NCBI GenBank assembly: GCA_963754955.1 | Contig: CAVWHY010000010.1 | Location: 15,233 to 79,232, forward strand | DNA: 64,000 bases | Reading direction: 5' to 3' | DNA from: an uncultured Acidobacteriota bacterium | GTDB taxonomy: Bacteria; Acidobacteriota; Vicinamibacteria; Vicinamibacterales; CAVVIG01 | Part shown: positions 1-64,000 of the stretch, in pieces | Position numbering within the stretch: position 1 is the stretch's first letter | Layout of the letters: every line of letters begins with the position of its first letter | Made by a program: the position numbers and the translations under genes | The notes under the pieces: generated by a model | Seen by the model: only the letters and a program-made list of their open reading frames with translations | Told to the model about the DNA's origin: nothing | Databases searched by the model: none

Positions 1-571
1 GGCGGCAGTGGATGCCGTCAAAGCGCAGGAAGAAGTCCTCGCGCACACGGACTACCCGCGCGTGTACCTCCAGTCGAGCGTGTTCGCGCGCGGGAGTGGC
101 GCGAGCCCCGGCGGAACGCTCGACGGCGGCGTCGACGGGCTCGGTCTCGACCGCGCCAACTGGGCTGCCGGGGTCCAGGTGGTGTTCCCGAACCTGTTCG
201 ACTTCTCCGGCCTGCATGCCAGAAAAACGGCTGCGTCCGCCACGGAGCGAGCCGAAACGGCGCTGTACGATGAAGCCGTGCTGACCATCTCGAGCCAGCA
301 GGCAGCGGCCGCTGCGCTGCTGCAGGCGGCCCGGGCCGTCGCGGCAAACACGCCTGTGCAGCTCGCGGCGGCACGGCAGAGTGAGACGCAGGCGCGCGCG
401 CGGTACCAGGCAGGGCTGGCGAGTATTACCGAGATCGCCGACGCGCAGAGCCTGCTGGCGCAGGCCGAAGTGCAGGATCAAATCGCCCGCGTCGATGTCT
501 GGCGCGGGCTGCTGGCCGAGGCCGTCGCGATCGGCGATCTGACGCCGTTCACCCGACTCCTCCGCCCCTAG
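1..571 (+). CDS. TolC-family outer membrane efflux protein, C-terminal part (5' truncated by window)
   Basis: OEP C-terminal pattern ([26 protein letters not shown]); directly upstream of RND permease and MFP. Confidence 0.85.
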
Positions 572-583
572 CAGGACGCCACC

Positions 584-3500
584 ATGTGGTTGATTCGCGC
601 GGCCCTTCGGCGACCCGTGACGATCCTCGTCGCCGTCGTCGCGGTGGCGCTCACGGCGGCGTTCGCGGTCAGCCGCATGCGCATCGACATCTTTCCGGAT
701 CTGGATCTCCCGGTGATCTACGTCGCGCAGCCGTACGGCGGGATGAGCCCGGCGCAGATGGAGGGCTATCTCGTCTACTACTACGAGTACCACTTCCTCT
801 ACATCAACGGCATCGAGCAGCGTCGAGTCGAAGTCCATTCAGAACACGGGCCTGCTGAAGCTGACGTTCCACCCGGGCACGAACATGGCCGAAGCCATGG
901 CGCAGACCATCGGCTACGTCAACCGCGCGCGCGCGTTCATGCCCCCCGGCACCGTCGGCCCGTTCGTCATGCGGTTCGATACCGGCAGCGGTGCCCGTCG
1001 GCTACCTCGTGTTCTCGAGCGCCAGCCGCAGCCTGGGGGAGATTCAGGACCTTGCGCTCAACCAGGTGCGGCCGCAGTTTGCGACGCTCGACGGACTGAC
1101 GTCGCCGCCGCCGTTTGGAGGAAGCCAGCGGACGATCGTGATCCGGGTCGATCCGGCGCGGCTGCAGGCGCACGGGATGTCGTCGGATGACGTGATCAAG
1201 GCCGTGAGCGCGGGCAACGTGATCATGCCGTCCGGCAGCGTGAACATCGGCGGTGAGACGCGCATCTCGCCGTTGAATTCCGTCGTGGCAGACATCAACG
1301 ATCTGCTCGAGTTACCCATCCGCACCGGCTCCGGGCCGACGGTATTCGTGCGCGATGTCGGGTCGGTGAGCGACAGCACCGACATCCCGACCGTGTACGC
1401 CCTCGTCAACGGCCGCCGCGCGGTCTATATCCCCGTCACCAAGCGTCCCGATGCCTCCACGCTGGCTGTCGTCCGAGAGGTGAAGGACAACCTCGCCCGG
1501 TTTCAGTCGCTCGTCCCCGACGACATCAAAGTGTCGTACGAGCTCGACCAGTCCGGGAACGTTTCGGCGGCGCTTCAGTCCGTCGTGCGCGAAGGGCTCC
1601 TCGGCGCGCTGCTGACCGGCCTGATGGTGCTGCTGTTCCTGCGCGACTGGCGCAGCGCCGGGATCGTTGTCGTCACGATTCCATTTGCGCTGCTCACGGC
1701 CGTCGTCGCGCTCTGGGCCGCGGGGCAGACGATCAACATCATGACGCTCGGCGGTCTCGCGCTCGCAGTGGGCATCCTGGTCGACGAAGCGACGGTCGCA
1801 ATCGAAAACATCCATACGCACCTGGCCCGAGGCACGCCCGTTGCGCGCGGCGTGCTCGATGCGAGCGGCGAGGTCGTCGTACCGCGCCTGCTCGCGATGC
1901 TGAGTGTCGTCGCCGTGTTCGCTCCGTCGTTCTTCATGACAGGCGTGGCGCGCTCGCTGTTCGTGCCGTTGTCGCTGGCCGTCGGCCTCGCGATGATCGC
2001 GTCGTTCCTGCTCTCGAGCACGCTCGTGCCCGTGCTGTCGGTGTGGCTGCTCCGCGGATCGCATGGCGATGACGAGGCCGGTTCGTTCGAGCGTGTGCGC
2101 GCCGGCGTGACCACAGCGCTTCGGCGGCTCGCGCCGTTGCGCGGTGTCGTGATCTCGGCCTATGTGATCGTGACCATCGCCGTCGTGGGCCTGGTCGGGG
2201 TCCGGCTCGGCCGCGAGATTTTTCCAGGCGGCGGCGTCCGGCAGTTCCAGCTGCGGTTTCAGGCGCCGGCCGGCACCAAGTTCGAGTTGACCGAACGGCT
2301 CGCCGGCGACGTCCTCGATGAGATCAACCGCGCGGCCGGTCCGGGGAACGTGGAGGTCACGCTCGGGTACGTGGGCGTCCAACCGTCCTCGTATCCCATC
2401 AACACGATCTTCCTGTGGACGGGCGGATCGCACGAGGGCGTGCTGCAGGTGGCGCTCAGGGCGGAGGCGCGCGTTGATCTTCCCGCTCTTCAGGAAACGC
2501 TTCGCCAGCGATTCCGACACCGGTTTCCGGACGTGCAGTTCTCGTTCGAGCCGGGTGATATCGTCGGGCGCATCATGAATTTCGGCGCGCCGACCCCGGT
2601 CCAGGTCGCCGTCGCCGGGCCCGATTTCAATGCGACGCGGGTGTACGTCGCGAAGTTGAGCGGCGAACTCGGGCAGGTGACGACGCTGCGCGACCTCCAC
2701 GTCGAACAGGCGCTCGATTACCCGTCTGTTGCGGTCAATGTGGACCGTGAGCGGGCGGGGCAACTCGGCGTCAGCGTGGAGCAGATCGGGCGGTCGTTCG
2801 CCGCGGCGACATCGTCCAGCCGGTTCGTCGCACCGAACTACTGGGCCGATCCGCGTACGGGGATCGCCTTTCAAGTGCAGGTTGAGGTGCCGCAGCCGCA
2901 GATGAAGACGCTCGAAGATCTGCGCGTGGTTCCGGTGTCCGAAGGCGGCGCGTCCCATGCGTTGCTCGGCGACGTGGCGCAGGTCGAGTCCGGAACGGTT
3001 GTCGGCGAATACGATCGGTTCAACGGTCAGCGGATGGTGACGCTCTCGGCGAACACCGCAGGCGAGGATCTCGGGCGCGTCGCGAGCCGCGTGGACGAGG
3101 CGATCGCGAGGGCCGGTGGACCGCCTCGCGGTGCGACGGTGTCGGTTCGCGGCCAGATCGCGCCGATGCGCGAGACGTTCCGAAACATCGCGGCCGGCCT
3201 GGCCGTGGCCGTGGCGGTGATCTTTCTGCTCATGGCCGCGAACTTCCAGTCGGCGCGGCTGGCGCTGGCCGTCGTGTCGACTGCTCCGGCCGCGCTCGCG
3301 GGAGTTGTCGTGATGCTGGCGCTGACGCGCACGACCCTCAACGTGCAATCGTTCATGGGCGCGATCATGGCCGTCGGTGTCGCCGTCGCGAACGCGATTC
3401 TTCTCGTCACCTACGCGGAGCAGGCCCGCGGGCAGGGCGGGACGTCCATGGACGCCGCCGTCGCGGCCGCGAGAGCCCGGTTGCGTCCCGTGCTGATGAC

Positions 3501-3735
3501 CACCGCGGCAATGATCGCCGGCATGACGCCCATGGCGCTCGCGATCGGCGAGGGAAGTGCCGCGACGGCGCCGCTCGGTCGCGCCGTGATAGGCGGCCTC
3601 CTGGCCGCCACATGTGCGACGGTCTTCGTCCTGCCGTCCATCTACTCGTCCGTTCAGCAGTCCGCCCGCGTCGCGTCGGCCTCGCTCGATCCCGACGATC
3701 CAGACAGCGCCCATTCCTCTCGGGGGCACGCATGA
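584..3735 (+). CDS. RND efflux transporter permease (AcrB/CusA family), two apparent frameshifts near 815 and 990
   Basis: N-term [22 protein letters not shown]; [14 protein letters not shown]; [20 protein letters not shown]; stitched from ORFs 584-1099, 885-1190, 991-3735. Confidence 0.92.
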
Positions 3736-4889
3736 AATTGTCTCGGTGGTCGATCGTGGCGCTGCTCCTGAGTGCGGGCTGCGGTGGTCGCGCATCCGCC
3801 CCGCCCGCGCGGTCATCAGAGACCACAGGCCCACCCGTGCTCGAGACGGTCCGCGTGGTGGAGCAAGCCGCCAGCGTCACGCTGGATCTGCCCGCTGAGC
3901 TCGAACCGTACGAGTCGGTGGATGTCTACCCGAAGGTGACGGGCTTCGTGAAAGCGATTCCCGTCGATCGCGGATCGCGTATCCATACGGGGAATGTGCT
4001 CATCGAGATCGAGGCGCCAGAACTCCTGGCGCAGCGGGCCGAAGCACAGTCGCGGCTGCAGGGCGCCGAGGCGCAGCTCGCGACCGTGCGCGCGAAGGCG
4101 GACGCCGACGCGAGCACGTTCGACAGGCTGAAGGCCGCGTCGGCCACTCCGGGAGCCGTCGCCGGCAACGACGTCGTGCTCGCGCAGAAGAACGTCGAAG
4201 CGGGCCAGAGCCAGATTGTCGCTGCGCAGCAGACCGTCGAGGCGGCGCGGCAGGCGGTTCGATCGATTACGGACATGGAAGGGTATCTGAGAGTCGTCGC
4301 GCCGTTCGACGGTGTCGTCACCGAGCGGAACGTTCACCCGGGCGCGCTGGTCGGCCCGGGAAGCGGCGCCGGCGCCGGCAAGCCGCTCTTGCGCGTCGTT
4401 CGCAATGACAGGTTGCGCCTCACGGTACCGGTTCCGGAGGCGTATACGGCCGGCGTGACGAACGGCACGCGAGTGGCATTCACGGTGCCGGCGTATCCCG
4501 GCGTCGACTTTTTCGGAACGGTGGCGCGCGCGTCCAACACCGTCGACGTCAAAACGCGGACGATGGCCGTCGAACTGGATGTGATGAACGGCGACGGACG
4601 CCTGCCCTCCGGCACGTTCTGCCAGGTCCGCTGGCCCGTGCGCCGTCCGGCTCCGTCGTTGTTCGTGCCCAGCCGCAGCGTTGCGAGCACGACCGATCGG
4701 ACGTTCGTCGTGCGCGTACGGGGCGGCCGCACCGAGTGGATCGATGTGAAGACCGGACTCGCATCCGGCGTCCTGGTCGAGGTGTTCGGCGATCTGCGGG
4801 CCGGCGATGAGGTCGTCGCGCGCGGAACTGATGAAATCCGTCCGGGAACGGAGGTCCGGGTGACGGACGCCAAGCCCGCCAGCCGGTGA
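3732..4889 (+). CDS. RND efflux periplasmic adaptor (membrane fusion protein), probable lipoprotein
   Basis: ATG 3732 overlaps RND stop (ATGA); LSAGC lipobox-like; APFDGVVTERNV lipoyl-like motif, hairpin coiled coil. Confidence 0.9.
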   Translation: MKLSRWSIVALLLSAGCGGRASAPPARSSETTGPPVLETVRVVEQAASVTLDLPAELEPYESVDVYPKVTGFVKAIPVDRGSRIHTGNVLIEIEAPELLAQRAEAQSRLQGAEAQLATVRAKADADASTFDRLKAASATPGAVAGNDVVLAQKNVEAGQSQIVAAQQTVEAARQAVRSITDMEGYLRVVAPFDGVVTERNVHPGALVGPGSGAGAGKPLLRVVRNDRLRLTVPVPEAYTAGVTNGTRVAFTVPAYPGVDFFGTVARASNTVDVKTRTMAVELDVMNGDGRLPSGTFCQVRWPVRRPAPSLFVPSRSVASTTDRTFVVRVRGGRTEWIDVKTGLASGVLVEVFGDLRAGDEVVARGTDEIRPGTEVRVTDAKPASR

Positions 4890-5017
4890 CCGGAGACAAT
4901 CACGTATCGAAATGCGACGATCGAGCGACCTCAGGTGTAGCGAACGCACACGGTCCGCGGAGTTTTCGACCCGACAGCCTAGCCTCCAAGTTGCATACGT
5001 CGGAGATGAGGTGAGAC

Positions 5018-5854
5018 ATGCAGTGGTCCTCTGGAGATCGCGGGAACATTGAAGATCGACGTGGAAGCTCCGGCATGCGGGCCGTGCCGATAGGCATCGG
5101 CGGCCTGCTGGTGCTGGGTGTGCTCAGCTGGGTGACCGGAACCGACTTCCTCTCCCTCGCGAACCAGGGATCGCCGCAGGTGGTGGATTCGGGCGGCCAG
5201 GTCCAGAGCACGCCGCAGGAGGAGCGCAAAGTCGATTTCGTGGACGCGGTCGCCCAGGACGTGCAGAGCACCTTCGAGCAGGAGCTCGGCGGGCGCTACG
5301 AGCGCACGCGCGTCGTATTGTTTCGCGACGCGATCCAGTCCGCCTGCGGGTCGGCTGAGGCCGCGACCGGCCCGTTCTACTGTCCCGCTGATCAGAAGGT
5401 CTACCTCGACCTTGGGTTTTTCGATGATCTCACGCAGCGGTTCGGCGCGCCGGGGGACTTCGCGCAAGCGTACGTCATCGGCCACGAGCTCGGCCATCAC
5501 GTGCAGCATCTGCTCGGCCTCGATGAGCGCACGCGCGGAGCAGCTGTCGGGCAGAACAGCGCGTCGGTTGCGCTCGAGCTCCAGGCCGACTGCCTCGCCG
5601 GTATCTGGGGACACGCCGCGTCGCAGGGGGGACGATTCAAGGCCGGCCACGTCGAGCTCGAACCTGGTGATGCGGATGAGGCTTTGCGCGCGGCGTCCGC
5701 CATCGGCGATGACCGCCTGCAGAAAATGGCAACAGGCCGGGTGATGCCCGAGCGGTTCACGCACGGCACCTCGGCACAGCGCGTGCAGGCATTCGGTCGA
5801 GGTATGAGCTCGGGCGATCTGCGCGCGTGCGGCATTGGCGTGCGCGGCACCTAG
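5018..5854 (+). CDS. YpfJ-type neutral zinc metallopeptidase
   Basis: NIEDRRG N-term, GPFYCPADQKVYLD, HELGHHVQ zincin motif, ELQADC, FTHGTS; GAGGTG RBS. Confidence 0.9.
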   Translation: MQWSSGDRGNIEDRRGSSGMRAVPIGIGGLLVLGVLSWVTGTDFLSLANQGSPQVVDSGGQVQSTPQEERKVDFVDAVAQDVQSTFEQELGGRYERTRVVLFRDAIQSACGSAEAATGPFYCPADQKVYLDLGFFDDLTQRFGAPGDFAQAYVIGHELGHHVQHLLGLDERTRGAAVGQNSASVALELQADCLAGIWGHAASQGGRFKAGHVELEPGDADEALRAASAIGDDRLQKMATGRVMPERFTHGTSAQRVQAFGRGMSSGDLRACGIGVRGT

Positions 5855-5875
5855 GGCTCTTCAAAGAGGTGTTCG

Positions 5876-6086
5876 ATGAGAATCCTGGGCGTGTTGCTTG
5901 TCGTGTTCGGTTTGCTGGCGCTCATCTACCAGGGCTTCACGTACACCAAGCGTGAGACTGTCGTCGACATCGGGCCCGGTGCACGCGACGGCCGATCGCA
6001 AAAAGACCGTGCCGCTTCCGCCGATTGTCGGTGGGCTCGCTCTTATCGGCGGTGTGGTACTGCTCGTGAGCGGTAAGACGAACTAG
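5876..6086 (+). CDS. Small two-TM membrane protein (DUF3185-like), apparent frameshift near 5975
   Basis: MRILGVLLVVFGLLAL..YTKRETVVDIGP joined to VHATADRKKTVPLPPIVGG in the next frame; GAGGT RBS. Confidence 0.65.
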
Positions 6087-6088
6087 CC

Positions 6089-7312
6089 ATGACGCGCGGC
6101 ATCCGCGCGATCGTGAATCACGCTGGAAGATGCCTGCTGCTGGCGCTGGCCGCCGCGATTGTCGCGCCCCGGCCGGCGCTGGCGTATTCGGTTCTCACAC
6201 ACGAAGCCAACATCGACGTGCTCTGGGACGGCTCGATCAAGCCGCTGCTGCGCACGCGATTTCCGGCCGCGAGCCCCGGCCAGCTCGAAGAGGCGCGCGC
6301 CTACGCGTACGGCGGCTGCGTCATCCAGGACCTCGGCTACTATCCGTTCGGCAGCCACTTCTTCAGCAACCTGCTGCACTACGTGCGCACGGGCGACTTC
6401 GTACGCGCGCTCGTCCGCAACGCGCGGGACGTCAACGAGTACGCGTTCGCGCTTGGCGCGCTCGGCCACTACGCGGCGGACACGGATGGCCATCGCCTCG
6501 CCGTCAACCGCGCCGTCCCGCTCATGTATCCGAAGATGGAGGCGAAGTTCGGCAACAACGTCACGTACGCCGAATCACCCCGGACGCACTTGATGGTGGA
6601 GTTCGGGTTCGACGTCGTGCAGGTCGCGGCCGGCGCGTATGCGCCTGAGGCCTACCACAAGTACATCGGCTTCAAGGTCGCGCGGTCGGCCCTGGCGCAG
6701 ACCTACCGCGAGATCTACGGCCTGGACATGAAGGATCTCTTCCTCAACGAAGATCTCGCGATCGGAACGTATCGTCACGCCGTGGCGACCACCATCCCGC
6801 AGATGACACAGGTCGCCTGGAAGAAGAAGCGGGAGCAAATCGAACAGGTCACGCCGGGGATCGAGGAATCCAGGTTCGTGTTCAACCTGTCCCGGCGCGA
6901 CTACGAGCAGGAATTCGGCAAGGACTACGCGCGGCCGCACGGCTTCGGGCGGTTCGTCGCATTCGTCTACGCGCTGATTCCGAAAATCGGTCCGTTCCGT
7001 CCTCTCAGCTTCAGGGTCCCGACACCGGAGGCGGAGCGCCTGTTCCTCGAGAGCTTCCGCAGCACCAGGGAACGCTTCCGCCGATCGCTGGAGGCGCTGC
7101 GCGCCGGTCAGCTCAGCCTCGCGAACCTCGATCTCGATACCGGACGGCCCACGGCGCGAGGCGAGTACACGCTCGCTGACGACACGTACGCCGAACTGCT
7201 CGACAAGCTGGACGATCGCCAGTACACGGACGTTCCGCCCGCGCTTCGCGCCAACATCATTGCCTTCTACGGAGCCGGCGACGAGCGCGTCGCGACGCTG
7301 GCGGGGAAGTGA
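6089..7312 (+). CDS. Zinc-dependent phospholipase C family protein (secreted)
   Basis: Signal peptide then AYSVLTHEA, QDLGYYPFG, LGHYAAD, H..VEFGFD metal-ligand motifs. Confidence 0.75.
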   Translation: MTRGIRAIVNHAGRCLLLALAAAIVAPRPALAYSVLTHEANIDVLWDGSIKPLLRTRFPAASPGQLEEARAYAYGGCVIQDLGYYPFGSHFFSNLLHYVRTGDFVRALVRNARDVNEYAFALGALGHYAADTDGHRLAVNRAVPLMYPKMEAKFGNNVTYAESPRTHLMVEFGFDVVQVAAGAYAPEAYHKYIGFKVARSALAQTYREIYGLDMKDLFLNEDLAIGTYRHAVATTIPQMTQVAWKKKREQIEQVTPGIEESRFVFNLSRRDYEQEFGKDYARPHGFGRFVAFVYALIPKIGPFRPLSFRVPTPEAERLFLESFRSTRERFRRSLEALRAGQLSLANLDLDTGRPTARGEYTLADDTYAELLDKLDDRQYTDVPPALRANIIAFYGAGDERVATLAGK

Positions 7313-7333
7313 CTACGGTGTCGCCGGCGCTGC

Positions 7334-7375
7334 CAGTCAGCAGTCGACAGTCGCCAGTCGGCAGTCGTCAGTCGG
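7334..7375. repeat. Heptamer tandem repeat, 6 units (five CAGTCGN plus one CAGTCAG)
   Basis: cagtcag cagtcga cagtcgc cagtcgg cagtcgt cagtcgg between convergent genes. Confidence 0.9.
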
Positions 7376-7376
7376 C

Positions 7377-8258
7377 CTAGCGAATTGTGAAGTCGAGATA
7401 GACCGTCACGAGCACGTCCACCGGCCGGCCCGCGAGGCGGCCGGGCTCGAAACGCCAGTCGTTCACGGCGGCGATGGCGCGCTCGTCGAGCCCGCCGGGA
7501 TCGAGCGATCGCCGCACGCGAACTTGCGCTGGGCGACCTTCCCTCGTCACGACCAACTCCAGCACGACGGTGCCCTGAACTTTCCGTAGCAGCGCGTCGT
7601 CCGTGTATTTCGGCGGCACCTGTTTCAGGAGGCGCGGCGTGCTGACGGCTCCGCCGGGTCTGTAAAGGCCGCCGCCGGTGCCGCCGCCGGATCCCGGCCC
7701 GACGCCGGCTCCCTGACCGGGGCCGATGCCGGTTCCGGTCCCCTCACCCACGCCGCCGCCCGATCCGGGGCCCTGCGACGTCGTGCCGGCCACCCCACCC
7801 TCGAGCAATCCAATCTGTTCGCGCGTGCCCGAGGCCAGCGGTTTGGCGTCGAGGAGCAGCCCCTGCGGCGGGGTGTCGAGGACGAGCGCTGAGGGGCTCG
7901 CGACGATGGGCTGGGCAGGCGGCGACTTGACGATCGGCACCGTCAGTCGATCGCGCCCGATGCCTTCCGCCCGTCGAATGGGTCCGGGCTGGCGATTGCC
8001 GCCCCCACCTCCGCCGCCGCCCGGTGTTTGCTCCGGACGCGCGATGAAGATCATGTGCGTCGTCTGGTCGGGCAGCGCCGCCCTTGCGGCGAGCGTTTGT
8101 TCAACCGTGCGCGACCTCGAATGGTCCACGAGCGTGGCCAGCCCCACGATCGCGACGATATGCAACGTCACTGACGCGATCGTTTGCCATGACACCGCGC
8201 TCCAGCCGCGACGAGGCAGTTGCGGCGGCGCGAGCGCAAGGCCATTGAGGCGGATCAC
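7377..8258 (-). CDS. tonB: Energy transducer TonB family protein
   Basis: N-terminal TM with SxxLH, Gly/Pro-rich linker, TonB_C domain (PKYTDDAL..QGTVVLELVV..LDERAIAAVNDWRFEPG). Confidence 0.85.
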   Translation of the reverse strand: MIRLNGLALAPPQLPRRGWSAVSWQTIASVTLHIVAIVGLATLVDHSRSRTVEQTLAARAALPDQTTHMIFIARPEQTPGGGGGGGGNRQPGPIRRAEGIGRDRLTVPIVKSPPAQPIVASPSALVLDTPPQGLLLDAKPLASGTREQIGLLEGGVAGTTSQGPGSGGGVGEGTGTGIGPGQGAGVGPGSGGGTGGGLYRPGGAVSTPRLLKQVPPKYTDDALLRKVQGTVVLELVVTREGRPAQVRVRRSLDPGGLDERAIAAVNDWRFEPGRLAGRPVDVLVTVYLDFTIR

Positions 8259-8267
8259 GTGTCACTC

Positions 8268-8498
8268 TCAGCCTGGGACCGTCAGGACAGGGCAGGGCGC
8301 GGTGGATACCTGATCGAACTCCCGCCACGTGCCGGGCCCGACGTATTCGTCCAGGCTGATCGGTTCCGGCGAGGGGATGACGTGTAAAACGGTCAGGGCC
8401 GCGCGGTTGGTTCCGGCCATCTTCACCGCCGTGGCGAATGCCTTGCCCGACCGTTTGGAAAAATCAGACGCAAACAGGATGCGCCGGACTCCCGTCAT
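8268..8498 (-). pseudogene. Universal stress protein with large in-frame internal deletion
   Basis: USP N-term (RRILFASDFS..LTVLHV) joined directly to USP C-term (VSTAPCPVLTV); only 76 aa, lacks the central G-x2-G..GS segment. Confidence 0.7.
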
Positions 8499-8536
8499 GC
8501 TGCGATCCTTTCGTGGCGTGCTGCGTCCAAAGATTG

Positions 8537-8552
8537 TGCAAGTCGCAGGCCC
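8537..8552 (-). promoter_or_regulatory. Possible sigma54 (-24/-12) promoter for the USP gene
   Basis: Minus strand GGGCCTGCGACTTGCA = GG-N10-GC with TTGCA, about 40 nt upstream of USP start. Confidence 0.35.
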
Positions 8553-8825
8553 GGTGCTCAGCTTGCCATTTGTGACGCTTGGCGAGGACAGACGGTACGT
8601 GAACCGCCGAGTTGAAGCCTCCGCCGAACGAAATGCAGGCGGTCTTCGCGCCGGGTGCGGCAGCTGGCCAGATGTTTGTATACGCGGAGACGCTGGCGAA
8701 TCGAAATTCGTGTTCGTAATGTTACGGGACCTTTACCGTTTCCGTTGATGGTGGATGGGAAAATGTTCGATATGGTCACGGAAAATCTCGCGGGGCGTGA
8801 AAGCCGATTCGTGGGGGAGGGCGCT

Positions 8826-9041
8826 ATGTCACCAGTTCAAACGACGGTGGCGGATTGGCTGCAGATCATTCGAGGGGAGTTCGCGGAGGTTCCGGGTCTC
8901 CACCTGACCAAGAAGCAGTTCCAGCGGCTGTGGGGCCTCGACGGCGACACGTGCGACAGGCTGCTCGATGTCCTCGTCGATCAGAACTTCCTGCGCCAGA
9001 CGCCGGACCAGAGCTACGTCCGGGCCAACGTCGGCCAGTAA
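8826..9041 (+). CDS. Small hypothetical protein, winged-helix-like (71 aa)
   Basis: Strong RBS GGGGAGG before ATG 8826; IRGEFAEVPGLHLT..QFQRLWGLD..C..LL..LV..FL pattern. Confidence 0.7.
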   Translation: MSPVQTTVADWLQIIRGEFAEVPGLHLTKKQFQRLWGLDGDTCDRLLDVLVDQNFLRQTPDQSYVRANVGQ

Positions 9042-9164
9042 TCACTGCCGGGAAAAACTTCCCTCCTTCGTCCGCGCGAATCGATCGACCGTTCTTCGCA
9101 CCCTGTTCGAGCCGGGACGGCCCTCGGGCGCGTCCGCTCGCTCCACGCCGCGCGCGCCCCCCAA

Positions 9165-9195
9165 TTGACCAACCGACGTCCGGGCGCGGTACACT
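9165..9195 (+). promoter_or_regulatory. Putative sigma70 promoter of thrA
   Basis: TTGACC (9165-9170), 19-nt spacer (long), TACACT (9190-9195), 12 nt before ATG. Confidence 0.4.
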
Positions 9196-9207
9196 ACACA
9201 ACTTGCC

Positions 9208-11668
9208 ATGAAAGTACTCAAGTTCGGCGGGTCTTCTCTTGCTACGCCTGCGGCCGTTCGCGCTGTCGGGACCATCGTTCTCGATGCGCGCCGGCACGAA
9301 CCGGTGCTGGTCGTCGTGTCCGCGTTTCGCGGCGTAACGGATCAACTGCTCGACTGCGCGCGTCTCGCCGAACGTGGCGACCCGGGGTACCTGCGCGCGT
9401 TCGACCAGATCGCCCGGCGGCATCGTGCGTCGGTTTCCACACTCGTCGCGCGCGGACGCGCCGGGGTGCGGAAGCAGGTGGACACACTGCTCGACGAGCT
9501 GAAAAGCACGCTGCAGGGCATCTACCTGCTTCGCCACTGCCCGCCGCGCGCGCTCGACATGACCGCCAGTTTCGGGGAGCGGCTGTCCGCCCTGATTCTG
9601 GCCGCCTACCTGAAACGCTTTCACCCGGCCGAGCTCGCCGACGCGCGCGACTTCGTGCGGACCGACGACCAGTTCACGCACGCATCCGTGATTTTCGCCG
9701 TGACGAACCGCGCGATCCGAAAGCGATTCGCTCCGCTCCTCCGCAAGCGCCGCGCCCCCATCCCGGTGATCACGGGGTTCATCGGCGCCACCGACGACGG
9801 CCAGACGACGACGATCGGGAGGAACGGGTCGGACTACAGCGCGGCGATCGTCGGAGCGGCCGTCGGCGCGTCGATCATCGAGATCTGGACCGACGTCGAC
9901 GGCGTGCTGAGCGCGGATCCGAAGCTCGTGCGCGGCGCGTTCGTGCTGCCGCGGATGACCTACGAAGAAGCGATGGAGCTTTCGTACTTCGGCGCGAAGG
10001 TCATCCACTCGGCGACGATCGCGCCGGCCGTAACGAAACGTATCCCGATCCTCATCAAGAACACGTTCAATCCGGCGGCGCCGGGCACGCTGATCTCGAA
10101 CAGGGCCGCCGAGGCCGCCGACACGCTGGCCAAGGGCATCACCACCGTCGACGGCCTCTCGCTGCTGACGCTGCGCGGCCCGGGCATGGTCGGCGTGCCG
10201 GGGATCGCGGAACGGCTGTTCCGGACGCTTGCCGCGAAGAAAGTCAACGTCATCCTGATCTCCCAGGCGTCGTCGGAACACACGATTTGCTTCGCGGTCC
10301 GGAGCGAGGACGCGTCGCGCGGCATCGAGGCGATCGAGCAGGAGTTCCGCCACGAGGTGGACCAGCAGCTGATGATGGCCGATCACAAGCCCGACCAGGC
10401 GATTCTTGCCGTCGTCGGCGAGGGGATGAAGGGCCGTCCGGGCATCGCCGGGAAGCTGTTCGACTCGCTCGGCCGCAACAACATCAACATCAATGCGATC
10501 GCGCAGGGCGCATCGGAGCGCAACATCTCGTGCGTCATCGACGCGGCGCACGAGGTGCGGGCCCTCAACGCGATTCATGAGGCGTTCTTCGAGTCGCGCA
10601 AGCGGCTGGCCCTGGCCGTGATCGGCGTCGGCAATATCGGCAGCGCGCTCATCGAGCAGCTCCGCCAGCAGCGGCACTATCTGCTCGTCGCGCGGTTTCG
10701 ACGTGCGGGTGGTCGCACTCGCCAACAGCCGCCGCTTCGTCGTTTCGCCGGCGGGCGTGGACCTCGCTAACTGGAGGGCGGCGCTCGGCGCGGCGCGCGG
10801 CCGCATGAGCCCGGAAGGCCTGGCGAGCCGGCTGACGGCGCTCGAGCTGACCAACGCGGCGATGGTCGATTGCACGGCCAACCCGACGGTGGTCGACGCG
10901 TACCCGGCGTTCATCGACGCCAACTTCCACATCATCACCCCGAACAAGCGCGCCAACGCGCTGCCGTGGAAACGTTATTCGGCGCTGATGGAGCAGATGG
11001 CGCATCGGCGCAAGCACTTCTTCTACGAGGCCAACGTCGGCGCCGGCCTGCCCATCATGTCGACGCTGCGCGACCTGATTGCCAGCGGCGACGAGATCGT
11101 CAAGATCGAAGGCATCCTGTCCGGGACGCTCAGCTACCTGTTCAACACATTCGACGGCACCGTCCCGTTTAGCGCGCTGGTGCGCGACGCGCACAAGATG
11201 GCGTTCACCGAGCCCGATCCGCGGGACGATCTGTCGGGTCAGGACGTCGCGAGAAAGCTGCTCATTCTCGCCCGCGAGATCGGGCTGCGGATGGAACTGG
11301 ACGAGGTGAAGGTGGACAGCCTCGTGCCGCGTCCGCTGCGGCGCGGCACGTTCTCGCCCAGGTTCTTCGACGCGCTCTCCGCGTACGACGCCGAGGTCGC
11401 CGGCCGTGTGGAGGCCGCGGGCCGTCGCGGCGCCGTGCTGCGCTATGTCGGGACGCTGGAGAATGGGAAGGCGCAGGCGGGGCTCAAGGAATTTCCGCGC
11501 GATCACCCGGTCGCATCGGCCAAGGGCAGCGACAACGTCATCGCGTTCACCACGAAGCGATATCGCCGGACGCCGCTGGTCGTGCAGGGGCCGGGCGCCG
11601 GCGCGGACGTGACCGCCATGGGCGTGTTTTCCGACATCCTGAAGCTGCTGCACTACCTGCCGCGGTAG
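9208..11668 (+). CDS. thrA: Bifunctional aspartate kinase / homoserine dehydrogenase I, apparent +1 frameshift near 10687
   Basis: KVLKFGGSS, GRNGSDYSA, two ACT domains (QASSE, QGASE), GVGNIG, YEANVGAGLP, EPDPRDDLSG, GPGAG. Confidence 0.95.
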
Positions 11669-11677
11669 GGCTGCCCC

Positions 11678-12604
11678 ATGCCGTTCAAGGACGTGATCGA
11701 TGGCGGCACGCACGCGGGGCTGCGGCGTCTCGTCGCCCTTCTCGCGCGCTCGGTGCATCGCGAGGCGCTCCCGCCGAGCCTGATCTTCTCAGGTCCCGCC
11801 GGAGCGGGTAAGCGCGAGACGGCGGTGGCCACGGCGCAGGCGCTCAACTGCCTGTCGCCAAGTGGCGAGGGCGAATTGCGCGACGCGTGCGGCACGTGCG
11901 CGGCCTGCCTGCGCATTGCGCGCGGCGTTCACCCGGACGTGATCGTCGTCGAGCCGGGGGATACCGGGTCGATCAAGATCGAGCAGGTTCGCGATGTGAT
12001 CGACCGCGCCGGCTACCGCCCGTTCGAAGGCCGGCGGCGCGTCGTCATCATCACCGAGGCTGACGCGATGGCGGCATCGCCGCAGAACGCGCTGTTGAAG
12101 GTGCTCGAAGAGCCACCGCCCTCGTCCGTGTTCATCCTGATCACGGCGCGTCCGGACATGCTGCTGCCGACCGTGCGGTCGCGCTGCCAGCATCTGCGGT
12201 TTCACGTGTCCGGTCAGGGCGCTATCGACGCCGAGGCACGCGACGTAGCGTGGCGCGTGCTGGAAGCTGCGGCAGCGAGCGCCGACCCGCGCCAGCGGAT
12301 CGAGGCGGCGAAGGATCTGCTGAAAGGAACCGGCGGCGGTAACAGCGGGGCCGAGGATCGCGCTCAGCTGGGTTCACACCTGCACGCCATGGCATCGCTG
12401 CTGCGCGATTTCGAGCTGTTGTCCACCCGGGCGTCTGTCGCGCTGGCCAACGAAGATCTGCAGCCCGAGCTCGACCGTCTGTCGGCGGCGTACGGCAGCC
12501 GGCGGGCCATGACCGCTTACGGAGCCGTCGATCAGGCGCTGGTAGCCCTCGACTGCAACGCCAGCGTCAAGATCGTGGCCGACTGGCTCGTCCTGCAGCT
12601 GTAA
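11678..12604 (+). CDS. holB: DNA polymerase III subunit delta'
   Basis: GPAGAGK, C..CGTCAAC zinc module, HPDV, NALLKVLEEPP, TVRSRC. Confidence 0.9.
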   Translation: MPFKDVIDGGTHAGLRRLVALLARSVHREALPPSLIFSGPAGAGKRETAVATAQALNCLSPSGEGELRDACGTCAACLRIARGVHPDVIVVEPGDTGSIKIEQVRDVIDRAGYRPFEGRRRVVIITEADAMAASPQNALLKVLEEPPPSSVFILITARPDMLLPTVRSRCQHLRFHVSGQGAIDAEARDVAWRVLEAAAASADPRQRIEAAKDLLKGTGGGNSGAEDRAQLGSHLHAMASLLRDFELLSTRASVALANEDLQPELDRLSAAYGSRRAMTAYGAVDQALVALDCNASVKIVADWLVLQL

Positions 12605-12670
12605 TCGGCGCCCGACCCGGCTCCGCTCTCCCCCATGTCCGATCGAGCTTCGGCGCGGCCGGCGACTCGA

Positions 12671-12723
12671 ACTGCTAATTGCTGACTGCCGACTGCCGAC
12701 TGCCGACTGCCGACTGCCGACTG
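12671..12723. repeat. Heptamer tandem repeat ACTGCCG (5 perfect + 2 degenerate units)
   Basis: actgcta attgctg (actgccg)x5 actg; reverse complement of the CAGTCGG family. Confidence 0.92.
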
Positions 12724-12727
12724 TGTA

Positions 12728-12733
12728 TATAGT
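12728..12733 (+). promoter_or_regulatory. -10 box TATAGT 6 nt before GTG start (leaderless-type)
   Basis: TANNNT hexamer, no Shine-Dalgarno before 12740. Confidence 0.5.
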
Positions 12734-12739
12734 GTCCCT

Positions 12740-13516
12740 GTGAGCGTTGCTCCCACGGTTCGCCTCGTCTCGGTCAAGCTGTCGCCGGTGGGGCGGCCGC
12801 ATACCTATGTGTCGCCGAACCTGCCCGGCGGCCAGGTGCCGCGCCCGGGCGATGCCGTCGTGGTGCAGGCGGAGGGCGGGGCGGCGGTCGGCACGCTGGT
12901 CCGCTCGATTCCACAGACCGTGGAGCGGCGCCAGCACGCCGGAGACACCCAGCCTCCGCGGCTGGTGCGTATTGCCACCCACGACGACATCGTGACGCGC
13001 GCGAAGCACGAACAGCGCGAGCGTGAAGCGCACCGCATCGCGATGCTGAAGATCCGCGAGCGCGGGCTCGGCATGAAGGTCACGAAGGTCGAGCAGTTGT
13101 TCGACGGGTCGCGCCTCGTGTTTTACTTCACGGCGGACGGCCGCGTGGATTTCCGCGAGCTTGTCCGCGAGCTGGCCACCGAGTTCCGGACGCGTATCGA
13201 AATGCGACAGATCGGCGTGCGCGACGAGGCGAAGATGATCGGCGGCTACGGCACGTGCGGGCGTCCGCTGTGCTGCACGACCTTTCTGACGTCCTTCGAG
13301 CCCGTGTCGATCAAGATGGCCAAGCAGCAGGACCTCAGCTTGAACCCGTCGAAGCTCTCGGGGTTGTGCGGTCGGCTGAAGTGCTGCCTGCGCTACGAGC
13401 TCCCGAACGCAAAAGGCGTCGCCCACGGCGGCTGCGGCAGCGAGGGTGGCTGTGACAACCCCTCGGGCTGCGGAAGCGGCGGCGGCTGCGGCTCCAGCTG
13501 CGGCTGCACGACCTGA
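12740..13516 (+). CDS. ricT: PSP1-domain protein / RicT (YaaT) with Cys-rich C-terminal tail
   Basis: FYFTADGRVDFRELV, QIGVRDEAK, CGRPLCC, KLSGLCGRLKCCL; follows holB as in the conserved holB-yaaT order. Confidence 0.88.
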   Translation: MSVAPTVRLVSVKLSPVGRPHTYVSPNLPGGQVPRPGDAVVVQAEGGAAVGTLVRSIPQTVERRQHAGDTQPPRLVRIATHDDIVTRAKHEQREREAHRIAMLKIRERGLGMKVTKVEQLFDGSRLVFYFTADGRVDFRELVRELATEFRTRIEMRQIGVRDEAKMIGGYGTCGRPLCCTTFLTSFEPVSIKMAKQQDLSLNPSKLSGLCGRLKCCLRYELPNAKGVAHGGCGSEGGCDNPSGCGSGGGCGSSCGCTT

Positions 13517-13532
13517 CACTCGGCGACCACAC

Positions 13533-14402
13533 GTGAAGCCCAGAATCGCGATAACCGAAGGCGACCCCGCCGGGATCGGGCCAGAGATCGCGCGCCGCGC
13601 GGCCGCCGATGCTCGGGTGCTTGCGGTCTCCGAGCCCGTGCTCTACGGCGCCGATGACGGCGAACGGTTCGCGCCCGGCGTCCTTGCCGCCGAAGCCGGC
13701 CGCGCCGCGTACGACGCCATTGTCCGCGCCACGGCCGACGCGCAGCGTGGCGCGGTACAGGCGATCGCGACGGCGCCCATCAACAAGGAGGCGTTGCGCC
13801 TTGCCGGCTTGCCGTGGAACGGCCACACCGACCTGCTCGCGCACCTCACAGGCGCCGCTCACGTCGCGATGATGTTCTATTCCGACGAGCTGCGCGTCGT
13901 GCTCGCCACGGTGCACGTGCCGCTCGCCGACGTCCCGGCGCTGCTGACGCAGTCCCTGATGGAACAGACGATCGCGCTGACGGCGTGCGAGCTGCCGAAA
14001 TTCGACAAGGTCGCGCCGCGGATCGCGGTGGCGGGCCTGAATCCGCATGCCGGGGAACACGGGCTGTTCGGCCGCGAGGAGGAGACGGCGATCGTCCCGG
14101 CGATCGCCCGCTGCCGCGAACGGGGCATCGACGTGTCCGGGCCGTTTCCCGGTGACACGGTGTTCGTGCGCGCGCGCCGCGGCGAGTTCGACGTCGTCAT
14201 CGCCTGTTACCACGATCAGGGGCTCATCCCGGTCAAGCTCGTCGCGTTCGGGCGGGCGGTCAACGTGACGCTCGGCCTGCCCATCGTGCGGACGTCCGTC
14301 GATCACGGCACCGCGTTCGACATTGCGGGCAAGGGCGCTGCCGACGCCGAGAGCATGGTCACGGCAGTGCTCCTGGCGGCGAGGCTCGCGAGGTCGGCGT
14401 GA
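13533..14402 (+). CDS. pdxA: 4-hydroxythreonine-4-phosphate dehydrogenase PdxA family
   Basis: [44 protein letters not shown]; GTG at 13533. Confidence 0.92.
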
Positions 14403-14878
14403 TGGCGGAAAGAACCGAGCGCGAGCTGGCGCAGGCCAACATCGCGGAAAACCGCAAGGCGTTTCACGACTATCACCTGCTCGAAACGTTCGAGGCCGGT
14501 GTCGCGCTGATGGGCACCGAGGTCAAGGCCATCCGCGAAGGACGCGTCAACCTGCGCGACAGCTACGCGCGCGTTGAAAACGGCGAGGTGTTCCTCTTCA
14601 ACGTCAACATCAGCCCCTACAGCCACCGCGGCTACGCCGAGCACGAGCCATTGCGGCGCCGGAAGCTGCTGCTGCACCGTCAGGAAATCCGCAAGCTGAT
14701 TGGCAAGACCGTCGAGCGCGGCATGACCCTCGTGCCGACGCGCCTCTACTTCAAGAAGGGCCGCGTCAAGGTGGCCATCGCGCTCGCCAAGGGCAAGAAA
14801 GAGTACGACAAGCGCGAGACCGAACGGCGGCGCGAGGCGGATCGCGAGACCCGCGCGGCCATCAAGTCGAGAAGATGA
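14402..14878 (+). CDS. smpB: SsrA-binding protein
   Basis: [32 protein letters not shown]. Confidence 0.97.
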
Positions 14879-14906
14879 ACCACAAAGCTGAGGCCTTTGT
14901 GGTTCA
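14876..14906. repeat. Perfect 12-bp inverted repeat with 7-nt loop
   Basis: TGAACCACAAAG-ctgaggc-CTTTGTGGTTCA between smpB and DegT gene; no U-tract. Confidence 0.8.
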
Positions 14907-14915
14907 ATTACCCAG

Positions 14916-16050
14916 ATGTCGGTGAAGGTCCCCCTGCTCGATCTGCACGCGCAGTATCTGCCGCTTCGCGCGGAGATTCTCGCCGCGATTGAACGTGTCT
15001 GCGACAGCCAGCGGTTCATCATGGGGCCGGAGATCAGCGCGTTCGAGGAGGACATGGCGCGCACGCTCGGCGTGCGCCACGCTGTCTCCGTCTCGTCCGG
15101 CACTGACGCGCTGCTGCTCGCGCTGATGGCGCTCGACATCCGCGCCGACGACGAGGTCGTCACCTCCACGTACTCGTTCTTCGCGACGGCCGGCGCGATC
15201 GCCCGTCTCGGTGCGAAGCCGGTGCTGGTGGACATCGACGAGACCACCTTCAATCTCGATCCCGAGCGAATAGCTGCCGTGCTGACCCCTCGCACAAAGG
15301 CCATCATCCCGGTTCACTTGTTCGGGCTGAGCGCCGACATGGATCCGATTCTCGACGTGGCCGCGCGCGCATACGTGCCGGTCATCGAGGACGCCGCGCA
15401 GGCGATCGGCGCGTCGTACAAGTCCCGGCTGCTCGGCGGCCTGGGCACTGCGGGCTGTTTCTCGTTTTTCCCCAGCAAGAATCTCGGCGCCTTCGGCGAC
15501 GCGGGTCTCCTCGCGACCAACGACGATCGGCTGGCGAAACAGGCGCGGCTGCTGCGTACCCACGGCATGGAGCCCCGCTATTACCATCAAGCCGTGGGCG
15601 CCAATTTCCGGATGGACGCGCTGCAGGCGGCCATCCTCCGCGTCAAGGCGCCGCACCTGGCGGAGTGGACCGCGCGCCGCCGCGCGAACGCCGCGCGTTA
15701 TCGAACGCTGTTCAGGGACGCGGGGCTGCTCGACAGGATCACGCTGCCGAACGAACCGCCGGACCGCTGGCACATCTTCAACCAGTTCGTCATTCGAACC
15801 GCCGGACCGTGACGGGCTCAAAGCGCATCTCGACGACCGCGGCATCGGCACCGAGATCTACTATCCCGTGCCGTTTCACCTGCAGCCCTGCTTTGCGACC
15901 CTTGGCCACAGGCGCGGCGACTTTCCGCGCGCCGAGCGCGCCGCGGCCGAGAGCCTGGCGCTCCCGATCTACGGCGAGCTCGCTGCCGCGCAGCAGGAAG
16001 CGGTCGTCAGCGCCATCGGCGATTACGTCGTCGGCAGAGTCGGCGTGTGA
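14916..16050 (+). CDS. DegT/DnrJ/EryC1/StrS sugar aminotransferase, apparent frameshift near 15805
   Basis: [27 protein letters not shown] (PLP Lys); C-term [16 protein letters not shown] in next frame. Confidence 0.9.
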
Positions 16051-17321
16051 TCACCGGACCCACAGCCGCTCCGTCGCAGGGCGCGCCCGTGCCTGGCGGG
16101 AAAACGTCCACCAGCCGGATCCCCTCGCTCACGACGCAGATTCTCATCGGGCTCGTCGCGGGCGCTGTTCTCGGAGCTGCCTGGCCGGGAGCGGGAATCG
16201 CGGTCAAGCCGCTGGCCGACGCCTTCCTGCGGATGATCAAGATGATCATCGCGCCGCTCCTGTTTTCGACGCTCGTGGCCGGCATCGCCGGCGCCGGCGA
16301 TCTGAAAGCCCTCGGCCGCATTGGTTTCAAGGCGATCGTCTACTTCGAGGTCGCCACCACCGTCGCTCTGGCCATCGGCCTGGGGCTCGCCAACATCTTC
16401 AAGCCGGGTGCGGGCATCGTCATGCCGGCGGGAGACACCGCGACCGTCGCGGCCATTGCGAGGAACAGTCAGAGCGCCTGGGACATCTTCCTGCATCTGT
16501 TTCCCACGTCGGTCGTCGACGCGATGGCGCGCGGCGACATCCTGCAGGTGGTGGTGTTCGCCACGTTTTTCGGCGTCGCGCTCGCGGCCCTCGGGCCCGC
16601 TGGGCGGCCCGTGCTCGCGGTGTTCGAGAGCACGGCGCACGTGATGTTCACGTTCACGTCGTACGTGATGGTGTTCGCGCCGATCGGCGTGTTTGCGGCC
16701 ATCGCCGCGACGGTCGGCAGCAAGGGCCTCGGCGATTCTTCTGACGCTCGGCAAGGTTGTGGCGCTCATGTACGTCGGGCTCGCGCTCTTTATCGGGATC
16801 GTGATTCGTCGGCGTGTCGGTGCTCGTCGGCGTCCCGTTCCTGTCATTCCTGAAGGCTGTTCGCGAGCCGTGCCTCATCGCGCTCACGACGGCGAGTTCA
16901 GAAGCGGCGCTTCCGAAGGCGCTGCAGGTCATGGAACGCTTCGGCGTGCCGAAGAACATCGTCGTCGTTCGTGCTGCCGCTCGGCTACAGCTTCAACCTC
17001 GATGGGTCGACGCTCTACCTCTCGCTGGCGAGCGTGTTCGCGGCGCAGCTGGCCGGCGTGCCGATGACGGTGGGCCAGCAGCTCGTGATGATGCTGACGC
17101 TGATGCTCGCCAGCAAGGGCGTGGCCGGCGTGCCGCGGGCGGCGCTGGTGGTGCTGACGGCGACGCTGACGCAGTTCGATCTCCCGCTCGAGGGCGCGGC
17201 CGTCCTGCTCGGCATCGATCAGATCATGGACATGGGCCGTACGGCGGTGAACGTCATGGGCAATTGCATGGCCACGGTCGTGGTGGCGCGCTGGGAAGGC
17301 GTGCTGGAGAGGCCGGCCTGA
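16047..17321 (+). CDS. Dicarboxylate/amino acid:cation symporter (GltP/DctA family), about three apparent frameshifts
   Basis: FLRMIKMIIAPL, TASSEAALP, LPLGYSFNLDG, DMGRTAVNVMGN spread over four ORF-track fragments. Confidence 0.88.
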
Positions 17322-18188
17322 TGCGCATTGCCGTCGTCGGCGCGCGAGGTCAGCTCGGGACGGCGATCCTGCGCGAGTGCGAGGCCCGCCACGACGTGGT
17401 GGCGCTGGCGCGCGACACGCTCGACGTCGCGGACGACCGGGCGGTTGCGGCCGCGATGGCCCGAGTGCGGCCAGACGTGATCATCAACTGCGCGGCGTAC
17501 AACGACGTGGACGGCGCCGAGGACCATCCCGTCGATGCCCTGAACGCGAACGCGTTCGCCGTTCGCGCGCTGGCCCGTGCCGCGGCCGAGCACGGTGCGA
17601 CGCTCGTGCACTACAGCACGGACTTCGTATTCGACGGCACCGCCACCGCGCCTTACACGGAAACGCGATCAGCCCAACCCGAAGAGCACCTACGCCGCGT
17701 CAAAGCTCCTGGGGGAGTGGTTTGCGGCCGACGCGCCCCGCGCCTACGTGCTGCGCGTCGAGAGCCTGTTCGGCCGGGCAGAGGGCGGCGGACCGTCGAA
17801 GGGCAGCGTCGCGTCGATCGTGAAGACGCTGCTGGCCGGCGGGGAGGCGCGCGTGTTCGAGGATCGGACGGTGTCGGCCACTTACATCATCGACGCCGCG
17901 GCCGCCACGCTGCAGCTCGTGGAGAAGAACGCGCCGGCGGGCCTTTACCACTGCGTCAACAGCGGGCACTGCACGTGGCTCGAGTTCGCGCGGGAACTGG
18001 CGGCCCAGCTCGGCGTCGAACCGAGGCTTATGCCCGTGCGGATGACCGGCATGACGCTTCGCGCGCCGCGCCCTCTCTACTGCGCGCTGTCGACCGCGAA
18101 GATCGCAGCCGCCGGCGCGCCGATGCCGTCGTGGCAGGACGCGGTCCGCCGCTTCGCGGCGGAATGTAGAACGTCGAATGGCGAATGA
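17321..18188 (+). CDS. rfbD: dTDP-4-dehydrorhamnose reductase family, apparent frameshift near 17665
   Basis: [40 protein letters not shown]. Confidence 0.85.
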
Positions 18189-18217
18189 AGAATGCAGAAT
18201 GCAGAATGCAGAACGCA
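18162..18217. repeat. Heptamer tandem repeat, 8 x GAAYGNN (core GAATGCA)
   Basis: gaatgta gaacgtc gaatggc gaatgaa gaatgca gaatgca gaatgca gaacgca. Confidence 0.9.
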
Positions 18218-18227
18218 AGGACTCTCA

Positions 18228-18258
18228 ACCGCCGACTGCTGACTGTCGACTGCCGACT
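18228..18258. repeat. Heptamer tandem repeat, ACTGCCG family (4 units)
   Basis: accgccg actgctg actgtcg actgccg act, abutting the inferred stop of the minus-strand oxidoreductase. Confidence 0.85.
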
Positions 18259-19353
18259 TATCTCTCTTCGACGATCTTCCGCCACCATCTCACCGATCGC
18301 GAGGCAGGATGTCAGGCCGGGCGATTCGATGCCGGCTGCGTGGACGATTCGGGGGTTGTGGCGATCCCGGCGGATCAGGAAATCCGCGAACGAGTCGGAG
18401 GGCGGGTGCAGTTTCGGGCGAATCCCGCTGCCCGAGAGCCGCAGATCGGCAACCGTGACATTGGGCAGCAGTTGTGTCACCGCCTCCGCGAATTCCTCCA
18501 CCGGCAGACGGTCGCTTTCGTAGTCGTCTTTGCGGTCCTGATATTTCACCGTCGGGCCGAACCAGACGTTGCCCGCCGTCGATTTCGTGGCGTGGACGCC
18601 GAGGCCGTGGCCGGCGGCATGGGGCAGCGGGTACACGAGGCCATTGACCAGCGATCGCTTTGCGGGCACCAGCTCGGCGTACTCGCCGCGGACCGGGTAG
18701 ATCGTAAATGTCTCGCCGCCCAGCATCGCCGAGACCTCGTCCGCATAGAGGCCGGCCGCGTTGACGATCGCACCCGCGAGAATCGCTTCCCGGCCGGTGC
18801 GGATCTCGACGCCGTCCACGCGAACATCGGCGCCGGCGAGCGGGGTGCCCGGCAGGAAGATCACGCCGGCAGCTTCGCCGGCGCGCAGGAGCGCTCTGAC
18901 GAGCGCTTCGGCGTCCACGATGCCGGTCTCGGGCGAGAAGATGGCCGCGACCGCGCGAACGTTCGGCTCCCGTGCCGCGATGAACGCGCGGTCGACCATC
19001 TGAAGGCCTTCGACGCCGTTCTCGACGCCTCGGGTGAAGAGGGCTTCGAGCCTGGGGATCTCGCCGTCCTCGGACGCGATGATCAACTTGCCGCATCGAG
19101 CGTGCGGGACGGCGTGGGCCTGGCAGAAATCGAAGAGAAGCCGCCGGCCTTCGATGCAGAGCCGCGACTTGAGGGACCCGGCTGGATAGTAGATGCCGCC
19201 GTGAATGACGCCGCTGTTGTGCGTGCTGGTATCCAGGCCGGGGCGCGGGTGCCGCTCGAGGACGCACACCGATCGGCCGCGCGCCGCGAGCGCGAGGGCC
19301 GAGGCCAGGCCGGTAACGCCGGCGCCAATCACGGCGACGTCGATCCGCTCCAT
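18258..19353 (-). CDS. FAD-dependent oxidoreductase, L-2-hydroxyglutarate oxidase (LhgO)-like
   Basis: [48 protein letters not shown]; start overlaps upstream stop (ATGA); stop at 18258 inferred after a 1-nt error near 18280. Confidence 0.85.
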
Positions 19354-20649
19354 CAGCTGCGGTATCCGATGGCGGCGTAGTCGAAATACGTGAACAGCAG
19401 ATTGTTGAGAATTGCCGCGTTCGCGTTGACCGTTCGCGCCATCTGGGCCACCGCCGCCGCGTGGTCCCCGCCTGCCGCCGCGATGGCCGGTACGTCCACG
19501 GGCTGCATCTTCAGGTGCTCGGGCACCGGCTGGCTGTACTGAAGCGTCACGTTGACGAAGCCGTTCGCCTGCAGCAGGTACTGCAGCGTCTCCGGGTGCA
19601 CGGGCTGCGCGTGCGTGACGTCGCGGATGTAGCTGCTGAAGAACGCCAGCCAGCACGCCGGGTTGATGGTCTCGACGACGATTGGCGCGCCGGCGCGCAG
19701 CTTCTGAAAGGCGACGGCGAGCAGCCGGGACAGGTACGGCGGCGTCAGGTGTTCCACGACCTGCGCGGCCATCAGCCCCCCGAGCGGAGCCGTCGGGCAG
19801 CGTGTCGAGGAAGACGAGCGCATCCGCGTGCACCGCGTCCAGACCGCGCTCGCAGGCGGTCGCGACCATTTCCCGGTTCGTGTCCACGCCGCGAGCCTTC
19901 ACGCCGGCAGTGTTGAGCAACGCGAGAAATTCACCGCGCCCGCAGCCGATATCGAGCACGTCGGCTGCTCCGGCAAACAGCGGCACATACGCCCGCAGCT
20001 TCTCGCGAATCTCATCGTCGGAGCCACGAAACCGATCTTCGAAGGCGACGTACTGGTAGTCCGGGAGGTTCGAAAGGTTCGAGGGGTTCGCGCGGGGCTG
20101 CGCACTGCCGGCCGCCGGCTGCGGACTGCCGACTGCCGACTGCCGACTGCCCACTGCCGACTGCGGAGTGTCGCCTGTCCGCGTGAGCATCTGCGTCGCG
20201 CGCTGGAGCACGGCGAACTGCGTCCGCATTTCCGGGAGCTGGCCGAGCAGTTCGTCGTGCCGGTCAAGCCGCGCTGCCGCCGTTGCGGCGAGCAGTCGAT
20301 CCTTGCTCTCGACGAACGCGGTGATCTTCTGGAGGAAGATGATGAGCGCGGTCTCGAAACGCGCGAAGGCGACTTCGCGTTCCTGGTCGGTGAGCGCGAC
20401 GATAGCGTCCACCATGCGGTTGTCGAAGGTGCGCTGCCGCGCGAACACGGGGGCCAGCCAGCGGTGGACGATACGGAGCCAGGGCTTGTGCGGGCCGGCC
20501 GGCGGCGGCAGCACCGCGTCGGGCCACGGCGGGACGGGGCGGGGCGTTTCGTCGACCGGGATGAACGCGTGGTCGACCGCCGTCAGCGCGTCGTTGTAGA
20601 CGCGCTCCGCTTCGTCGGCTTCCTGCCGCAATCGATCGCTGTCGTCCAT
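19353..20649 (-). CDS. Class I SAM methyltransferase with N-terminal helical/coiled-coil region, apparent frameshift near 19790
   Basis: [43 protein letters not shown]; pattern seen in glycan-cluster methyltransferases. Confidence 0.85.
20066..20166. repeat. Intragenic repeats: 3 x 9-mer (RGGTTCGNN) plus about 9-10 x heptamer ACTGCCG
   Basis: Translates on minus strand as [35 protein letters not shown]. Confidence 0.9.
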
Positions 20650-20657
20650 CCGCCGCG

Positions 20658-20663
20658 ATTGTA
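20658..20663 (-). promoter_or_regulatory. -10 box TACAAT 8 nt before ATG of methyltransferase (leaderless-type)
   Basis: Minus strand GGTACAATCGCGGCGGATG. Confidence 0.55.
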
Positions 20664-20681
20664 CCCCGGTCGCGGAATGGC

Positions 20682-20711
20682 TTGACGGTCCGCCGGCGCG
20701 CCGCCTACAAT
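20682..20711 (+). promoter_or_regulatory. Putative sigma70 promoter of gmd
   Basis: TTGACG-N18-TACAAT in the 75-nt divergent intergenic region. Confidence 0.6.
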
Positions 20712-20724
20712 TTGAAGATCCCCT

Positions 20725-21718
20725 ATGACGAAACGCGCATTGATTACCGGCATCACCGGCCAGGATGGATCCTATCTTGCCGAGCTTCTGCTCGACAAAG
20801 GGTACGACGTCGTACGGGATGGTGCGGCGGTCGAGCGCCCCGAATCTCTGGCGCATCCAGCACATCGCCCATCGCGTGGTGCTCAGGCCTGCCGACCTGC
20901 TCGATCAGTTGTCGCTGCTGCGGCTGGTCGACGAGGTCCGGCCCACGGAAATCTACAACCTGGCGGCGATGTCATTCGTGCCGGCGTCGTGGGATCAGCC
21001 GATGCTGACGGGCGAGTTCAACGCCCAGGGCGTGACCCGTCTGCTCGACGCGGTGCGGCAGGTCGACACCCGCATCCGCATCTACCAGGCGTCGTCCAGC
21101 GAGATGTTCGGCAAGGTGCGCCAGGTGCCGCAGACCGAGCAAACGCCGTTCTATCCGCGGAGCCCGTACGGCGTGTCGAAGGTATTCGCGCACTACATCA
21201 CCGTGAACTACCGCGAGAGCTACAACCTGTTCGCCGTCTCCGGGATGCTCTTCAACCACGAATCGCCCAGACGGGGTCTCGAGTTCGTGACGCGCAAAGT
21301 CAGCGACGGCGTCGCGCGCATCAAGCTGGGGCTCGCCGACAGCCTGCCGATCGGCAACGTCGACGCGCAGCGCGACTGGGGATTCGCCGGCGACTACGTT
21401 CGGGCGATGTGGATGATGCTGCAGCAGGACCACCCGGACGACTACGTGATTGCCACGGGGGTCAGCCACTCGGTCCGCGAGCTGATTGAAATCGCCTTTG
21501 CCCGCGTCGGGCTCGACTGGCAGAAGTATGTCCGCGTCGACCCGGCGCTGCTGCGTCCGGCCGAAGTCGATCATCTCCTGGGCGATCCTGCGAAGGCGCG
21601 CGCGGAGCTGGGCTGGGCGCCCAGTGTGGACTTCAAACAACTGATCGAGATGATGGTGGACGCCGATCTGGCGCTGCTCGGCTCGTCGCCGCTGGCCGCG
21701 CGCGTCCCGGCGCGGTAA
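20725..21718 (+). CDS. gmd: GDP-mannose 4,6-dehydratase, apparent frameshift near 20815
   Basis: [53 protein letters not shown]. Confidence 0.95.
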
Positions 21719-21743
21719 ACAGTACGCCGTCAACAGTACGAAG

Positions 21744-23062
21744 ATGAGCTCGAACGCGAATCATCAAGGTCTCCTCGATCGGATCCGCACGAAACGCGCA
21801 AAAATCGGGGTCATCGGGCTCGGCTACGTCGGCCTGCCGCTGGCCGTGGAGTTTGCGCGCCAGGGGTTCGACGTCTCCGGGTTCGACGTCGACGAGTTCA
21901 AGACTGGCGAGATCAACGCGGGCCGGAGTTACATCCCGGACGTCTCCTCGGCGGAGTTGAGCGAGGTCGTCAAGGCGGGCCGGTTGCGCGGCACAACGAA
22001 CATGGCCGACCTCGGCAGCATGGACGTCATCGACATCTGCGTGCCGACGCCGCTCCGGAAGACGAAGGATCCGGATCTGTCCTACGTCGTGCGCGCCGTC
22101 GAAGCCGTGGCCGCGACGCTCAAGAACGCGGCCAGCTGATCATTCTCGAGTCAACGACCTATCCCGGCACGACCGACGAAGTCGTCCAGCCGATGCTCGA
22201 GAGCCGCGGCGTCAAGGCGGACGTCGACTTCTTCCTCGCCTTCTCGCCCGAGCGCGTGGATCCGGGCAACCAGAAATTCAACACCCGCAACATTCCCAAG
22301 GTCGTGGGCGGTGTTGGCGCCGCGAGCACCGAGGCGGCCGCGCTGCTCTACGGATCGACCGTCGACACCGTCGTGCAGGTCAGCTCGACGCGAGTCGCCG
22401 AGATGGTGAAGCTGCTCGAGAACACTTTCCGCGCGGTCAACATCGGCATGGTCAACGAGCTCGCGCTGATGTGCCACAAGATGGACATCGACGTGTGGGA
22501 AGTGATCGATGCGGCGAAGACCAAGCCGTTCGGGTTCATGCCGTTCTACCCAGGTCCCGGGCTGGGCGGCCACTGCATTCCGATCGATCCGTTCTATCTC
22601 TCGTGGAAGGCGCGGCAGAACGGCTTCGAATGCCGGTTCATCGAGCTCGCGGGCAGCGTGAACTCGGCGATGCCCGATTTCGTGGTGGAGCGCGTGTCCG
22701 AGGCGCTGAACACGGCGCGCAAGTCGATCAACGGATCGCGCGTGCACCTGATCGGGGTGGCGTACAAGAAGGACGTCAACGACATGCGCGAGTCGCCGGC
22801 GCTCGACGTGCTCGAGCTGCTGTCGAAGCGCGGCGCGCGTTTGAGCTACTCGGATCCGTACGTGCCGGAGGTCAGGCACGGCGGCCACACGCTCTCGTCG
22901 ATCGATCTGGCCGCGGCGCTCGCGGCGGCGCCCGACTGCGCCGTGATCTGCACCGATCACGGGGTGTTCGACTACGACGCGCTGCTCAAGAGCGACACGT
23001 TGCTCGTCGACACGCGCAACGCGCTCAAGAACCATTCGTCGCCGCGAATCTTCCGTCTCTGA
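21744..23062 (+). CDS. Nucleotide-sugar 6-dehydrogenase (WbpA/WecC-like), apparent frameshift near 22128
   Basis: GLGYVGLP, CVPTP, ESTTYPGTT, FSPERVDPGN, KLLENTFR, GGHCIPIDP, D.RESP. Confidence 0.92.
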
Positions 23063-23069
23063 GAATCGG

Positions 23070-23075
23070 TACACT
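23070..23075 (+). promoter_or_regulatory. -10 box TACACT 6 nt before GTG start (leaderless-type)
   Basis: GGTACACTCCCGCTGTG, no Shine-Dalgarno. Confidence 0.5.
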
Positions 23076-23081
23076 CCCGCT

Positions 23082-24065
23082 GTGCACTCATGGCTGCCGG
23101 ATCTGCTCGTCTGTCCTGAGTGTGGTGGGGCGCTGAGCCTCGACGGGGCTAATTGGAAGGGCGATGAGATCGTGGCGGGCACACTGTCGTGCGGGGCCAG
23201 TCATCGCTATCCCATCGTCGGCGGCGTGCCGCGTTTCGTCCAGCACGAACTGGACGCCGACCAGGCGCGCAGCCGCGATTCGTTCGGCTATGAGTGGACG
23301 CGGTTGTACCCGGAGCACGGCCACCAGACGGCCGAACGGCAGGCCGAGCGCGATATCTTCCTCGAGTACACGCGCACAGTGCCGTCGGACTACCGGAACA
23401 AGCTCGTGCTCGACGCGGGCTGCGGCAATGGACGGTATGCGAAGCTGGCGAATGACTGGGGTGCGCGTGTTGTGGCGGTGGACATCTCGTCCGCCGTCGA
23501 GATTGCCCAGCGCAACGTGGGCATCCGCGCAGACGTGGCCGTGGTGCAAGCGGACCTCTTCAAGCTTCCGTTCCGGCCGGGCACGTTCGAGGTGGTGTAT
23601 TCGGTCGGCGTGCTGCATCACACGCCCGATGCGAAGGGCGCCTTCGAGCGCATCCAGCCGCTGGTGAAGTCTGGTGGGATTTTTTCCCTCTTCATCCACG
23701 GCCAGGGCAACCGCGTGTTGTACGCGACCAACCGGTGGCTGCGCGCGTGGACCGCGAAGGCCTCGTACAAGACCACATGGCGGTTTTGCCTGGTGCTAAC
23801 GGCGTTCGGCAAGTTGCTCGAGAAGATCCCGTTTGTCGGTCCCGTGGTGTATCTCGTGGGGCGCCAGATCCTCTTCTTCTCGCCGGATCAGCACAACAAC
23901 TTCGATCACTTCAGCGCGGGCTTCACGAGCTTTCACCGCAAGGAGGAGATCCGCGGGTGGTATTCCGGGTGGGAGGATGTGGCGGTCCGGTACTCCGGTG
24001 TGGCGTCGGAGAGCATTTACGCGCGAGGAGCGCGCCCGCTGGATACCGTGCCCAACGTTCAATAA
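23082..24065 (+). CDS. Class I SAM methyltransferase with N-terminal Trm112-like domain
   Basis: LLVCPEC..LSC..YPIVGGVPRF; SFGYEW; VLDAGCGNG; GVLHHTP. Confidence 0.85.
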   Translation: MHSWLPDLLVCPECGGALSLDGANWKGDEIVAGTLSCGASHRYPIVGGVPRFVQHELDADQARSRDSFGYEWTRLYPEHGHQTAERQAERDIFLEYTRTVPSDYRNKLVLDAGCGNGRYAKLANDWGARVVAVDISSAVEIAQRNVGIRADVAVVQADLFKLPFRPGTFEVVYSVGVLHHTPDAKGAFERIQPLVKSGGIFSLFIHGQGNRVLYATNRWLRAWTAKASYKTTWRFCLVLTAFGKLLEKIPFVGPVVYLVGRQILFFSPDQHNNFDHFSAGFTSFHRKEEIRGWYSGWEDVAVRYSGVASESIYARGARPLDTVPNVQ

Positions 24066-24071
24066 ATGAAC
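24057..24071. promoter_or_regulatory. Palindromic operator 1, GTTCA-N5-TGAAC
   Basis: cGTTCAataaaTGAACg, overlaps stop codon of upstream gene. Confidence 0.75.
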
Positions 24072-24100
24072 GGTCCGTGGGCAGTTGCGTTGCCCTCAAT

Positions 24101-24115
24101 GTTCAGATTGTGAAC
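24101..24115. promoter_or_regulatory. Palindromic operator 2, GTTCA-N5-TGAAC
   Basis: GTTCAgattgTGAAC, 14 nt upstream of the -35 box. Confidence 0.8.
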
Positions 24116-24129
24116 GATGGCCTGACATC

Positions 24130-24158
24130 TTGACACCGATCGGGTGCTTCGCCATAAT
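24130..24158 (+). promoter_or_regulatory. Near-consensus sigma70 promoter for the SDR-transketolase-neu operon
   Basis: TTGACA (24130-24135), 17-nt spacer, CATAAT (24153-24158). Confidence 0.85.
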
Positions 24159-24164
24159 ATCGTC

Positions 24165-24179
24165 GTTCAAATTGTGAAC
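24165..24179. promoter_or_regulatory. Palindromic operator 3, GTTCA-N5-TGAAC, over predicted +1
   Basis: cGTTCAaattgTGAACg, 6 nt after the -10 box. Confidence 0.8.
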
Positions 24180-24290
24180 GCACGGGCCCATTTCGGGCCT
24201 TCTCGCGTGTCCTCCCTTGCCGTTGTTCGCTGGTCGCTTTATGCCGTTCATGGCGTGCGGCTGTGAGCGAGAGAGCGAGAGCCTGTCCCG

Positions 24291-25136
24291 TTGCTTTCTT
24301 CGTCCCCATTACTCGCTGATCTGTTCGGTCTCGACGGACACATCGCCATCGTCACTGGCGGAATGGGTCGCCTGGGCGGCCGTTACACCCAAGTCCTGGC
24401 CCAAGCAGGAGCGTCCGTCGCCGTTTTCGACCTGCCGCACCGGACCAATCCCATCGTCGAACAGGCCGCCGAGCGTCTCGCCGTCTCCACCCACCCGGTC
24501 GATGTCACCAATCGTGCTGCGGTCGACGCGGCCCTCCGCGACGTGGGGCAGCGTTTCGGGACAGCTACGATTCTCATCAACAACGCTGGCCTCGGCGCCT
24601 CGCCGTCGGATCCCTCTCTCGAGACGGGTCGCTTCGAGCAGTATCCGGAGTCCGCATGGGAGGCCATGCTCGGCTCCCACCTGAAGAGCGCGCTGGTCAC
24701 CTCGCAGTCGTTCATCGCCCAGTACCGGGCCGCGAGCACCGCTTCCACCCGGCCGGGCAGCATCATCAATGTGTCGTCCACATATGGTCTCGTGTCGCCG
24801 GACCAGTCCGTATACGAGTACCGGCGCCAGGACGGCGCGGAGTACTACAAGCCCGTCGGCTACAGCGTCGCTAAGTCGGGGGTGTTGAACTTTACCCGGT
24901 GGCTTGCCGAGTACTGCGCTCCGCTGGGGATCCGTGTGAACACGCTGGCTCCCGGAGGGGTGAGGGAAGCCGACCATGCGCCGGCATTCGTCGCAGAGTA
25001 CGAGAAGCGCACGCCACTTGGGCGCATGGCAGCGGTGGAGGACTTCGACGGCGCGTTACTGTTTCTCGCCTCACGCGCCTCCGCCTACATGACCGGCGCC
25101 ACGCTCGTCGTGGACGGCGGTTGGACGGCCAGGTAG
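24291..25136 (+). CDS. SDR family oxidoreductase (PtmA-like, nonulosonate-cluster type)
   Basis: TGGMGRLG, NNAG, SSTYG..PDQSVY, YSVAK catalytic motif, IRVNTLAPGG, VDGGW; start codon uncertain. Confidence 0.85.
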   Translation: MLSSSPLLADLFGLDGHIAIVTGGMGRLGGRYTQVLAQAGASVAVFDLPHRTNPIVEQAAERLAVSTHPVDVTNRAAVDAALRDVGQRFGTATILINNAGLGASPSDPSLETGRFEQYPESAWEAMLGSHLKSALVTSQSFIAQYRAASTASTRPGSIINVSSTYGLVSPDQSVYEYRRQDGAEYYKPVGYSVAKSGVLNFTRWLAEYCAPLGIRVNTLAPGGVREADHAPAFVAEYEKRTPLGRMAAVEDFDGALLFLASRASAYMTGATLVVDGGWTAR

Positions 25137-25184
25137 CAGTCCGCAGTCGTAGCGCGGTCCTTGAGACCCGCTTCCAGCATCAAG

Positions 25185-27164
25185 ATGGGCGAAAAAGATC
25201 ATTCCGATCGGCGGCTTGCTGGCGAGGGCGAGTTGGCCTACGTCCCGCAGGATGCCATCCGTCGCGTGCTTCGCGACAACGACGGCGATCCGATCGCACG
25301 CGCGGAGTTGCTCGCGGACCTGTGCCGCCTCAACACGTTGTACATGATCATGCAGGCCGGCTCCGGGCACATCGGGTCGAGTTTCAGTTCGATCGATCTG
25401 ATCAGCTGGCTGTGGACGTCCGTCCTCGCCGATGCCAACAGCGGTCGGCGCGGCGCCGACACGTATTTTTCCTCCAAGGGACACGACGCCCCGGCGCTTT
25501 ACTCGCTGCTCATCGCGCTCGACAAGCTGGACGCCTCGCTGCTGCACAAGCTCCGTCGGATCGACGGACTTCCGGGGCACCCGGACGTGGCTGTCCCCTT
25601 CATCGCCACCAACACTGGGTCGCTCGGTATGGGCATCTCGAAGGCGTATGGCATGGCGCGCGCACAGCGCCTGACTGCCGGAAGTGCAAGCGTCGGCCGC
25701 ATCGTGGTGATGACGGGTGACGGTGAACTTCAGGAGGGACAGATCTGGGAGTCCCTGCAGCCGACCGCGAACGAGCGGCTCGGCGAGATCATCGTCATCG
25801 TCGATCACAACAAGCTGCAGTCGGACGCGGCCGTCTCGGCCGTCAGCGACCTGGGTTCGCTCGAGGACAAGTTCGGCGCCTTCGGGTGGGAGGTGCAGCG
25901 CGCCGACGGCCATGATCTACGCGGCCTCCGAGCCGCGTTCGATCGGTTCGCGGCTGTTCCGGATCGCCCGAAGGTCCTCATCGCGGACACGATCAAAGGC
26001 AAGGGTGTGTCGTTTATGGAAGGCCTGGCGTGTGGTGACGCCACCTACCATTTTCACGCGGGTGCGCCGAGCCTTCCGAACTACCTGGCCGCCGTGGACG
26101 AGATTTCCCGGCGCGTGAACCGGCGCCTGACCTCGGTGAGCCAGCCCCCGATCGCGCTTCAGCACGTACCGCTCCCGGCCCGAATTGCGCCGTTGAAGCC
26201 CGAGCGTCTCGTCGTCGCTTACGGTGACGAACTGCTCGCGATCGCCCGGAGGCGCCCGGACGTCGTCGTGCTGGATGCCGACCTGCTGTCGGACTGCGGG
26301 ATCGAGGCGTTCAAGGCCGAGCTGCCCGAGCGTTTCATCGAATGCGGGATTGCCGAGCAGCACATGGTGTCGGCGGCCGGCGGGATGGCTCTTCGCGGCC
26401 TGCTCCCGGTCGTCCACTCCTTCGCCTGCTTTCTGTCCACACGAGCCAATGAGCACATCTACAACAACGCCACCGAGCGCAGGAAGATCATCTACACGGC
26501 TACGCTCGCCGGCGCGGTTCCCGGCGGACCGGGGCACTCGCACCAATCCGTTCGCGATATCTCGGCCATCGGCTCCGTCCCAGGACTCACGGCCATCGAG
26601 CCGTGCTGCGAGCGCGAGTCGCGGATGGCCATCAGGTGGGCCGTCGAGTGCAACGCCGCGAGCACGTATCTGCGTTTCGTGAACGTCCCGCTCGACCTTC
26701 CTTACTCGCTGCCTGATGCCTACACACTCGAGGCCGGACGAGGAGTGACGCTGCGGGAGGGGCGGGACGCGGCTATCGTGGGCTACGGTCCGGTCCTCAT
26801 GACCGGCGCCTGGCGAGCGGCCGACGAGTTGTCGCTGCAGGGCATCAGCACGGCCGTCATCAACCTACCCTGGCTGAACCGCATCGAGGACGGATGGGTG
26901 CGCGACACCCTGGGGCGTTTTCCCGTCATCGTCACGCTCGACAACCACTATGTGACGCTCGGCCAGGGCGTCATGGTTGCGGCGGCGCTCGCGAGAAACC
27001 GCGTGCGCGCCGACGTCCACTCGATCGGCCTTTCCGACATTCCCGCGTGCGGCAGCAACGCGGAGGTCCTCCAGCATCACGGTCTCGACGGCTCCTCCAT
27101 CGCGCACGCGGTTTACGCATGTATCCACACCAAGTCCTCCACTGGATCGACGACGCCGAAGTAG
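25185..27164 (+). CDS. Transketolase-like TPP enzyme (N- and C-terminal domains fused)
   Basis: GSGHIGSS, SKGH, LPGHP, GSLGMG, GDGELQEGQIWE..DHN TPP motif, ECGIAEQ, GHSHQ. Confidence 0.9.
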   Translation: MGEKDHSDRRLAGEGELAYVPQDAIRRVLRDNDGDPIARAELLADLCRLNTLYMIMQAGSGHIGSSFSSIDLISWLWTSVLADANSGRRGADTYFSSKGHDAPALYSLLIALDKLDASLLHKLRRIDGLPGHPDVAVPFIATNTGSLGMGISKAYGMARAQRLTAGSASVGRIVVMTGDGELQEGQIWESLQPTANERLGEIIVIVDHNKLQSDAAVSAVSDLGSLEDKFGAFGWEVQRADGHDLRGLRAAFDRFAAVPDRPKVLIADTIKGKGVSFMEGLACGDATYHFHAGAPSLPNYLAAVDEISRRVNRRLTSVSQPPIALQHVPLPARIAPLKPERLVVAYGDELLAIARRRPDVVVLDADLLSDCGIEAFKAELPERFIECGIAEQHMVSAAGGMALRGLLPVVHSFACFLSTRANEHIYNNATERRKIIYTATLAGAVPGGPGHSHQSVRDISAIGSVPGLTAIEPCCERESRMAIRWAVECNAASTYLRFVNVPLDLPYSLPDAYTLEAGRGVTLREGRDAAIVGYGPVLMTGAWRAADELSLQGISTAVINLPWLNRIEDGWVRDTLGRFPVIVTLDNHYVTLGQGVMVAAALARNRVRADVHSIGLSDIPACGSNAEVLQHHGLDGSSIAHAVYACIHTKSSTGSTTPK

Positions 27165-28585
27165 GGTCGTCGGATGCGAGTGCGGGCGCCTTCGAGAAAC
27201 GTCGGCCGTCGGATCACAGCGTCCTCGCGCAGGTCGCTCGCGGTGGGGCCGCCGAAGCGGCGCGTGCCGTGGACGTCGCCGTTGCTGCCGCGGAACGGTG
27301 GGGCCGGCTGCCAGCCCCCAAGCGGGGCGAGATCATCGGACGTGCTGCCGCGCTGTTGCGGGCGAACGAGCGAGAATTCGGCGAGTGCATCCAGGCCGAG
27401 ACCGGCAAGCCGTGGAAAAGCGCGGTCGGCGAAGTGACGTCTTCCGCCGATCTCGGCGTCTTCATGGCGGGAGAAGGCAGCCGCTTCTACGGAAAGACGA
27501 TGGCGAGTCCTATTCCGAACCGCGCCGTGCGAACCGTGCGCGCGCCGATCGGCGTGTGCGGCGCCGTCATGCCGTTCAACAGCCCACTGGCCGGCGTCGC
27601 CTGGAAGGTGTTCCCTGCGCTGCTGTGCGGCAATGCGGTCGTGGCGAAATCACACGAGCTCACGCCGTACACGGCCATCGCATTCGGCAAGCTGTTGCGG
27701 GAAGCTGGTCTGCCGCGCGGGGTTTATTCGGCCGTTCAAGGTCTTGGTCCCGAAGTCGGGATGCCGCTCGTGCGCGACGAACGCGTCGGCATCGTCAGCT
27801 TCACCGGATCCGTCGCGACCGGCAAGCTGATTCAGAAGGCCGTCAGTGAACGCGCGGTTCTCGCGAAGGTCTGCCTCGAACTCGGCGGCAAGAACCCCCT
27901 CGTGGTTTGCGACGACGCCGACGTTGCGCTCGCCGCCGAGCACGCGGTGGCGTCTGCCTTCGTGGACGCGGGGCAGCGGTGCGCCTCGGGCAGCCGCTTG
28001 ATTGTGTTCCGCGACGTCTACAAGGAGTTCAGTGAAGCCGTCGTCAGGCACACCGAGGCGATGAAGATCGGATCGGGCCCCGACGACGATTGCGGTCCGG
28101 TCATCTCCAAACAGAGCCTCGACCGCCTCCTGGGAACCGTGGAGAGCGCCGTCGCGCGCGGCGCCCGCCTCCTTACGGGTGGCACGGCTGTCGCCGCGCG
28201 GGCCCCCGGTTACTACATGGCCCCGACCGTGCTGGAGAACGTCGCGCTCGATGACGAGCTGATGCAACAGGAGCAGTTCGGCCCGATCACCTGCCTTTAC
28301 CGCGTGAACAACTTCGACGAGGCGGTCGCCGCCGCGAACGCGACGACCTTCGGTCTCACTGGGGCGATTCACACCGCGAACGGCAACCGCATCGAGGAGT
28401 TCATCGCGCGGTACCGCGGCGGATTGGTGTCCGTCAACGGTCCGACATACGGAGCGGGCCCGCACATGCCGTTCGGCGGCGTGAAGAATTCCGGCAACGG
28501 CTTTCGCGAGCCGGGCACAGAAGCGCTCGACGTGTACTGCGAATGGAAGACGGTCGTGGTGAATCACGACCCCACGCGCGTATGA
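27119..28585 (+). CDS. Aldehyde dehydrogenase family protein
   Basis: PFNSP, FTGS, LELGGKNP, GQRCASG, EQFGP, PFGGVKNSG. Confidence 0.92.
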   Translation: MYPHQVLHWIDDAEVGSSDASAGAFEKRRPSDHSVLAQVARGGAAEAARAVDVAVAAAERWGRLPAPKRGEIIGRAAALLRANEREFGECIQAETGKPWKSAVGEVTSSADLGVFMAGEGSRFYGKTMASPIPNRAVRTVRAPIGVCGAVMPFNSPLAGVAWKVFPALLCGNAVVAKSHELTPYTAIAFGKLLREAGLPRGVYSAVQGLGPEVGMPLVRDERVGIVSFTGSVATGKLIQKAVSERAVLAKVCLELGGKNPLVVCDDADVALAAEHAVASAFVDAGQRCASGSRLIVFRDVYKEFSEAVVRHTEAMKIGSGPDDDCGPVISKQSLDRLLGTVESAVARGARLLTGGTAVAARAPGYYMAPTVLENVALDDELMQQEQFGPITCLYRVNNFDEAVAAANATTFGLTGAIHTANGNRIEEFIARYRGGLVSVNGPTYGAGPHMPFGGVKNSGNGFREPGTEALDVYCEWKTVVVNHDPTRV

Positions 28586-29800
28586 GCAGTGGGTTTTCGC
28601 AAAAAGGACAGACGGGGAAGCGGCGGATCTGTTTTCCACTGACAAGCCGCGCCTACTACGGGCGCAGTCAGCTGCTGCTCAGGAAGCTGCGCGACTCATC
28701 CCAATCTCGAGCTCGAGTTAATGCTCGGCGGTTCGATCCTGCTGGACAAATACAGCCGCCACATCGCCGAGGACGTCGAGGCCGGCGGGTTCACCGTAGC
28801 GGCGTCGCTGTTCAACGTCATCGAGGGCGGCAACCACGTGGCGATGGCGAAAACGGCGTGCCTGACGGCGCTCGAGTTCACCAACAGCCTGTACACGCTC
28901 GATCCCGACATTGTCGTCATCAGTGGCGACCGGTTCGAGCAGCTCGCGATTGCCATGGCGGCGGCGTACCTGAACAAGACGATCGCTCACATCGAGGGCG
29001 GAGATGTCAGCGGCAGCATCGACGAAAGTGTGCGGCACGCCATTACCAAGCTTGCGCACATCCATTTCGTGACCAACGCGGATGCTCACCGCCGCGTGCT
29101 CGCCATGGGTGAGGATCCGGAGTACGTGTTCAATGCGGGGTCGCTCGACGTCGAGTGGGCCGCCGCGGTGAATACGGATATTTCAACCGAGACGCTGAAT
29201 AGGTTCGGCGTCGGCAGCCAGGTAGACGTTGCACGCCCGTTTCTGATGGTGATCCAGCATCCGGTGACGACCGAACCGGACAATCGACGCCACCTCGAAG
29301 CCACGTTCCGCGCGCTGGCCGACCTCGACATCCCGGTGGTCTGGTTCTGGCCGAACCCCGACGCCGGAACCGGCGAGATGGCCGAAACGCTCAGGCACTT
29401 CCGGGAGCACCACGAGGCGGCGATCGAGCGGGTGCGGTTCATCACCGATCTGCCGGCGGATCAGTTCATCGCCTTGCTGAAGCGCGCCTCGTGTCTCGTG
29501 GGCAACTCGTCGGCCGGCATCAAGGAGTGCTCGTATCTTGGAACGCCCGTTGTGGACATCGGGGTGCGTCAATCGGGACGTCTGAGCACCGAGAACGTAA
29601 TGCGCGTGGGATACGACGCCGGTGACATCAGAGCTGCCGTTCGAACGCAGCTCGGTCACGGTCCTTACATGCGGTCCAACGTCTATCATCGTCCGGGCGC
29701 GAGCCAGTCCATCGTCGACGTGCTGGCGAGTGTTCAGCTCTATACACAGAAGCGCTTCCACGAAACCGCCATAGACGCCGTGAGCGTGAAATCGACATGA
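28582..29800 (+). CDS. neuC: UDP-N-acetylglucosamine 2-epimerase (hydrolysing), apparent frameshift near 28697
   Basis: GDRFE, HIEGGDVSGSIDESVRHAITKLAH, QHPVTTE, PNPDAG, GNSSAG. Confidence 0.9.
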
Positions 29801-30825
29801 CTGCACATCTGCCCATCGGGAGTCGCGACATCGGTCCGGGCTCACCGTGCCTCGTCATCGCCGAGGCTGGCATCAACCACAACGGCGACGCAGGGCTGGC
29901 GGCGGAACTGGTGGATCGCGCGGCGGAAGCCGGCGCCGACGCGATCAAATTCCAGACGCACTTCCCCGAACACGAGATGCTGCGCGGCGGGGAGACCGCC
30001 GCCTACGTTGGCGAGTCGCTGTTCGATCTGCTCACGCGGACGGCGCTGTCCCGGGAGGCGCACTACGAGCTGGCGGCGCGTGCGGCTCGCAGGGGGATCA
30101 TGTTCCTCTCAACGCCGTTTTCGCGTGAGGCGGCCGACTTTCTCGAGACGCTGGGCGTGCCGGCGTTCAAGTGCGGATCGGGGGAGTTGACAAACCTGCC
30201 GTTGCTGCAGCACATCGCGCGAAAAGGCAGGCCGATGCTCGTGTCTACGGGCATGTCGACGGCCGACGAGATCGATGCGAGCGTCCGCGTGCTGGAGGCG
30301 GCGGGCGCCCAGTACGCGCTGATGCACTGCACGTCCACCTACCCGACTCCATTTCCTCACGTTCAGCTTGGATGCATCGAGTGGCTTCGGGACAAGTACG
30401 GGGTCCCCGTCGGCTTTTCCGACCACACACTGGGCAACGTGATGGCGCTCGCCGCGGTGGCCAGCGGCGCGAATATTTTCGAGAAGCACTTCACGTCGTC
30501 CCGCTCGCTACCCGGACCCGATCAGGAGGGTTCGATGGAACCAGGCGAACTCGCTGAGCTGGTCAGAGGCATCCGGGCGATCGAACAGGCACGCGGCGCA
30601 ACGAAGATGATTCAGCCGGGCGAACAAGAGGTTCGCGACATGGCGCACCACAGCGTCGTGTCCATTCGGAACATCGCGGCAGGCGCCACGATTGCCGCAG
30701 ACGACGTCTGGACGAAACGTCCTGGAACCGGAATTCCTGCCCGGCAGCTGGTTGACGTGATCGGCCGAACTGCAAAGCGGGCCATCCCCAAGGACCGTCT
30801 CATCGCGTGGGACCAGCTGTCCTGA
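29797..30825 (+). CDS. neuB: N-acetylneuraminate (nonulosonate) synthase with C-terminal SAF domain
   Basis: IAEAGINHNGD, IKFQT, STPF, HCTSTYP, GFSDHT, EKHFT, KRPGTGI. Confidence 0.93.
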   Translation: MTAHLPIGSRDIGPGSPCLVIAEAGINHNGDAGLAAELVDRAAEAGADAIKFQTHFPEHEMLRGGETAAYVGESLFDLLTRTALSREAHYELAARAARRGIMFLSTPFSREAADFLETLGVPAFKCGSGELTNLPLLQHIARKGRPMLVSTGMSTADEIDASVRVLEAAGAQYALMHCTSTYPTPFPHVQLGCIEWLRDKYGVPVGFSDHTLGNVMALAAVASGANIFEKHFTSSRSLPGPDQEGSMEPGELAELVRGIRAIEQARGATKMIQPGEQEVRDMAHHSVVSIRNIAAGATIAADDVWTKRPGTGIPARQLVDVIGRTAKRAIPKDRLIAWDQLS

Positions 30826-30832
30826 ACGCCAT

Positions 30833-31555
30833 TTGAACGTACTGGGATTGGTAACCGCGCGCGGTGGCTCGAAAGGGCTGCCGGGCAAGAACCTCCGGCC
30901 GCTCGCCGGTAAGCCGCTCATGGCCTACACGATCGAGGCTGCGAGGGCGTCCGGCTCGTTCGATCGAGTCGTGCTCTCCACCGATGATGCCGGCATCGCG
31001 GCGGCGGGTCGTGCCTGCGGCTGCGACGTGCCGTTCATCCGGCCGCCGGAGCTCGCGCGCGACGAGACGCCTCACCTCCCCGTCGTCCAGCACGCCGTTC
31101 GATGGCTCGAGGAGCGCGAGGGCTATAGGCCGGACGCTGTGATGATTCTTCAACCTACCTCGCCGCTGCGGCGGCCCGAAGACATTCGGGAGGCGGTGGC
31201 TCTGCTCGAGCGTTCGGGCGCTGATTCAGTTGTCGGCGTATGTCCCGTGCCGGATCACGACCACCCGATGCGCACGGTCTCGATCGATGCGTCGGGCCTG
31301 GCCACCCTGTTTGTGACGGGCGAGCCGCTTGGCAGCCGAATCAACCGGCGTCAGGACATGCCGCAGGCGTGGACAATGAACGGCGCCATCTATCTTCTTC
31401 GCGCCTCATTGCTGTCTGCCGCGGAGCCGAGCCTTTACGGCGCCCGCACGGCGGCGTACGTCATGTCGGCCGCGTTCGGAATCAGTATCGATTCGCTCGC
31501 TGACTGGGCCGCTGCGGAACGGGCTCTGGAAGAACTCGTGACTAAACGTGGCTAG
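30833..31555 (+). CDS. neuA: Acylneuraminate cytidylyltransferase
   Basis: ARGGSKGLPGKN, STDD, RPPELARD, LQPTSPLR, RRQD, NGAIY. Confidence 0.92.
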   Translation: MNVLGLVTARGGSKGLPGKNLRPLAGKPLMAYTIEAARASGSFDRVVLSTDDAGIAAAGRACGCDVPFIRPPELARDETPHLPVVQHAVRWLEEREGYRPDAVMILQPTSPLRRPEDIREAVALLERSGADSVVGVCPVPDHDHPMRTVSIDASGLATLFVTGEPLGSRINRRQDMPQAWTMNGAIYLLRASLLSAAEPSLYGARTAAYVMSAAFGISIDSLADWAAAERALEELVTKRG

Positions 31556-32213
31556 GCCGGGTATGGATATCGAGGCTCATCGCGACCTCAAGCTGCTTGA
31601 GGCGGTCGAACGGGACTCGCGCGTCACGCAACGCAGTCTCGCCAGCACGCTCGGTATCGCTCTCGGACTGACCAACGTGTATCTGAAACGGCTCGTGCGC
31701 AAGGGGTACATCAAGTGCGTGAACGTGCAGTCGAACCGCATTTCCTACCTCATTACACCGCGCGGCATCGCCGAGAAGGCACGGCTCACGTACGAGTTCA
31801 TGGACTATTCGCTGCATCTGTACGGTGAAGTTCGGCAGCATCTCCGGATGGTGCTGCAGGAGTGCGCGGCGGCGGGCCGCCGGGTCGCGATCTGCGGACG
31901 CGGCGAGGCCGCGGAGCTCGCGTACCTCTCACTGCGGGAGTTCGGTCTGGAGCCCGTCGCGATCTTCGACGACGACAACCAGCTCGAGTTTCTTGGGATG
32001 CCTGTGCGCCCCATCGCAGAGCATCACGATGTGGCGTACGATCTGATGATCGTCGCCACCCTTGAGCGATCGGGGAATCAGGTCGCCGCGCTCATCCGGT
32101 CCGGCGTCACGACAGACAAGTTGTTCCCGCTCCGCAAGGCTGGTCCGACCCGGCACACGTCTGCGACCGATCCGGTGCGAGCGGGCAACGGTCGTGTCGG
32201 CTCGGGCGGCTGA
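31548..32213 (+). CDS. EPS-associated MarR-type winged-helix regulator with C-terminal Rossmann-like domain (start may be ATG 31563)
   Basis: TQRSLASTLGIALGLTNVYLKRLVRKGYIK..YLITPRGIAEKARLT matches the EPS-associated MarR signature; C-term VAICGRGEAAELAY. Confidence 0.85.
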   Translation: MARPGMDIEAHRDLKLLEAVERDSRVTQRSLASTLGIALGLTNVYLKRLVRKGYIKCVNVQSNRISYLITPRGIAEKARLTYEFMDYSLHLYGEVRQHLRMVLQECAAAGRRVAICGRGEAAELAYLSLREFGLEPVAIFDDDNQLEFLGMPVRPIAEHHDVAYDLMIVATLERSGNQVAALIRSGVTTDKLFPLRKAGPTRHTSATDPVRAGNGRVGSGG

Positions 32214-32219
32214 GGTTTC

Positions 32220-33191
32220 ATGGCACTGAAACGCAAGCGCATCTGCATCACCGGCGGGGCCGGATTCATCGGTTCGTATCTCGTCCAGCGCTTACTCGAT
32301 GACAACGAAGTCGTTGTCTACGACAACCTGCATCGCAACGCCATCCAGTTCGCGGCCGTCGACGGGCACCCGCACCTGCACTTCATCAAGGGCGACGTGA
32401 CGCACTACGAGGCGACCCGCAAGGCTGTCGAGGGCTGTCACGTTGTCATCCACTGCGCTGCGATCGCGGGCGTGTACTCCGTCGATCGCAACGCCGTGAC
32501 GACGATGGAAGTGAACATGCTCGGAACGCACCAGGTCGTCAAGGCCGCCCTGGACGTGGGAGTCGAGCGGTTCGTCGAGTTCTCGACAAGCGAGGTTTAC
32601 GGGCCGTTCATTCACAAGGGCAGGGAAGACGACGTGACGACGATCGGGCCGATTGGCGAGAGCCGGTGGGTGTACGCTGCCAGCAAGCTCGCGTCGGAAC
32701 ACCTGTCGTACTCGCACTACAAGGAGGACGGCCTGCCGCTGGCGATCGTCCGCCCGTTCAACGTCTACGGGCCGAGGCAGGTCGGCGACGGTGCCATCAG
32801 GGGGATGATCCTCCAGGCCCTCAGCAACACGCCGATCACCCTCTACAACGACGGGACCCAGATTCGGGCGTGGTGCTACGTCGACGATTTCGTCGATGGC
32901 GTCCTGCGCTGCACGGAGCGGCCAGAGGCTATCGGCCACGTGTTCAATCTCGGCAACCCCCAGGGCACCATCACGAACTTCGAGCTCGCCAACATGATCA
33001 TCCGGCTGACGCAGTCGAAGTCGGACATCGTCTTCAAGCCGCACCCGGGACCGGAAGTCGATCTGCGAGTGCCGTCCATCGACAAGGCGGCGACTCTCCT
33101 CGGGTTCAAGCCGGCCATCTCGCTCGAGGCGGGGATTTCGCGGACGATTCCCTGGTACGCCGAGCACTTGTCGCAAGTGAGCGCCCAGTGA
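32220..33191 (+). CDS. NAD-dependent epimerase/dehydratase
   Basis: TGGAGFIG, STSEVYG, YAASK, RPFNVYGP. Confidence 0.9.
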   Translation: MALKRKRICITGGAGFIGSYLVQRLLDDNEVVVYDNLHRNAIQFAAVDGHPHLHFIKGDVTHYEATRKAVEGCHVVIHCAAIAGVYSVDRNAVTTMEVNMLGTHQVVKAALDVGVERFVEFSTSEVYGPFIHKGREDDVTTIGPIGESRWVYAASKLASEHLSYSHYKEDGLPLAIVRPFNVYGPRQVGDGAIRGMILQALSNTPITLYNDGTQIRAWCYVDDFVDGVLRCTERPEAIGHVFNLGNPQGTITNFELANMIIRLTQSKSDIVFKPHPGPEVDLRVPSIDKAATLLGFKPAISLEAGISRTIPWYAEHLSQVSAQ

Positions 33192-33204
33192 CCTCAGACA
33201 GCCC

Positions 33205-33225
33205 TACTGCCGACTGCTCACTGCT
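33205..33225. repeat. Degenerate heptamer repeat (3 units, ACTGCYN)
   Basis: (ct)actgccg actgctc actgct immediately before ATG 33226. Confidence 0.6.
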
Positions 33226-34167
33226 ATGCGCGTAATCGTCACCGGCGCTTCCGGGTTCATCGGCCGCAACCTGCTGCTGCGCGCGCCGCGGGACTGGCAG
33301 ATCGTGGCCGTTTACCGCAATGCCGGCGGGTTCGCCGCGTTCCTTGCGCGTCATCGGTTGATGCATGTGCGCGCCGTTCGGTGTGACCTCGCCAGTGCGG
33401 AGGACGTCGCCCTACTGGCCCGCGACGCTGGGCCGGTGGACGCATGCGTCTATCTGGCCGCCAACGGCGATCCCGCGCTGTCGTCGGAGCGTCCCGCGTG
33501 GGACCTGCAGCTCAACACGCTGGCCCTCGTGACGTTCCTCGAGCGCGTCCGCGTCGGTCATCTCGTTTACGTCTCGTCAGGCGCGGTCTACGACGGGCTG
33601 CAGGGACCGGTGTCTCCAGGAACAACAGTGGCCCCGAGGCTGCCTTACGCGATTTCGAAGCTGGCATCCGAATACTACCTGCGTGGGTTTTCCGAACGCC
33701 GGCATACCGTCGGCAGCTTCGTCAACGTGCGCTTCTTCGGCGCCTACGGGCCGTACGAGCCCGAGCGCAAGATCACGACGCGCTGGATGCGCGGCATGAT
33801 GCAAGGCCGGCGCGAGTTCACGCTTCGCGGCAACGGCGAAAACCTCATCGACTTCATGTACGTCGACGACGCGGTGGATGGATTCCTGGCGTTGACATCG
33901 TCCTCGGGATTCAGCGGGACCATCGATTTCGCATCCGGCGCGCCACTCAGCGTCAACGCGGTGGCGCAGACAATGGGCCGCGTGATGGGCATCGATGTCA
34001 CGCTGCTCCACGAAGGTCACACCGAGGAATACATTCAGTTTCACACCGTCGATCGCACCATGCGGGATCGTTTCGGGTTCGAAGCCCGCACCCCGTTCGA
34101 AACAGGCGTGCGCCGGTTGCATCAGTTTCTGCTCGAGGAGCGAGATGGCGCCAGCCAGCCCGCGTGA
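33226..34167 (+). CDS. NAD-dependent epimerase/dehydratase
   Basis: TGASGFIG, SSGAVY, YAISK, DFMYVDD. Confidence 0.88.
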   Translation: MRVIVTGASGFIGRNLLLRAPRDWQIVAVYRNAGGFAAFLARHRLMHVRAVRCDLASAEDVALLARDAGPVDACVYLAANGDPALSSERPAWDLQLNTLALVTFLERVRVGHLVYVSSGAVYDGLQGPVSPGTTVAPRLPYAISKLASEYYLRGFSERRHTVGSFVNVRFFGAYGPYEPERKITTRWMRGMMQGRREFTLRGNGENLIDFMYVDDAVDGFLALTSSSGFSGTIDFASGAPLSVNAVAQTMGRVMGIDVTLLHEGHTEEYIQFHTVDRTMRDRFGFEARTPFETGVRRLHQFLLEERDGASQPA

Positions 34168-34783
34168 GCTCGCCGAGCGCGAGCTCCACGAGTATGTCGC
34201 CGGCGTCGAAGGCCATGACTCCCAGACCGTCGGCGTCGTCGGGTACTTCTACCGCATGTACCGCGCGGAGGTGCTCGCTCGTGTCGGCGAACTGCGCGGG
34301 CGCGACGTCCTCGAAATCGGCTGCGGCGAGGGGATGATGTTCGACGGCACGCCCCTGAGCCCGGTGCAGATGGATGTGTCGATGACGCGTGTCGCCCGTG
34401 CCTCGGGCAGGTGCCGGCTGCTGCTGTGCGCCGACGGCTATCAGTTGCCGTTCGCGGCCGAGTCGTTTGCTGCGGTGCTGCTGATCGCGGTCCTCGAGCA
34501 CACCCGCGAGCCTTGGCGGCTGCTCGCCGAAGCGCGGCGCGTGCTGAAGCCGGGCGGCCGGGTCGTCATGGTGGTGCCGAACGACGTGACGATGAGCGCC
34601 GGTCGGCTGCTGCTCGGCAAGTTTCCCATCCGCTATCCCGATCACCTCACCTTCACGACGCCCGGCCGGATGCGGACCTGGCTCGCCGATGGTTTCCGGA
34701 TTCGGGAAGCATTTCATCTGCCGTTTCGCATGCTGCCGTTCGCCGCGAACCTCTACCACTGCGTCGTCGCCGAGCGGGCCTGA
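34145..34783 (+). CDS. Class I SAM methyltransferase
   Basis: VLEIGCGEG, LPF, VLEH, RRVLKPGG. Confidence 0.85.
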   Translation: MAPASPRELAERELHEYVAGVEGHDSQTVGVVGYFYRMYRAEVLARVGELRGRDVLEIGCGEGMMFDGTPLSPVQMDVSMTRVARASGRCRLLLCADGYQLPFAAESFAAVLLIAVLEHTREPWRLLAEARRVLKPGGRVVMVVPNDVTMSAGRLLLGKFPIRYPDHLTFTTPGRMRTWLADGFRIREAFHLPFRMLPFAANLYHCVVAERA

Positions 34784-34788
34784 TCGCA

Positions 34789-36222
34789 TTGCCGCAGCCG
34801 CATGTGGTTGTCCTCGGAACCGGGCCTGCCGGCATGTCGGCCGCGTGGCGTTTAGCCCAGCTGGGCTGCCGCGTGACCGCTCTCGAGAAAGACACGGCCG
34901 TCGGCGGAATGGGCAAAACGATTGGTGTCGGCAAGTACGCCGTCGACTACGGCCCTCACACGTTCCATATCCGCGAAACCGAAGAGAGCCGCCGGATTCA
35001 CGAGGCCATCCGCCCCCTGTTTGGCGAGGACCCACTCGTGCTGACGCGAGGGACGCGCGTGCTGCTTCGCGGCAAGGAGTACGTGTATCCACTCGAGATG
35101 CTGCAGGTGCTGACGGGCGTCAGCCCCATGCTCTCGGCGCGCATCGTGTACGACTACCTGACGGCGAGCATCAAGTCGCTGATCATGCCGCCGCGGAACG
35201 AGCATTCGTTCGAGGAGTGGGGCGTGCGGAATCTCGGACGCACGCTCTACGATCTGTGCTTCGGCATCTACTCCGAGCGGGTCTGGGGTCTGCCGACGTC
35301 GCAGATTTCCTCGAAGCAGGCGCAGCGCGTTGCCAAGCTCAACCTGAAGAACGTCGTGCTCAGGTCGTTTGGAATCAAGGCGGATCCCGCGACCTACTTC
35401 ATGAAGTACATGTACCCGCGCAAGGGCATCAGCGTGCTGTTCGAGAACATGGCCGCCGAGTTCCGCGGCACGGGCAACTGCCTGCATCTCGAGTCACCCG
35501 TGGTGCGCCTCGAGCGTGACGGCGAGCGGATCGCGCGAGTTGTGTATACCCACGGCGGCCACGAGCGCGCGATCGAGTGTGATGGAGTCGTCTCCACGCT
35601 GCCGCTTCCGCAACTTGTCGGCATGATCTCGCCGTCTCTGCCGTCGAGCGTCGCGGAACATGCAAAGCGCCTGCGCTACCGCAGTCTGAAGCTGATCTAC
35701 ATCGCGCTGAAGCGGCCGCAGCTCACGGACTACCACTGGGTGTACCTGCTGGATTCGCAGTTCCGCGTGAACCGGATGTCGGAGCAGAAGAACGTCAGCC
35801 CGGACATGGTGCCGGCGGATCGCACCATCTTGTGTGTCGAGCTGTCATGCTGGCGCGACGAGCCGATGTGGAAGGCCAGCGACGAAGAAATCTACCGTGT
35901 CGCGCTTGGCGACGTCATGCAGATGGGCTACGGCGTGACGGAAGACGAGGTCGAGGACTACCACGTTACTGACATTCCGACCGCCTATCCGGTCTACGGG
36001 CTCGATTTCGAACGCGACCTCATCCCGGTGCTCGAGGGCGTCCACGCCGTACCGAATCTATTGACGCTCGGCCGGCACGGTCTGTTTCTCAATAACAGCA
36101 TGGATGACAATGTTCTGCTCGGGATGAAGATCGCGAGCCACATCGCGGAGAGCGGCTTCGACAGTCAGGCCTGGTTGTCAGAGATGCTGGCCTTCATGAA
36201 CCTGCGGTTCGACGGCAAATAG
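34789..36222 (+). CDS. FAD-dependent oxidoreductase (protoporphyrinogen oxidase / UDP-galactopyranose mutase-like, glycan-cluster type)
   Basis: VLGTGPAG, VGG, DYGPHTF, YPRKG, AYPVY, GRHGLF..NSMD; start uncertain. Confidence 0.8.
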   Translation: MPQPHVVVLGTGPAGMSAAWRLAQLGCRVTALEKDTAVGGMGKTIGVGKYAVDYGPHTFHIRETEESRRIHEAIRPLFGEDPLVLTRGTRVLLRGKEYVYPLEMLQVLTGVSPMLSARIVYDYLTASIKSLIMPPRNEHSFEEWGVRNLGRTLYDLCFGIYSERVWGLPTSQISSKQAQRVAKLNLKNVVLRSFGIKADPATYFMKYMYPRKGISVLFENMAAEFRGTGNCLHLESPVVRLERDGERIARVVYTHGGHERAIECDGVVSTLPLPQLVGMISPSLPSSVAEHAKRLRYRSLKLIYIALKRPQLTDYHWVYLLDSQFRVNRMSEQKNVSPDMVPADRTILCVELSCWRDEPMWKASDEEIYRVALGDVMQMGYGVTEDEVEDYHVTDIPTAYPVYGLDFERDLIPVLEGVHAVPNLLTLGRHGLFLNNSMDDNVLLGMKIASHIAESGFDSQAWLSEMLAFMNLRFDGK

Positions 36223-37602
36223 CGCACGGTGCGAACGATGTTTCGCCAGGCGGGCGGTCCCCAGAGTGGCGAGAACGAGCAAAACCGGTTGTGCCGGCAG
36301 TGACTGGCGTGCTTCGGTGAAGAGCAGAGCGTGCACCACGGTCACGTAGATAATCGGCGCCGCCATCAGCCACGCCGCCGCCGGGTTCACGCGGCCGAGC
36401 GCGAGGCCGCCGATCACCGCGGCTGCAAATATGAGGACCTGTATCAACCAGCAGAGGCGAATAACGAGCGGTGGAAGACCATTGATGTCGCTGTACCGAA
36501 ATGGGATCTCGCCGGCCCACAGGAGGAACACACCCCGTGCGAGACGCCTCGCGAGATGAGCGAACGAGCCCCGGCGCAGGTTCTCGAGCGCGACACGTTG
36601 ATACTCCCGGTCGGCTTTCGCGCGTGACATCGCTCGCTCGTACGGCTCGACGGGCTGCGTCCAGATCCGACGGATGTCCTGCCACTGATGCACGTACTCG
36701 AGCATCGGAGCCGCCGGTAGCTGTTCCCGTGCGGCGACGGCCTCGATCGCGCGATCGAGGTCGGCCCGCCCGTCGATGTCTTCTGCAATGTGAGTCAGCT
36801 CGTTCTGAAGGCGGCCGGACCAGGTGGCCTGCCACGATCCTTCCCAGAGCCCCCGGCCGAGGCCGCCGGCTGGCGACAGCGTGAGACGTCCGAGCGTTAC
36901 GTAGTTGTACGTGAACCACGGCAGCATCGTGAAACAGAAGACCGCAAGCATCACCCACCATCCACTGCGAGCTGGCCTGGGATGCACGCGAAACGCCGGC
37001 AGCACGATGAAACCGATGCCGGCGAGCGCGGGTGCAAACAGCACGAATGCGGGACGGCTGAGCGCGGTAACGCCGAGCAGAAATCCTGCAGACGCGAACG
37101 CCGAGCGGCGGTCTCCGCGATACGCGCGCAGCACGGCCCACATCGACAGCGTGAAGAGTGCGGTCGTCCAGACTTCGGTCATGACCAGCGCCCCGAAATA
37201 CGGGATCGGCGGGAAGAGTGCGGTCGCTGCCGCTGCCGCGATCGCCAGGCGTTCGGTCATCGCGGGGACAGTGGCGCGCGCAATCGCGTACGACAGCACG
37301 CAGATCAGGACAAACAGGGCCGTTTGCGCCAGCGCCACGGGCAGCTGGCCGACCCCGAACACCCGGTATAGAGCCGCGAGGAAGGCCGGATAGGCCGGCG
37401 TTCGGATGACCTCCGGCACAAAACGTGGCGCGTCCGGAACGCGCGTGAACATTCCCGTTTGGGCAAGTACCTGGCCCAGCCTGCGGTAGCCGTCCTGATC
37501 AGACCACGCAATGTTCCAGTCCGGACGCTGATACCAGATGAAGAACAGACCGTGCAGCGCGGCAACGAGGCACACGAGCAGGAGCGGCCGCCGGAAAACC
37601 AT
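36178..37602 (-). CDS. GT-C-type (ArnT/PMT-like) polytopic membrane glycosyltransferase
   Basis: TM1 followed by DQDGY, RTPAYPAFLA, MTE, LSRP, EARQSLP; many TM helices; ATG 37602. Confidence 0.7.
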   Translation of the reverse strand: MVFRRPLLLVCLVAALHGLFFIWYQRPDWNIAWSDQDGYRRLGQVLAQTGMFTRVPDAPRFVPEVIRTPAYPAFLAALYRVFGVGQLPVALAQTALFVLICVLSYAIARATVPAMTERLAIAAAAATALFPPIPYFGALVMTEVWTTALFTLSMWAVLRAYRGDRRSAFASAGFLLGVTALSRPAFVLFAPALAGIGFIVLPAFRVHPRPARSGWWVMLAVFCFTMLPWFTYNYVTLGRLTLSPAGGLGRGLWEGSWQATWSGRLQNELTHIAEDIDGRADLDRAIEAVAAREQLPAAPMLEYVHQWQDIRRIWTQPVEPYERAMSRAKADREYQRVALENLRRGSFAHLARRLARGVFLLWAGEIPFRYSDINGLPPLVIRLCWLIQVLIFAAAVIGGLALGRVNPAAAWLMAAPIIYVTVVHALLFTEARQSLPAQPVLLVLATLGTARLAKHRSHRALFAVEPQVHEGQHL

Positions 37603-37610
37603 GGCGCGTG

Positions 37611-37616
37611 ATTGTA
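37611..37616 (-). promoter_or_regulatory. -10 box TACAAT 8 nt before ATG (leaderless-type)
   Basis: Minus strand GGTACAATCACGCGCCATG. Confidence 0.55.
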
Positions 37617-37621
37617 CCGTG

Positions 37622-38791
37622 TCAGGCTCGAAGGTCCCGGTACAACGCGTCGATATCGCCGACGAGGCGATCGATGTGGTACCGGACGACCACCGCTTTT
37701 CGTCCGCGTTCGCCCATGGCGCGGCGTTTCCCCGCGTCGTGCAGCAGCGACCCCACAGCCGACGCGAGCACGCGGACGTCTCCGGGAGGGGCCAGCAAGC
37801 CGCTGGCACCGCTTTGGATGACGTCCCGCACGCCGCCCACGTCCGTGCTGACGCCAGGCACACCAGCGGCGAGCGCTTCGATGAGCGCGACGGGGGTGCC
37901 TTCGTTGCGCGAGGTCAGCAGAAACACGTCGGTCGCGCTGTAGATGGTCGCAACGTCACGGCGCCACCCAAGAAAACGCGTGCGGTCGGCGATGCCGTGC
38001 GCGCGTGCCAGCTGTTCGAGCTCGCGGCGCCGCTCGCCGTCGCCGACGATCAGGAACAGGGCCGCCGGGTCCCCGGCGGCCACCAGACTGGCGGCTTCCA
38101 GGAACAGCTCGTGATTCTTGATCGCGGTCAGCCGTCCAACCGTGGAGACCACGTGCCGATCGGGGGCGATCTGCAGTTGCTCCCGGGCCGTGACACGGGC
38201 GCGGTCGTCGATCGACGACAGGGCACCGAGCTCGAATCCAAGCGGGATGACGCGGTACTGGTGCGGCAAGCCGATGCGCTGTTCTTCGAGCAGCTCGGTC
38301 CGGATCTCCGGCGAAATCGCCACGAGGCAATCGGTGAGGCGCGCCAGTCCGCGCTCGATGCCGAGAAACATGCGCGTTTTCGCGGGGCTGAAATATCCCT
38401 CGAGCACGTGGCCGTGATAGGTGTGCACGACTCGGGCGAGTGCGCGGCGACCGGCCGTCCGATTGTAGATGGCGGCCGCCAGCCGGCCGATCGTGCCGGC
38501 CTTGGCCATGTGTGTGTGGACGATGTGCGGACGAAAGTCGCGCAAGATTTGGAGCAGTCGCGCGAGCGCGACGGCGTCATGCACGGGCGTGAGCGGCCGC
38601 CGCAGCGCCTGCACTTCTCTGACGGCGACGGAGACCGGCAGGAGATACCGCATGTCGCCTTCGCTCGCATCCAACTGGCCGTGCACGAGAACCGTGTCGA
38701 TTCCGCGCGCCGTAAGGCGGTCGGCCAACGTGATCGCCTGAATCGCCGGCCCGCCGACATTCAGGCGCGTAATGACCCGGACAACGCGCAC
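37622..38791 (-). CDS. GT4 glycosyltransferase
   Basis: RLNVGGPA, HTHMAKAG, HTYHGH, SRNEGTPVALIEA. Confidence 0.9.
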   Translation of the reverse strand: MRVVRVITRLNVGGPAIQAITLADRLTARGIDTVLVHGQLDASEGDMRYLLPVSVAVREVQALRRPLTPVHDAVALARLLQILRDFRPHIVHTHMAKAGTIGRLAAAIYNRTAGRRALARVVHTYHGHVLEGYFSPAKTRMFLGIERGLARLTDCLVAISPEIRTELLEEQRIGLPHQYRVIPLGFELGALSSIDDRARVTAREQLQIAPDRHVVSTVGRLTAIKNHELFLEAASLVAAGDPAALFLIVGDGERRRELEQLARAHGIADRTRFLGWRRDVATIYSATDVFLLTSRNEGTPVALIEALAAGVPGVSTDVGGVRDVIQSGASGLLAPPGDVRVLASAVGSLLHDAGKRRAMGERGRKAVVVRYHIDRLVGDIDALYRDLRA

Positions 38792-38798
38792 CGCGCCA

Positions 38799-38804
38799 AC
38801 TCTA
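38799..38804 (-). promoter_or_regulatory. -10 box TAGAGT 7 nt before GTG (leaderless-type)
   Basis: Minus strand TAGAGTTGGCGCGGTG. Confidence 0.4.
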
Positions 38805-38820
38805 TCAGGTGTGACCGGGA

Positions 38821-41046
38821 TTGGAGCCGCGCCTCGTGAGTCACCCGGACCGCGTCGCCTATGCGCAGTTGGTGCGTGGGACCGAGAGACGTTCGGAGCT
38901 GTGGTGGATTGGCGTCTGTGCGGGCGCGCTGTTTCTCCCGCTCCTCTTTCCGCTCCTGACCGGCAGAATATTCACAAAAGACGACTTCGCCGCGTTGCAC
39001 CTGCCGTTCCGCTATCTTTACCGCGAAGCGTTGCGCGCGGGCGACTCGTTTCTCTGGACGTCCGCCTATCACTCGGGGTTTTACCTGCACGGCGAAGGCG
39101 AAGCGGGGATGGCGCACCCCCTGCACCTCCTCTTGTACCGGTTCCTGCCGCTCGGGCCGGCGTTCAACCTGGAGATTGTCTCGACGTATGTCGCGATGCT
39201 GGCCGGCACCGGGCTGCTCCTCCGTCGCTTGGGTTTCACGAGCGAGTCGGCATGGTTTGGGGCAGTCGTGTTCACGTTCAGCGGGTTCAACCTGTACAAC
39301 GTAATGCACGTGAACCACATTGCCGCGGTTGCCCATATACCGTGGCTTCTGCTCGCGACTCATGGGCTTCTGACATCGCCCGATCGACGCGGCCGGGCGG
39401 TGGCGTTTGCGGGGATCGTCCTCGCCGTCGGCTCGCAGCTGCTGGTTGGGAACCCGCAGTATGTGTGGCTCACAAGCGTCGTCGTCGTATTCATGACCGG
39501 GTGCTTGTGGTACGCGGGAGCACCAGCGTCCCGTGTGTGGATGCTAATCATTGCCGGGATGCTGGGCATGCTGGTTGGAGCGGTACAGCTGCTGCCCACG
39601 CTTGACTTTGCGCGTGAGTCGACACGCATGACGTGGTCGGAGGCTGAGGCGCTGTCGTTCTCGCTGTCTCCGTTGAATCTTGTGCAGCTGTGGTCACCGT
39701 TTGCGTTTCGCTTCCGCGTACACGCGCCGGAGGCGGAAGCGCAGATTGTCCACGAGTTCATCGTCTACAACGGCGCCTTCTGCACTATGGCGCTGGCGTG
39801 GCTGGCCATGCGATGGCGGCAACAGGCCCGCCGCGGCCTGTTGACAGCGCTGGTCGGGCTGGCCGCCATCAGCTTCGTGCTCGCGATGGGGCGCTACGGA
39901 GGCGTCTACGCCTGGCTTGCGCGTCTTCCGGGGCTGAATAGCTTCCGAGCACCCGCGCGCCACATCGTGTTGTTCCATCTGGCGATGAGCGGCATCGCTG
40001 CCGTCGCCTTCCAGGATCTCGTCGCCGTCATTCGACGCGGCGAGCGGGTGGAGATTCGGCGCTTGTGGCCGCTTGCGGTTCCTGTGGTGATGAGCCTGTC
40101 GACGACGGTAGCTGCGAGCCTGCTGGCTCAGTCACCGTGGGCGGCGGCTCACGGGCTGCCATTCTCAGGTTTCATGCGGGCGGCCCCGTGGTCGGCTCTG
40201 ATGGTTCTCATGGCCTGGCTGATCGTGAAGGCCGCGCGCGGTGCCCGGTGGGCGTTGCCGGCACTCATCGTGTTGGTCGCCTTCGACCAGGGCTTCTGGG
40301 GGTATTCGTATGCGTACCGGTGGGGACCGGTTGAGCGAATCGACCAGCTGATCGCCCATGCCGATGTGCCCGCCGACGCGCGCCCGGGCGACCTGATCGC
40401 GCCGGCTCTCGTTGGCGGATTGAACAACGTCGCCGTTCTGCGTGAACTCCGCCTGACGCCCGGATATAGCGGTTTAGTGGCATCGTCATTTCTCGACCCG
40501 ACAGATCCCGTTGCGCAACGGATCGCAGGGGTGAGGTGGCGTGTTGACGGAGCTATGTGGGAGCGAGTCGCGGACACCATGCCGAGAGCCCGGCTCGTAT
40601 CAACCGTACAGTCCAGCACCGATGTCCGTGCGGATGTTCGCGCGTTGGATATTTCGCGCGTCGCCATCGTGGATCGTTCCATCCGCGGCGTGTCAGGGTC
40701 GGCTGGATCAGTCCGGGTCCTGAACGACCGGCCTGGTTTCATGGAGCTCGAAACCTCCGCCTCCGGCCGGCAGCTACTGCTCGTGACTGAGCGGTTTCAC
40801 TCCGGCTGGAGTGTTAAAGCGGACGGCGCCCGTCGCGATATCGTACGCGTCTACGGGGATTTCCTGGGCTGCGTGGTGGAGCCGGGCACGCACCGGGTGA
40901 CGTTTGCGTTTGCACCGGACAGCGCGCGACAAGGCCTCCGACTCAGCCTCGCCGGACTGTCCCTGGCAGTTGTACTGACGGCACTGATCGGATTCGAGCG
41001 TTCGAGCCAAGCCAAACCGCTTGCGAACGTCTCTGCGAGCGCCTGA
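38821..41046 (+). CDS. YfhO-like polytopic membrane protein (GT-C-like)
   Basis: D..LHLPFR..LW..G, GNPQ, AVQLLPT, FRAPAR, C-term LLVTERFHSGW..VEPGTHRVTFAFAP; start uncertain. Confidence 0.72.
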   Translation: MEPRLVSHPDRVAYAQLVRGTERRSELWWIGVCAGALFLPLLFPLLTGRIFTKDDFAALHLPFRYLYREALRAGDSFLWTSAYHSGFYLHGEGEAGMAHPLHLLLYRFLPLGPAFNLEIVSTYVAMLAGTGLLLRRLGFTSESAWFGAVVFTFSGFNLYNVMHVNHIAAVAHIPWLLLATHGLLTSPDRRGRAVAFAGIVLAVGSQLLVGNPQYVWLTSVVVVFMTGCLWYAGAPASRVWMLIIAGMLGMLVGAVQLLPTLDFARESTRMTWSEAEALSFSLSPLNLVQLWSPFAFRFRVHAPEAEAQIVHEFIVYNGAFCTMALAWLAMRWRQQARRGLLTALVGLAAISFVLAMGRYGGVYAWLARLPGLNSFRAPARHIVLFHLAMSGIAAVAFQDLVAVIRRGERVEIRRLWPLAVPVVMSLSTTVAASLLAQSPWAAAHGLPFSGFMRAAPWSALMVLMAWLIVKAARGARWALPALIVLVAFDQGFWGYSYAYRWGPVERIDQLIAHADVPADARPGDLIAPALVGGLNNVAVLRELRLTPGYSGLVASSFLDPTDPVAQRIAGVRWRVDGAMWERVADTMPRARLVSTVQSSTDVRADVRALDISRVAIVDRSIRGVSGSAGSVRVLNDRPGFMELETSASGRQLLLVTERFHSGWSVKADGARRDIVRVYGDFLGCVVEPGTHRVTFAFAPDSARQGLRLSLAGLSLAVVLTALIGFERSSQAKPLANVSASA

Positions 41047-41073
41047 ACACCAGGATCCGTCAGCAGATATGTC

Positions 41074-42792
41074 GTGGGTCCAGACCATCGCGGACATCCT
41101 GATTCCGGGAATCGCGAGTGGTCCGGTTCGAGCTTGCAGCCCTCGCCCGCGCAGACTTTCTGCCGTGGATCCGTCCGCAACTTGGATTTCGTTTCTTCAC
41201 CCCGATTGAGCGGCCGTTTCCTTCAGGTGGCGGAGCACCAGAAACTCTCCCTGCTCGCGGTGGGCGTGTTCGTGCTCGTGGTTCGTCTGGCGCTCTTGCC
41301 AGAGGCATCCGCGGCCGTCGGGGTATTCACGACGAATTCAGCTACCTGGGCTCGCAGCCGACACGTTTGCGCACGGCCGATTTGCCAACCCGATCCATCC
41401 GATGTGGATTCGATTCGAGAGTTTCCACATCATTCATCAACCCACGTACGCATCGATGTACCCCCGGCGCACGGCGCGATCCTGGCAGCGGCGAAAGTGA
41501 TCGCGGGTCCTCCGTGGGTCGGCGTGTGGGTCGCGGCGGCCGCGATGTGTGCCGCAATTACCTGGATGTTGCAGGGCTGGTTCCCACCCGCGTGGGCCCT
41601 GCTCGGTGGGCCCTTGCGGCTTTACGGATTGCGACGTTCAGTTACTGGATCAATACCTAATTGGGGCGGTGCGCACGCTGCGGTCCGCCGCGCTTTGTTA
41701 CTGGGCGGGCTTCCGAGGATCACAGAACGACCGAAGCGCGTGTGGCCGCCCTTCTCCTCACGGCCGGCGTCGGATCCTGTTGAACGGTCGACCGTACGAG
41801 GGTTCGATGTCTCGGCCGCTGCCGCTTATCGCGCTGGCGTGGAGCTCGTGCGCAATCGGGTGCAGCCGGAGTTGGTGATGAGGAACGTGGCCCTGCCAAT
41901 CGTGATCGCGTTAGTCGTTTTCATGATTGCGATGGGTTACTACAACTCACGCGTCTTTGGCAGTCCGCTCACCTTGCCGTATAGCGTAAGTCGATCGATG
42001 TATGCGGTGTCGCCGGTGTTCGTGTTTCAAGGCCTTGAGCCCGACCCGTCGTATACCATTAACTGATGCGCAAGTTCTACCTGGAACAGAAAGCGGGGAC
42101 GTACCGCTCCGTTCACTCGTCCGCGGATTCCTGGAATGGAAGGAATTCGAAGCGTTCTTCCTTGGGCCGCCCTTCTGTTTCCGATCGTCGCGTTTCCGAA
42201 ATCGGCGCTGGATGCGCGCATTCGGACGCCCGTCATGATTGCGGTCGCTGTCGCGCTCGGATTAGCCGCGGAAATCTGGTTCTTTCCTCGTTACGTGTCT
42301 CCGATCACTTGCGTGCTCTATGCGATCGTGGTTGAGGCGATTCGGCGCCTGCGCGCATGGGCCCCGGGTCAGCAGAGATCAGGGCTTCTGCTGAGCCGTG
42401 CGGCACCGATGATTTGCACGTCCATCGTCTTGATAGTCGCGGCAGGCCGGAGTCTCGGTCTCAATCCGGTCACCGTGTCGGCGCTGGAACTCGTAGCGCC
42501 ACCATACGGGCGTCAGGATCGTGCCGCCCTTCAGAAACCTCTCGACCAGCTGCCCGGCGGCCAGCTGGTTATAGTGAGGTACTCACGGCATCACAACGTC
42601 CACGTGGAATGGGTTTACAACGACGCCGACATCGACGCCGCGAAAGTCGTGTGGGGCCGTGAGATGAATGCTGTCAGCAATCGCCGCCTCGGACAGTATT
42701 TCCGCGACCGGCGCCTCTGGCTGCTCGAAGCTGACGTCACTCCGCCGCGGATTTCAGACTATTTCACCGGGATGCCGTGGACACAGCAGTGA
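41074..42792 (+). pseudogene. Degraded GT-C-like membrane protein gene (many frameshifts)
   Basis: Fragments across frames: HDEFSYL / AADTFAHGRFANPIHPMW..FESFHII..PTYASMYPP / WMLQGWFPP / FSYWIN / RPYEG / YYNSRVFGSPLTLPY / HVEWVYNDADIDAAKVVWGR. Confidence 0.7.
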
Positions 42793-44915
42793 AACGGGCA
42801 TTGTGGCCGATGGTCCTTGGGGTCGCGCTGGTCTGGCCCGGCCGTGTGTTGCACGCGTTTGACGGGCTGCCGCTCGACTGCGTTTCAAAGGCCGTGGTGC
42901 TTGGCGTGACGTTTCCAATGCTCTGGTTGCTGGCGCCGGGGTTTCTCAACGCGCGATGGACGCGGCTGGCGATCGTGTTGCTACTCGCGGTGAAGGTGGG
43001 CGGATCGGTGCTGCTGACGCAGCAAGGACTGTGCGCGCGCTTCTCGACCACAGCGCCGGTCCATACCCGCATCCTGACGATCCCGATTGACGAGCCGGAC
43101 GGCGTGCTCCGGAGCTGGGATGTGCGCGCCGACTGGCGCGCCGAGGCTCCGAAGTGCACGGCCGTTGTCGATCGTTCCTACGAGACCTGGACAGCCTTTC
43201 CCGTATGGTTCGTTAACTTCACGGACTTTATCGATCTCCCCGATCGCGTCGGTGTCCGTACCGAAGATTCGACCCGTCGTTTTACTCTGGATATCAGCGG
43301 CGCCGTGACAGTTGCGGATGCCGGCCTCTTCTCAATCGACCTCGGCCGCGACATGGAACTGGACGGTCGTATCGATTCGACGAACGTTGCATCGGCCGCC
43401 GGTGCTGCCCTGAGCGTACCGCTCGGCCCCGGTGTTCATGACGTGCAGCTTCGTGTGTCGATGACCGGGGATCAGTGGACGTTCATGCCGAAGTGGAATG
43501 GCCGCAGCGCATTTCAGACGACGACCCTGACGGTCAAGCGGCCCCGCGCGGCCGATCGGTGGCTGGCGCCTGCCGTCGCGAATTCGACGATCGGCATCGT
43601 CGCGCTGCTCCTTCTCGCTTGGACGGGATCGGTTATCGCGCGGTACTCGAGCGAGCCCAGGCTTCTCATCTGGACCGTGGGCGCCAGCGCCGTGCTGTCG
43701 GTCATGAGCATCGTCGGCCGGGGCGAGCGCGCGGCGGGCTTGCTGCTGCTCGGCGCCGCCGCGGTTCCGGTCGGCGCATCCGCACGGAACTGGCGCGGAG
43801 CGTTAATGCTGATCGGGGTTCCGTGGCTGGTCTTCTTTGTTGTTCGGACGCTCCCGCAGGTCGGCCACGTGTCGCTGTACTCGGTGGACGATTGGCTGGC
43901 GTACCAGGTCGCGGGCTACCGCATCTACATGAACGGATTCTGGCTGGAAGGCGGCAACAGGCTCTTCGACTATCAGCCTCTCTATCGGTGGATCGCCGGC
44001 GGTCTCCATCTCGTCTTCGGCGATTCGAGCGTCGGCGAGGTCTACTGGGATGCGGCGTGTCTGCTGGCGGGTGGGCTCGTGGCGTTCACGCTCGTCGAGG
44101 CCGTCGGCGGGTTTCGATGGGCCGTCGGCGCGGCCGCGGCAACGCTCGCGACCTTCACCCTCGGCCCGATCTGGTACTTCGTCGGCCGCGGACTGTCCGA
44201 GATCGCCGCCGCGGGCTTCGCGTTCTACGTGGCGCTTTCAATCGTGCGCGCGGATGGCCGGCTGGCGGTCGCAGCCGTTGCGGGAGTCCTCGCGGTCCTG
44301 ATGTTCTATGCTCGGCTCAATCAGCTGATTTTCGCCGTGTGTCTGGCGGCGCTGTGGCTGCCGCCTGACGTGCCCGCCGCATGGCGACGTCTTTCACGGG
44401 CGACAGCCGCTCTCGACCCAAGGCCAGTGACTGTTTACGCCGCAACTTTCGCCGCCGGACTTATCCTGTTCGCATGGCGCACCTGGTTCTACAGCGGCGT
44501 CTTCAGCCTGCTCTATGGGACTAGCCTGAAGAACAACGACACCGGCCTGCGAGTATCGACCGTCGGATCGCTGATCGTGTGGAAACGCATCGCGCACAGC
44601 GTGAGCGCTCTCGTGTGGATGAACGAGCCGCCGGCGCTCGATCCTCGCGCCCTCCTGGTAGTTGCCGGAGTGGTGCTGTCCGTCCTCGCCCTTCTCCAGG
44701 TGCCGCGCTTCGCACGTCTTCCGGCCTCGGTCGCTATCGTGACCGTCGGCGCCACGATGAGCTCCTTTGTCGCGCACACGCACGCGTATCCCGGGCGCAT
44801 GTCCATTCATCTTGTGCCGTTTGCCGTCGCTGTGGCCGTCGTGGCTGTGCGGATGGCGTGTGGCTTCGGTCCCTTCCGCGCGGGTCCCGCGATCGACGGC
44901 AAAGCGCCCGCATGA
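42789..44915 (+). CDS. Hypothetical polytopic membrane protein (soluble beta-rich domain plus GT-C-like TM region)
   Basis: About 710-aa ORF, GTGA overlap with upstream stop; DDWLAY, YQPLYRW, GLSE, ARLN motifs among TM helices. Confidence 0.6.
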   Translation: MKRALWPMVLGVALVWPGRVLHAFDGLPLDCVSKAVVLGVTFPMLWLLAPGFLNARWTRLAIVLLLAVKVGGSVLLTQQGLCARFSTTAPVHTRILTIPIDEPDGVLRSWDVRADWRAEAPKCTAVVDRSYETWTAFPVWFVNFTDFIDLPDRVGVRTEDSTRRFTLDISGAVTVADAGLFSIDLGRDMELDGRIDSTNVASAAGAALSVPLGPGVHDVQLRVSMTGDQWTFMPKWNGRSAFQTTTLTVKRPRAADRWLAPAVANSTIGIVALLLLAWTGSVIARYSSEPRLLIWTVGASAVLSVMSIVGRGERAAGLLLLGAAAVPVGASARNWRGALMLIGVPWLVFFVVRTLPQVGHVSLYSVDDWLAYQVAGYRIYMNGFWLEGGNRLFDYQPLYRWIAGGLHLVFGDSSVGEVYWDAACLLAGGLVAFTLVEAVGGFRWAVGAAAATLATFTLGPIWYFVGRGLSEIAAAGFAFYVALSIVRADGRLAVAAVAGVLAVLMFYARLNQLIFAVCLAALWLPPDVPAAWRRLSRATAALDPRPVTVYAATFAAGLILFAWRTWFYSGVFSLLYGTSLKNNDTGLRVSTVGSLIVWKRIAHSVSALVWMNEPPALDPRALLVVAGVVLSVLALLQVPRFARLPASVAIVTVGATMSSFVAHTHAYPGRMSIHLVPFAVAVAVVAVRMACGFGPFRAGPAIDGKAPA

Positions 44916-45311
44916 CGAACAGGAAGACGCCGCGGAACCCCGAGCGTTCGTTCGGCGTGTCAGTCGGGATCGTGTTGTGTGTGATCGCCGGGGCCCTCTG
45001 GTGGCGTGGCCGCGTCACCAGGGCGGAGCTCCTTGGCGCGATCGGAGGAGTGCTGTTGATTGGCGGGCTCGTGCATCCGCCACTGTTGAAATATCCGAGC
45101 GCGGTCTGGTGGCGGTTCTCGCGCGCCCTTGGGCACGTCAACGCGCGCATCCTGCTGACGATCCTGTTCTCGATGGTGCTCGTTCCGCTCTCGATGATCT
45201 GGCGGATGACGGGCAAGGATCCGCTGGCGCGGCGGCGTCAGAACATGGCCCGGATGGTCGAGGTATCCTCCTCGATATCGCGACAAGAGGCACTACGAAC
45301 GAATGTATTGA
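44912..45311 (+). CDS. SxtJ family membrane protein, apparent frameshift near 45250
   Basis: ERSFG, WWRFSRALGHVNARILLTILF..P, GKDPL, ends HYERMY* in next frame. Confidence 0.75.
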
Positions 45312-45318
45312 GGTTCTC

Positions 45319-45477
45319 ATGAGTAAGCATCGTGTCCTCTCCGAGTTCTGGCAGTTCCTCAAACAGGAAAAGAAATACTGGCTCGTGCCCATTGTCGTCG
45401 TGTTCGTGTTGTTCGGGCTGTTGATCGTCTTCTCGCAGTCGAGTGCGGTAGCGCCGTTTATCTATACGTTGTTCTAG
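45319..45477 (+). CDS. SxtK-like / DUF5989 small membrane protein (52 aa)
   Basis: EFWQFLKQEKKYWLVPI..SAVAPFIYTLF signature; GAGG RBS. Confidence 0.85.
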   Translation: MSKHRVLSEFWQFLKQEKKYWLVPIVVVFVLFGLLIVFSQSSAVAPFIYTLF

Positions 45478-45479
45478 CC

Positions 45480-47363
45480 GTGCCTACGCGCATTCTCGGA
45501 ATCTCCGCCTATTACCATGACTCGGCGGCCTGCCTGGTCGAAGACGGTCGTATTGTCGCCGCTGCACAGGAGGAACGGTTCACGCGCAAGAAGCACGATG
45601 CGAGCTTCCCGGCCGCCGCCGTGGAGTACTGCCTGCGCGAAGCCGGGATCACCGCTTCGGAGCTCGATCTCGTCGGTTTCTACGAGAAGCCGCTGGTCAA
45701 GTTCACGCGGCTGATTGAAACCTACATCGCATGCGCTCCGCGCGGCTGGAGGTCGTACCTCATGGCGATCCCGCTGTGGCTGAGCGAAAAGCTCTGGATG
45801 GCGGACGACATCGCCAGCCGACTCGAAGGCTACACGGGTCAGGTCCTCTTCGGTGAGCACCACGAATCGCATGCTGCGTCGGCATTCTATCCATCGCCCT
45901 TCGAACAGGCCGCGATCGTCACCATTGACGGGGTGGGGGAGTGGGCCACCTCATCGATCGGCGTTGGCCGGGGCCATGAGTTGGAGCTCCTCCGCGAGCT
46001 TCGGTTCCCGCATTCGCTCGGCCTGCTCTACTCCGCGTTTACGTACTTCACCGGCTTTCGCGTCAATTCCGGCGAATACAAAGTCATGGGGCTCGCGCCC
46101 TACGGCGAACCGAAATACGTGAAGACGATCAAGGACCATCTCGTCGAGATTCGAGACGACGGCAGTTTGTGGATGAACATGGAGTACTTCACGTATCCCC
46201 ATGGGCTGACGATGACCGGAGAGGCGTTCGGCACGCTGTTCGGAGGCCCCGCACGGCAGCCGGAAGCAAGGTTGACCCAGCGCGAAATGGATCTGGCGCG
46301 ATCGGTTCAGGACATCACCGAGGAGGTCATGCTGAAAATGGCGCGTTTCGCTTACCGCGAAACAGGCATGCCAGATCTCTGCCTCGCTGGCGGCGTCGCG
46401 TTGAACTGCGTTGGCAACGGCAGGCTGCTGCGCGAAGGCCCATTCGACAACATCTGGATCCAGCCCGCGGCCGGCGACGCTGGCGGAGCGCTCGGTGCGG
46501 CCCTCGGCCTCTGGCACCGGTATCTCGATAAGCCACGCGTCAGCGCGGAGCAATCCGGTGCGTGGGAGCGTCCGTCAGCGGAAGGCGCTTCGTCGGCCCA
46601 GCGGCGATACGCCGATGGAATGCAGGGCTCCTTTCTCGGACCGCGCTTCACCGACGATGAGATCGGGCGGTTTCTCGCTTCGAACGGGTACCCTGCGCGC
46701 CGGCTAGACGGAGGCGATCTCACCGAGGAAGTCGCCCGGCTGCTGGCGGAAGAGAAAGTCGTCGGCCTTTTTCAGGGCCGCATGGAGTTCGGCCCACGCG
46801 CGCTGGGCGGGCGATCGATCATCGGCGACGCGCGATCCCCGAAAATGCAGTCGGTGATGAACCTCAAGATCAAGTTTCGTGAATCGTTCCGGCCCTTTGC
46901 GCCCGCCGTGCTGCGTGAGCACGTCCACGAATGGTTCGATCTCGATACCGAGAGCCCCTACATGCTGCTGGTCGCCGAGGTCCTGCCGTCGCGCCGCCTG
47001 GCGGCTCGGCAGGATGCCGACACATTATGGGGAATCGACAGGCTGAACGTACCGCGCTCTACGATTCCTGCCGTCACTCACGTCGACTGCTCCGCGCGCA
47101 TCCAGACCGTGCGACGTGACACGAATCCGATGTACTACGACATCATCGACGCGTTCTACCGCCGGACGGGATGCCCGGTGATCGTGAATACATCCTTTAA
47201 CGTTCGAGGCGAGCCGATTGTCGGGACCCCTGAAGACGCGTTTCGCTGCTTCATGCGCACGGACATGGACGCGCTGGTGCTCGAGCACTATGTGCTCCTG
47301 AAGACGGAGCAGGCTCCGGTCCCGCAGGACGAGGCCTGGCGAAAGGAATTCGTGCTCGATTGA
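45480..47363 (+). CDS. O-carbamoyltransferase (NodU/CmcH/SxtI family)
   Basis: GISAYYHDSAA, EERFTRKKHD, HHESHAAS, EYKVMGLAPYG, GGVALN, EFGPRALG, KFRESFRPFAP, NTSFN. Confidence 0.93.
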   Translation: MPTRILGISAYYHDSAACLVEDGRIVAAAQEERFTRKKHDASFPAAAVEYCLREAGITASELDLVGFYEKPLVKFTRLIETYIACAPRGWRSYLMAIPLWLSEKLWMADDIASRLEGYTGQVLFGEHHESHAASAFYPSPFEQAAIVTIDGVGEWATSSIGVGRGHELELLRELRFPHSLGLLYSAFTYFTGFRVNSGEYKVMGLAPYGEPKYVKTIKDHLVEIRDDGSLWMNMEYFTYPHGLTMTGEAFGTLFGGPARQPEARLTQREMDLARSVQDITEEVMLKMARFAYRETGMPDLCLAGGVALNCVGNGRLLREGPFDNIWIQPAAGDAGGALGAALGLWHRYLDKPRVSAEQSGAWERPSAEGASSAQRRYADGMQGSFLGPRFTDDEIGRFLASNGYPARRLDGGDLTEEVARLLAEEKVVGLFQGRMEFGPRALGGRSIIGDARSPKMQSVMNLKIKFRESFRPFAPAVLREHVHEWFDLDTESPYMLLVAEVLPSRRLAARQDADTLWGIDRLNVPRSTIPAVTHVDCSARIQTVRRDTNPMYYDIIDAFYRRTGCPVIVNTSFNVRGEPIVGTPEDAFRCFMRTDMDALVLEHYVLLKTEQAPVPQDEAWRKEFVLD

Positions 47364-48166
47364 CGCCCCCGCCGGAACTCATCGATCACGCTGAACGCAT
47401 CTCGCCGGCTGCGTACCTCGAACTGTTGATCAACCTGACGAAGCGCGAAGTGAAGGGGCGCTACAGCCAGTCGTTCTTTGGCGTGGCGTGGGCCATCGCG
47501 CAGCCGCTGGCGACGATGGCCGTGTTCACGATCGTGTTTTCGAGGCTCGCAAAGATGCCGTCGGAAGGCGCGCCGTATCCGATTTTCGCCTACGCGGCGC
47601 TCGTCCCGTGGTACTTCTTCTCGAACTCGGTCGCTACCGGCACGCTCAGCCTGATCAGCTATCGGAACATCGTCACGAAGACCTACTTTCCAAGAGAGAT
47701 CGTGCCGCTGGCGCAGGTCTGCTCGCGCTTCATCGACTTCTTCGCTGCCGCGGTGTTCTGCGCGGCGCTGATGGTGTACTACGGCGTTGGACTCGGTCGC
47801 TGGGCGCTGATGGCCCCCGTGTTCTTAGCGCTGCTCATCCTGCTTACGATCGGTTTCACGATGGCGACCTCGGCCATCAACGTCTTCTACCGCGACGTGA
47901 ACCCTGTGGTGCAGATCGGCCTCCAGCTGTGGCTGTACCTGACGCCGGTGGCGTATCCGCTCTCGGCGGCGTCCGCGCGCTTCCGTCTGCTCTACGTCCT
48001 CAACCCGCTGACGGCCATTGTCGAAGGCTTCAGGTCCTCGCTGGTATTCGACCGCCCACCCGATTGGAACGCCGTCGCCGTCTCCGCGGCGCTGACGTTG
48101 GTGGTGTTCAGCGGCGCGTTCGTGATGTTCAAGCGGATGGACAAGTATTTCGCCGACGTGATCTGA
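47360..48166 (+). CDS. wzm: Polysaccharide ABC transporter permease
   Basis: KGRYSQSFFGVAWAIAQP, KTYFPREI, YRDV, YLTPVAYP, NPL, FADVI. Confidence 0.9.
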   Translation: MTPPPELIDHAERISPAAYLELLINLTKREVKGRYSQSFFGVAWAIAQPLATMAVFTIVFSRLAKMPSEGAPYPIFAYAALVPWYFFSNSVATGTLSLISYRNIVTKTYFPREIVPLAQVCSRFIDFFAAAVFCAALMVYYGVGLGRWALMAPVFLALLILLTIGFTMATSAINVFYRDVNPVVQIGLQLWLYLTPVAYPLSAASARFRLLYVLNPLTAIVEGFRSSLVFDRPPDWNAVAVSAALTLVVFSGAFVMFKRMDKYFADVI

Positions 48167-49449
48167 TGCCGCCCGTTGCCATCCAGCTGGACAACGTCAC
48201 CAAGCGTTATCGTACGGGCCGCTCGCGGACGCTCGTCGATCTGGTCGCGTCGAACCTCGATCGCTGGCGAGGGAAGAACGACGACGTCCACAGCGCGGCT
48301 CGCGGCCGTGTCAGCTCCACAATCTGGGCTCTGCGCGACGTGTCGATCGAAGTCCCCGCTGGCGCCGGCCTCGGCGTGATCGGCAGAAACGGTGCCGGCA
48401 AGACCACTCTGTTGAAGCTGGTTTCGCGGGTGACGTGGCCGACGAGCGGATCGGTTCGCGTCGGCGGACACGTCGTCTCGCTGATCGAGCTGGGTGCCGG
48501 CTTTCATCCGGAGTTGACCGGCCGTGAAAATGTGTACCTCGGCGCCGGCCTGTTTGGTCTCACCAGATCCGAGATCGACAAGCAGTTCGACCGGATCGTG
48601 CAGTTCGCCGACGTCGAGCGGATGATCGACACGCCGATGAAGCGGTATTCGTCGGGGTTGTATGCACGGCTGGGGTTCGCCGTGGCGGTTTTCAGCCGGC
48701 CCGACATCGTGCTCGTGGACGAGGTGCTCGCGGTCGGCGATGCCTCGTTCAGACGACGCGCGCTCGAAGCGCTGCGGCAGATTATTGCGGACGGCAGAAC
48801 CGTCCTGTTCATTTCCCACGATATGTGGAACGTGCGCCGCCTCTGCGATCGCATCCTGTGGCTCGAGGAAGGGCGCGTTCGCGCCTACGGCCCGGCCGGC
48901 GAGATCGCCGAGCGGTACATGAACGAGGTGAACCTGGCAGCGCTGGCGAATCAGGCTGTCTCGCTGCAGAGCCATCGGGCAGGAACTGGCGAGCTGCGCT
49001 ACACCGCCGTCGGTATCACGGGGGAAAGCGGCGTTCCCGCCACATCCCTCGTCCAGGGCGAAACGCTCGTCGTGGCCGCGTCGTATCGCGCCGAGCGGCC
49101 TGTCGAACGGCCGGTGTTTCAAGTGACCATCATTGATGTCGACACGGGGCTCGTCATCACGACGGCGACGTCGTCGAGAGCCGATGCGCCGGACTCCGTT
49201 TCGGACGGGGGCACCATCGAGTGCCGCTTCGCGCATCTGCCCCTGCGTCCCCGCCAGTATGCGCTGAGGCTGTCCATCACTGACTCGCATCAGCTCGCGT
49301 CGTACGATGTCGTGAACGCCGGGCCCTGTTTTGCCATCGTCGGCCGCGGATTGGGCGTGGACAGCCTCGCTGACGAAGAGGATGGTCTCGTGTCCTTGCC
49401 GTTCGAGTTCCGCCATATGCGCCCCGCGGTGAACGCTGAACGAGCCTGA
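48166..49449 (+). CDS. wzt: Polysaccharide ABC transporter ATPase with C-terminal carbohydrate-binding domain
   Basis: GRNGAGKTT, GAGFHPELTGREN, YSSG, DEVLAVGD; about 170-aa Wzt_C extension. Confidence 0.92.
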   Translation: MPPVAIQLDNVTKRYRTGRSRTLVDLVASNLDRWRGKNDDVHSAARGRVSSTIWALRDVSIEVPAGAGLGVIGRNGAGKTTLLKLVSRVTWPTSGSVRVGGHVVSLIELGAGFHPELTGRENVYLGAGLFGLTRSEIDKQFDRIVQFADVERMIDTPMKRYSSGLYARLGFAVAVFSRPDIVLVDEVLAVGDASFRRRALEALRQIIADGRTVLFISHDMWNVRRLCDRILWLEEGRVRAYGPAGEIAERYMNEVNLAALANQAVSLQSHRAGTGELRYTAVGITGESGVPATSLVQGETLVVAASYRAERPVERPVFQVTIIDVDTGLVITTATSSRADAPDSVSDGGTIECRFAHLPLRPRQYALRLSITDSHQLASYDVVNAGPCFAIVGRGLGVDSLADEEDGLVSLPFEFRHMRPAVNAERA

Positions 49450-49450
49450 C

Positions 49451-50284
49451 GTGGAGTACTACGCCGACTACCTGAAATCGTTGGACAAGCGGCCCGAGGA
49501 CCTTCCGCTCTCGGCGCATTACCACACGTGGACGCCCGAGAGCGTCATGCGCGTGTGGAAGGTCTGGACGAACAACCGGTACCTTCGCACGCAGTTCTAC
49601 CCGCGCGAATACTTCGAGGCGTTTCTTGCCCAGGCCCGGCCCCATCTCGGAAGCGTAGGCCTCGTCGCCGACGTCGGCTGCGGAACCGGCACTATGCTGT
49701 CTATCCTCGCGCGCGACGGCATCGGCGCGCAGCTTGTCGGCATCGATCTGTCCGATGAATCGCTCGCGAAGCTCAGGACCGCGTTTTCCCGCGATGCGAG
49801 GCTGACGTTCAAGGTTGGATCGATCAGCCAGATCCCGCTCGACGACCAGTCGTGCGACATCGTCATCTGCACGGAGACGCTCGAACATCTATTCCCCGGC
49901 GATTTCACGCAGGGCCTCGCCGAGATCGCGCGCGTGCTCAAGACCGGCGGTCGGCTGCTGGCGACGGTTCCCCTGGAAGAGCGACCGGCTTTCGTCGTCT
50001 GTCCGGAGTGCTACGCGATCTTCACGCCGTTCCAGCACATGCTGTTCAACTTCACCATCGCCGGCCTGGCGCGGGAGTTGGGCCGGCATGGCGTTGAGAT
50101 CGTGCACGTCATCCACCCCATCGATACCGGTGTGCCTCGCCGGGCGTGGCAGCGATTCATCAAGGACAAGATTCTCGCCAGGCATCTGCCGGGCCTGGCG
50201 CGGCGCTTGTTTCGAGTCAGCGGTGTGACCGGATTCGTGGCCAGAAAAGGTCCCGTCACACCGTCAGCCGTCGCAACTGCATGA
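49451..50284 (+). CDS. Class I SAM methyltransferase
   Basis: DVGCGTG, GIDLS, ETLEH, RVLKTGG, CPEC insert. Confidence 0.85.
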   Translation: MEYYADYLKSLDKRPEDLPLSAHYHTWTPESVMRVWKVWTNNRYLRTQFYPREYFEAFLAQARPHLGSVGLVADVGCGTGTMLSILARDGIGAQLVGIDLSDESLAKLRTAFSRDARLTFKVGSISQIPLDDQSCDIVICTETLEHLFPGDFTQGLAEIARVLKTGGRLLATVPLEERPAFVVCPECYAIFTPFQHMLFNFTIAGLARELGRHGVEIVHVIHPIDTGVPRRAWQRFIKDKILARHLPGLARRLFRVSGVTGFVARKGPVTPSAVATA

Positions 50285-51030
50285 GCATCCATCGCGCTGC
50301 CGAGCCGATGGGCGAGTGGGGCCTTCGAGCGGCTCGCCTGTATGGGGAGGACCGCGCGACGGAGTACAGCGAGTTCGATCGGACCGGGGCAGCCGACAGC
50401 GTCTTCGTTCGGCTCTCCGCCTGGCTCGGTGCGTTGTGCTCCGGCTTTGGCAAGCCAATATCGGTGCTGGACCTCGGATGTGGGACGGGCAGGTACTTTG
50501 CGGCCGTGGGCCAGTTCGGCCAGACGGGACGCATCAGGGAGCTCGTTGGTATCGACGCCTCCGAGTCCATGCTCGAACGGGCGCGGCTGGCGGAGCCAGG
50601 TGGCGATGCTGCGGGCGCGACGCTGATCCGTGGCGATCTTGAAACATGCCACTTCGAGCCCGGCCGATTCGATGTCGTGTACGCAATCGGCGTGCTCGCC
50701 GAGCACGCGCCCTTGACCGATTCGCTGGCGCGGCGGGTGTTCGGCTGGCTGTCGCCTGGCGGCGCGTTCGCGTTCACGGCCGTACATCCGGATTCGTTTT
50801 CGATTGGCATCTCCTGGAAGCGCCGATTCGGCCGGCGCGCGATGGCATTCGCGCCAGGGGCCGTTCGCGAATGGCTGCGAATACGCTGGCTGGGAGGCGG
50901 GCTGTACGCCGATGAAGCGCGAGTGTCCGACGTGCTGACGCGCGCCGGGTTCGCCGTGGAGTCGATCGATCGGCTGGTCGGCGTCCATTTGCATTGTCTG
51001 GCCGTCGGAAGAAAGCCGTCCGGCGAATGA
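50281..51030 (+). CDS. Class I SAM methyltransferase
   Basis: VLDLGCGTGRY, GIDASESML, FDVVYAIGV, LSPGG. Confidence 0.82.
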   Translation: MSIHRAAEPMGEWGLRAARLYGEDRATEYSEFDRTGAADSVFVRLSAWLGALCSGFGKPISVLDLGCGTGRYFAAVGQFGQTGRIRELVGIDASESMLERARLAEPGGDAAGATLIRGDLETCHFEPGRFDVVYAIGVLAEHAPLTDSLARRVFGWLSPGGAFAFTAVHPDSFSIGISWKRRFGRRAMAFAPGAVREWLRIRWLGGGLYADEARVSDVLTRAGFAVESIDRLVGVHLHCLAVGRKPSGE

Positions 51031-52469
51031 GCGTCGTCTTCGTGTCGATTCCAAACGGCGGGTCAGCCGGCAGCGTCCTGCGGACGGGCTTGATCGACCG
51101 CCTGCTCGACGCGGACGCATCGAATGAGGTCGTCCTGATTTCGCCGCTCGTCAACGATCCGGTGTTCGTGCGCGAGTTCGAACATCATCGCGTGCGATTT
51201 GAGAACCTGCCGCCGCATCGGCCGGCCGGACTCGAGGCGCGGCTGATGGCGCTCGTGCAGTCGGCGTACATCGGATCGGGTGTGACTGAATCCGTGCGCA
51301 TCCGCCGCGGGGAAGCCACCGCCAACGGGTCCATCCGGTGGATTGGGGCCAAGCGTATGCTGGCCGGGGTCCTGTTGCCATCGGTCGTGAAAAAGGAGAC
51401 GCGCTACGGGCTTGTCGATCGGCTCGTCTCGCATCCGCACGCCGAGTCTCTGTTCGACACGTACCGGCCGGCGCTCCTCGTCGCATCGAGCCCCGGCCTG
51501 ATTTTCTCGGAAGTGCCGTTGCTGCGAACCGCCGTGCGCAGGCGCGTGCGCTCGATGGCGGTGGATCCAAGCTGGGACAACTTCACCAACAAGCTGTTGC
51601 CGGTCCGACGCGTAAACCGTCTAATCGTATGGAACGATCTGATGAAACAGCAGGCCGTGGATTGGCACGGCTACCAACCGGATGAGGTCCGAGTGGCCGG
51701 TGCGCCGCAGTGGGACGTCTACTTTCGCTCGCCCGGCATTTCGCGCGACGCGTTCTTCGCGCGCATCGGGGCTGATCCCGCTCGGAGGCTCATCACGCTC
51801 TCGACAACGCCGCGCGAACTGTACTCCCATCACGATCACGTCGTGCGAGTGCTGAGTCGGGCGGTGACCGATGGAGCCTGGCCGTCCCCCGCCCAGTTGC
51901 TCGTCCGCCTGCACCCGCGTGATGAGATGTCCGCGTACGCGGCGTTTCGTGGTATGCCGCACGTGCTCATCGAGAAGCCCTTCCGGGCAACGCGAGCGAC
52001 CTCCGCAGACGGCCTCTGTATCGACATCACCGCGGAGAACCAGCAGCATCTTGCCGACACGATGCGCCACAGCGACGTGGTGGTGAATGTCGCGTCGACG
52101 CTCGCCGTCGAGGCGGCGATCGTCGACACGCCGGTCGTCAACATCAGTTTCGACGGTGAACAGCCTTCGGAGTGGCTTCGCTCTGCGCGCCGGTACTATC
52201 GCTTCACGCATTACGTGAACGTCACACGGCACAACGCCGCACGGGTGGCCGACACACCGGAGCATCTCGTCGAATACGTCGGACGCTACCTCGAAGATCC
52301 GTCGCTCGATCGCGAGGGCCGGCGGGCAGTGGCCGCCGAGCAGTGCCAGTTCTTCGACGGCCGCTCGGCGAGCCGCGTGGCAGGCTTCGTGGCCGCCGAG
52401 CTGGCGGACGTGCGGGGTTTCTCGACTCCTTCCGCCCCATGTGTGGAATCGCGGGCATCGTCTCGCTGA
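51027..52469 (+). CDS. GT-B protein of CDP-glycerol glycerophosphotransferase-like superfamily (candidate CMP-nonulosonate transferase)
   Basis: SWDN, VWN, GAPQWD, VRLHP, STLAVEAAI.DTPVVN, DGRSASR. Confidence 0.6.
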   Translation: MSVVFVSIPNGGSAGSVLRTGLIDRLLDADASNEVVLISPLVNDPVFVREFEHHRVRFENLPPHRPAGLEARLMALVQSAYIGSGVTESVRIRRGEATANGSIRWIGAKRMLAGVLLPSVVKKETRYGLVDRLVSHPHAESLFDTYRPALLVASSPGLIFSEVPLLRTAVRRRVRSMAVDPSWDNFTNKLLPVRRVNRLIVWNDLMKQQAVDWHGYQPDEVRVAGAPQWDVYFRSPGISRDAFFARIGADPARRLITLSTTPRELYSHHDHVVRVLSRAVTDGAWPSPAQLLVRLHPRDEMSAYAAFRGMPHVLIEKPFRATRATSADGLCIDITAENQQHLADTMRHSDVVVNVASTLAVEAAIVDTPVVNISFDGEQPSEWLRSARRYYRFTHYVNVTRHNAARVADTPEHLVEYVGRYLEDPSLDREGRRAVAAEQCQFFDGRSASRVAGFVAAELADVRGFSTPSAPCVESRASSR

Positions 52470-54331
52470 GGGGTCGCCGACCGGATCCGCAGCGGATCGC
52501 GGGGATGGTCGCGACACTGCGGCACCGCGGCCCGGACGATCACGGCTCGTTCCTCGACGGCCCCGTCGGGCTCGGCGCCGCCCGACTGAGTATCATCGAT
52601 GTGGCCGGCGGACATCAGCCGATCACGATCGACGGCGGCATCACCGTCGCGCAGAATGGCGAAATCTACAACTACATTGAGCTTCGCGATGAGTTGCAGC
52701 GCGCCGGCCGTGTGTTCACGACCGCCTGTGACACGGAGGTCATCGCGCATCTCTACGCAGTGTACGGCATCGCGGGATTCGCGAAGATGCGGGGAATGTT
52801 TGCCATCGCAATCTGGGACGCCACGAGGCAGCGACTGGTGCTCGCGCGCGATCGCGCCGGCAAGAAACCGCTCTACTACTTCAGGGCCGGCGACGACGTG
52901 CTGTTCGCGTCCGAGACGAAGGGCATTCTCGCGGCGCTCGATCGGGTGCCGTCTGCGAATGCCGAGGCGCTCCTGAGTTTCTTCACGTTCGGGTACGTTG
53001 CCGGCGAGCAGGCTGTCTTCGAGGGAATGCGGCGTCTTCCGCCCGGCGCGTCGCTCACACTGGACGTCGGACGGGAGCAGCCGGCAAACCCGACGATTAC
53101 CCCGTTCTGGCGCTGGCCTTCCGCGGCGGTGACCGATGCGCTGCCAGTGACCGAGGCTATCGAGCGGATCCGCGCCGAGCTCACCGAGGCCGTCCGGATC
53201 CGGCTTCGCTCGGATGTGCCGTTGGGCGCGTTCCTGAGCGGTGGCATGGATTCGGCCGCCATCCTCGCGCTGATGACCCGGCTGTCCTCGCGGCCCGTAA
53301 AGACGTTCACGATCGGGTTCGGCGTCGCCGATTACGACGAGCTGACGGAAGCACGAGCCACCGCACAGCACTTTGGGGCCGATCATCACGAACAGGTCGT
53401 CACCCCGGACTGTGTCAGGATCGCCGAAGACCTGGCCTATTACTACGACGAACCGTTCGCCGACGCGTCGGCGATTCCGACCTTCTACGTCTCCGAGCTT
53501 GCGCGGCGGCACGTCACCGTCTGCCTCACGGGCGACGGCGGTGATGAGCTGTTTGCCGGATACACGCCTTACGCGGATGCGCTCGCGCGTGTCAGCCCGC
53601 GACCGGTCGCGGCGCTTCGGAGCGTCCTCGGGGCCGGCGCACGCCGCATCCCGGTGCATACCCGCGGCAAGGGTCGGCTGTCGACCATGGCGCTCGGCCC
53701 CGAAGCGTGGTTTGTCTGGCGGCGAACAGTATTTCCCGACTATCTGCTCGAGGCCGTCGTCGAGCCCGATGTGCTGGCGGCGGCCGGAGTACTGCCGGAG
53801 CGGCAGGCCGCGGTCGACATCTGTGCCGATAACGGTCCGCTGCTCTCGCGGCTGCAGCAGTGGGATCAGCGGCACTACTTGCCTGATGACATCCTCGTCA
53901 AAGTGGACCGGGCGACGATGGCGCATTCGCTCGAGGCGCGTTGCCCCATTCTCGACGACCGCGTCATCGAGCTGGCCGCAGCTCAATCGGCTGCGCGCCA
54001 CGGCGGTCCCTCGTCCACCAAACTTCTGTTTCGCGAGGTCATTCGCCCCTGGGTGCCGCCTGACGTGCTCGCGCGTCCGAAGCGCGGTTTTGGCGTGCCG
54101 CTGCGGCGCTGGTTCAAGGAGCAGATGATTGGCTGGGCTCGGGAGATCCTCCTCGACCCGCGAACCGGTCAGCGTGGGTGGACGCGCACCCACCAGGTCC
54201 GCGCGCTGCTTGAGCAGCACGAAAACGGCTCGCGCGATCACGCCAAGCGAATCTGGGCGTTGGTGTCGCTCGAGCTCTGGGCCCGCGCGCACCTCGACCG
54301 GGCGGGTTCGCACCAACGCGCATGCGCGTGA
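52439..54331 (+). CDS. asnB: Asparagine synthase (glutamine-hydrolysing) family amidotransferase
   Basis: MCGIAG, HRGPD, RLSIID, NGEIYN, LSGGMDS, GDGGDELFAGY, KVDRATMAHSLEAR. Confidence 0.93.
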   Translation: MCGIAGIVSLRGRRPDPQRIAGMVATLRHRGPDDHGSFLDGPVGLGAARLSIIDVAGGHQPITIDGGITVAQNGEIYNYIELRDELQRAGRVFTTACDTEVIAHLYAVYGIAGFAKMRGMFAIAIWDATRQRLVLARDRAGKKPLYYFRAGDDVLFASETKGILAALDRVPSANAEALLSFFTFGYVAGEQAVFEGMRRLPPGASLTLDVGREQPANPTITPFWRWPSAAVTDALPVTEAIERIRAELTEAVRIRLRSDVPLGAFLSGGMDSAAILALMTRLSSRPVKTFTIGFGVADYDELTEARATAQHFGADHHEQVVTPDCVRIAEDLAYYYDEPFADASAIPTFYVSELARRHVTVCLTGDGGDELFAGYTPYADALARVSPRPVAALRSVLGAGARRIPVHTRGKGRLSTMALGPEAWFVWRRTVFPDYLLEAVVEPDVLAAAGVLPERQAAVDICADNGPLLSRLQQWDQRHYLPDDILVKVDRATMAHSLEARCPILDDRVIELAAAQSAARHGGPSSTKLLFREVIRPWVPPDVLARPKRGFGVPLRRWFKEQMIGWAREILLDPRTGQRGWTRTHQVRALLEQHENGSRDHAKRIWALVSLELWARAHLDRAGSHQRACA

Positions 54332-55479
54332 CGATGCTCGTACGGTGCCTCGCGATGATGCACGGAGGAGGCGAGACGCGGCATCTCGCCTGGATGAAGG
54401 AGCTGGCGGCGCTCGGAGTCGACGTGGACGTGATCGCCGGCCGCCCGCTGGTCCTGGGCCCGGCGCGATATGCCGTCGAGTGGCCGCAGGCGACCGTCCT
54501 ACGATCGCCTTATCTGCGGGATGCGGTCTACCGGTTTCAGAACCGACGCGGTTTCGGCCGCTTGACGATGCAGGCGCTGCATTTTGACGAGGAGTGGTTC
54601 TGCCGCGACGCCTGGCGCCGCATCGCGGCGCGTTCGAATCGACCGGACGTTGTCCATGCGCACGCCTTGCACCAGGCGGCGCGCCTGCGCCGCGGCGACA
54701 TTCCCGTCGTCATCAATCTGCCCGGTCTTCCGCATCCGCGCTACGCCGGCGATCTCCGTCAGGCCGACGCGCTCGTCGCGGATGGCTGGGCAGCCGCGAG
54801 TCTACCGGCCGTGCTCGGCATGCCGATTCAGCGTGTGAACAAGGGCGTCGATGCCGAGCTTTTCCGGCCCGATGGTGCCGATCGCCGCGCTGCGTTCGGT
54901 CTGGAAACGAAGCACGTGGTGCTGTCTGTGGCGCGTCTCGTCCCGCTGAAGAACCTGCGGCTTCTGGTCGATGCGTTCAGGATCGTCCGCGCCGCGGACC
55001 CGGACGCGCATCTCCTCGTGGTTGGCGAGGGACCGGAGGCGCGCGCGCTCGAGCGGCACGCCGCCGATGAGGGTGTAGCGGGCAGTGTAACGTTCGCCGG
55101 TTACGTACCTCACGATGAAACGCCTGATTTCTATCGGTCTGCCGACGTGTTCACGCTATCGTCCGACTTCGACAACTCGCCAAACGTCGTCCTCGAAGCA
55201 ATGGCGAGCGGATTGCCGGTGGTGGCGACGGACGTTGGAGGCGTGCGCGAGTTCGTAGACCCGCGAGGCGGGACAGTCGTACCCGCCCGGCAGCCCGACG
55301 CGCTCGCGCGTGCCATCGCCCTGTACCTGTCGCACGGCCCGGACGCGCGTGCCGCCGGCGAGTGGAATCGCGCCCGGGCGGCAGCCACCTTCTCTTGGCG
55401 GGCGAGCGCCCGCCAGCTGCTCGATGTGTACTCCGGCGTGATCGCGGCACGGCGGGCCGGCGAGCGGGCGTCGGCATGA
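54322..55479 (+). CDS. GT4 glycosyltransferase
   Basis: GGE, VARLVPLKN, DNSPNVVLEAMASGLPVVATDVGG. Confidence 0.88.
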   Translation: MRVTMLVRCLAMMHGGGETRHLAWMKELAALGVDVDVIAGRPLVLGPARYAVEWPQATVLRSPYLRDAVYRFQNRRGFGRLTMQALHFDEEWFCRDAWRRIAARSNRPDVVHAHALHQAARLRRGDIPVVINLPGLPHPRYAGDLRQADALVADGWAAASLPAVLGMPIQRVNKGVDAELFRPDGADRRAAFGLETKHVVLSVARLVPLKNLRLLVDAFRIVRAADPDAHLLVVGEGPEARALERHAADEGVAGSVTFAGYVPHDETPDFYRSADVFTLSSDFDNSPNVVLEAMASGLPVVATDVGGVREFVDPRGGTVVPARQPDALARAIALYLSHGPDARAAGEWNRARAAATFSWRASARQLLDVYSGVIAARRAGERASA

Positions 55480-56288
55480 AGGTCGCAATTCGAGACGACG
55501 ACACGTGCTACTTCACGGCCCCCGATGAACTCGAACGGGTGTACAGCGACATTTGGGATCGCGTGCCAGTCTGCCTGGCGATCGTACCTTGTGCGATTGG
55601 CTACGAACGCCGCGGCATTCCGCGCGAGCACTGGCACTCGGGAGTGGCGCTGCCGCTCGATTTTAACGCCGAGCTGGTGGAGTACCTGAGGCAGTTGCGC
55701 CGGGCGAACCGTGCGACGGTCGCTCTTCACGGGTATACGCACGAAGATTTTCCTGGTGGGTTCGAATTTCAGGCGGCGCCGGATCCGGACCGCCGGGTCA
55801 GCGAGGGCCTGACGTACTTGCAGCGCACACTCGACGCCTCCATCGGAATCTTCGTTCCGCCGCACAACGCTTTATCGAAGCGGGGTCTTGCGGCCGTCGC
55901 CAGGCACGGGCTCAATCTGCTGGGCTCATTCCTGTCATTCCGCCCATCGATGCGGCCGTGGGAGGCGCGCACGCTAGGGAACTGGTGGCACGTTCACCGC
56001 TTCCGGAAACACACCGGCCGAACCCGCAGGGATCGATTCGTGTATCCCTTCGTCCTGCGCTACGCGACCCACGCCGAGTTCGGCTGTCACAGTCTCGTGC
56101 CCGGGACAACCCTCGACGAGCTCGTGTCGGGGTTCGAGGAAGCGCGCAAGGCCGGCGGCGACTTTTGCCTCGCGACCCACTACTGGGAGGTGGACCAGAC
56201 CCTCAAGGACGTGATGCGGCGGTTTCTCGATTATGCAGCGGGGCGCGCCGACGTCAGATTCGTTCCGGCCGAGGAGCTGTTCGCGTGA
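55476..56288 (+). CDS. DUF2334 / polysaccharide deacetylase-like protein
   Basis: IRDDD, ALHGYTH, FVPPHN, LATHYWE. Confidence 0.7.
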   Translation: MKVAIRDDDTCYFTAPDELERVYSDIWDRVPVCLAIVPCAIGYERRGIPREHWHSGVALPLDFNAELVEYLRQLRRANRATVALHGYTHEDFPGGFEFQAAPDPDRRVSEGLTYLQRTLDASIGIFVPPHNALSKRGLAAVARHGLNLLGSFLSFRPSMRPWEARTLGNWWHVHRFRKHTGRTRRDRFVYPFVLRYATHAEFGCHSLVPGTTLDELVSGFEEARKAGGDFCLATHYWEVDQTLKDVMRRFLDYAAGRADVRFVPAEELFA

Positions 56289-57412
56289 CGTCCCGGCGCG
56301 GCCGCGCGCGCGTGGTGTACATGGTGCACACGCTCATGGTCGGCGGCGCAGAGGACACAGTCCTGAACCTTGTTCGCCATCTGCCGACGCGATTCGAGTC
56401 GATGGTCTGTTGCATTCATGACGCGGGTCCCATCGGCGAGGAAATCCGGCGGACAGGAACGGCCGTCGCCGTGCTCGGCCTCACGCCAGGTCTGCGGCGG
56501 CCAGGCGACGTCAACGGCATTCGCCGCTATTTGCGCGAAACGCACCCGGATATCGTGCACACATTCCTGTTGACCGCCAGCCTTTACGGCCGGCTGGCAG
56601 CGATCCTGGCCCGCGTTCCGGTTGTCGTCGGCAGCGAAATGAACGTCTACGAGCACAAACGGCCGGTGCACGTGCTTGCCGAACGACTCCTGATGGCTGG
56701 GACCGATCGCGTCATCGCGGCGGCAGGCTCGGTGCGCGAGTTCTATTTGCGACAGATCCACGCGGATCCGGCCAAGGTCGACGTCGTCTACAACGCCGTT
56801 GACTTTGCGCAAGGGCGCCCGACCATCTCGCGGCGCGAAATCCGCGCCTCGCTCGGTCTGCCGGCTGACGCAAAGGTCGCGGGCGTCGTCGGGCGGCTGA
56901 CCAGGCAGAAAGGGCACCGTCACCTTTTCGAAGCCCTGGCGTCCTCTCCTGCGCTCGCCGACGTGCAGTTGCTGGTGATCGGAGGAGGGGAAGACCGCGA
57001 CGCGCTCGAGCGGGACGCGATCGCGAAAGGCCTGTCGGCCCGCGTGCATTTCCTCGGCGTGCGCCGCGACGTGGGTAACCTGCTGGCGGCGATGGACGTG
57101 TTCGTCCTGCCGTCCCTCTGGGAGGGACTCCCGCTGGCGCTGGTTCATGCGATGGGCGCCGGTGTTCCGGTGGTCGCGTCGCGTGTGGCCGGCGTTCCCG
57201 AGGTCGTGGACGACGGGCGGACCGGACTGCTGGTTCCTCCCTCCGACGCCCCGGCCCTGGGGGCGGCGTTGACGCGGATGTTCGAAGACCCGGCTCTGCG
57301 TGAACGGCTCGGACGAGACGCCTGCCTGTCGGTGCTGCCGCGGTTCGGCGTCGACCGCTACGTCGAGTCGATGACGTCGCTGTACGACACGCTGCTGGAA
57401 CGCGTCGCATGA
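56285..57412 (+). CDS. GT4 glycosyltransferase
   Basis: VGGAE, GRLTRQKGH, PSLWEGLPLAL. Confidence 0.88.
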   Translation: MTSRRGRARVVYMVHTLMVGGAEDTVLNLVRHLPTRFESMVCCIHDAGPIGEEIRRTGTAVAVLGLTPGLRRPGDVNGIRRYLRETHPDIVHTFLLTASLYGRLAAILARVPVVVGSEMNVYEHKRPVHVLAERLLMAGTDRVIAAAGSVREFYLRQIHADPAKVDVVYNAVDFAQGRPTISRREIRASLGLPADAKVAGVVGRLTRQKGHRHLFEALASSPALADVQLLVIGGGEDRDALERDAIAKGLSARVHFLGVRRDVGNLLAAMDVFVLPSLWEGLPLALVHAMGAGVPVVASRVAGVPEVVDDGRTGLLVPPSDAPALGAALTRMFEDPALRERLGRDACLSVLPRFGVDRYVESMTSLYDTLLERVA

Positions 57413-58620
57413 GGCTCGGCGTGGTGTATCACATGCCGTTCTGGCGCGCGTCCGACGGGACGCTTCGCGAGGTAGAGGGATCGTTCGCGCGTTATGTCGA
57501 CTCGCTCGCACCGTATTTCGACGAGATCGTGCTGTGCGTGCCGGTGATGCCCGGCGGCAGTGGCGAGGGGACCGCGGTTCGTTCGAAGAACGTCACGCTC
57601 GCTCCGCTTCCAAACTTCGACGGTCCGGTTCAGTTCTATCCCAGGCTGCCGGTGATTGTGCCGCGAATCATGCGGTTCGTGCTTGGCGTGGACCTGGTGC
57701 ACTGCCGCGTGCCAACGCCGGCCGCGATCGTGGTGTCGCTGTTTGCCAAGCTCTTTCGCCGCCCCTTGTTCATGCTCGTCGTCGGCGACCTTCGGGCTCT
57801 GCTACCGGCGATGCCGTATCGTGGCGTCAAGCGTGTGTTGTGGCGGGCTTATACGGCCTTCGAAGAACTGAACATCCAGTGGATGGCGAACCACGCCCTG
57901 ACGTTCGCGAATGGCGACGCCCTCACGCGCAAGCACTCGCGGCCGGGTCTCGAGGTGATCCGGACGCAAACGACGACGATCGACGAGGAAGCGATCGGAT
58001 CGCGCGTGGACACCTGTGCTGTGTCCCCGGTGCGGCTCCTGACAGTCAGCCGCATCGATCCGCGCAAGGGCCTGAGCGTGTTGCCGGAGGCGGTCAGCTT
58101 GCTGATCGCGGGCGGGTGCGAGGTGACGCTGGACATCATCGGACCCGTAGTCGGCGAGCCGGGAAAAACGGCGCGAGCGGCGATCGACGCGCTGGCGCGC
58201 GATCGCGGCGTCGCCGATCGCGTCTCGCTAGCTGGTCTGGTACCGCTCGATCAGTTGCTGCCGCGCTATCGTGCCTACGACGTCTTCGTGTTACCAACGC
58301 TGCCAGGAGAAGGGGTCCCTCGCGTGCTGCTGGAAGCGATGGCAGGCGGTCTTCCGATCGTGACCAGTCGTGTGTCGGGCATTCCAAGCCTGATCACCCA
58401 CGAAGTCAACGGCCTTCTCCTCGATGCGCCATCCGGGCATACCGTCGCGGAGGCGGTGACGCGCATCGTACGTGACGCCTCTCTGCGGCGCCGACTCATC
58501 GCCGGCGGGTACGCGACCGCGCGGCTCCACACACTGCAGACTCAGGCCGCCAGCATGATGCGCGACGTCTCCGTGCGCCTCAGCCTGACGCTGCGTGAGC
58601 CGAGCCGGTCGGTCGCGTGA
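57409..58620 (+). CDS. GT4 glycosyltransferase
   Basis: SRIDPRKG, EGVPRVLLEAMAGGLP. Confidence 0.85.
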   Translation: MRLGVVYHMPFWRASDGTLREVEGSFARYVDSLAPYFDEIVLCVPVMPGGSGEGTAVRSKNVTLAPLPNFDGPVQFYPRLPVIVPRIMRFVLGVDLVHCRVPTPAAIVVSLFAKLFRRPLFMLVVGDLRALLPAMPYRGVKRVLWRAYTAFEELNIQWMANHALTFANGDALTRKHSRPGLEVIRTQTTTIDEEAIGSRVDTCAVSPVRLLTVSRIDPRKGLSVLPEAVSLLIAGGCEVTLDIIGPVVGEPGKTARAAIDALARDRGVADRVSLAGLVPLDQLLPRYRAYDVFVLPTLPGEGVPRVLLEAMAGGLPIVTSRVSGIPSLITHEVNGLLLDAPSGHTVAEAVTRIVRDASLRRRLIAGGYATARLHTLQTQAASMMRDVSVRLSLTLREPSRSVA

Positions 58621-58623
58621 GGG

Positions 58624-59751
58624 ATGGCTCGCAAAAAGCTGTGCTTCGTTCTGCCCTCACTGAGCGGCGGTGGCGCCGAGCGGGTGGCCGTTCATGTCCT
58701 GAACGCCCTCGATCCGCTGCTGTGGGATCGCTCGATGTATCTGTTTCGCCGGGAAGGGCCGTACCTTGATGCCCTGGATGGATCCATCGCGCTCTCGTCC
58801 GGCCGCCGCGAGTCACGGATCCGCCGATGGATGGCGCTGCGACGGTTTTTTGCCGACACGCGGCCGGATGTGATCGTGGCGTTTCTGAGCTACCTCTCGG
58901 TGCAATCGGCCGCTGCAGCGGCGCGGATCGGCGCGCGCATGGTGTTCGATCAGGGGACGCCCATTTCGGCCTTTCTGAACGATCCCGACTATCACTGGCG
59001 GCTGCCGTGGCGCCGCCGGGTGTTTTCGTGGGCGAGCCGCCTGGGATACCAGCAGGCCGATGCGGTCATCGCAACTTCCACGGGTGTCGCCGAGGACCTT
59101 GTTGCGCAATTCGGCGTGGGACCCGATCGCATCCACGTCGTCGCCAACCCGATCGATCTCCCTGCGATTGCCCGGGCGTCGAATGAAGCTATCGATCCGG
59201 CGTACGAAAGAGCACTGGTGTCGCCGGTCATAGTGGCCGCGGGACGGCTGGCCGACGTCAAGAACTATCCGCTGCTGATCGAGGCCATGGCTGTGCTACG
59301 GGCACGGCTGCCCGTGCGTCTGCTTATCCTCGGCGTCGGAGACCGTGAGGCCTCGCTGCGGCGACTCGTGTCGCGGAAACAGCTCGACCAGGCCGTCACG
59401 TTTGCCGGTTTTCAGAGTAATCCCTGGAAGTACATCGCCAGAGCCGACGTATTCGCGCTGAGTTCCCGGTACGAGGGATTTGGGAACGTGCTCGCTGAAG
59501 CCATGGCGTGTGGCGTTCCTGTCGTGGCCACGAGCTCGCCTGGCACGCGCGACGTCGTGAGCGTCGGCCGGGACGGCCTGCTCGTGGATCGGCACGAGCC
59601 GGGCGAGCTGGCCGCAGCGCTCGCGCGAGTGCTCGAGGACTCGCAGCTTCGAGGCCGGATGGCGGCGGAGGCGCGTCGCAGCGCTACGCGGTTCGCGCTG
59701 CCTGTCATCGCCAGCCTCTATGACGGGGTGTTCCGCCAGGTGCTGGCGTGA
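58624..59751 (+). CDS. GT4 glycosyltransferase
   Basis: GGGAER, AGRLADVKN, SRYEGFGNVLAEAMACG. Confidence 0.9.
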   Translation: MARKKLCFVLPSLSGGGAERVAVHVLNALDPLLWDRSMYLFRREGPYLDALDGSIALSSGRRESRIRRWMALRRFFADTRPDVIVAFLSYLSVQSAAAAARIGARMVFDQGTPISAFLNDPDYHWRLPWRRRVFSWASRLGYQQADAVIATSTGVAEDLVAQFGVGPDRIHVVANPIDLPAIARASNEAIDPAYERALVSPVIVAAGRLADVKNYPLLIEAMAVLRARLPVRLLILGVGDREASLRRLVSRKQLDQAVTFAGFQSNPWKYIARADVFALSSRYEGFGNVLAEAMACGVPVVATSSPGTRDVVSVGRDGLLVDRHEPGELAAALARVLEDSQLRGRMAAEARRSATRFALPVIASLYDGVFRQVLA

Positions 59752-61121
59752 GGGCCGCTCCCCCGGGCGAGTGGCCGAAAGTGTGGCACATGGCGGTGGC
59801 GGCTGGGATTGTGCTCGGGATCGCGTACACGTTGTCGCCGCTGACCGTCTGGGCCGCGGCGATCTTTGTGTTCCTGGTGTGGTTGATCGGCGACGGACTG
59901 CCGGAGGCCGAGCGCAGGCGGATTCGCACAATTCTCGTCGCGGCCATTCTCATTCGTGTCGTGGTGATCGGAGGCGTGTGGCTGACGACTGATCATGCCC
60001 GCGTTCCGTTCGCCACGTTCTTCGGCGACGAAGGGTACTTCATTCGCCGCGCGACGTGGCTTCGCAATATCGCATTGGGTATTCCGATCCACAACGCCGA
60101 CATGATTTACGCGTTCGATGACTACAGCTACATGCACTACATGTACGTCATCGCCTTCATCGAGGCGCTCGTCGGATTCGCCCCATACGGGCTGAAGGTC
60201 CTCAGCGCCGCCATGTATCTCGCCGGAGTCGTGGTTCTCTTCCGGCTGGCGCGTCGCGCCTACGGCAGCGGCGTTGCGCTCGCCGGGCTCGCCGTCGTGC
60301 TGTTTCTACCCAGCCTGTTCGCGTGGTCGATCGCGGTGCTGAAGGAGCCGCCCTATTTTCTGATCGGAGCGCTGGGATGCGCCGTGGCGGCCGGCACGAT
60401 GCGGACTGCTTCGATGGCGCATCGGATCGCCGGGGTGCTGTTTCTCTGGGCCGTCGCCGGGGGGCTGCAGTCCATCCGCGAGGGGGGCCTGATCATCGGC
60501 GTGGCTGGACTGGGAGGAGGCATCCTGTTCGGCTGGCTCGTGCCCAGGCCCCGCGCGGCGGTGGTCGTTGCGATGGCGGTCGCCGTCGCGGTCATGGTTG
60601 CGTGGTCTCGCCCGTCGACTCAGTTGAGGGCCGTTCAGGCGGTTCGGACGGCGGCGACGCTGCACTGGTGGCAGGTCAACACGCCCGGCTATTCCTATCA
60701 GACGCTGGACACTCGCTTGTATTCAGACAAGGATGCGATTGACGGCATGACGCGCGGTGAAACCGGTCGTTTCCTTGTGCGTTCCGCCGTGGATTACCTG
60801 ACGGTTCCCCGTCCGTGGACGATCGAGTCGCGCGCGGCGCTCGCTTTTGTTCCCGAGCTGATGTTCTGGTATTGCATGCTCGCCCTGCTCCCGATCGGCC
60901 TGATCGCCGCGCTCCGACGAGATCCCGTGGTCACGATGGTGCTGGCCGCCTACGCTTTCGCCCTCGCCGCGCCAGTCGCGGTATCGGACGGGAATATCGG
61001 CACGCTTGTCCGCCATCGTGGGCTTGCGTTGCCCTATCTGATCTGGCTGAGCGCTGTCGGAGCCGAGGCTCTCCTGATGTACGCGGCGCGAGCAACGAAC
61101 AAGGCAGTGGCATGGCCCTAG
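59748..61121 (+). CDS. Polytopic membrane protein, GT-C / polymerase-like
   Basis: GDEGYF after TM, PSLFAWS..LKE, NIGTLVRHR; multiple TM helices. Confidence 0.6.
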   Translation: MRAAPPGEWPKVWHMAVAAGIVLGIAYTLSPLTVWAAAIFVFLVWLIGDGLPEAERRRIRTILVAAILIRVVVIGGVWLTTDHARVPFATFFGDEGYFIRRATWLRNIALGIPIHNADMIYAFDDYSYMHYMYVIAFIEALVGFAPYGLKVLSAAMYLAGVVVLFRLARRAYGSGVALAGLAVVLFLPSLFAWSIAVLKEPPYFLIGALGCAVAAGTMRTASMAHRIAGVLFLWAVAGGLQSIREGGLIIGVAGLGGGILFGWLVPRPRAAVVVAMAVAVAVMVAWSRPSTQLRAVQAVRTAATLHWWQVNTPGYSYQTLDTRLYSDKDAIDGMTRGETGRFLVRSAVDYLTVPRPWTIESRAALAFVPELMFWYCMLALLPIGLIAALRRDPVVTMVLAAYAFALAAPVAVSDGNIGTLVRHRGLALPYLIWLSAVGAEALLMYAARATNKAVAWP

Positions 61122-62170
61122 TTGACGATCGGGGACAGGTCTTCGGCCGGTTCAATCCAGTCGACGCGTTCGTGTTCGTGCTGGTCGTCGTCATGATTCC
61201 GATCGCATACGGCGCGTACGCGTTATTTCGTACGCCACATGCGAAGCTCACCAGCGTTGATCCGAAGCAGTTCACTGTGGGCCCGAATCTTCGTCTGCGG
61301 GTGAACGGGACGAATCTGCGTCCCTTCATGCGCGTGTCGCTCAACACGGTGCAGGGGCGCACGTTCATGATCCGCAGTACCGAGACTGCTGACGTGGATC
61401 TGCCCGATCTTGAGCCGGGCAGCTACGACGTCGTGTTGTACGACTACGCGCAGGAGGTCGATCGCCTCTCGAAGGCGCTGACGATGCTGCCGCGCGTGGC
61501 GCCCTCGAGCATCATGGTTTCAGTGCACGGCGCGTTGGTCGGCCTGAAACAAGGCCAGGCCGACGCGCTTCGAGCGGGTGCGACGTTCGTGCAGAATAAC
61601 CACGTTCTCGGAAAAGTCCTGGCCGCGGGCGCGCCACACGCCGGGGAGGTGCAGCTGACGACGGGGAAAGCCCCGATTGCAGTGGGCTTGCCCGGGCTGT
61701 ACGACGTGCCGGCGGTGCTCGAGATCGAGTGTGCCCTTGAAGACACAAGTGACCGCTCTCTCCGTTGCACCTTCCCCGGGCCCGCGCAACCAGGCGTCGT
61801 CGCCGGGGCGATCTTGTCGTTGCCAACGGCCGTCGGCGCCGTCAGTTTTCAGGTGACCGACGTGCACCCGCCGGGCGGTCCGCGGTTCGTGCGCGTCCGC
61901 GTACGCACGTCGATGGCGCCGGAGATTGGCCGTCAAGTCCGCATCGGTGACGCCGACTCTGACATTCCGGACTATTCGGGTGCGTGGATCGGGCACGTCG
62001 AATCCGTCACCGGGACCGACGCGGTGCTGCGTGTCCCGGCACAGCAGCTGGCCAGCGGATGGACGTACCACGGTCAGTGGCTGAAAGTAGGCGGCGCAAT
62101 CAGGTTCGAGACGTCTACCGCCGTTATCGCAGGCACGATCGCGGACATGATGCCGATCGACAATCGATGA
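61112..62170 (+). CDS. Membrane-anchored hypothetical protein with DUF4330-like N-terminus
   Basis: LVDDRGQVFGRFNPVDA followed by TM helix and beta-rich periplasmic region ending LKVGGAIRFET..GTI. Confidence 0.55.
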   Translation: MALVDDRGQVFGRFNPVDAFVFVLVVVMIPIAYGAYALFRTPHAKLTSVDPKQFTVGPNLRLRVNGTNLRPFMRVSLNTVQGRTFMIRSTETADVDLPDLEPGSYDVVLYDYAQEVDRLSKALTMLPRVAPSSIMVSVHGALVGLKQGQADALRAGATFVQNNHVLGKVLAAGAPHAGEVQLTTGKAPIAVGLPGLYDVPAVLEIECALEDTSDRSLRCTFPGPAQPGVVAGAILSLPTAVGAVSFQVTDVHPPGGPRFVRVRVRTSMAPEIGRQVRIGDADSDIPDYSGAWIGHVESVTGTDAVLRVPAQQLASGWTYHGQWLKVGGAIRFETSTAVIAGTIADMMPIDNR

Positions 62171-62520
62171 CGCGGCCGGACTCACACGACGACCTCCTCG
62201 ACCGGGCCATCCGTGAGAGCCTCGGCGGGCGTGTGGCATCGGCCTTGGACGCGGCGGTGTCCTCGACGTGGTCTGCGTCGACGTCGAGGAGATGTCTGGT
62301 CGCGGCGTCCACGAAATGGCGTGAGATCACCGTGCCGGCGAGGATCCGCGTGTTCGCGCTCGGCGGTGCCGTCGCGGTGGTCGTCCATCTCGCAATGTCG
62401 CTGCTCGGTCCTCGCGAGCCGCTCGGAACGGTCCTCCCGTCCATCGTTCTTGTCAGCTGCGTGCTGATGGCCGTACTGGCCGGACCGATTGCGCAGACAC
62501 TGGAGCGCATCCACAGGTGA
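62167..62520 (+). CDS. Hypothetical small membrane protein
   Basis: ATGA/GTGA overlaps with both neighbours; two C-terminal TM segments. Confidence 0.6.
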   Translation: MTRPDSHDDLLDRAIRESLGGRVASALDAAVSSTWSASTSRRCLVAASTKWREITVPARIRVFALGGAVAVVVHLAMSLLGPREPLGTVLPSIVLVSCVLMAVLAGPIAQTLERIHR

Positions 62521-63680
62521 GCGGCGGTCCCCCGATCAACGTCCTTGCACTTTCGCCGATACCCGAAGAGGGTGCTGGCTGCCGCTTTCGGATCGCGCAG
62601 TTCATCCCGTACCTCGAATCAGTCGGGATTCACGTCACGCTCAACTCACTGTTTACGCCTGAGTTCTTTCGCCTGGTCTACAAACCCGGGCACTATCTGC
62701 GGAAGGCAGCGACTTTTGCCGCGCTGTCCGTCAAACGGCTTGATGCGATGCGCGATTCGTCGCGATTCGATCTGATTCTGATCTATCGGGAAATGTTTCC
62801 CATCGGTCCCGCCTTTGTCGAGCGGCTGCTCGCCGCGCGGGGCCGTCCGCCGGTCGTGTTCGATTTCGACGATGCCATTTCGCTCCGCAGCGTGAGCGAC
62901 GCCAACCAGCTGATTGCGGTCTTGAAGCAGCCGGGGAAGGTGTCGTCGATCATTCGCCACAGCGATCATGTGATTGCCGGGAACGAGTACCTCGCTGACT
63001 ACGCGCGCCGCTTCAATCCAGCCGTCACCATGATTCCGACGTGCGTCGACACGGATCGCTTCGTCCCGGCCGCCGCGGACGTTCATGCGGACACGGCCGT
63101 TCGTTCGCGCGAGCTCGTGGTGGGTTGGATCGGCAGCCCGACGACAGCCATGTACATTCGCCGGCTCGCCAGCGTGCTCCGCCGAGTGCGGGAGCGGCAC
63201 CCGTTCCGGCTCCGGATCAGCGGGACCGGCGAGCCGCTCACGATCCCCGGCGTGGATGTCGACAATCGCCCGTGGTCGCTGCAGAGTGAAGTGGAACTGT
63301 TCAATACGTGCGATGTCGGCGTGTATCCGCTCACCGATGACGAGTGGTCGAAGGGGAAGTGCGGCTTCAAGGCCATTCAGTTCATGGCGTGCGGTGTGCC
63401 CGTCATCGCCGCCGCCGTTGGCGTCAATCGCACAATCGTGCAGGATGGCACAAACGGATTGCTGGCCTCAACGGAAGATGAGTGGGTGGAAAAGCTGTCG
63501 CGGCTCCTTTCCGACGCGGCGTTGCGCCGGAGCCTGGCGATGGCAGGACGGCGCACTGTCGAAAACGGCTACTCGCTGCGAGTGACCGCGCCGACGCTGG
63601 CCGCGACGCTCAGGGGCGTCGTGGAGCGTTCGCGGGCAGTGCAAACCGGTGCGGCGATCGAGGCGGGTATGCGGCCGTGA
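62517..63680 (+). CDS. GT4 glycosyltransferase
   Basis: RFRIAQF, DFDDAI, GWIGS, GKCGFKAIQFMACGVP. Confidence 0.88.
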   Translation: MSGGPPINVLALSPIPEEGAGCRFRIAQFIPYLESVGIHVTLNSLFTPEFFRLVYKPGHYLRKAATFAALSVKRLDAMRDSSRFDLILIYREMFPIGPAFVERLLAARGRPPVVFDFDDAISLRSVSDANQLIAVLKQPGKVSSIIRHSDHVIAGNEYLADYARRFNPAVTMIPTCVDTDRFVPAAADVHADTAVRSRELVVGWIGSPTTAMYIRRLASVLRRVRERHPFRLRISGTGEPLTIPGVDVDNRPWSLQSEVELFNTCDVGVYPLTDDEWSKGKCGFKAIQFMACGVPVIAAAVGVNRTIVQDGTNGLLASTEDEWVEKLSRLLSDAALRRSLAMAGRRTVENGYSLRVTAPTLAATLRGVVERSRAVQTGAAIEAGMRP

Positions 63681-64000
63681 AGAATTTCGCGATGACCGGC
63701 GTCGGCGGCTTCGTCGCGCCTCGTCATTTGAAAGCCATCAGGGATACCGGGAACCGGCTGGTGGCGGCCGTGGATCCGCACGATGCCGTCGGCGTGCTCG
63801 ACAAATATTCGTTCGACGTGCGGTTCTTCACAGAGATCGAACGATTCGACCGCCATCTCGAGAAGCTCAAGCGCGGTCCGGAAGCCGAGCGCGTGCACTT
63901 CGTCAGCATCTGTTCGCCGAATTACCTGCACGACGCGCACATCCGGCTCGCCCTTCGCGCGGGCGCGCATGCGATCTGCGAGAAACCGCTCGTCATCAAT
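63677..64000 (+). CDS. wbpB: Gfo/Idh/MocA oxidoreductase, WbpB/WlbA-type UDP-GlcNAcA 3-dehydrogenase (3' truncated; absent from ORF track)
   Basis: Manual translation from GTG 63677: MKNFAMTGVGGFVAPRHLKAI..SICSPNYLHDAHIRLALRAGAHAICEKPLV. Confidence 0.85.
   Translation, partial: MKNFAMTGVGGFVAPRHLKAIRDTGNRLVAAVDPHDAVGVLDKYSFDVRFFTEIERFDRHLEKLKRGPEAERVHFVSICSPNYLHDAHIRLALRAGAHAICEKPLVIN

Follow-up and report, generated by a model that had tools for sequence, protein, structure and literature searches.

Why would genes for a short-chain dehydrogenase/reductase (SDR), a transketolase (TK) and an aldehyde dehydrogenase (ALDH) be placed directly ahead of neuC, neuB and neuA, and what could such an operon make? 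The question was raised by one locus of a soil bacterium in the window, the whole stretch of 64,000 nucleotides that was analysed. It was addressed with profile searches, active-site alignment and a survey of related loci.

Gene content and layout

Six co-directional genes were identified on the + strand at 24291-31555 by Pfam and NCBIfam profile searches, in the order SDR, fused TK, ALDH, NeuC, NeuB and NeuA. The features of the locus and its surroundings were:

24102..24180, +, upstream control region: sigma-70-like match and two flanking repeat copies
24291..25136, +, classical SDR, 281 aa (Pfam adh_short_C2, E 7e-40)
25185..27164, +, fused three-domain transketolase-family ThDP enzyme, 659 aa (Pfam Transketolase_N, Transket_pyr, Transketolase_C)
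27119..28585, +, aldehyde dehydrogenase, 488 aa (Pfam Aldedh, PF00171, E 1e-143, 479 bits)
28582..29800, +, NeuC-type hydrolysing UDP-GlcNAc 2-epimerase (TIGR03568, 290.9 bits, above the cut-off of 235.9, for ORF 28721-29800)
29797-30825, +, NeuB-family ulosonate synthase (PEP condensation), 342 aa (Pfam NeuB and SAF)
30833-31555, +, NeuA-family CMP-ulosonate synthetase (cytidylyltransferase), 240 aa (Pfam CTP_transf_3, over cut-off)
31548..32213, +, MarR-family EPS-associated regulator, MarR_EPS (HTH_24; TIGR04176, 69 bits against a cut-off of 88)
32220..36222, +, downstream co-conserved block (Pfam/NCBIfam; synteny in relatives)
32220-33191 and 33226-34167, +, two extended-SDR epimerase/dehydratase genes (profile searches)
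34411-36222, +, FAD amine-oxidase-like gene (profile searches)

The SDR and TK genes were separated by 48 nt, TK and ALDH overlapped by 46 nt, the ALDH/NeuC and NeuC/NeuB junctions were ATGA overlaps and a gap of 7 nt lay between NeuB and NeuA. The original prediction of six tightly joined genes behind one promoter was correct in families, coordinates and junctions. Its promoter came down to a single sigma-70-like match (TTGACA-17-CATAAT, 24130-24158, 11/12 positions) inside the 225-nt gap upstream of the SDR, and the total of such sites in the region did not exceed that of shuffled sequence (2 against 1.8). Two copies of TTCAnATTGTGAACG were found either side of the promoter match, at 24102-24116 and 24166-24180, where 0.00 matches were expected from 100 shuffles. 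The repeat was absent from the related loci searched for it, and an operator role is a guess. The co-directional run extended past 31555 with MarR_EPS, which overlapped neuA by 8 nt, the two epimerase/dehydratase-fold genes and the FAD oxidoreductase. In the closest relatives (L008-L015), MarR_EPS also followed NeuA, with 70-76% identity. The synteny of the downstream block was kept in L008, L009, L012, L013 and L015, and this block is probably involved with a different sugar in the same polysaccharide.

As assembled, neuC was broken in frame near 28693. The first ~38 codons (28582-~28695) lay in another frame than ORF 28721-29800 and matched the N-termini of relatives. At 28693, one base fewer was present in a short-read contig from a relative with 96.6% identity (one contig, in one of four runs), and further frameshifts in the window, at 20811 and 22127-22130, differed from short-read contigs in 4/4 and 3/4 runs. 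Given these differences, the break is likely, but not proven, to be an assembly indel. The original prediction named the family of NeuC correctly and missed the break. NeuB scored 382 bits with TIGR03569, just under the cut-off of 399.65, and 263 bits with PseI. The sole nearby NCBIfam model for NeuA was PseF (TIGR03584), with 150 bits against a cut-off of 205.7. As predicted, no LegB/LegC or PseB/PseC pair was detected in the block: the Pfam and NCBIfam profiles revealed no Leg/Pse-type 4,6-dehydratase, aminotransferase or N-acetyltransferase within 24291-31555. A DegT-family ORF was located 9 kb upstream of the block with unrelated genes between, and Epi1 reached 148 bits with the LegB model (cut-off 475).

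All features that define a classical SDR were present in the window SDR: the glycine-rich cofactor motif (TGGMGRLG), NNAG at residue 97 and the catalytic YxxxK, here YSVAK, at residue 191. Its best NCBIfam matches were PRK09186, gluconate 5-dehydrogenase, mannonate oxidoreductase and KduD, all below cut-off. The label 'PtmA-like' given to it previously was not borne out, as the match to NF006619 reached 138 bits against a cut-off of 255 and that to gluconate 5-dehydrogenase was about equal (135.5). For the ALDH, the start was refined to the ATG at 27119, where the tblastn match to relatives begins. The motifs with the catalytic Asn, Glu and Cys were present (PFNSPL, ELGGKNP, GQRCASGSR). The enzyme stayed below every NCBIfam equivalog cut-off, with 362 bits for 2,5-dioxovalerate (750) and 349 for alpha-ketoglutarate-semialdehyde dehydrogenase (770) as the best scores. 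Judged by these profiles, the family matches of SDR and ALDH are too unspecific for a substrate to be assigned.

Transketolase family and active site

The TK ORF opens at 25161, and the likely start is the ATG at 25185 (MGEKDH, matching relatives). All three TK domains were over cut-off (PF00456, PF02779, PF02780), and Pfam matches were limited to Transketolase_N, Transket_pyr, Transketolase_C and DXP_synthase_N. Curated families were not reached, with 363 bits for NF004559 (cut-off 488) and 143 for TIGR00232 (cut-off 682). Residues were mapped by alignment to human TK (PDB 4kxu). The ThDP/metal motif GDG...N, the Glu that activates the cofactor and the catalytic histidines were all retained, with equivalents of human D155, N185, E366, H37, H77, H110 and H258. 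Among 49 relatives, H37, H77, R101, H110, H258, E366 and the His at the position of yeast H481 were kept in 48-49.

The positions of human R318, S345, H416 and R474, which we take from the yeast and human TK literature to form the sugar-phosphate pocket, were occupied by V, D, L and N. The same positions had changed in the relatives: R318 to V, I or other residues, and, in 49/49 each, S345 to D, H416 to L or Y and R474 to S, N or I. Human D424, presumably the Asp that binds the acceptor C2-OH or the donor C4-OH, was Pro in 49/49 relatives and Asp in 20/22 split TKs. The replacement residues D378 and P457 were themselves invariant. Split TKs retained the phosphate site (R in 11/11 aligned, S in 14/17, H in 20/22 and R in 22/22), and R, S, H, D and R were also kept in the three housekeeping TKs scored from the order. 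From its aligned residues, the window TK is judged to have kept ThDP chemistry and lost the sugar-phosphate site.

Of 60 other genomes sampled from the same order, only seven had a TK orthologue (50-59% identity), and these also carried another TK. A different TK of ~630 aa, with 29-35% identity, occurred in 46/60 (by row count). A canonical tkt above the TIGR00232 cut-off was found in 8/61 genomes. This distribution agrees with the original prediction, for which a housekeeping or catabolic TK would have been fatal, and marks the window TK as an accessory paralogue, not a housekeeping enzyme.

Distribution of the module

The search for loci related to the window TK returned 80: 49 with a complete fused TK, nine with a cut or broken TK and 22 with a split TK. 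Partner genes were counted within ≤10 kb of the TK. The complete fused-TK loci held SDR in 37 cases, ALDH in 33, NeuB-family genes in 28 and NeuA-family genes in 35, with at least one of the four in 43/49. SDR was present in 9/9 loci with a cut or broken TK, and none of the 22 split-TK loci had any of the four partners. By record titles, the loci came from Acidobacteriota, Gemmatimonadota, Alpha-/Gammaproteobacteria, Myxococcota, Chloroflexota, Actinomycetota, Planctomycetota and Rokubacteria. Nearly all records were MAGs, and binning errors may blur the taxon labels. By these synteny counts, the grouping of the six genes exceeds chance, and the SDR-TK-ALDH trio, expected from the outset to be conserved beside neu genes, accompanies NeuB/NeuA-type genes as a dedicated and conserved unit.

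The usual layout elsewhere was NeuB'-(KdsC-like phosphatase)-SDR-ALDH-NeuA'-TK, where the lineage of the window has NeuC and NeuB in place of NeuB' and the phosphatase. The predicted association with NeuB/NeuA-type genes stood. It had been overlooked that the common form in other phyla has no NeuC. Of the module-type TKs fetched from the order of the window, 6/6 were in NeuB'-SDR-ALDH-NeuA'-TK. NeuB' was under both the NeuB and the PseI cut-off (290 and 229 bits). A HAD protein of the KdsC/Kdn-9-P-phosphatase family was encoded in 12/58 module loci, a KpsS/C-like Capsule_synth gene in 9/58 and a TIGR04396 'surface carbohydrate biosynthesis' gene in 6/58, which is consistent with synthesis, activation and transfer of an ulosonate. 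No ALDH was found in the flanks of nine of the 46 module loci with an SDR, including L056 and L058 (Chloroflexota) and L044 (Rokubacteria); the acid-forming step may not be universal, or the role of the ALDH may differ, for example glycolaldehyde removal. Six of the 49 fused TKs were without any of the four partners nearby, one of which (L022) was located among leucine-biosynthesis genes. NeuB-family genes were encoded elsewhere in the genome in 5/5 checked genomes with a partnerless TK, and in L008, L009, L013 and L015, close relatives of the window locus, NeuB was likewise outside the cluster. A literature search for the pairing of such a trio with ulosonate genes returned nothing relevant and, so far as the literature was searched, a trio-containing ulosonate pathway has not yet been described.

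Proposed pathway, alternatives and known systems

The block would be an operon for making an ulosonic acid that is modified in its tail, activated with CMP and bound for a surface polysaccharide. From the family assignments, NeuC would convert UDP-GlcNAc to ManNAc, NeuB would join ManNAc and PEP into a Neu5Ac-type 3-deoxy-2-ulosonic acid of nine carbons and NeuA would activate the final acid with CMP. Since the block has no Leg/Pse-type dehydratase or aminotransferase, the tail should carry the C9 hydroxyl needed for a ketol. We suggest that the SDR oxidises the penultimate hydroxyl, at C8 of the exocyclic glycerol tail, to a terminal ketol (C8=O with C9H2OH), that the TK breaks the C7-C8 bond and removes the ketol as a two-carbon unit and that the C7 aldehyde left behind is converted to a carboxylate by the ALDH. 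A heptulosaric acid activated with CMP would result, which in the window would be 5-acetamido-3,5-dideoxy-hept-2-ulosaric acid (C9H13NO8, 263.064 Da). For the layout that is commoner in other phyla, a sugar phosphate would be the source of the starting acid, made by the divergent NeuB' and the KdsC-like phosphatase, and the product of the same trio would be a 3-deoxy-heptulosaric acid (C7H10O8), either Dha or one of its isomers. A C2 acceptor, which the TK requires, was not evident. This sequence-based reading is tentative, with somewhat under an even chance of being right. The order first proposed, with a keto group from the SDR, a C2 move by the ThDP enzyme and an acid from the ALDH, would employ the three enzymes most economically. 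Of the branched, extended or truncated products considered originally, the truncated one is favoured by the loss of the sugar-phosphate site in the TK.

The same truncation could have another end: the ALDH would mainly oxidise released glycolaldehyde, or another enzyme would handle the sugar aldehyde, and a C7 aldehyde, alcohol or amine would be transferred instead of a diacid. The loci that lack ALDH while SDR, NeuA' and TK stay, and the ALDH scores under all equivalog cut-offs, would suit this. However, ALDH accompanied 33/49 complete TKs, usually between SDR and NeuA', its gene overlaps the TK gene in the window and no free glycolaldehyde would leave the TK if the ketol passes to an acceptor, which makes this end unlikely. 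Distinctly unlikely is a TK that works in the other direction: once the SDR has made an aldehyde or keto group on the ulosonate, the TK would attach a C2 ketol to it, taken from hydroxypyruvate, for instance, and a longer (C11) or branched acid would form. TK chemistry is reversible and the loss of the phosphate pocket also suits a non-phosphorylated donor such as hydroxypyruvate, but the ALDH would be left without a role or compete for the same aldehyde, and classical SDRs of this type act mostly on secondary alcohols. The branch-forming precedent YerE, cited in the original prediction, shares the cofactor and belongs to the acetolactate-synthase-like ThDP family with a flavoenzyme fold, whereas the window enzyme has the three-domain transketolase fold by Pfam.

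There is a slim chance that the trio makes a small acid (glycolate, glycerate) or an unusual aldose, used as acyl substituent of the ulosonate or as substrate of a NeuB-type synthase. TK-like enzymes supply glycolyl units in some antibiotic pathways, and methyltransferases were often near the module. Against this, the loci scanned showed no conserved association of the module with an acyl-CoA ligase, carrier protein or acyltransferase. The phosphatase next to NeuB' also suggests that the substrate of NeuB' is phosphorylated, while the TK has no phosphate site left. The trio also accompanies two routes to the starting acid, NeuC with NeuB and NeuB' with phosphatase, and tailoring of a shared part fits this better than precursor supply. 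Hardly credible is a housekeeping or catabolic TK that adjoins neu genes by chance. No other strong transketolase was found in the assembly of the window, which is 87.6% complete, and a few TKs of relatives stand alone; the synteny over many phyla, set against none in split TKs, the rarity of the orthologue in the order, its presence there beside another TK and the loss of all four phosphate-binding positions speak against it.

Among known systems, the CMP-Neu5Ac pathway has the same three families, NeuC-NeuB-NeuA, in the same order and translationally coupled, and the window NeuC is over the NCBIfam cut-off with NeuB just under. It lacks the three extra enzymes placed ahead of neuC; the window NeuA matches the PseF model alone, below cut-off, and neuC is frame-broken in the assembly. 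In the Bacteroides-type Kdn pathway, the Kdn-9-P synthase, Kdn-9-P phosphatase and CMP-Kdn synthetase parallel NeuB', the small HAD and the cytidylyltransferase of the common layout, to which the module adds SDR, ALDH and TK; the window itself has no HAD. Gluconate 5-dehydrogenase and KduD, oxidisers of the penultimate hydroxyl of sugar acids, perform the kind of reaction proposed and are among the best-scoring named families for the window and module SDRs, although all matches are sub-cut-off (122-138 bits against 279-339) and many other SDR families score nearly equally. Human TKT (4kxu) and the Carboxydothermus split TK (6yak/6yaj) share the three-domain fold, GDG...N motif, cofactor Glu and catalytic His with the window-type TK but have ~30% identity, and the four phosphate positions and the acceptor Asp are replaced in the window-type enzyme. 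In the sulfo-TK route of sulfoglycolysis, a TK acts on a non-phosphate sugar and shortens it by C2 units, and the aldehyde so formed is the substrate of a dehydrogenase, as proposed for the module; the route is catabolic, with split TKs, a sulfonate sugar and no link to CMP activation. By our own derivation, Dha and truncated Kdn would differ in C6 configuration. Dha is a seven-carbon 2-keto-3-deoxy diacid whose biosynthesis and activated form are given as unknown in passages of PMC3355719 and PMC12168206, and its occurrence in bacteria is stated in a passage of PMC4019464. It belongs to the product class proposed for the module.

The operon and its polysaccharide locus

The window (G000:C10:15233-79232 in its own assembly, G000; G+C 64-69%) lies in a genome of 6.2 Mb on 13 contigs with 87.6% completeness. 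Judged by record titles, its closest relatives were Acidobacteriota of the Vicinamibacterales. The original prediction had described six co-directional genes in which an SDR, a fused transketolase (TK) and an aldehyde dehydrogenase (ALDH), here called the trio, are coupled to neuC-neuB-neuA. All six were found at positions 24291-31555 and their families were confirmed with Pfam and NCBIfam.

Genes of the operon, all co-directional, with families confirmed by Pfam and NCBIfam
24291-25136: classical SDR
ORF 25161-27164, likely start ATG 25185: fused three-domain transketolase-family protein
start refined to ATG 27119: ALDH
from ATG 28582, with ORF 28721-29800 in a different frame: NeuC-type hydrolysing 2-epimerase
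29797-30825: NeuB-family synthase
30833-31555: NeuA-family cytidylyltransferase

Along the six genes, SDR and TK are separated by 48 nt, TK and ALDH overlap by 46 nt, ALDH/NeuC and NeuC/NeuB each overlap at ATGA, and 7 nt lie between NeuB and NeuA. A sigma-70-like match, TTGACA-17-CATAAT, was located at 24130-24158 in the 225-nt gap upstream of the SDR gene. It was the better of only two such matches in 16 kb, a regional count no higher than chance. This promoter-like site is flanked by two copies of TTCAnATTGTGAACG (24102-24116 and 24166-24180), with 0 expected by chance. The repeat was looked for in related loci and was absent there. The pair might serve as an operator, conceivably one bound by the MarR_EPS-like regulator encoded at 31548-32213. 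Beyond 31555 the co-directional run goes on through this regulator and two genes of the epimerase/dehydratase fold to an FAD oxidoreductase gene. No dehydratase/aminotransferase pair of the legionaminic or pseudaminic acid type was present inside the block, as the original prediction had stated.

From approximately 20.7 kb to its end, the window is a single extended polysaccharide locus that encodes GMD and UGDH, methyltransferases, transferases of the GT-C and GT4 types, a carbamoyltransferase and an ABC-2 exporter. The block at 32220-37863 comprised a UXS/ArnA-like dehydratase, a second epimerase-fold gene, a PRK07208-type FAD oxidoreductase and an oppositely oriented GT-C (PMT_2) transferase. 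It is kept beside the operon in the closest relatives and resembles lipid-linked pentose-modification systems. At the edge of the locus, an ORF of 945 aa (18028-20865, minus strand) represents an unusual fusion: residues ~286-358 resemble a methyltransferase, and the C-terminus is an FAD-dependent DAO oxidoreductase domain (243 bits). Two ORFs of the locus had no Pfam match, 42777-44915 (712 aa) and 59748-61121 (457 aa); they are candidates for a missing transferase or polymerase of the modified acid.

Several reading frames were broken. The first ~38 codons of neuC and ORF 28721-29800 lie in different frames, and the joined pieces matched the N-termini of NeuC in relatives. UGDH was split into 21744-22139 and 22193-23062, GMD was broken at the N-terminus, and 23067 was among the probable indel sites. 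Further upstream, a sodium:dicarboxylate symporter gene (three ORFs) and a DegT-family gene were split within 14916-18169. The region was compared with short-read contigs of the Logan collection; the four runs used were soil, root and rhizosphere samples other than that of the window. At 20811 the contigs had one base fewer in all four runs, and at 22127-22130 two bases fewer in three of four; these are the sites of the broken GMD and UGDH. Position 28693 was covered in only one of the four runs, by one contig with one base fewer (327 nt, 11 mismatches). Since the contigs differ by 1-2 bases at the GMD, UGDH and neuC breaks, and the symporter and DegT genes are split as well, the breaks in GMD, UGDH, neuC, the symporter and probably DegT are likely assembly indels. 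For neuC, this probable reading comes from a single contig of a relative. In two RNA runs, a fraction of 0.06 of the sampled words was present.

Distribution of the module and its transketolase

A TK-based search yielded at least 80 related loci. The window genes, together with those of L057, a well-resolved locus, served as tblastn queries to find their homologues in these loci (E <= 1e-10, coverage >= 50%). Many loci end at contig ends, so the partner counts are lower bounds. Split TKs, encoded as separate N and C subunits, showed 29-45% identity.

Partner genes beside the TK, among the matches listed
Complete fused TK (n = 49): SDR 37, ALDH 33, NeuB family 28, NeuA family 35, at least one partner 43
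TK cut by a contig end or broken (n = 9): SDR 9, ALDH 4, NeuB family 6, NeuA family 8, at least one partner 9
Split TK (n = 22): SDR, ALDH, NeuB family, NeuA family and any partner 0

The trio was thus conserved beside neu-type genes, with a partner at 43 of 49 complete fused-TK loci and at none of the 22 split-TK loci among the matches listed. This module reaches at least eight bacterial phyla in two layouts. Layout (a) was that of the window's close relatives (12 of the matches listed, TK identity at least 70%), with the order (GMD-UGDH-[NeuA])-SDR-TK-ALDH-NeuC-(NeuB)-NeuA-MarR-Epi1-Epi2-FAD oxidoreductase. NeuC was present in eight of these 12 loci and NeuB in only three; four genomes carried NeuB elsewhere, outside the cluster. 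Layout (b) had the order NeuB'-(HAD)-SDR-ALDH-NeuA'-TK without NeuC, where NeuB' and NeuA' are divergent family members with only 30-38% identity to the window's proteins. By record titles it occurred in Gemmatimonadales, Alpha- and Gammaproteobacteria, Polyangiaceae, Chloroflexota, Actinomycetes, Phycisphaerales, Rokubacteria and other Vicinamibacterales. The module is apparently also carried by at least one isolate in culture, Ciceribacter sichuanensis S101 (locus L033). The HAD, of the KdsC/Kdn-9-P phosphatase family, was found in 12 of 58 module loci, and 3' of the TK there was often a KpsS/C-like Capsule_synth gene (nine loci) or a TIGR04396 'surface carbohydrate biosynthesis protein' (six loci), all among the matches listed. 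The window held no KdsC-family HAD, Capsule_synth or TIGR04396 protein.

Among the matches listed, six complete-TK loci had no nearby partner. One was a 1.8-kb contig, the TK of L022 sat among leu genes, and those of L034 and L036 had a Capsule_synth gene as their only neighbour of module type. NeuB-family genes were found elsewhere in all five searched genomes of such loci. ALDH was not found in nine SDR-bearing module loci among the matches listed. When the gaps within the sister group L017-L020 and L025 were searched with Pfam, the hits were methyltransferases, a gene of the enolase superfamily and a ketopantoate-reductase-like gene, and no hit recurred.

In L025, a 514-aa protein (12782-14326) with a NeuB domain fused to a cupin/lyxose-isomerase-like C-terminus adjoins the module TK and NeuA'. 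In L041, a Vicinamibacterales module, a ~315-aa protein (4505-5452) without Pfam or NCBIfam match lies directly upstream of NeuB'. Homologues with 43-71% identity were present in L026, L027, L059, L063 and L102-L106, and the protein may be a further pathway member.

The module TK is dedicated rather than housekeeping. Only seven of 60 other sampled genomes of the order had a match with 50-59% identity, and the six of these that were fetched all lay in layout (b). A different TK of ~630 aa (29-35% identity) was present in 46 of the 60 genomes by our count, and a canonical tkt exceeded the TIGR00232 cut-off in eight of 61. Genomes with a module TK also carry one of the other TK kinds. Apart from the module TK, the window's own assembly, 87.6% complete, gave weak DXS/E1-like matches but no housekeeping-type or canonical TK, which may be an assembly gap. 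In a FastTree phylogeny of 59 sequences, read without support values, the module TKs grouped in a single long-branched clade, separate from three housekeeping TKs of the order, with the window's group monophyletic inside it. The ESM Atlas gave generic transketolase clusters and nothing more specific. A chance neighbourhood of a housekeeping TK is very improbable.

Active-site changes in the transketolase

The best solved relative of the window TK was human transketolase 4kxu (E 3e-54). Alignment to it reproduced H37, H77, H110, D155, N185, H258, R318, S345, E366, H416, D424, Q428 and R474. Kept in the window TK and in 48-49 of 49 complete relatives among the matches listed were H37, H77, R101, H110, H258 and E366, as well as a His at the human Q428 position, which is also His in the yeast and E. 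coli enzymes. In yeast and human TK, the conserved His residues hold the C1-OH and carbonyl of the donor. Five other positions had changed. R318 was replaced by V, I or other residues in module TKs. In all 49 relatives among the matches listed, S345 was Asp, H416 was Leu or Tyr, R474 was Ser, Asn or Ile, and D424 was Pro. By the roles described for yeast and human TK, R318, S345, H416 and R474 hold the substrate phosphate and D424 binds the C2-OH of the acceptor, equivalent to the C4-OH of the donor.

The split TKs among the matches listed, aligned as HSP fragments, retained these residues in the same order in 11 of 11 aligned (R), 14 of 17 (S), 20 of 22 (H), 20 of 22 (D) and 22 of 22 (R). All five positions were kept in three scored housekeeping TKs of the order. 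They came from the three of five fetched regions to which the window TK, used as query, could be aligned; the scoring included neither the remaining two nor the canonical tkt (L100). A further 29 positions were near-invariant in the module clade yet different in split TKs, including E-to-R at 465. On this reading of the residues, the TK would still handle a ketol, but without a phosphate and without the usual hydroxyl two carbons along. Compared with transketolase, the module TK shares the fold and keeps the catalytic core, whereas the sugar-phosphate pocket is lost. It failed three of five tests for a sugar-phosphate transketolase (phosphate pocket, acceptor Asp and curated family score), so TK chemistry is expected, yet the protein should not be filed as EC 2.2.1.1.

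Proposed pathway and comparison with known systems

The predicted substrate is a nine-carbon 3-deoxy-2-ulosonic acid in pyranose form with an exocyclic C7-C8-C9 glycerol tail. The SDR would oxidise the C8-OH to give HOCH2-C(=O)-CH(OH)-, the donor motif of transketolases. C6, two carbons along, bears the ring oxygen and not a hydroxyl, so the acceptor Asp would be dispensable, which would explain the loss of D424. ThDP-dependent cleavage of C7-C8 by the TK would leave a C7 aldehyde, which the ALDH would convert to the carboxylate. The product would be a hept-2-ulosaric acid, still pyranose-forming and still activatable by a NeuA-type enzyme. The trio would be used once each, in line, on the part common to both starting acids, from NeuC and NeuB here and from NeuB' and a phosphatase elsewhere. 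Gluconate 5-dehydrogenase and KduD, which oxidise the penultimate hydroxyl of sugar acids, were among the best named relatives of the SDR, all below cut-off and with other SDR families scoring nearly as high. The best models for the ALDH were 2-keto-acid semialdehyde dehydrogenases, far below cut-off. As family matches, both agree with the proposed mechanism. Families, synteny and TK residues were observed directly; we infer the individual chemical steps of the trio, their timing relative to CMP activation, the acceptor of the C2 unit and the stereochemistry.

The full sequence of C8 oxidation, C7-C8 cleavage and acid formation has a little under an even chance of being correct. The same tail truncation with an ALDH that acts on glycolaldehyde or is optional is considerably less likely; the nine ALDH-less loci favour it. 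Extension or branching by a C2 unit is slightly less probable again; YerE belongs to a different ThDP family. Least favoured of these is a trio that supplies an acyl group or an unusual aldose, which seems improbable.

The observation behind the original prediction is real and far from chance. Its idea of a new nonulosonate-modification pathway held up on the dedicated TK and the conserved trio, and the specific product is put forward here as a hypothesis. It is very probable that this is a dedicated module and that its CMP-activated ulosonic acid is distinct from Neu5Ac, Leg, Pse, Kdo and Kdn. It is a more speculative suggestion, and somewhat doubtful, that the trio does with enzymes what periodate does in trimming sialic acids and is the first known biosynthetic route to CMP-activated 3-deoxy-hept-2-ulosaric (Dha-type) acids, via a retooled TK lineage cutting a non-phosphorylated ketol. 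A TK lineage tied to NeuB/NeuA-type genes in many phyla, with its phosphate pocket lost and catalytic core kept, suggests a sugar not yet described and a reaction new to a well-known enzyme family. Should the product prove to be a heptulosaric acid, the module would open such sugars to genetic study for the first time and could point to the origin of Dha, the seven-carbon 2-keto-3-deoxy diacid, in Acinetobacter LPS, green algae and plant RG-II. With five or six genes, the module makes the pathway hypothesis directly testable.

Sialic, legionaminic and pseudaminic acids, Kdo and Kdn are among the ulosonic acids that shape the bacterial surface and its recognition by other organisms. To our knowledge, the known pathways to them use no ThDP enzyme. 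Full-text searches, with most subscription journals outside their scope, gave no relevant literature on a transketolase in nonulosonic or sialic acid clusters and none on nonulosonic acids in Acidobacteria. Compared with the NeuC/NeuB/NeuA pathway, the window's members are ordinary, with NeuB just below and NeuA below the equivalog cut-offs. The literature on heptulosaric and ulosaric acids was almost wholly plant and algal, plus Acinetobacter LPS. Dha occurs in plant RG-II and green algae, and plant cell-wall reviews mark its synthesis and activated form as unknown (PMC3355719, PMC12168206). It is also described from the LPS core of Acinetobacter haemolyticus (PMC4019464). By our own derivation, a truncated Kdn would differ from Dha at C6.
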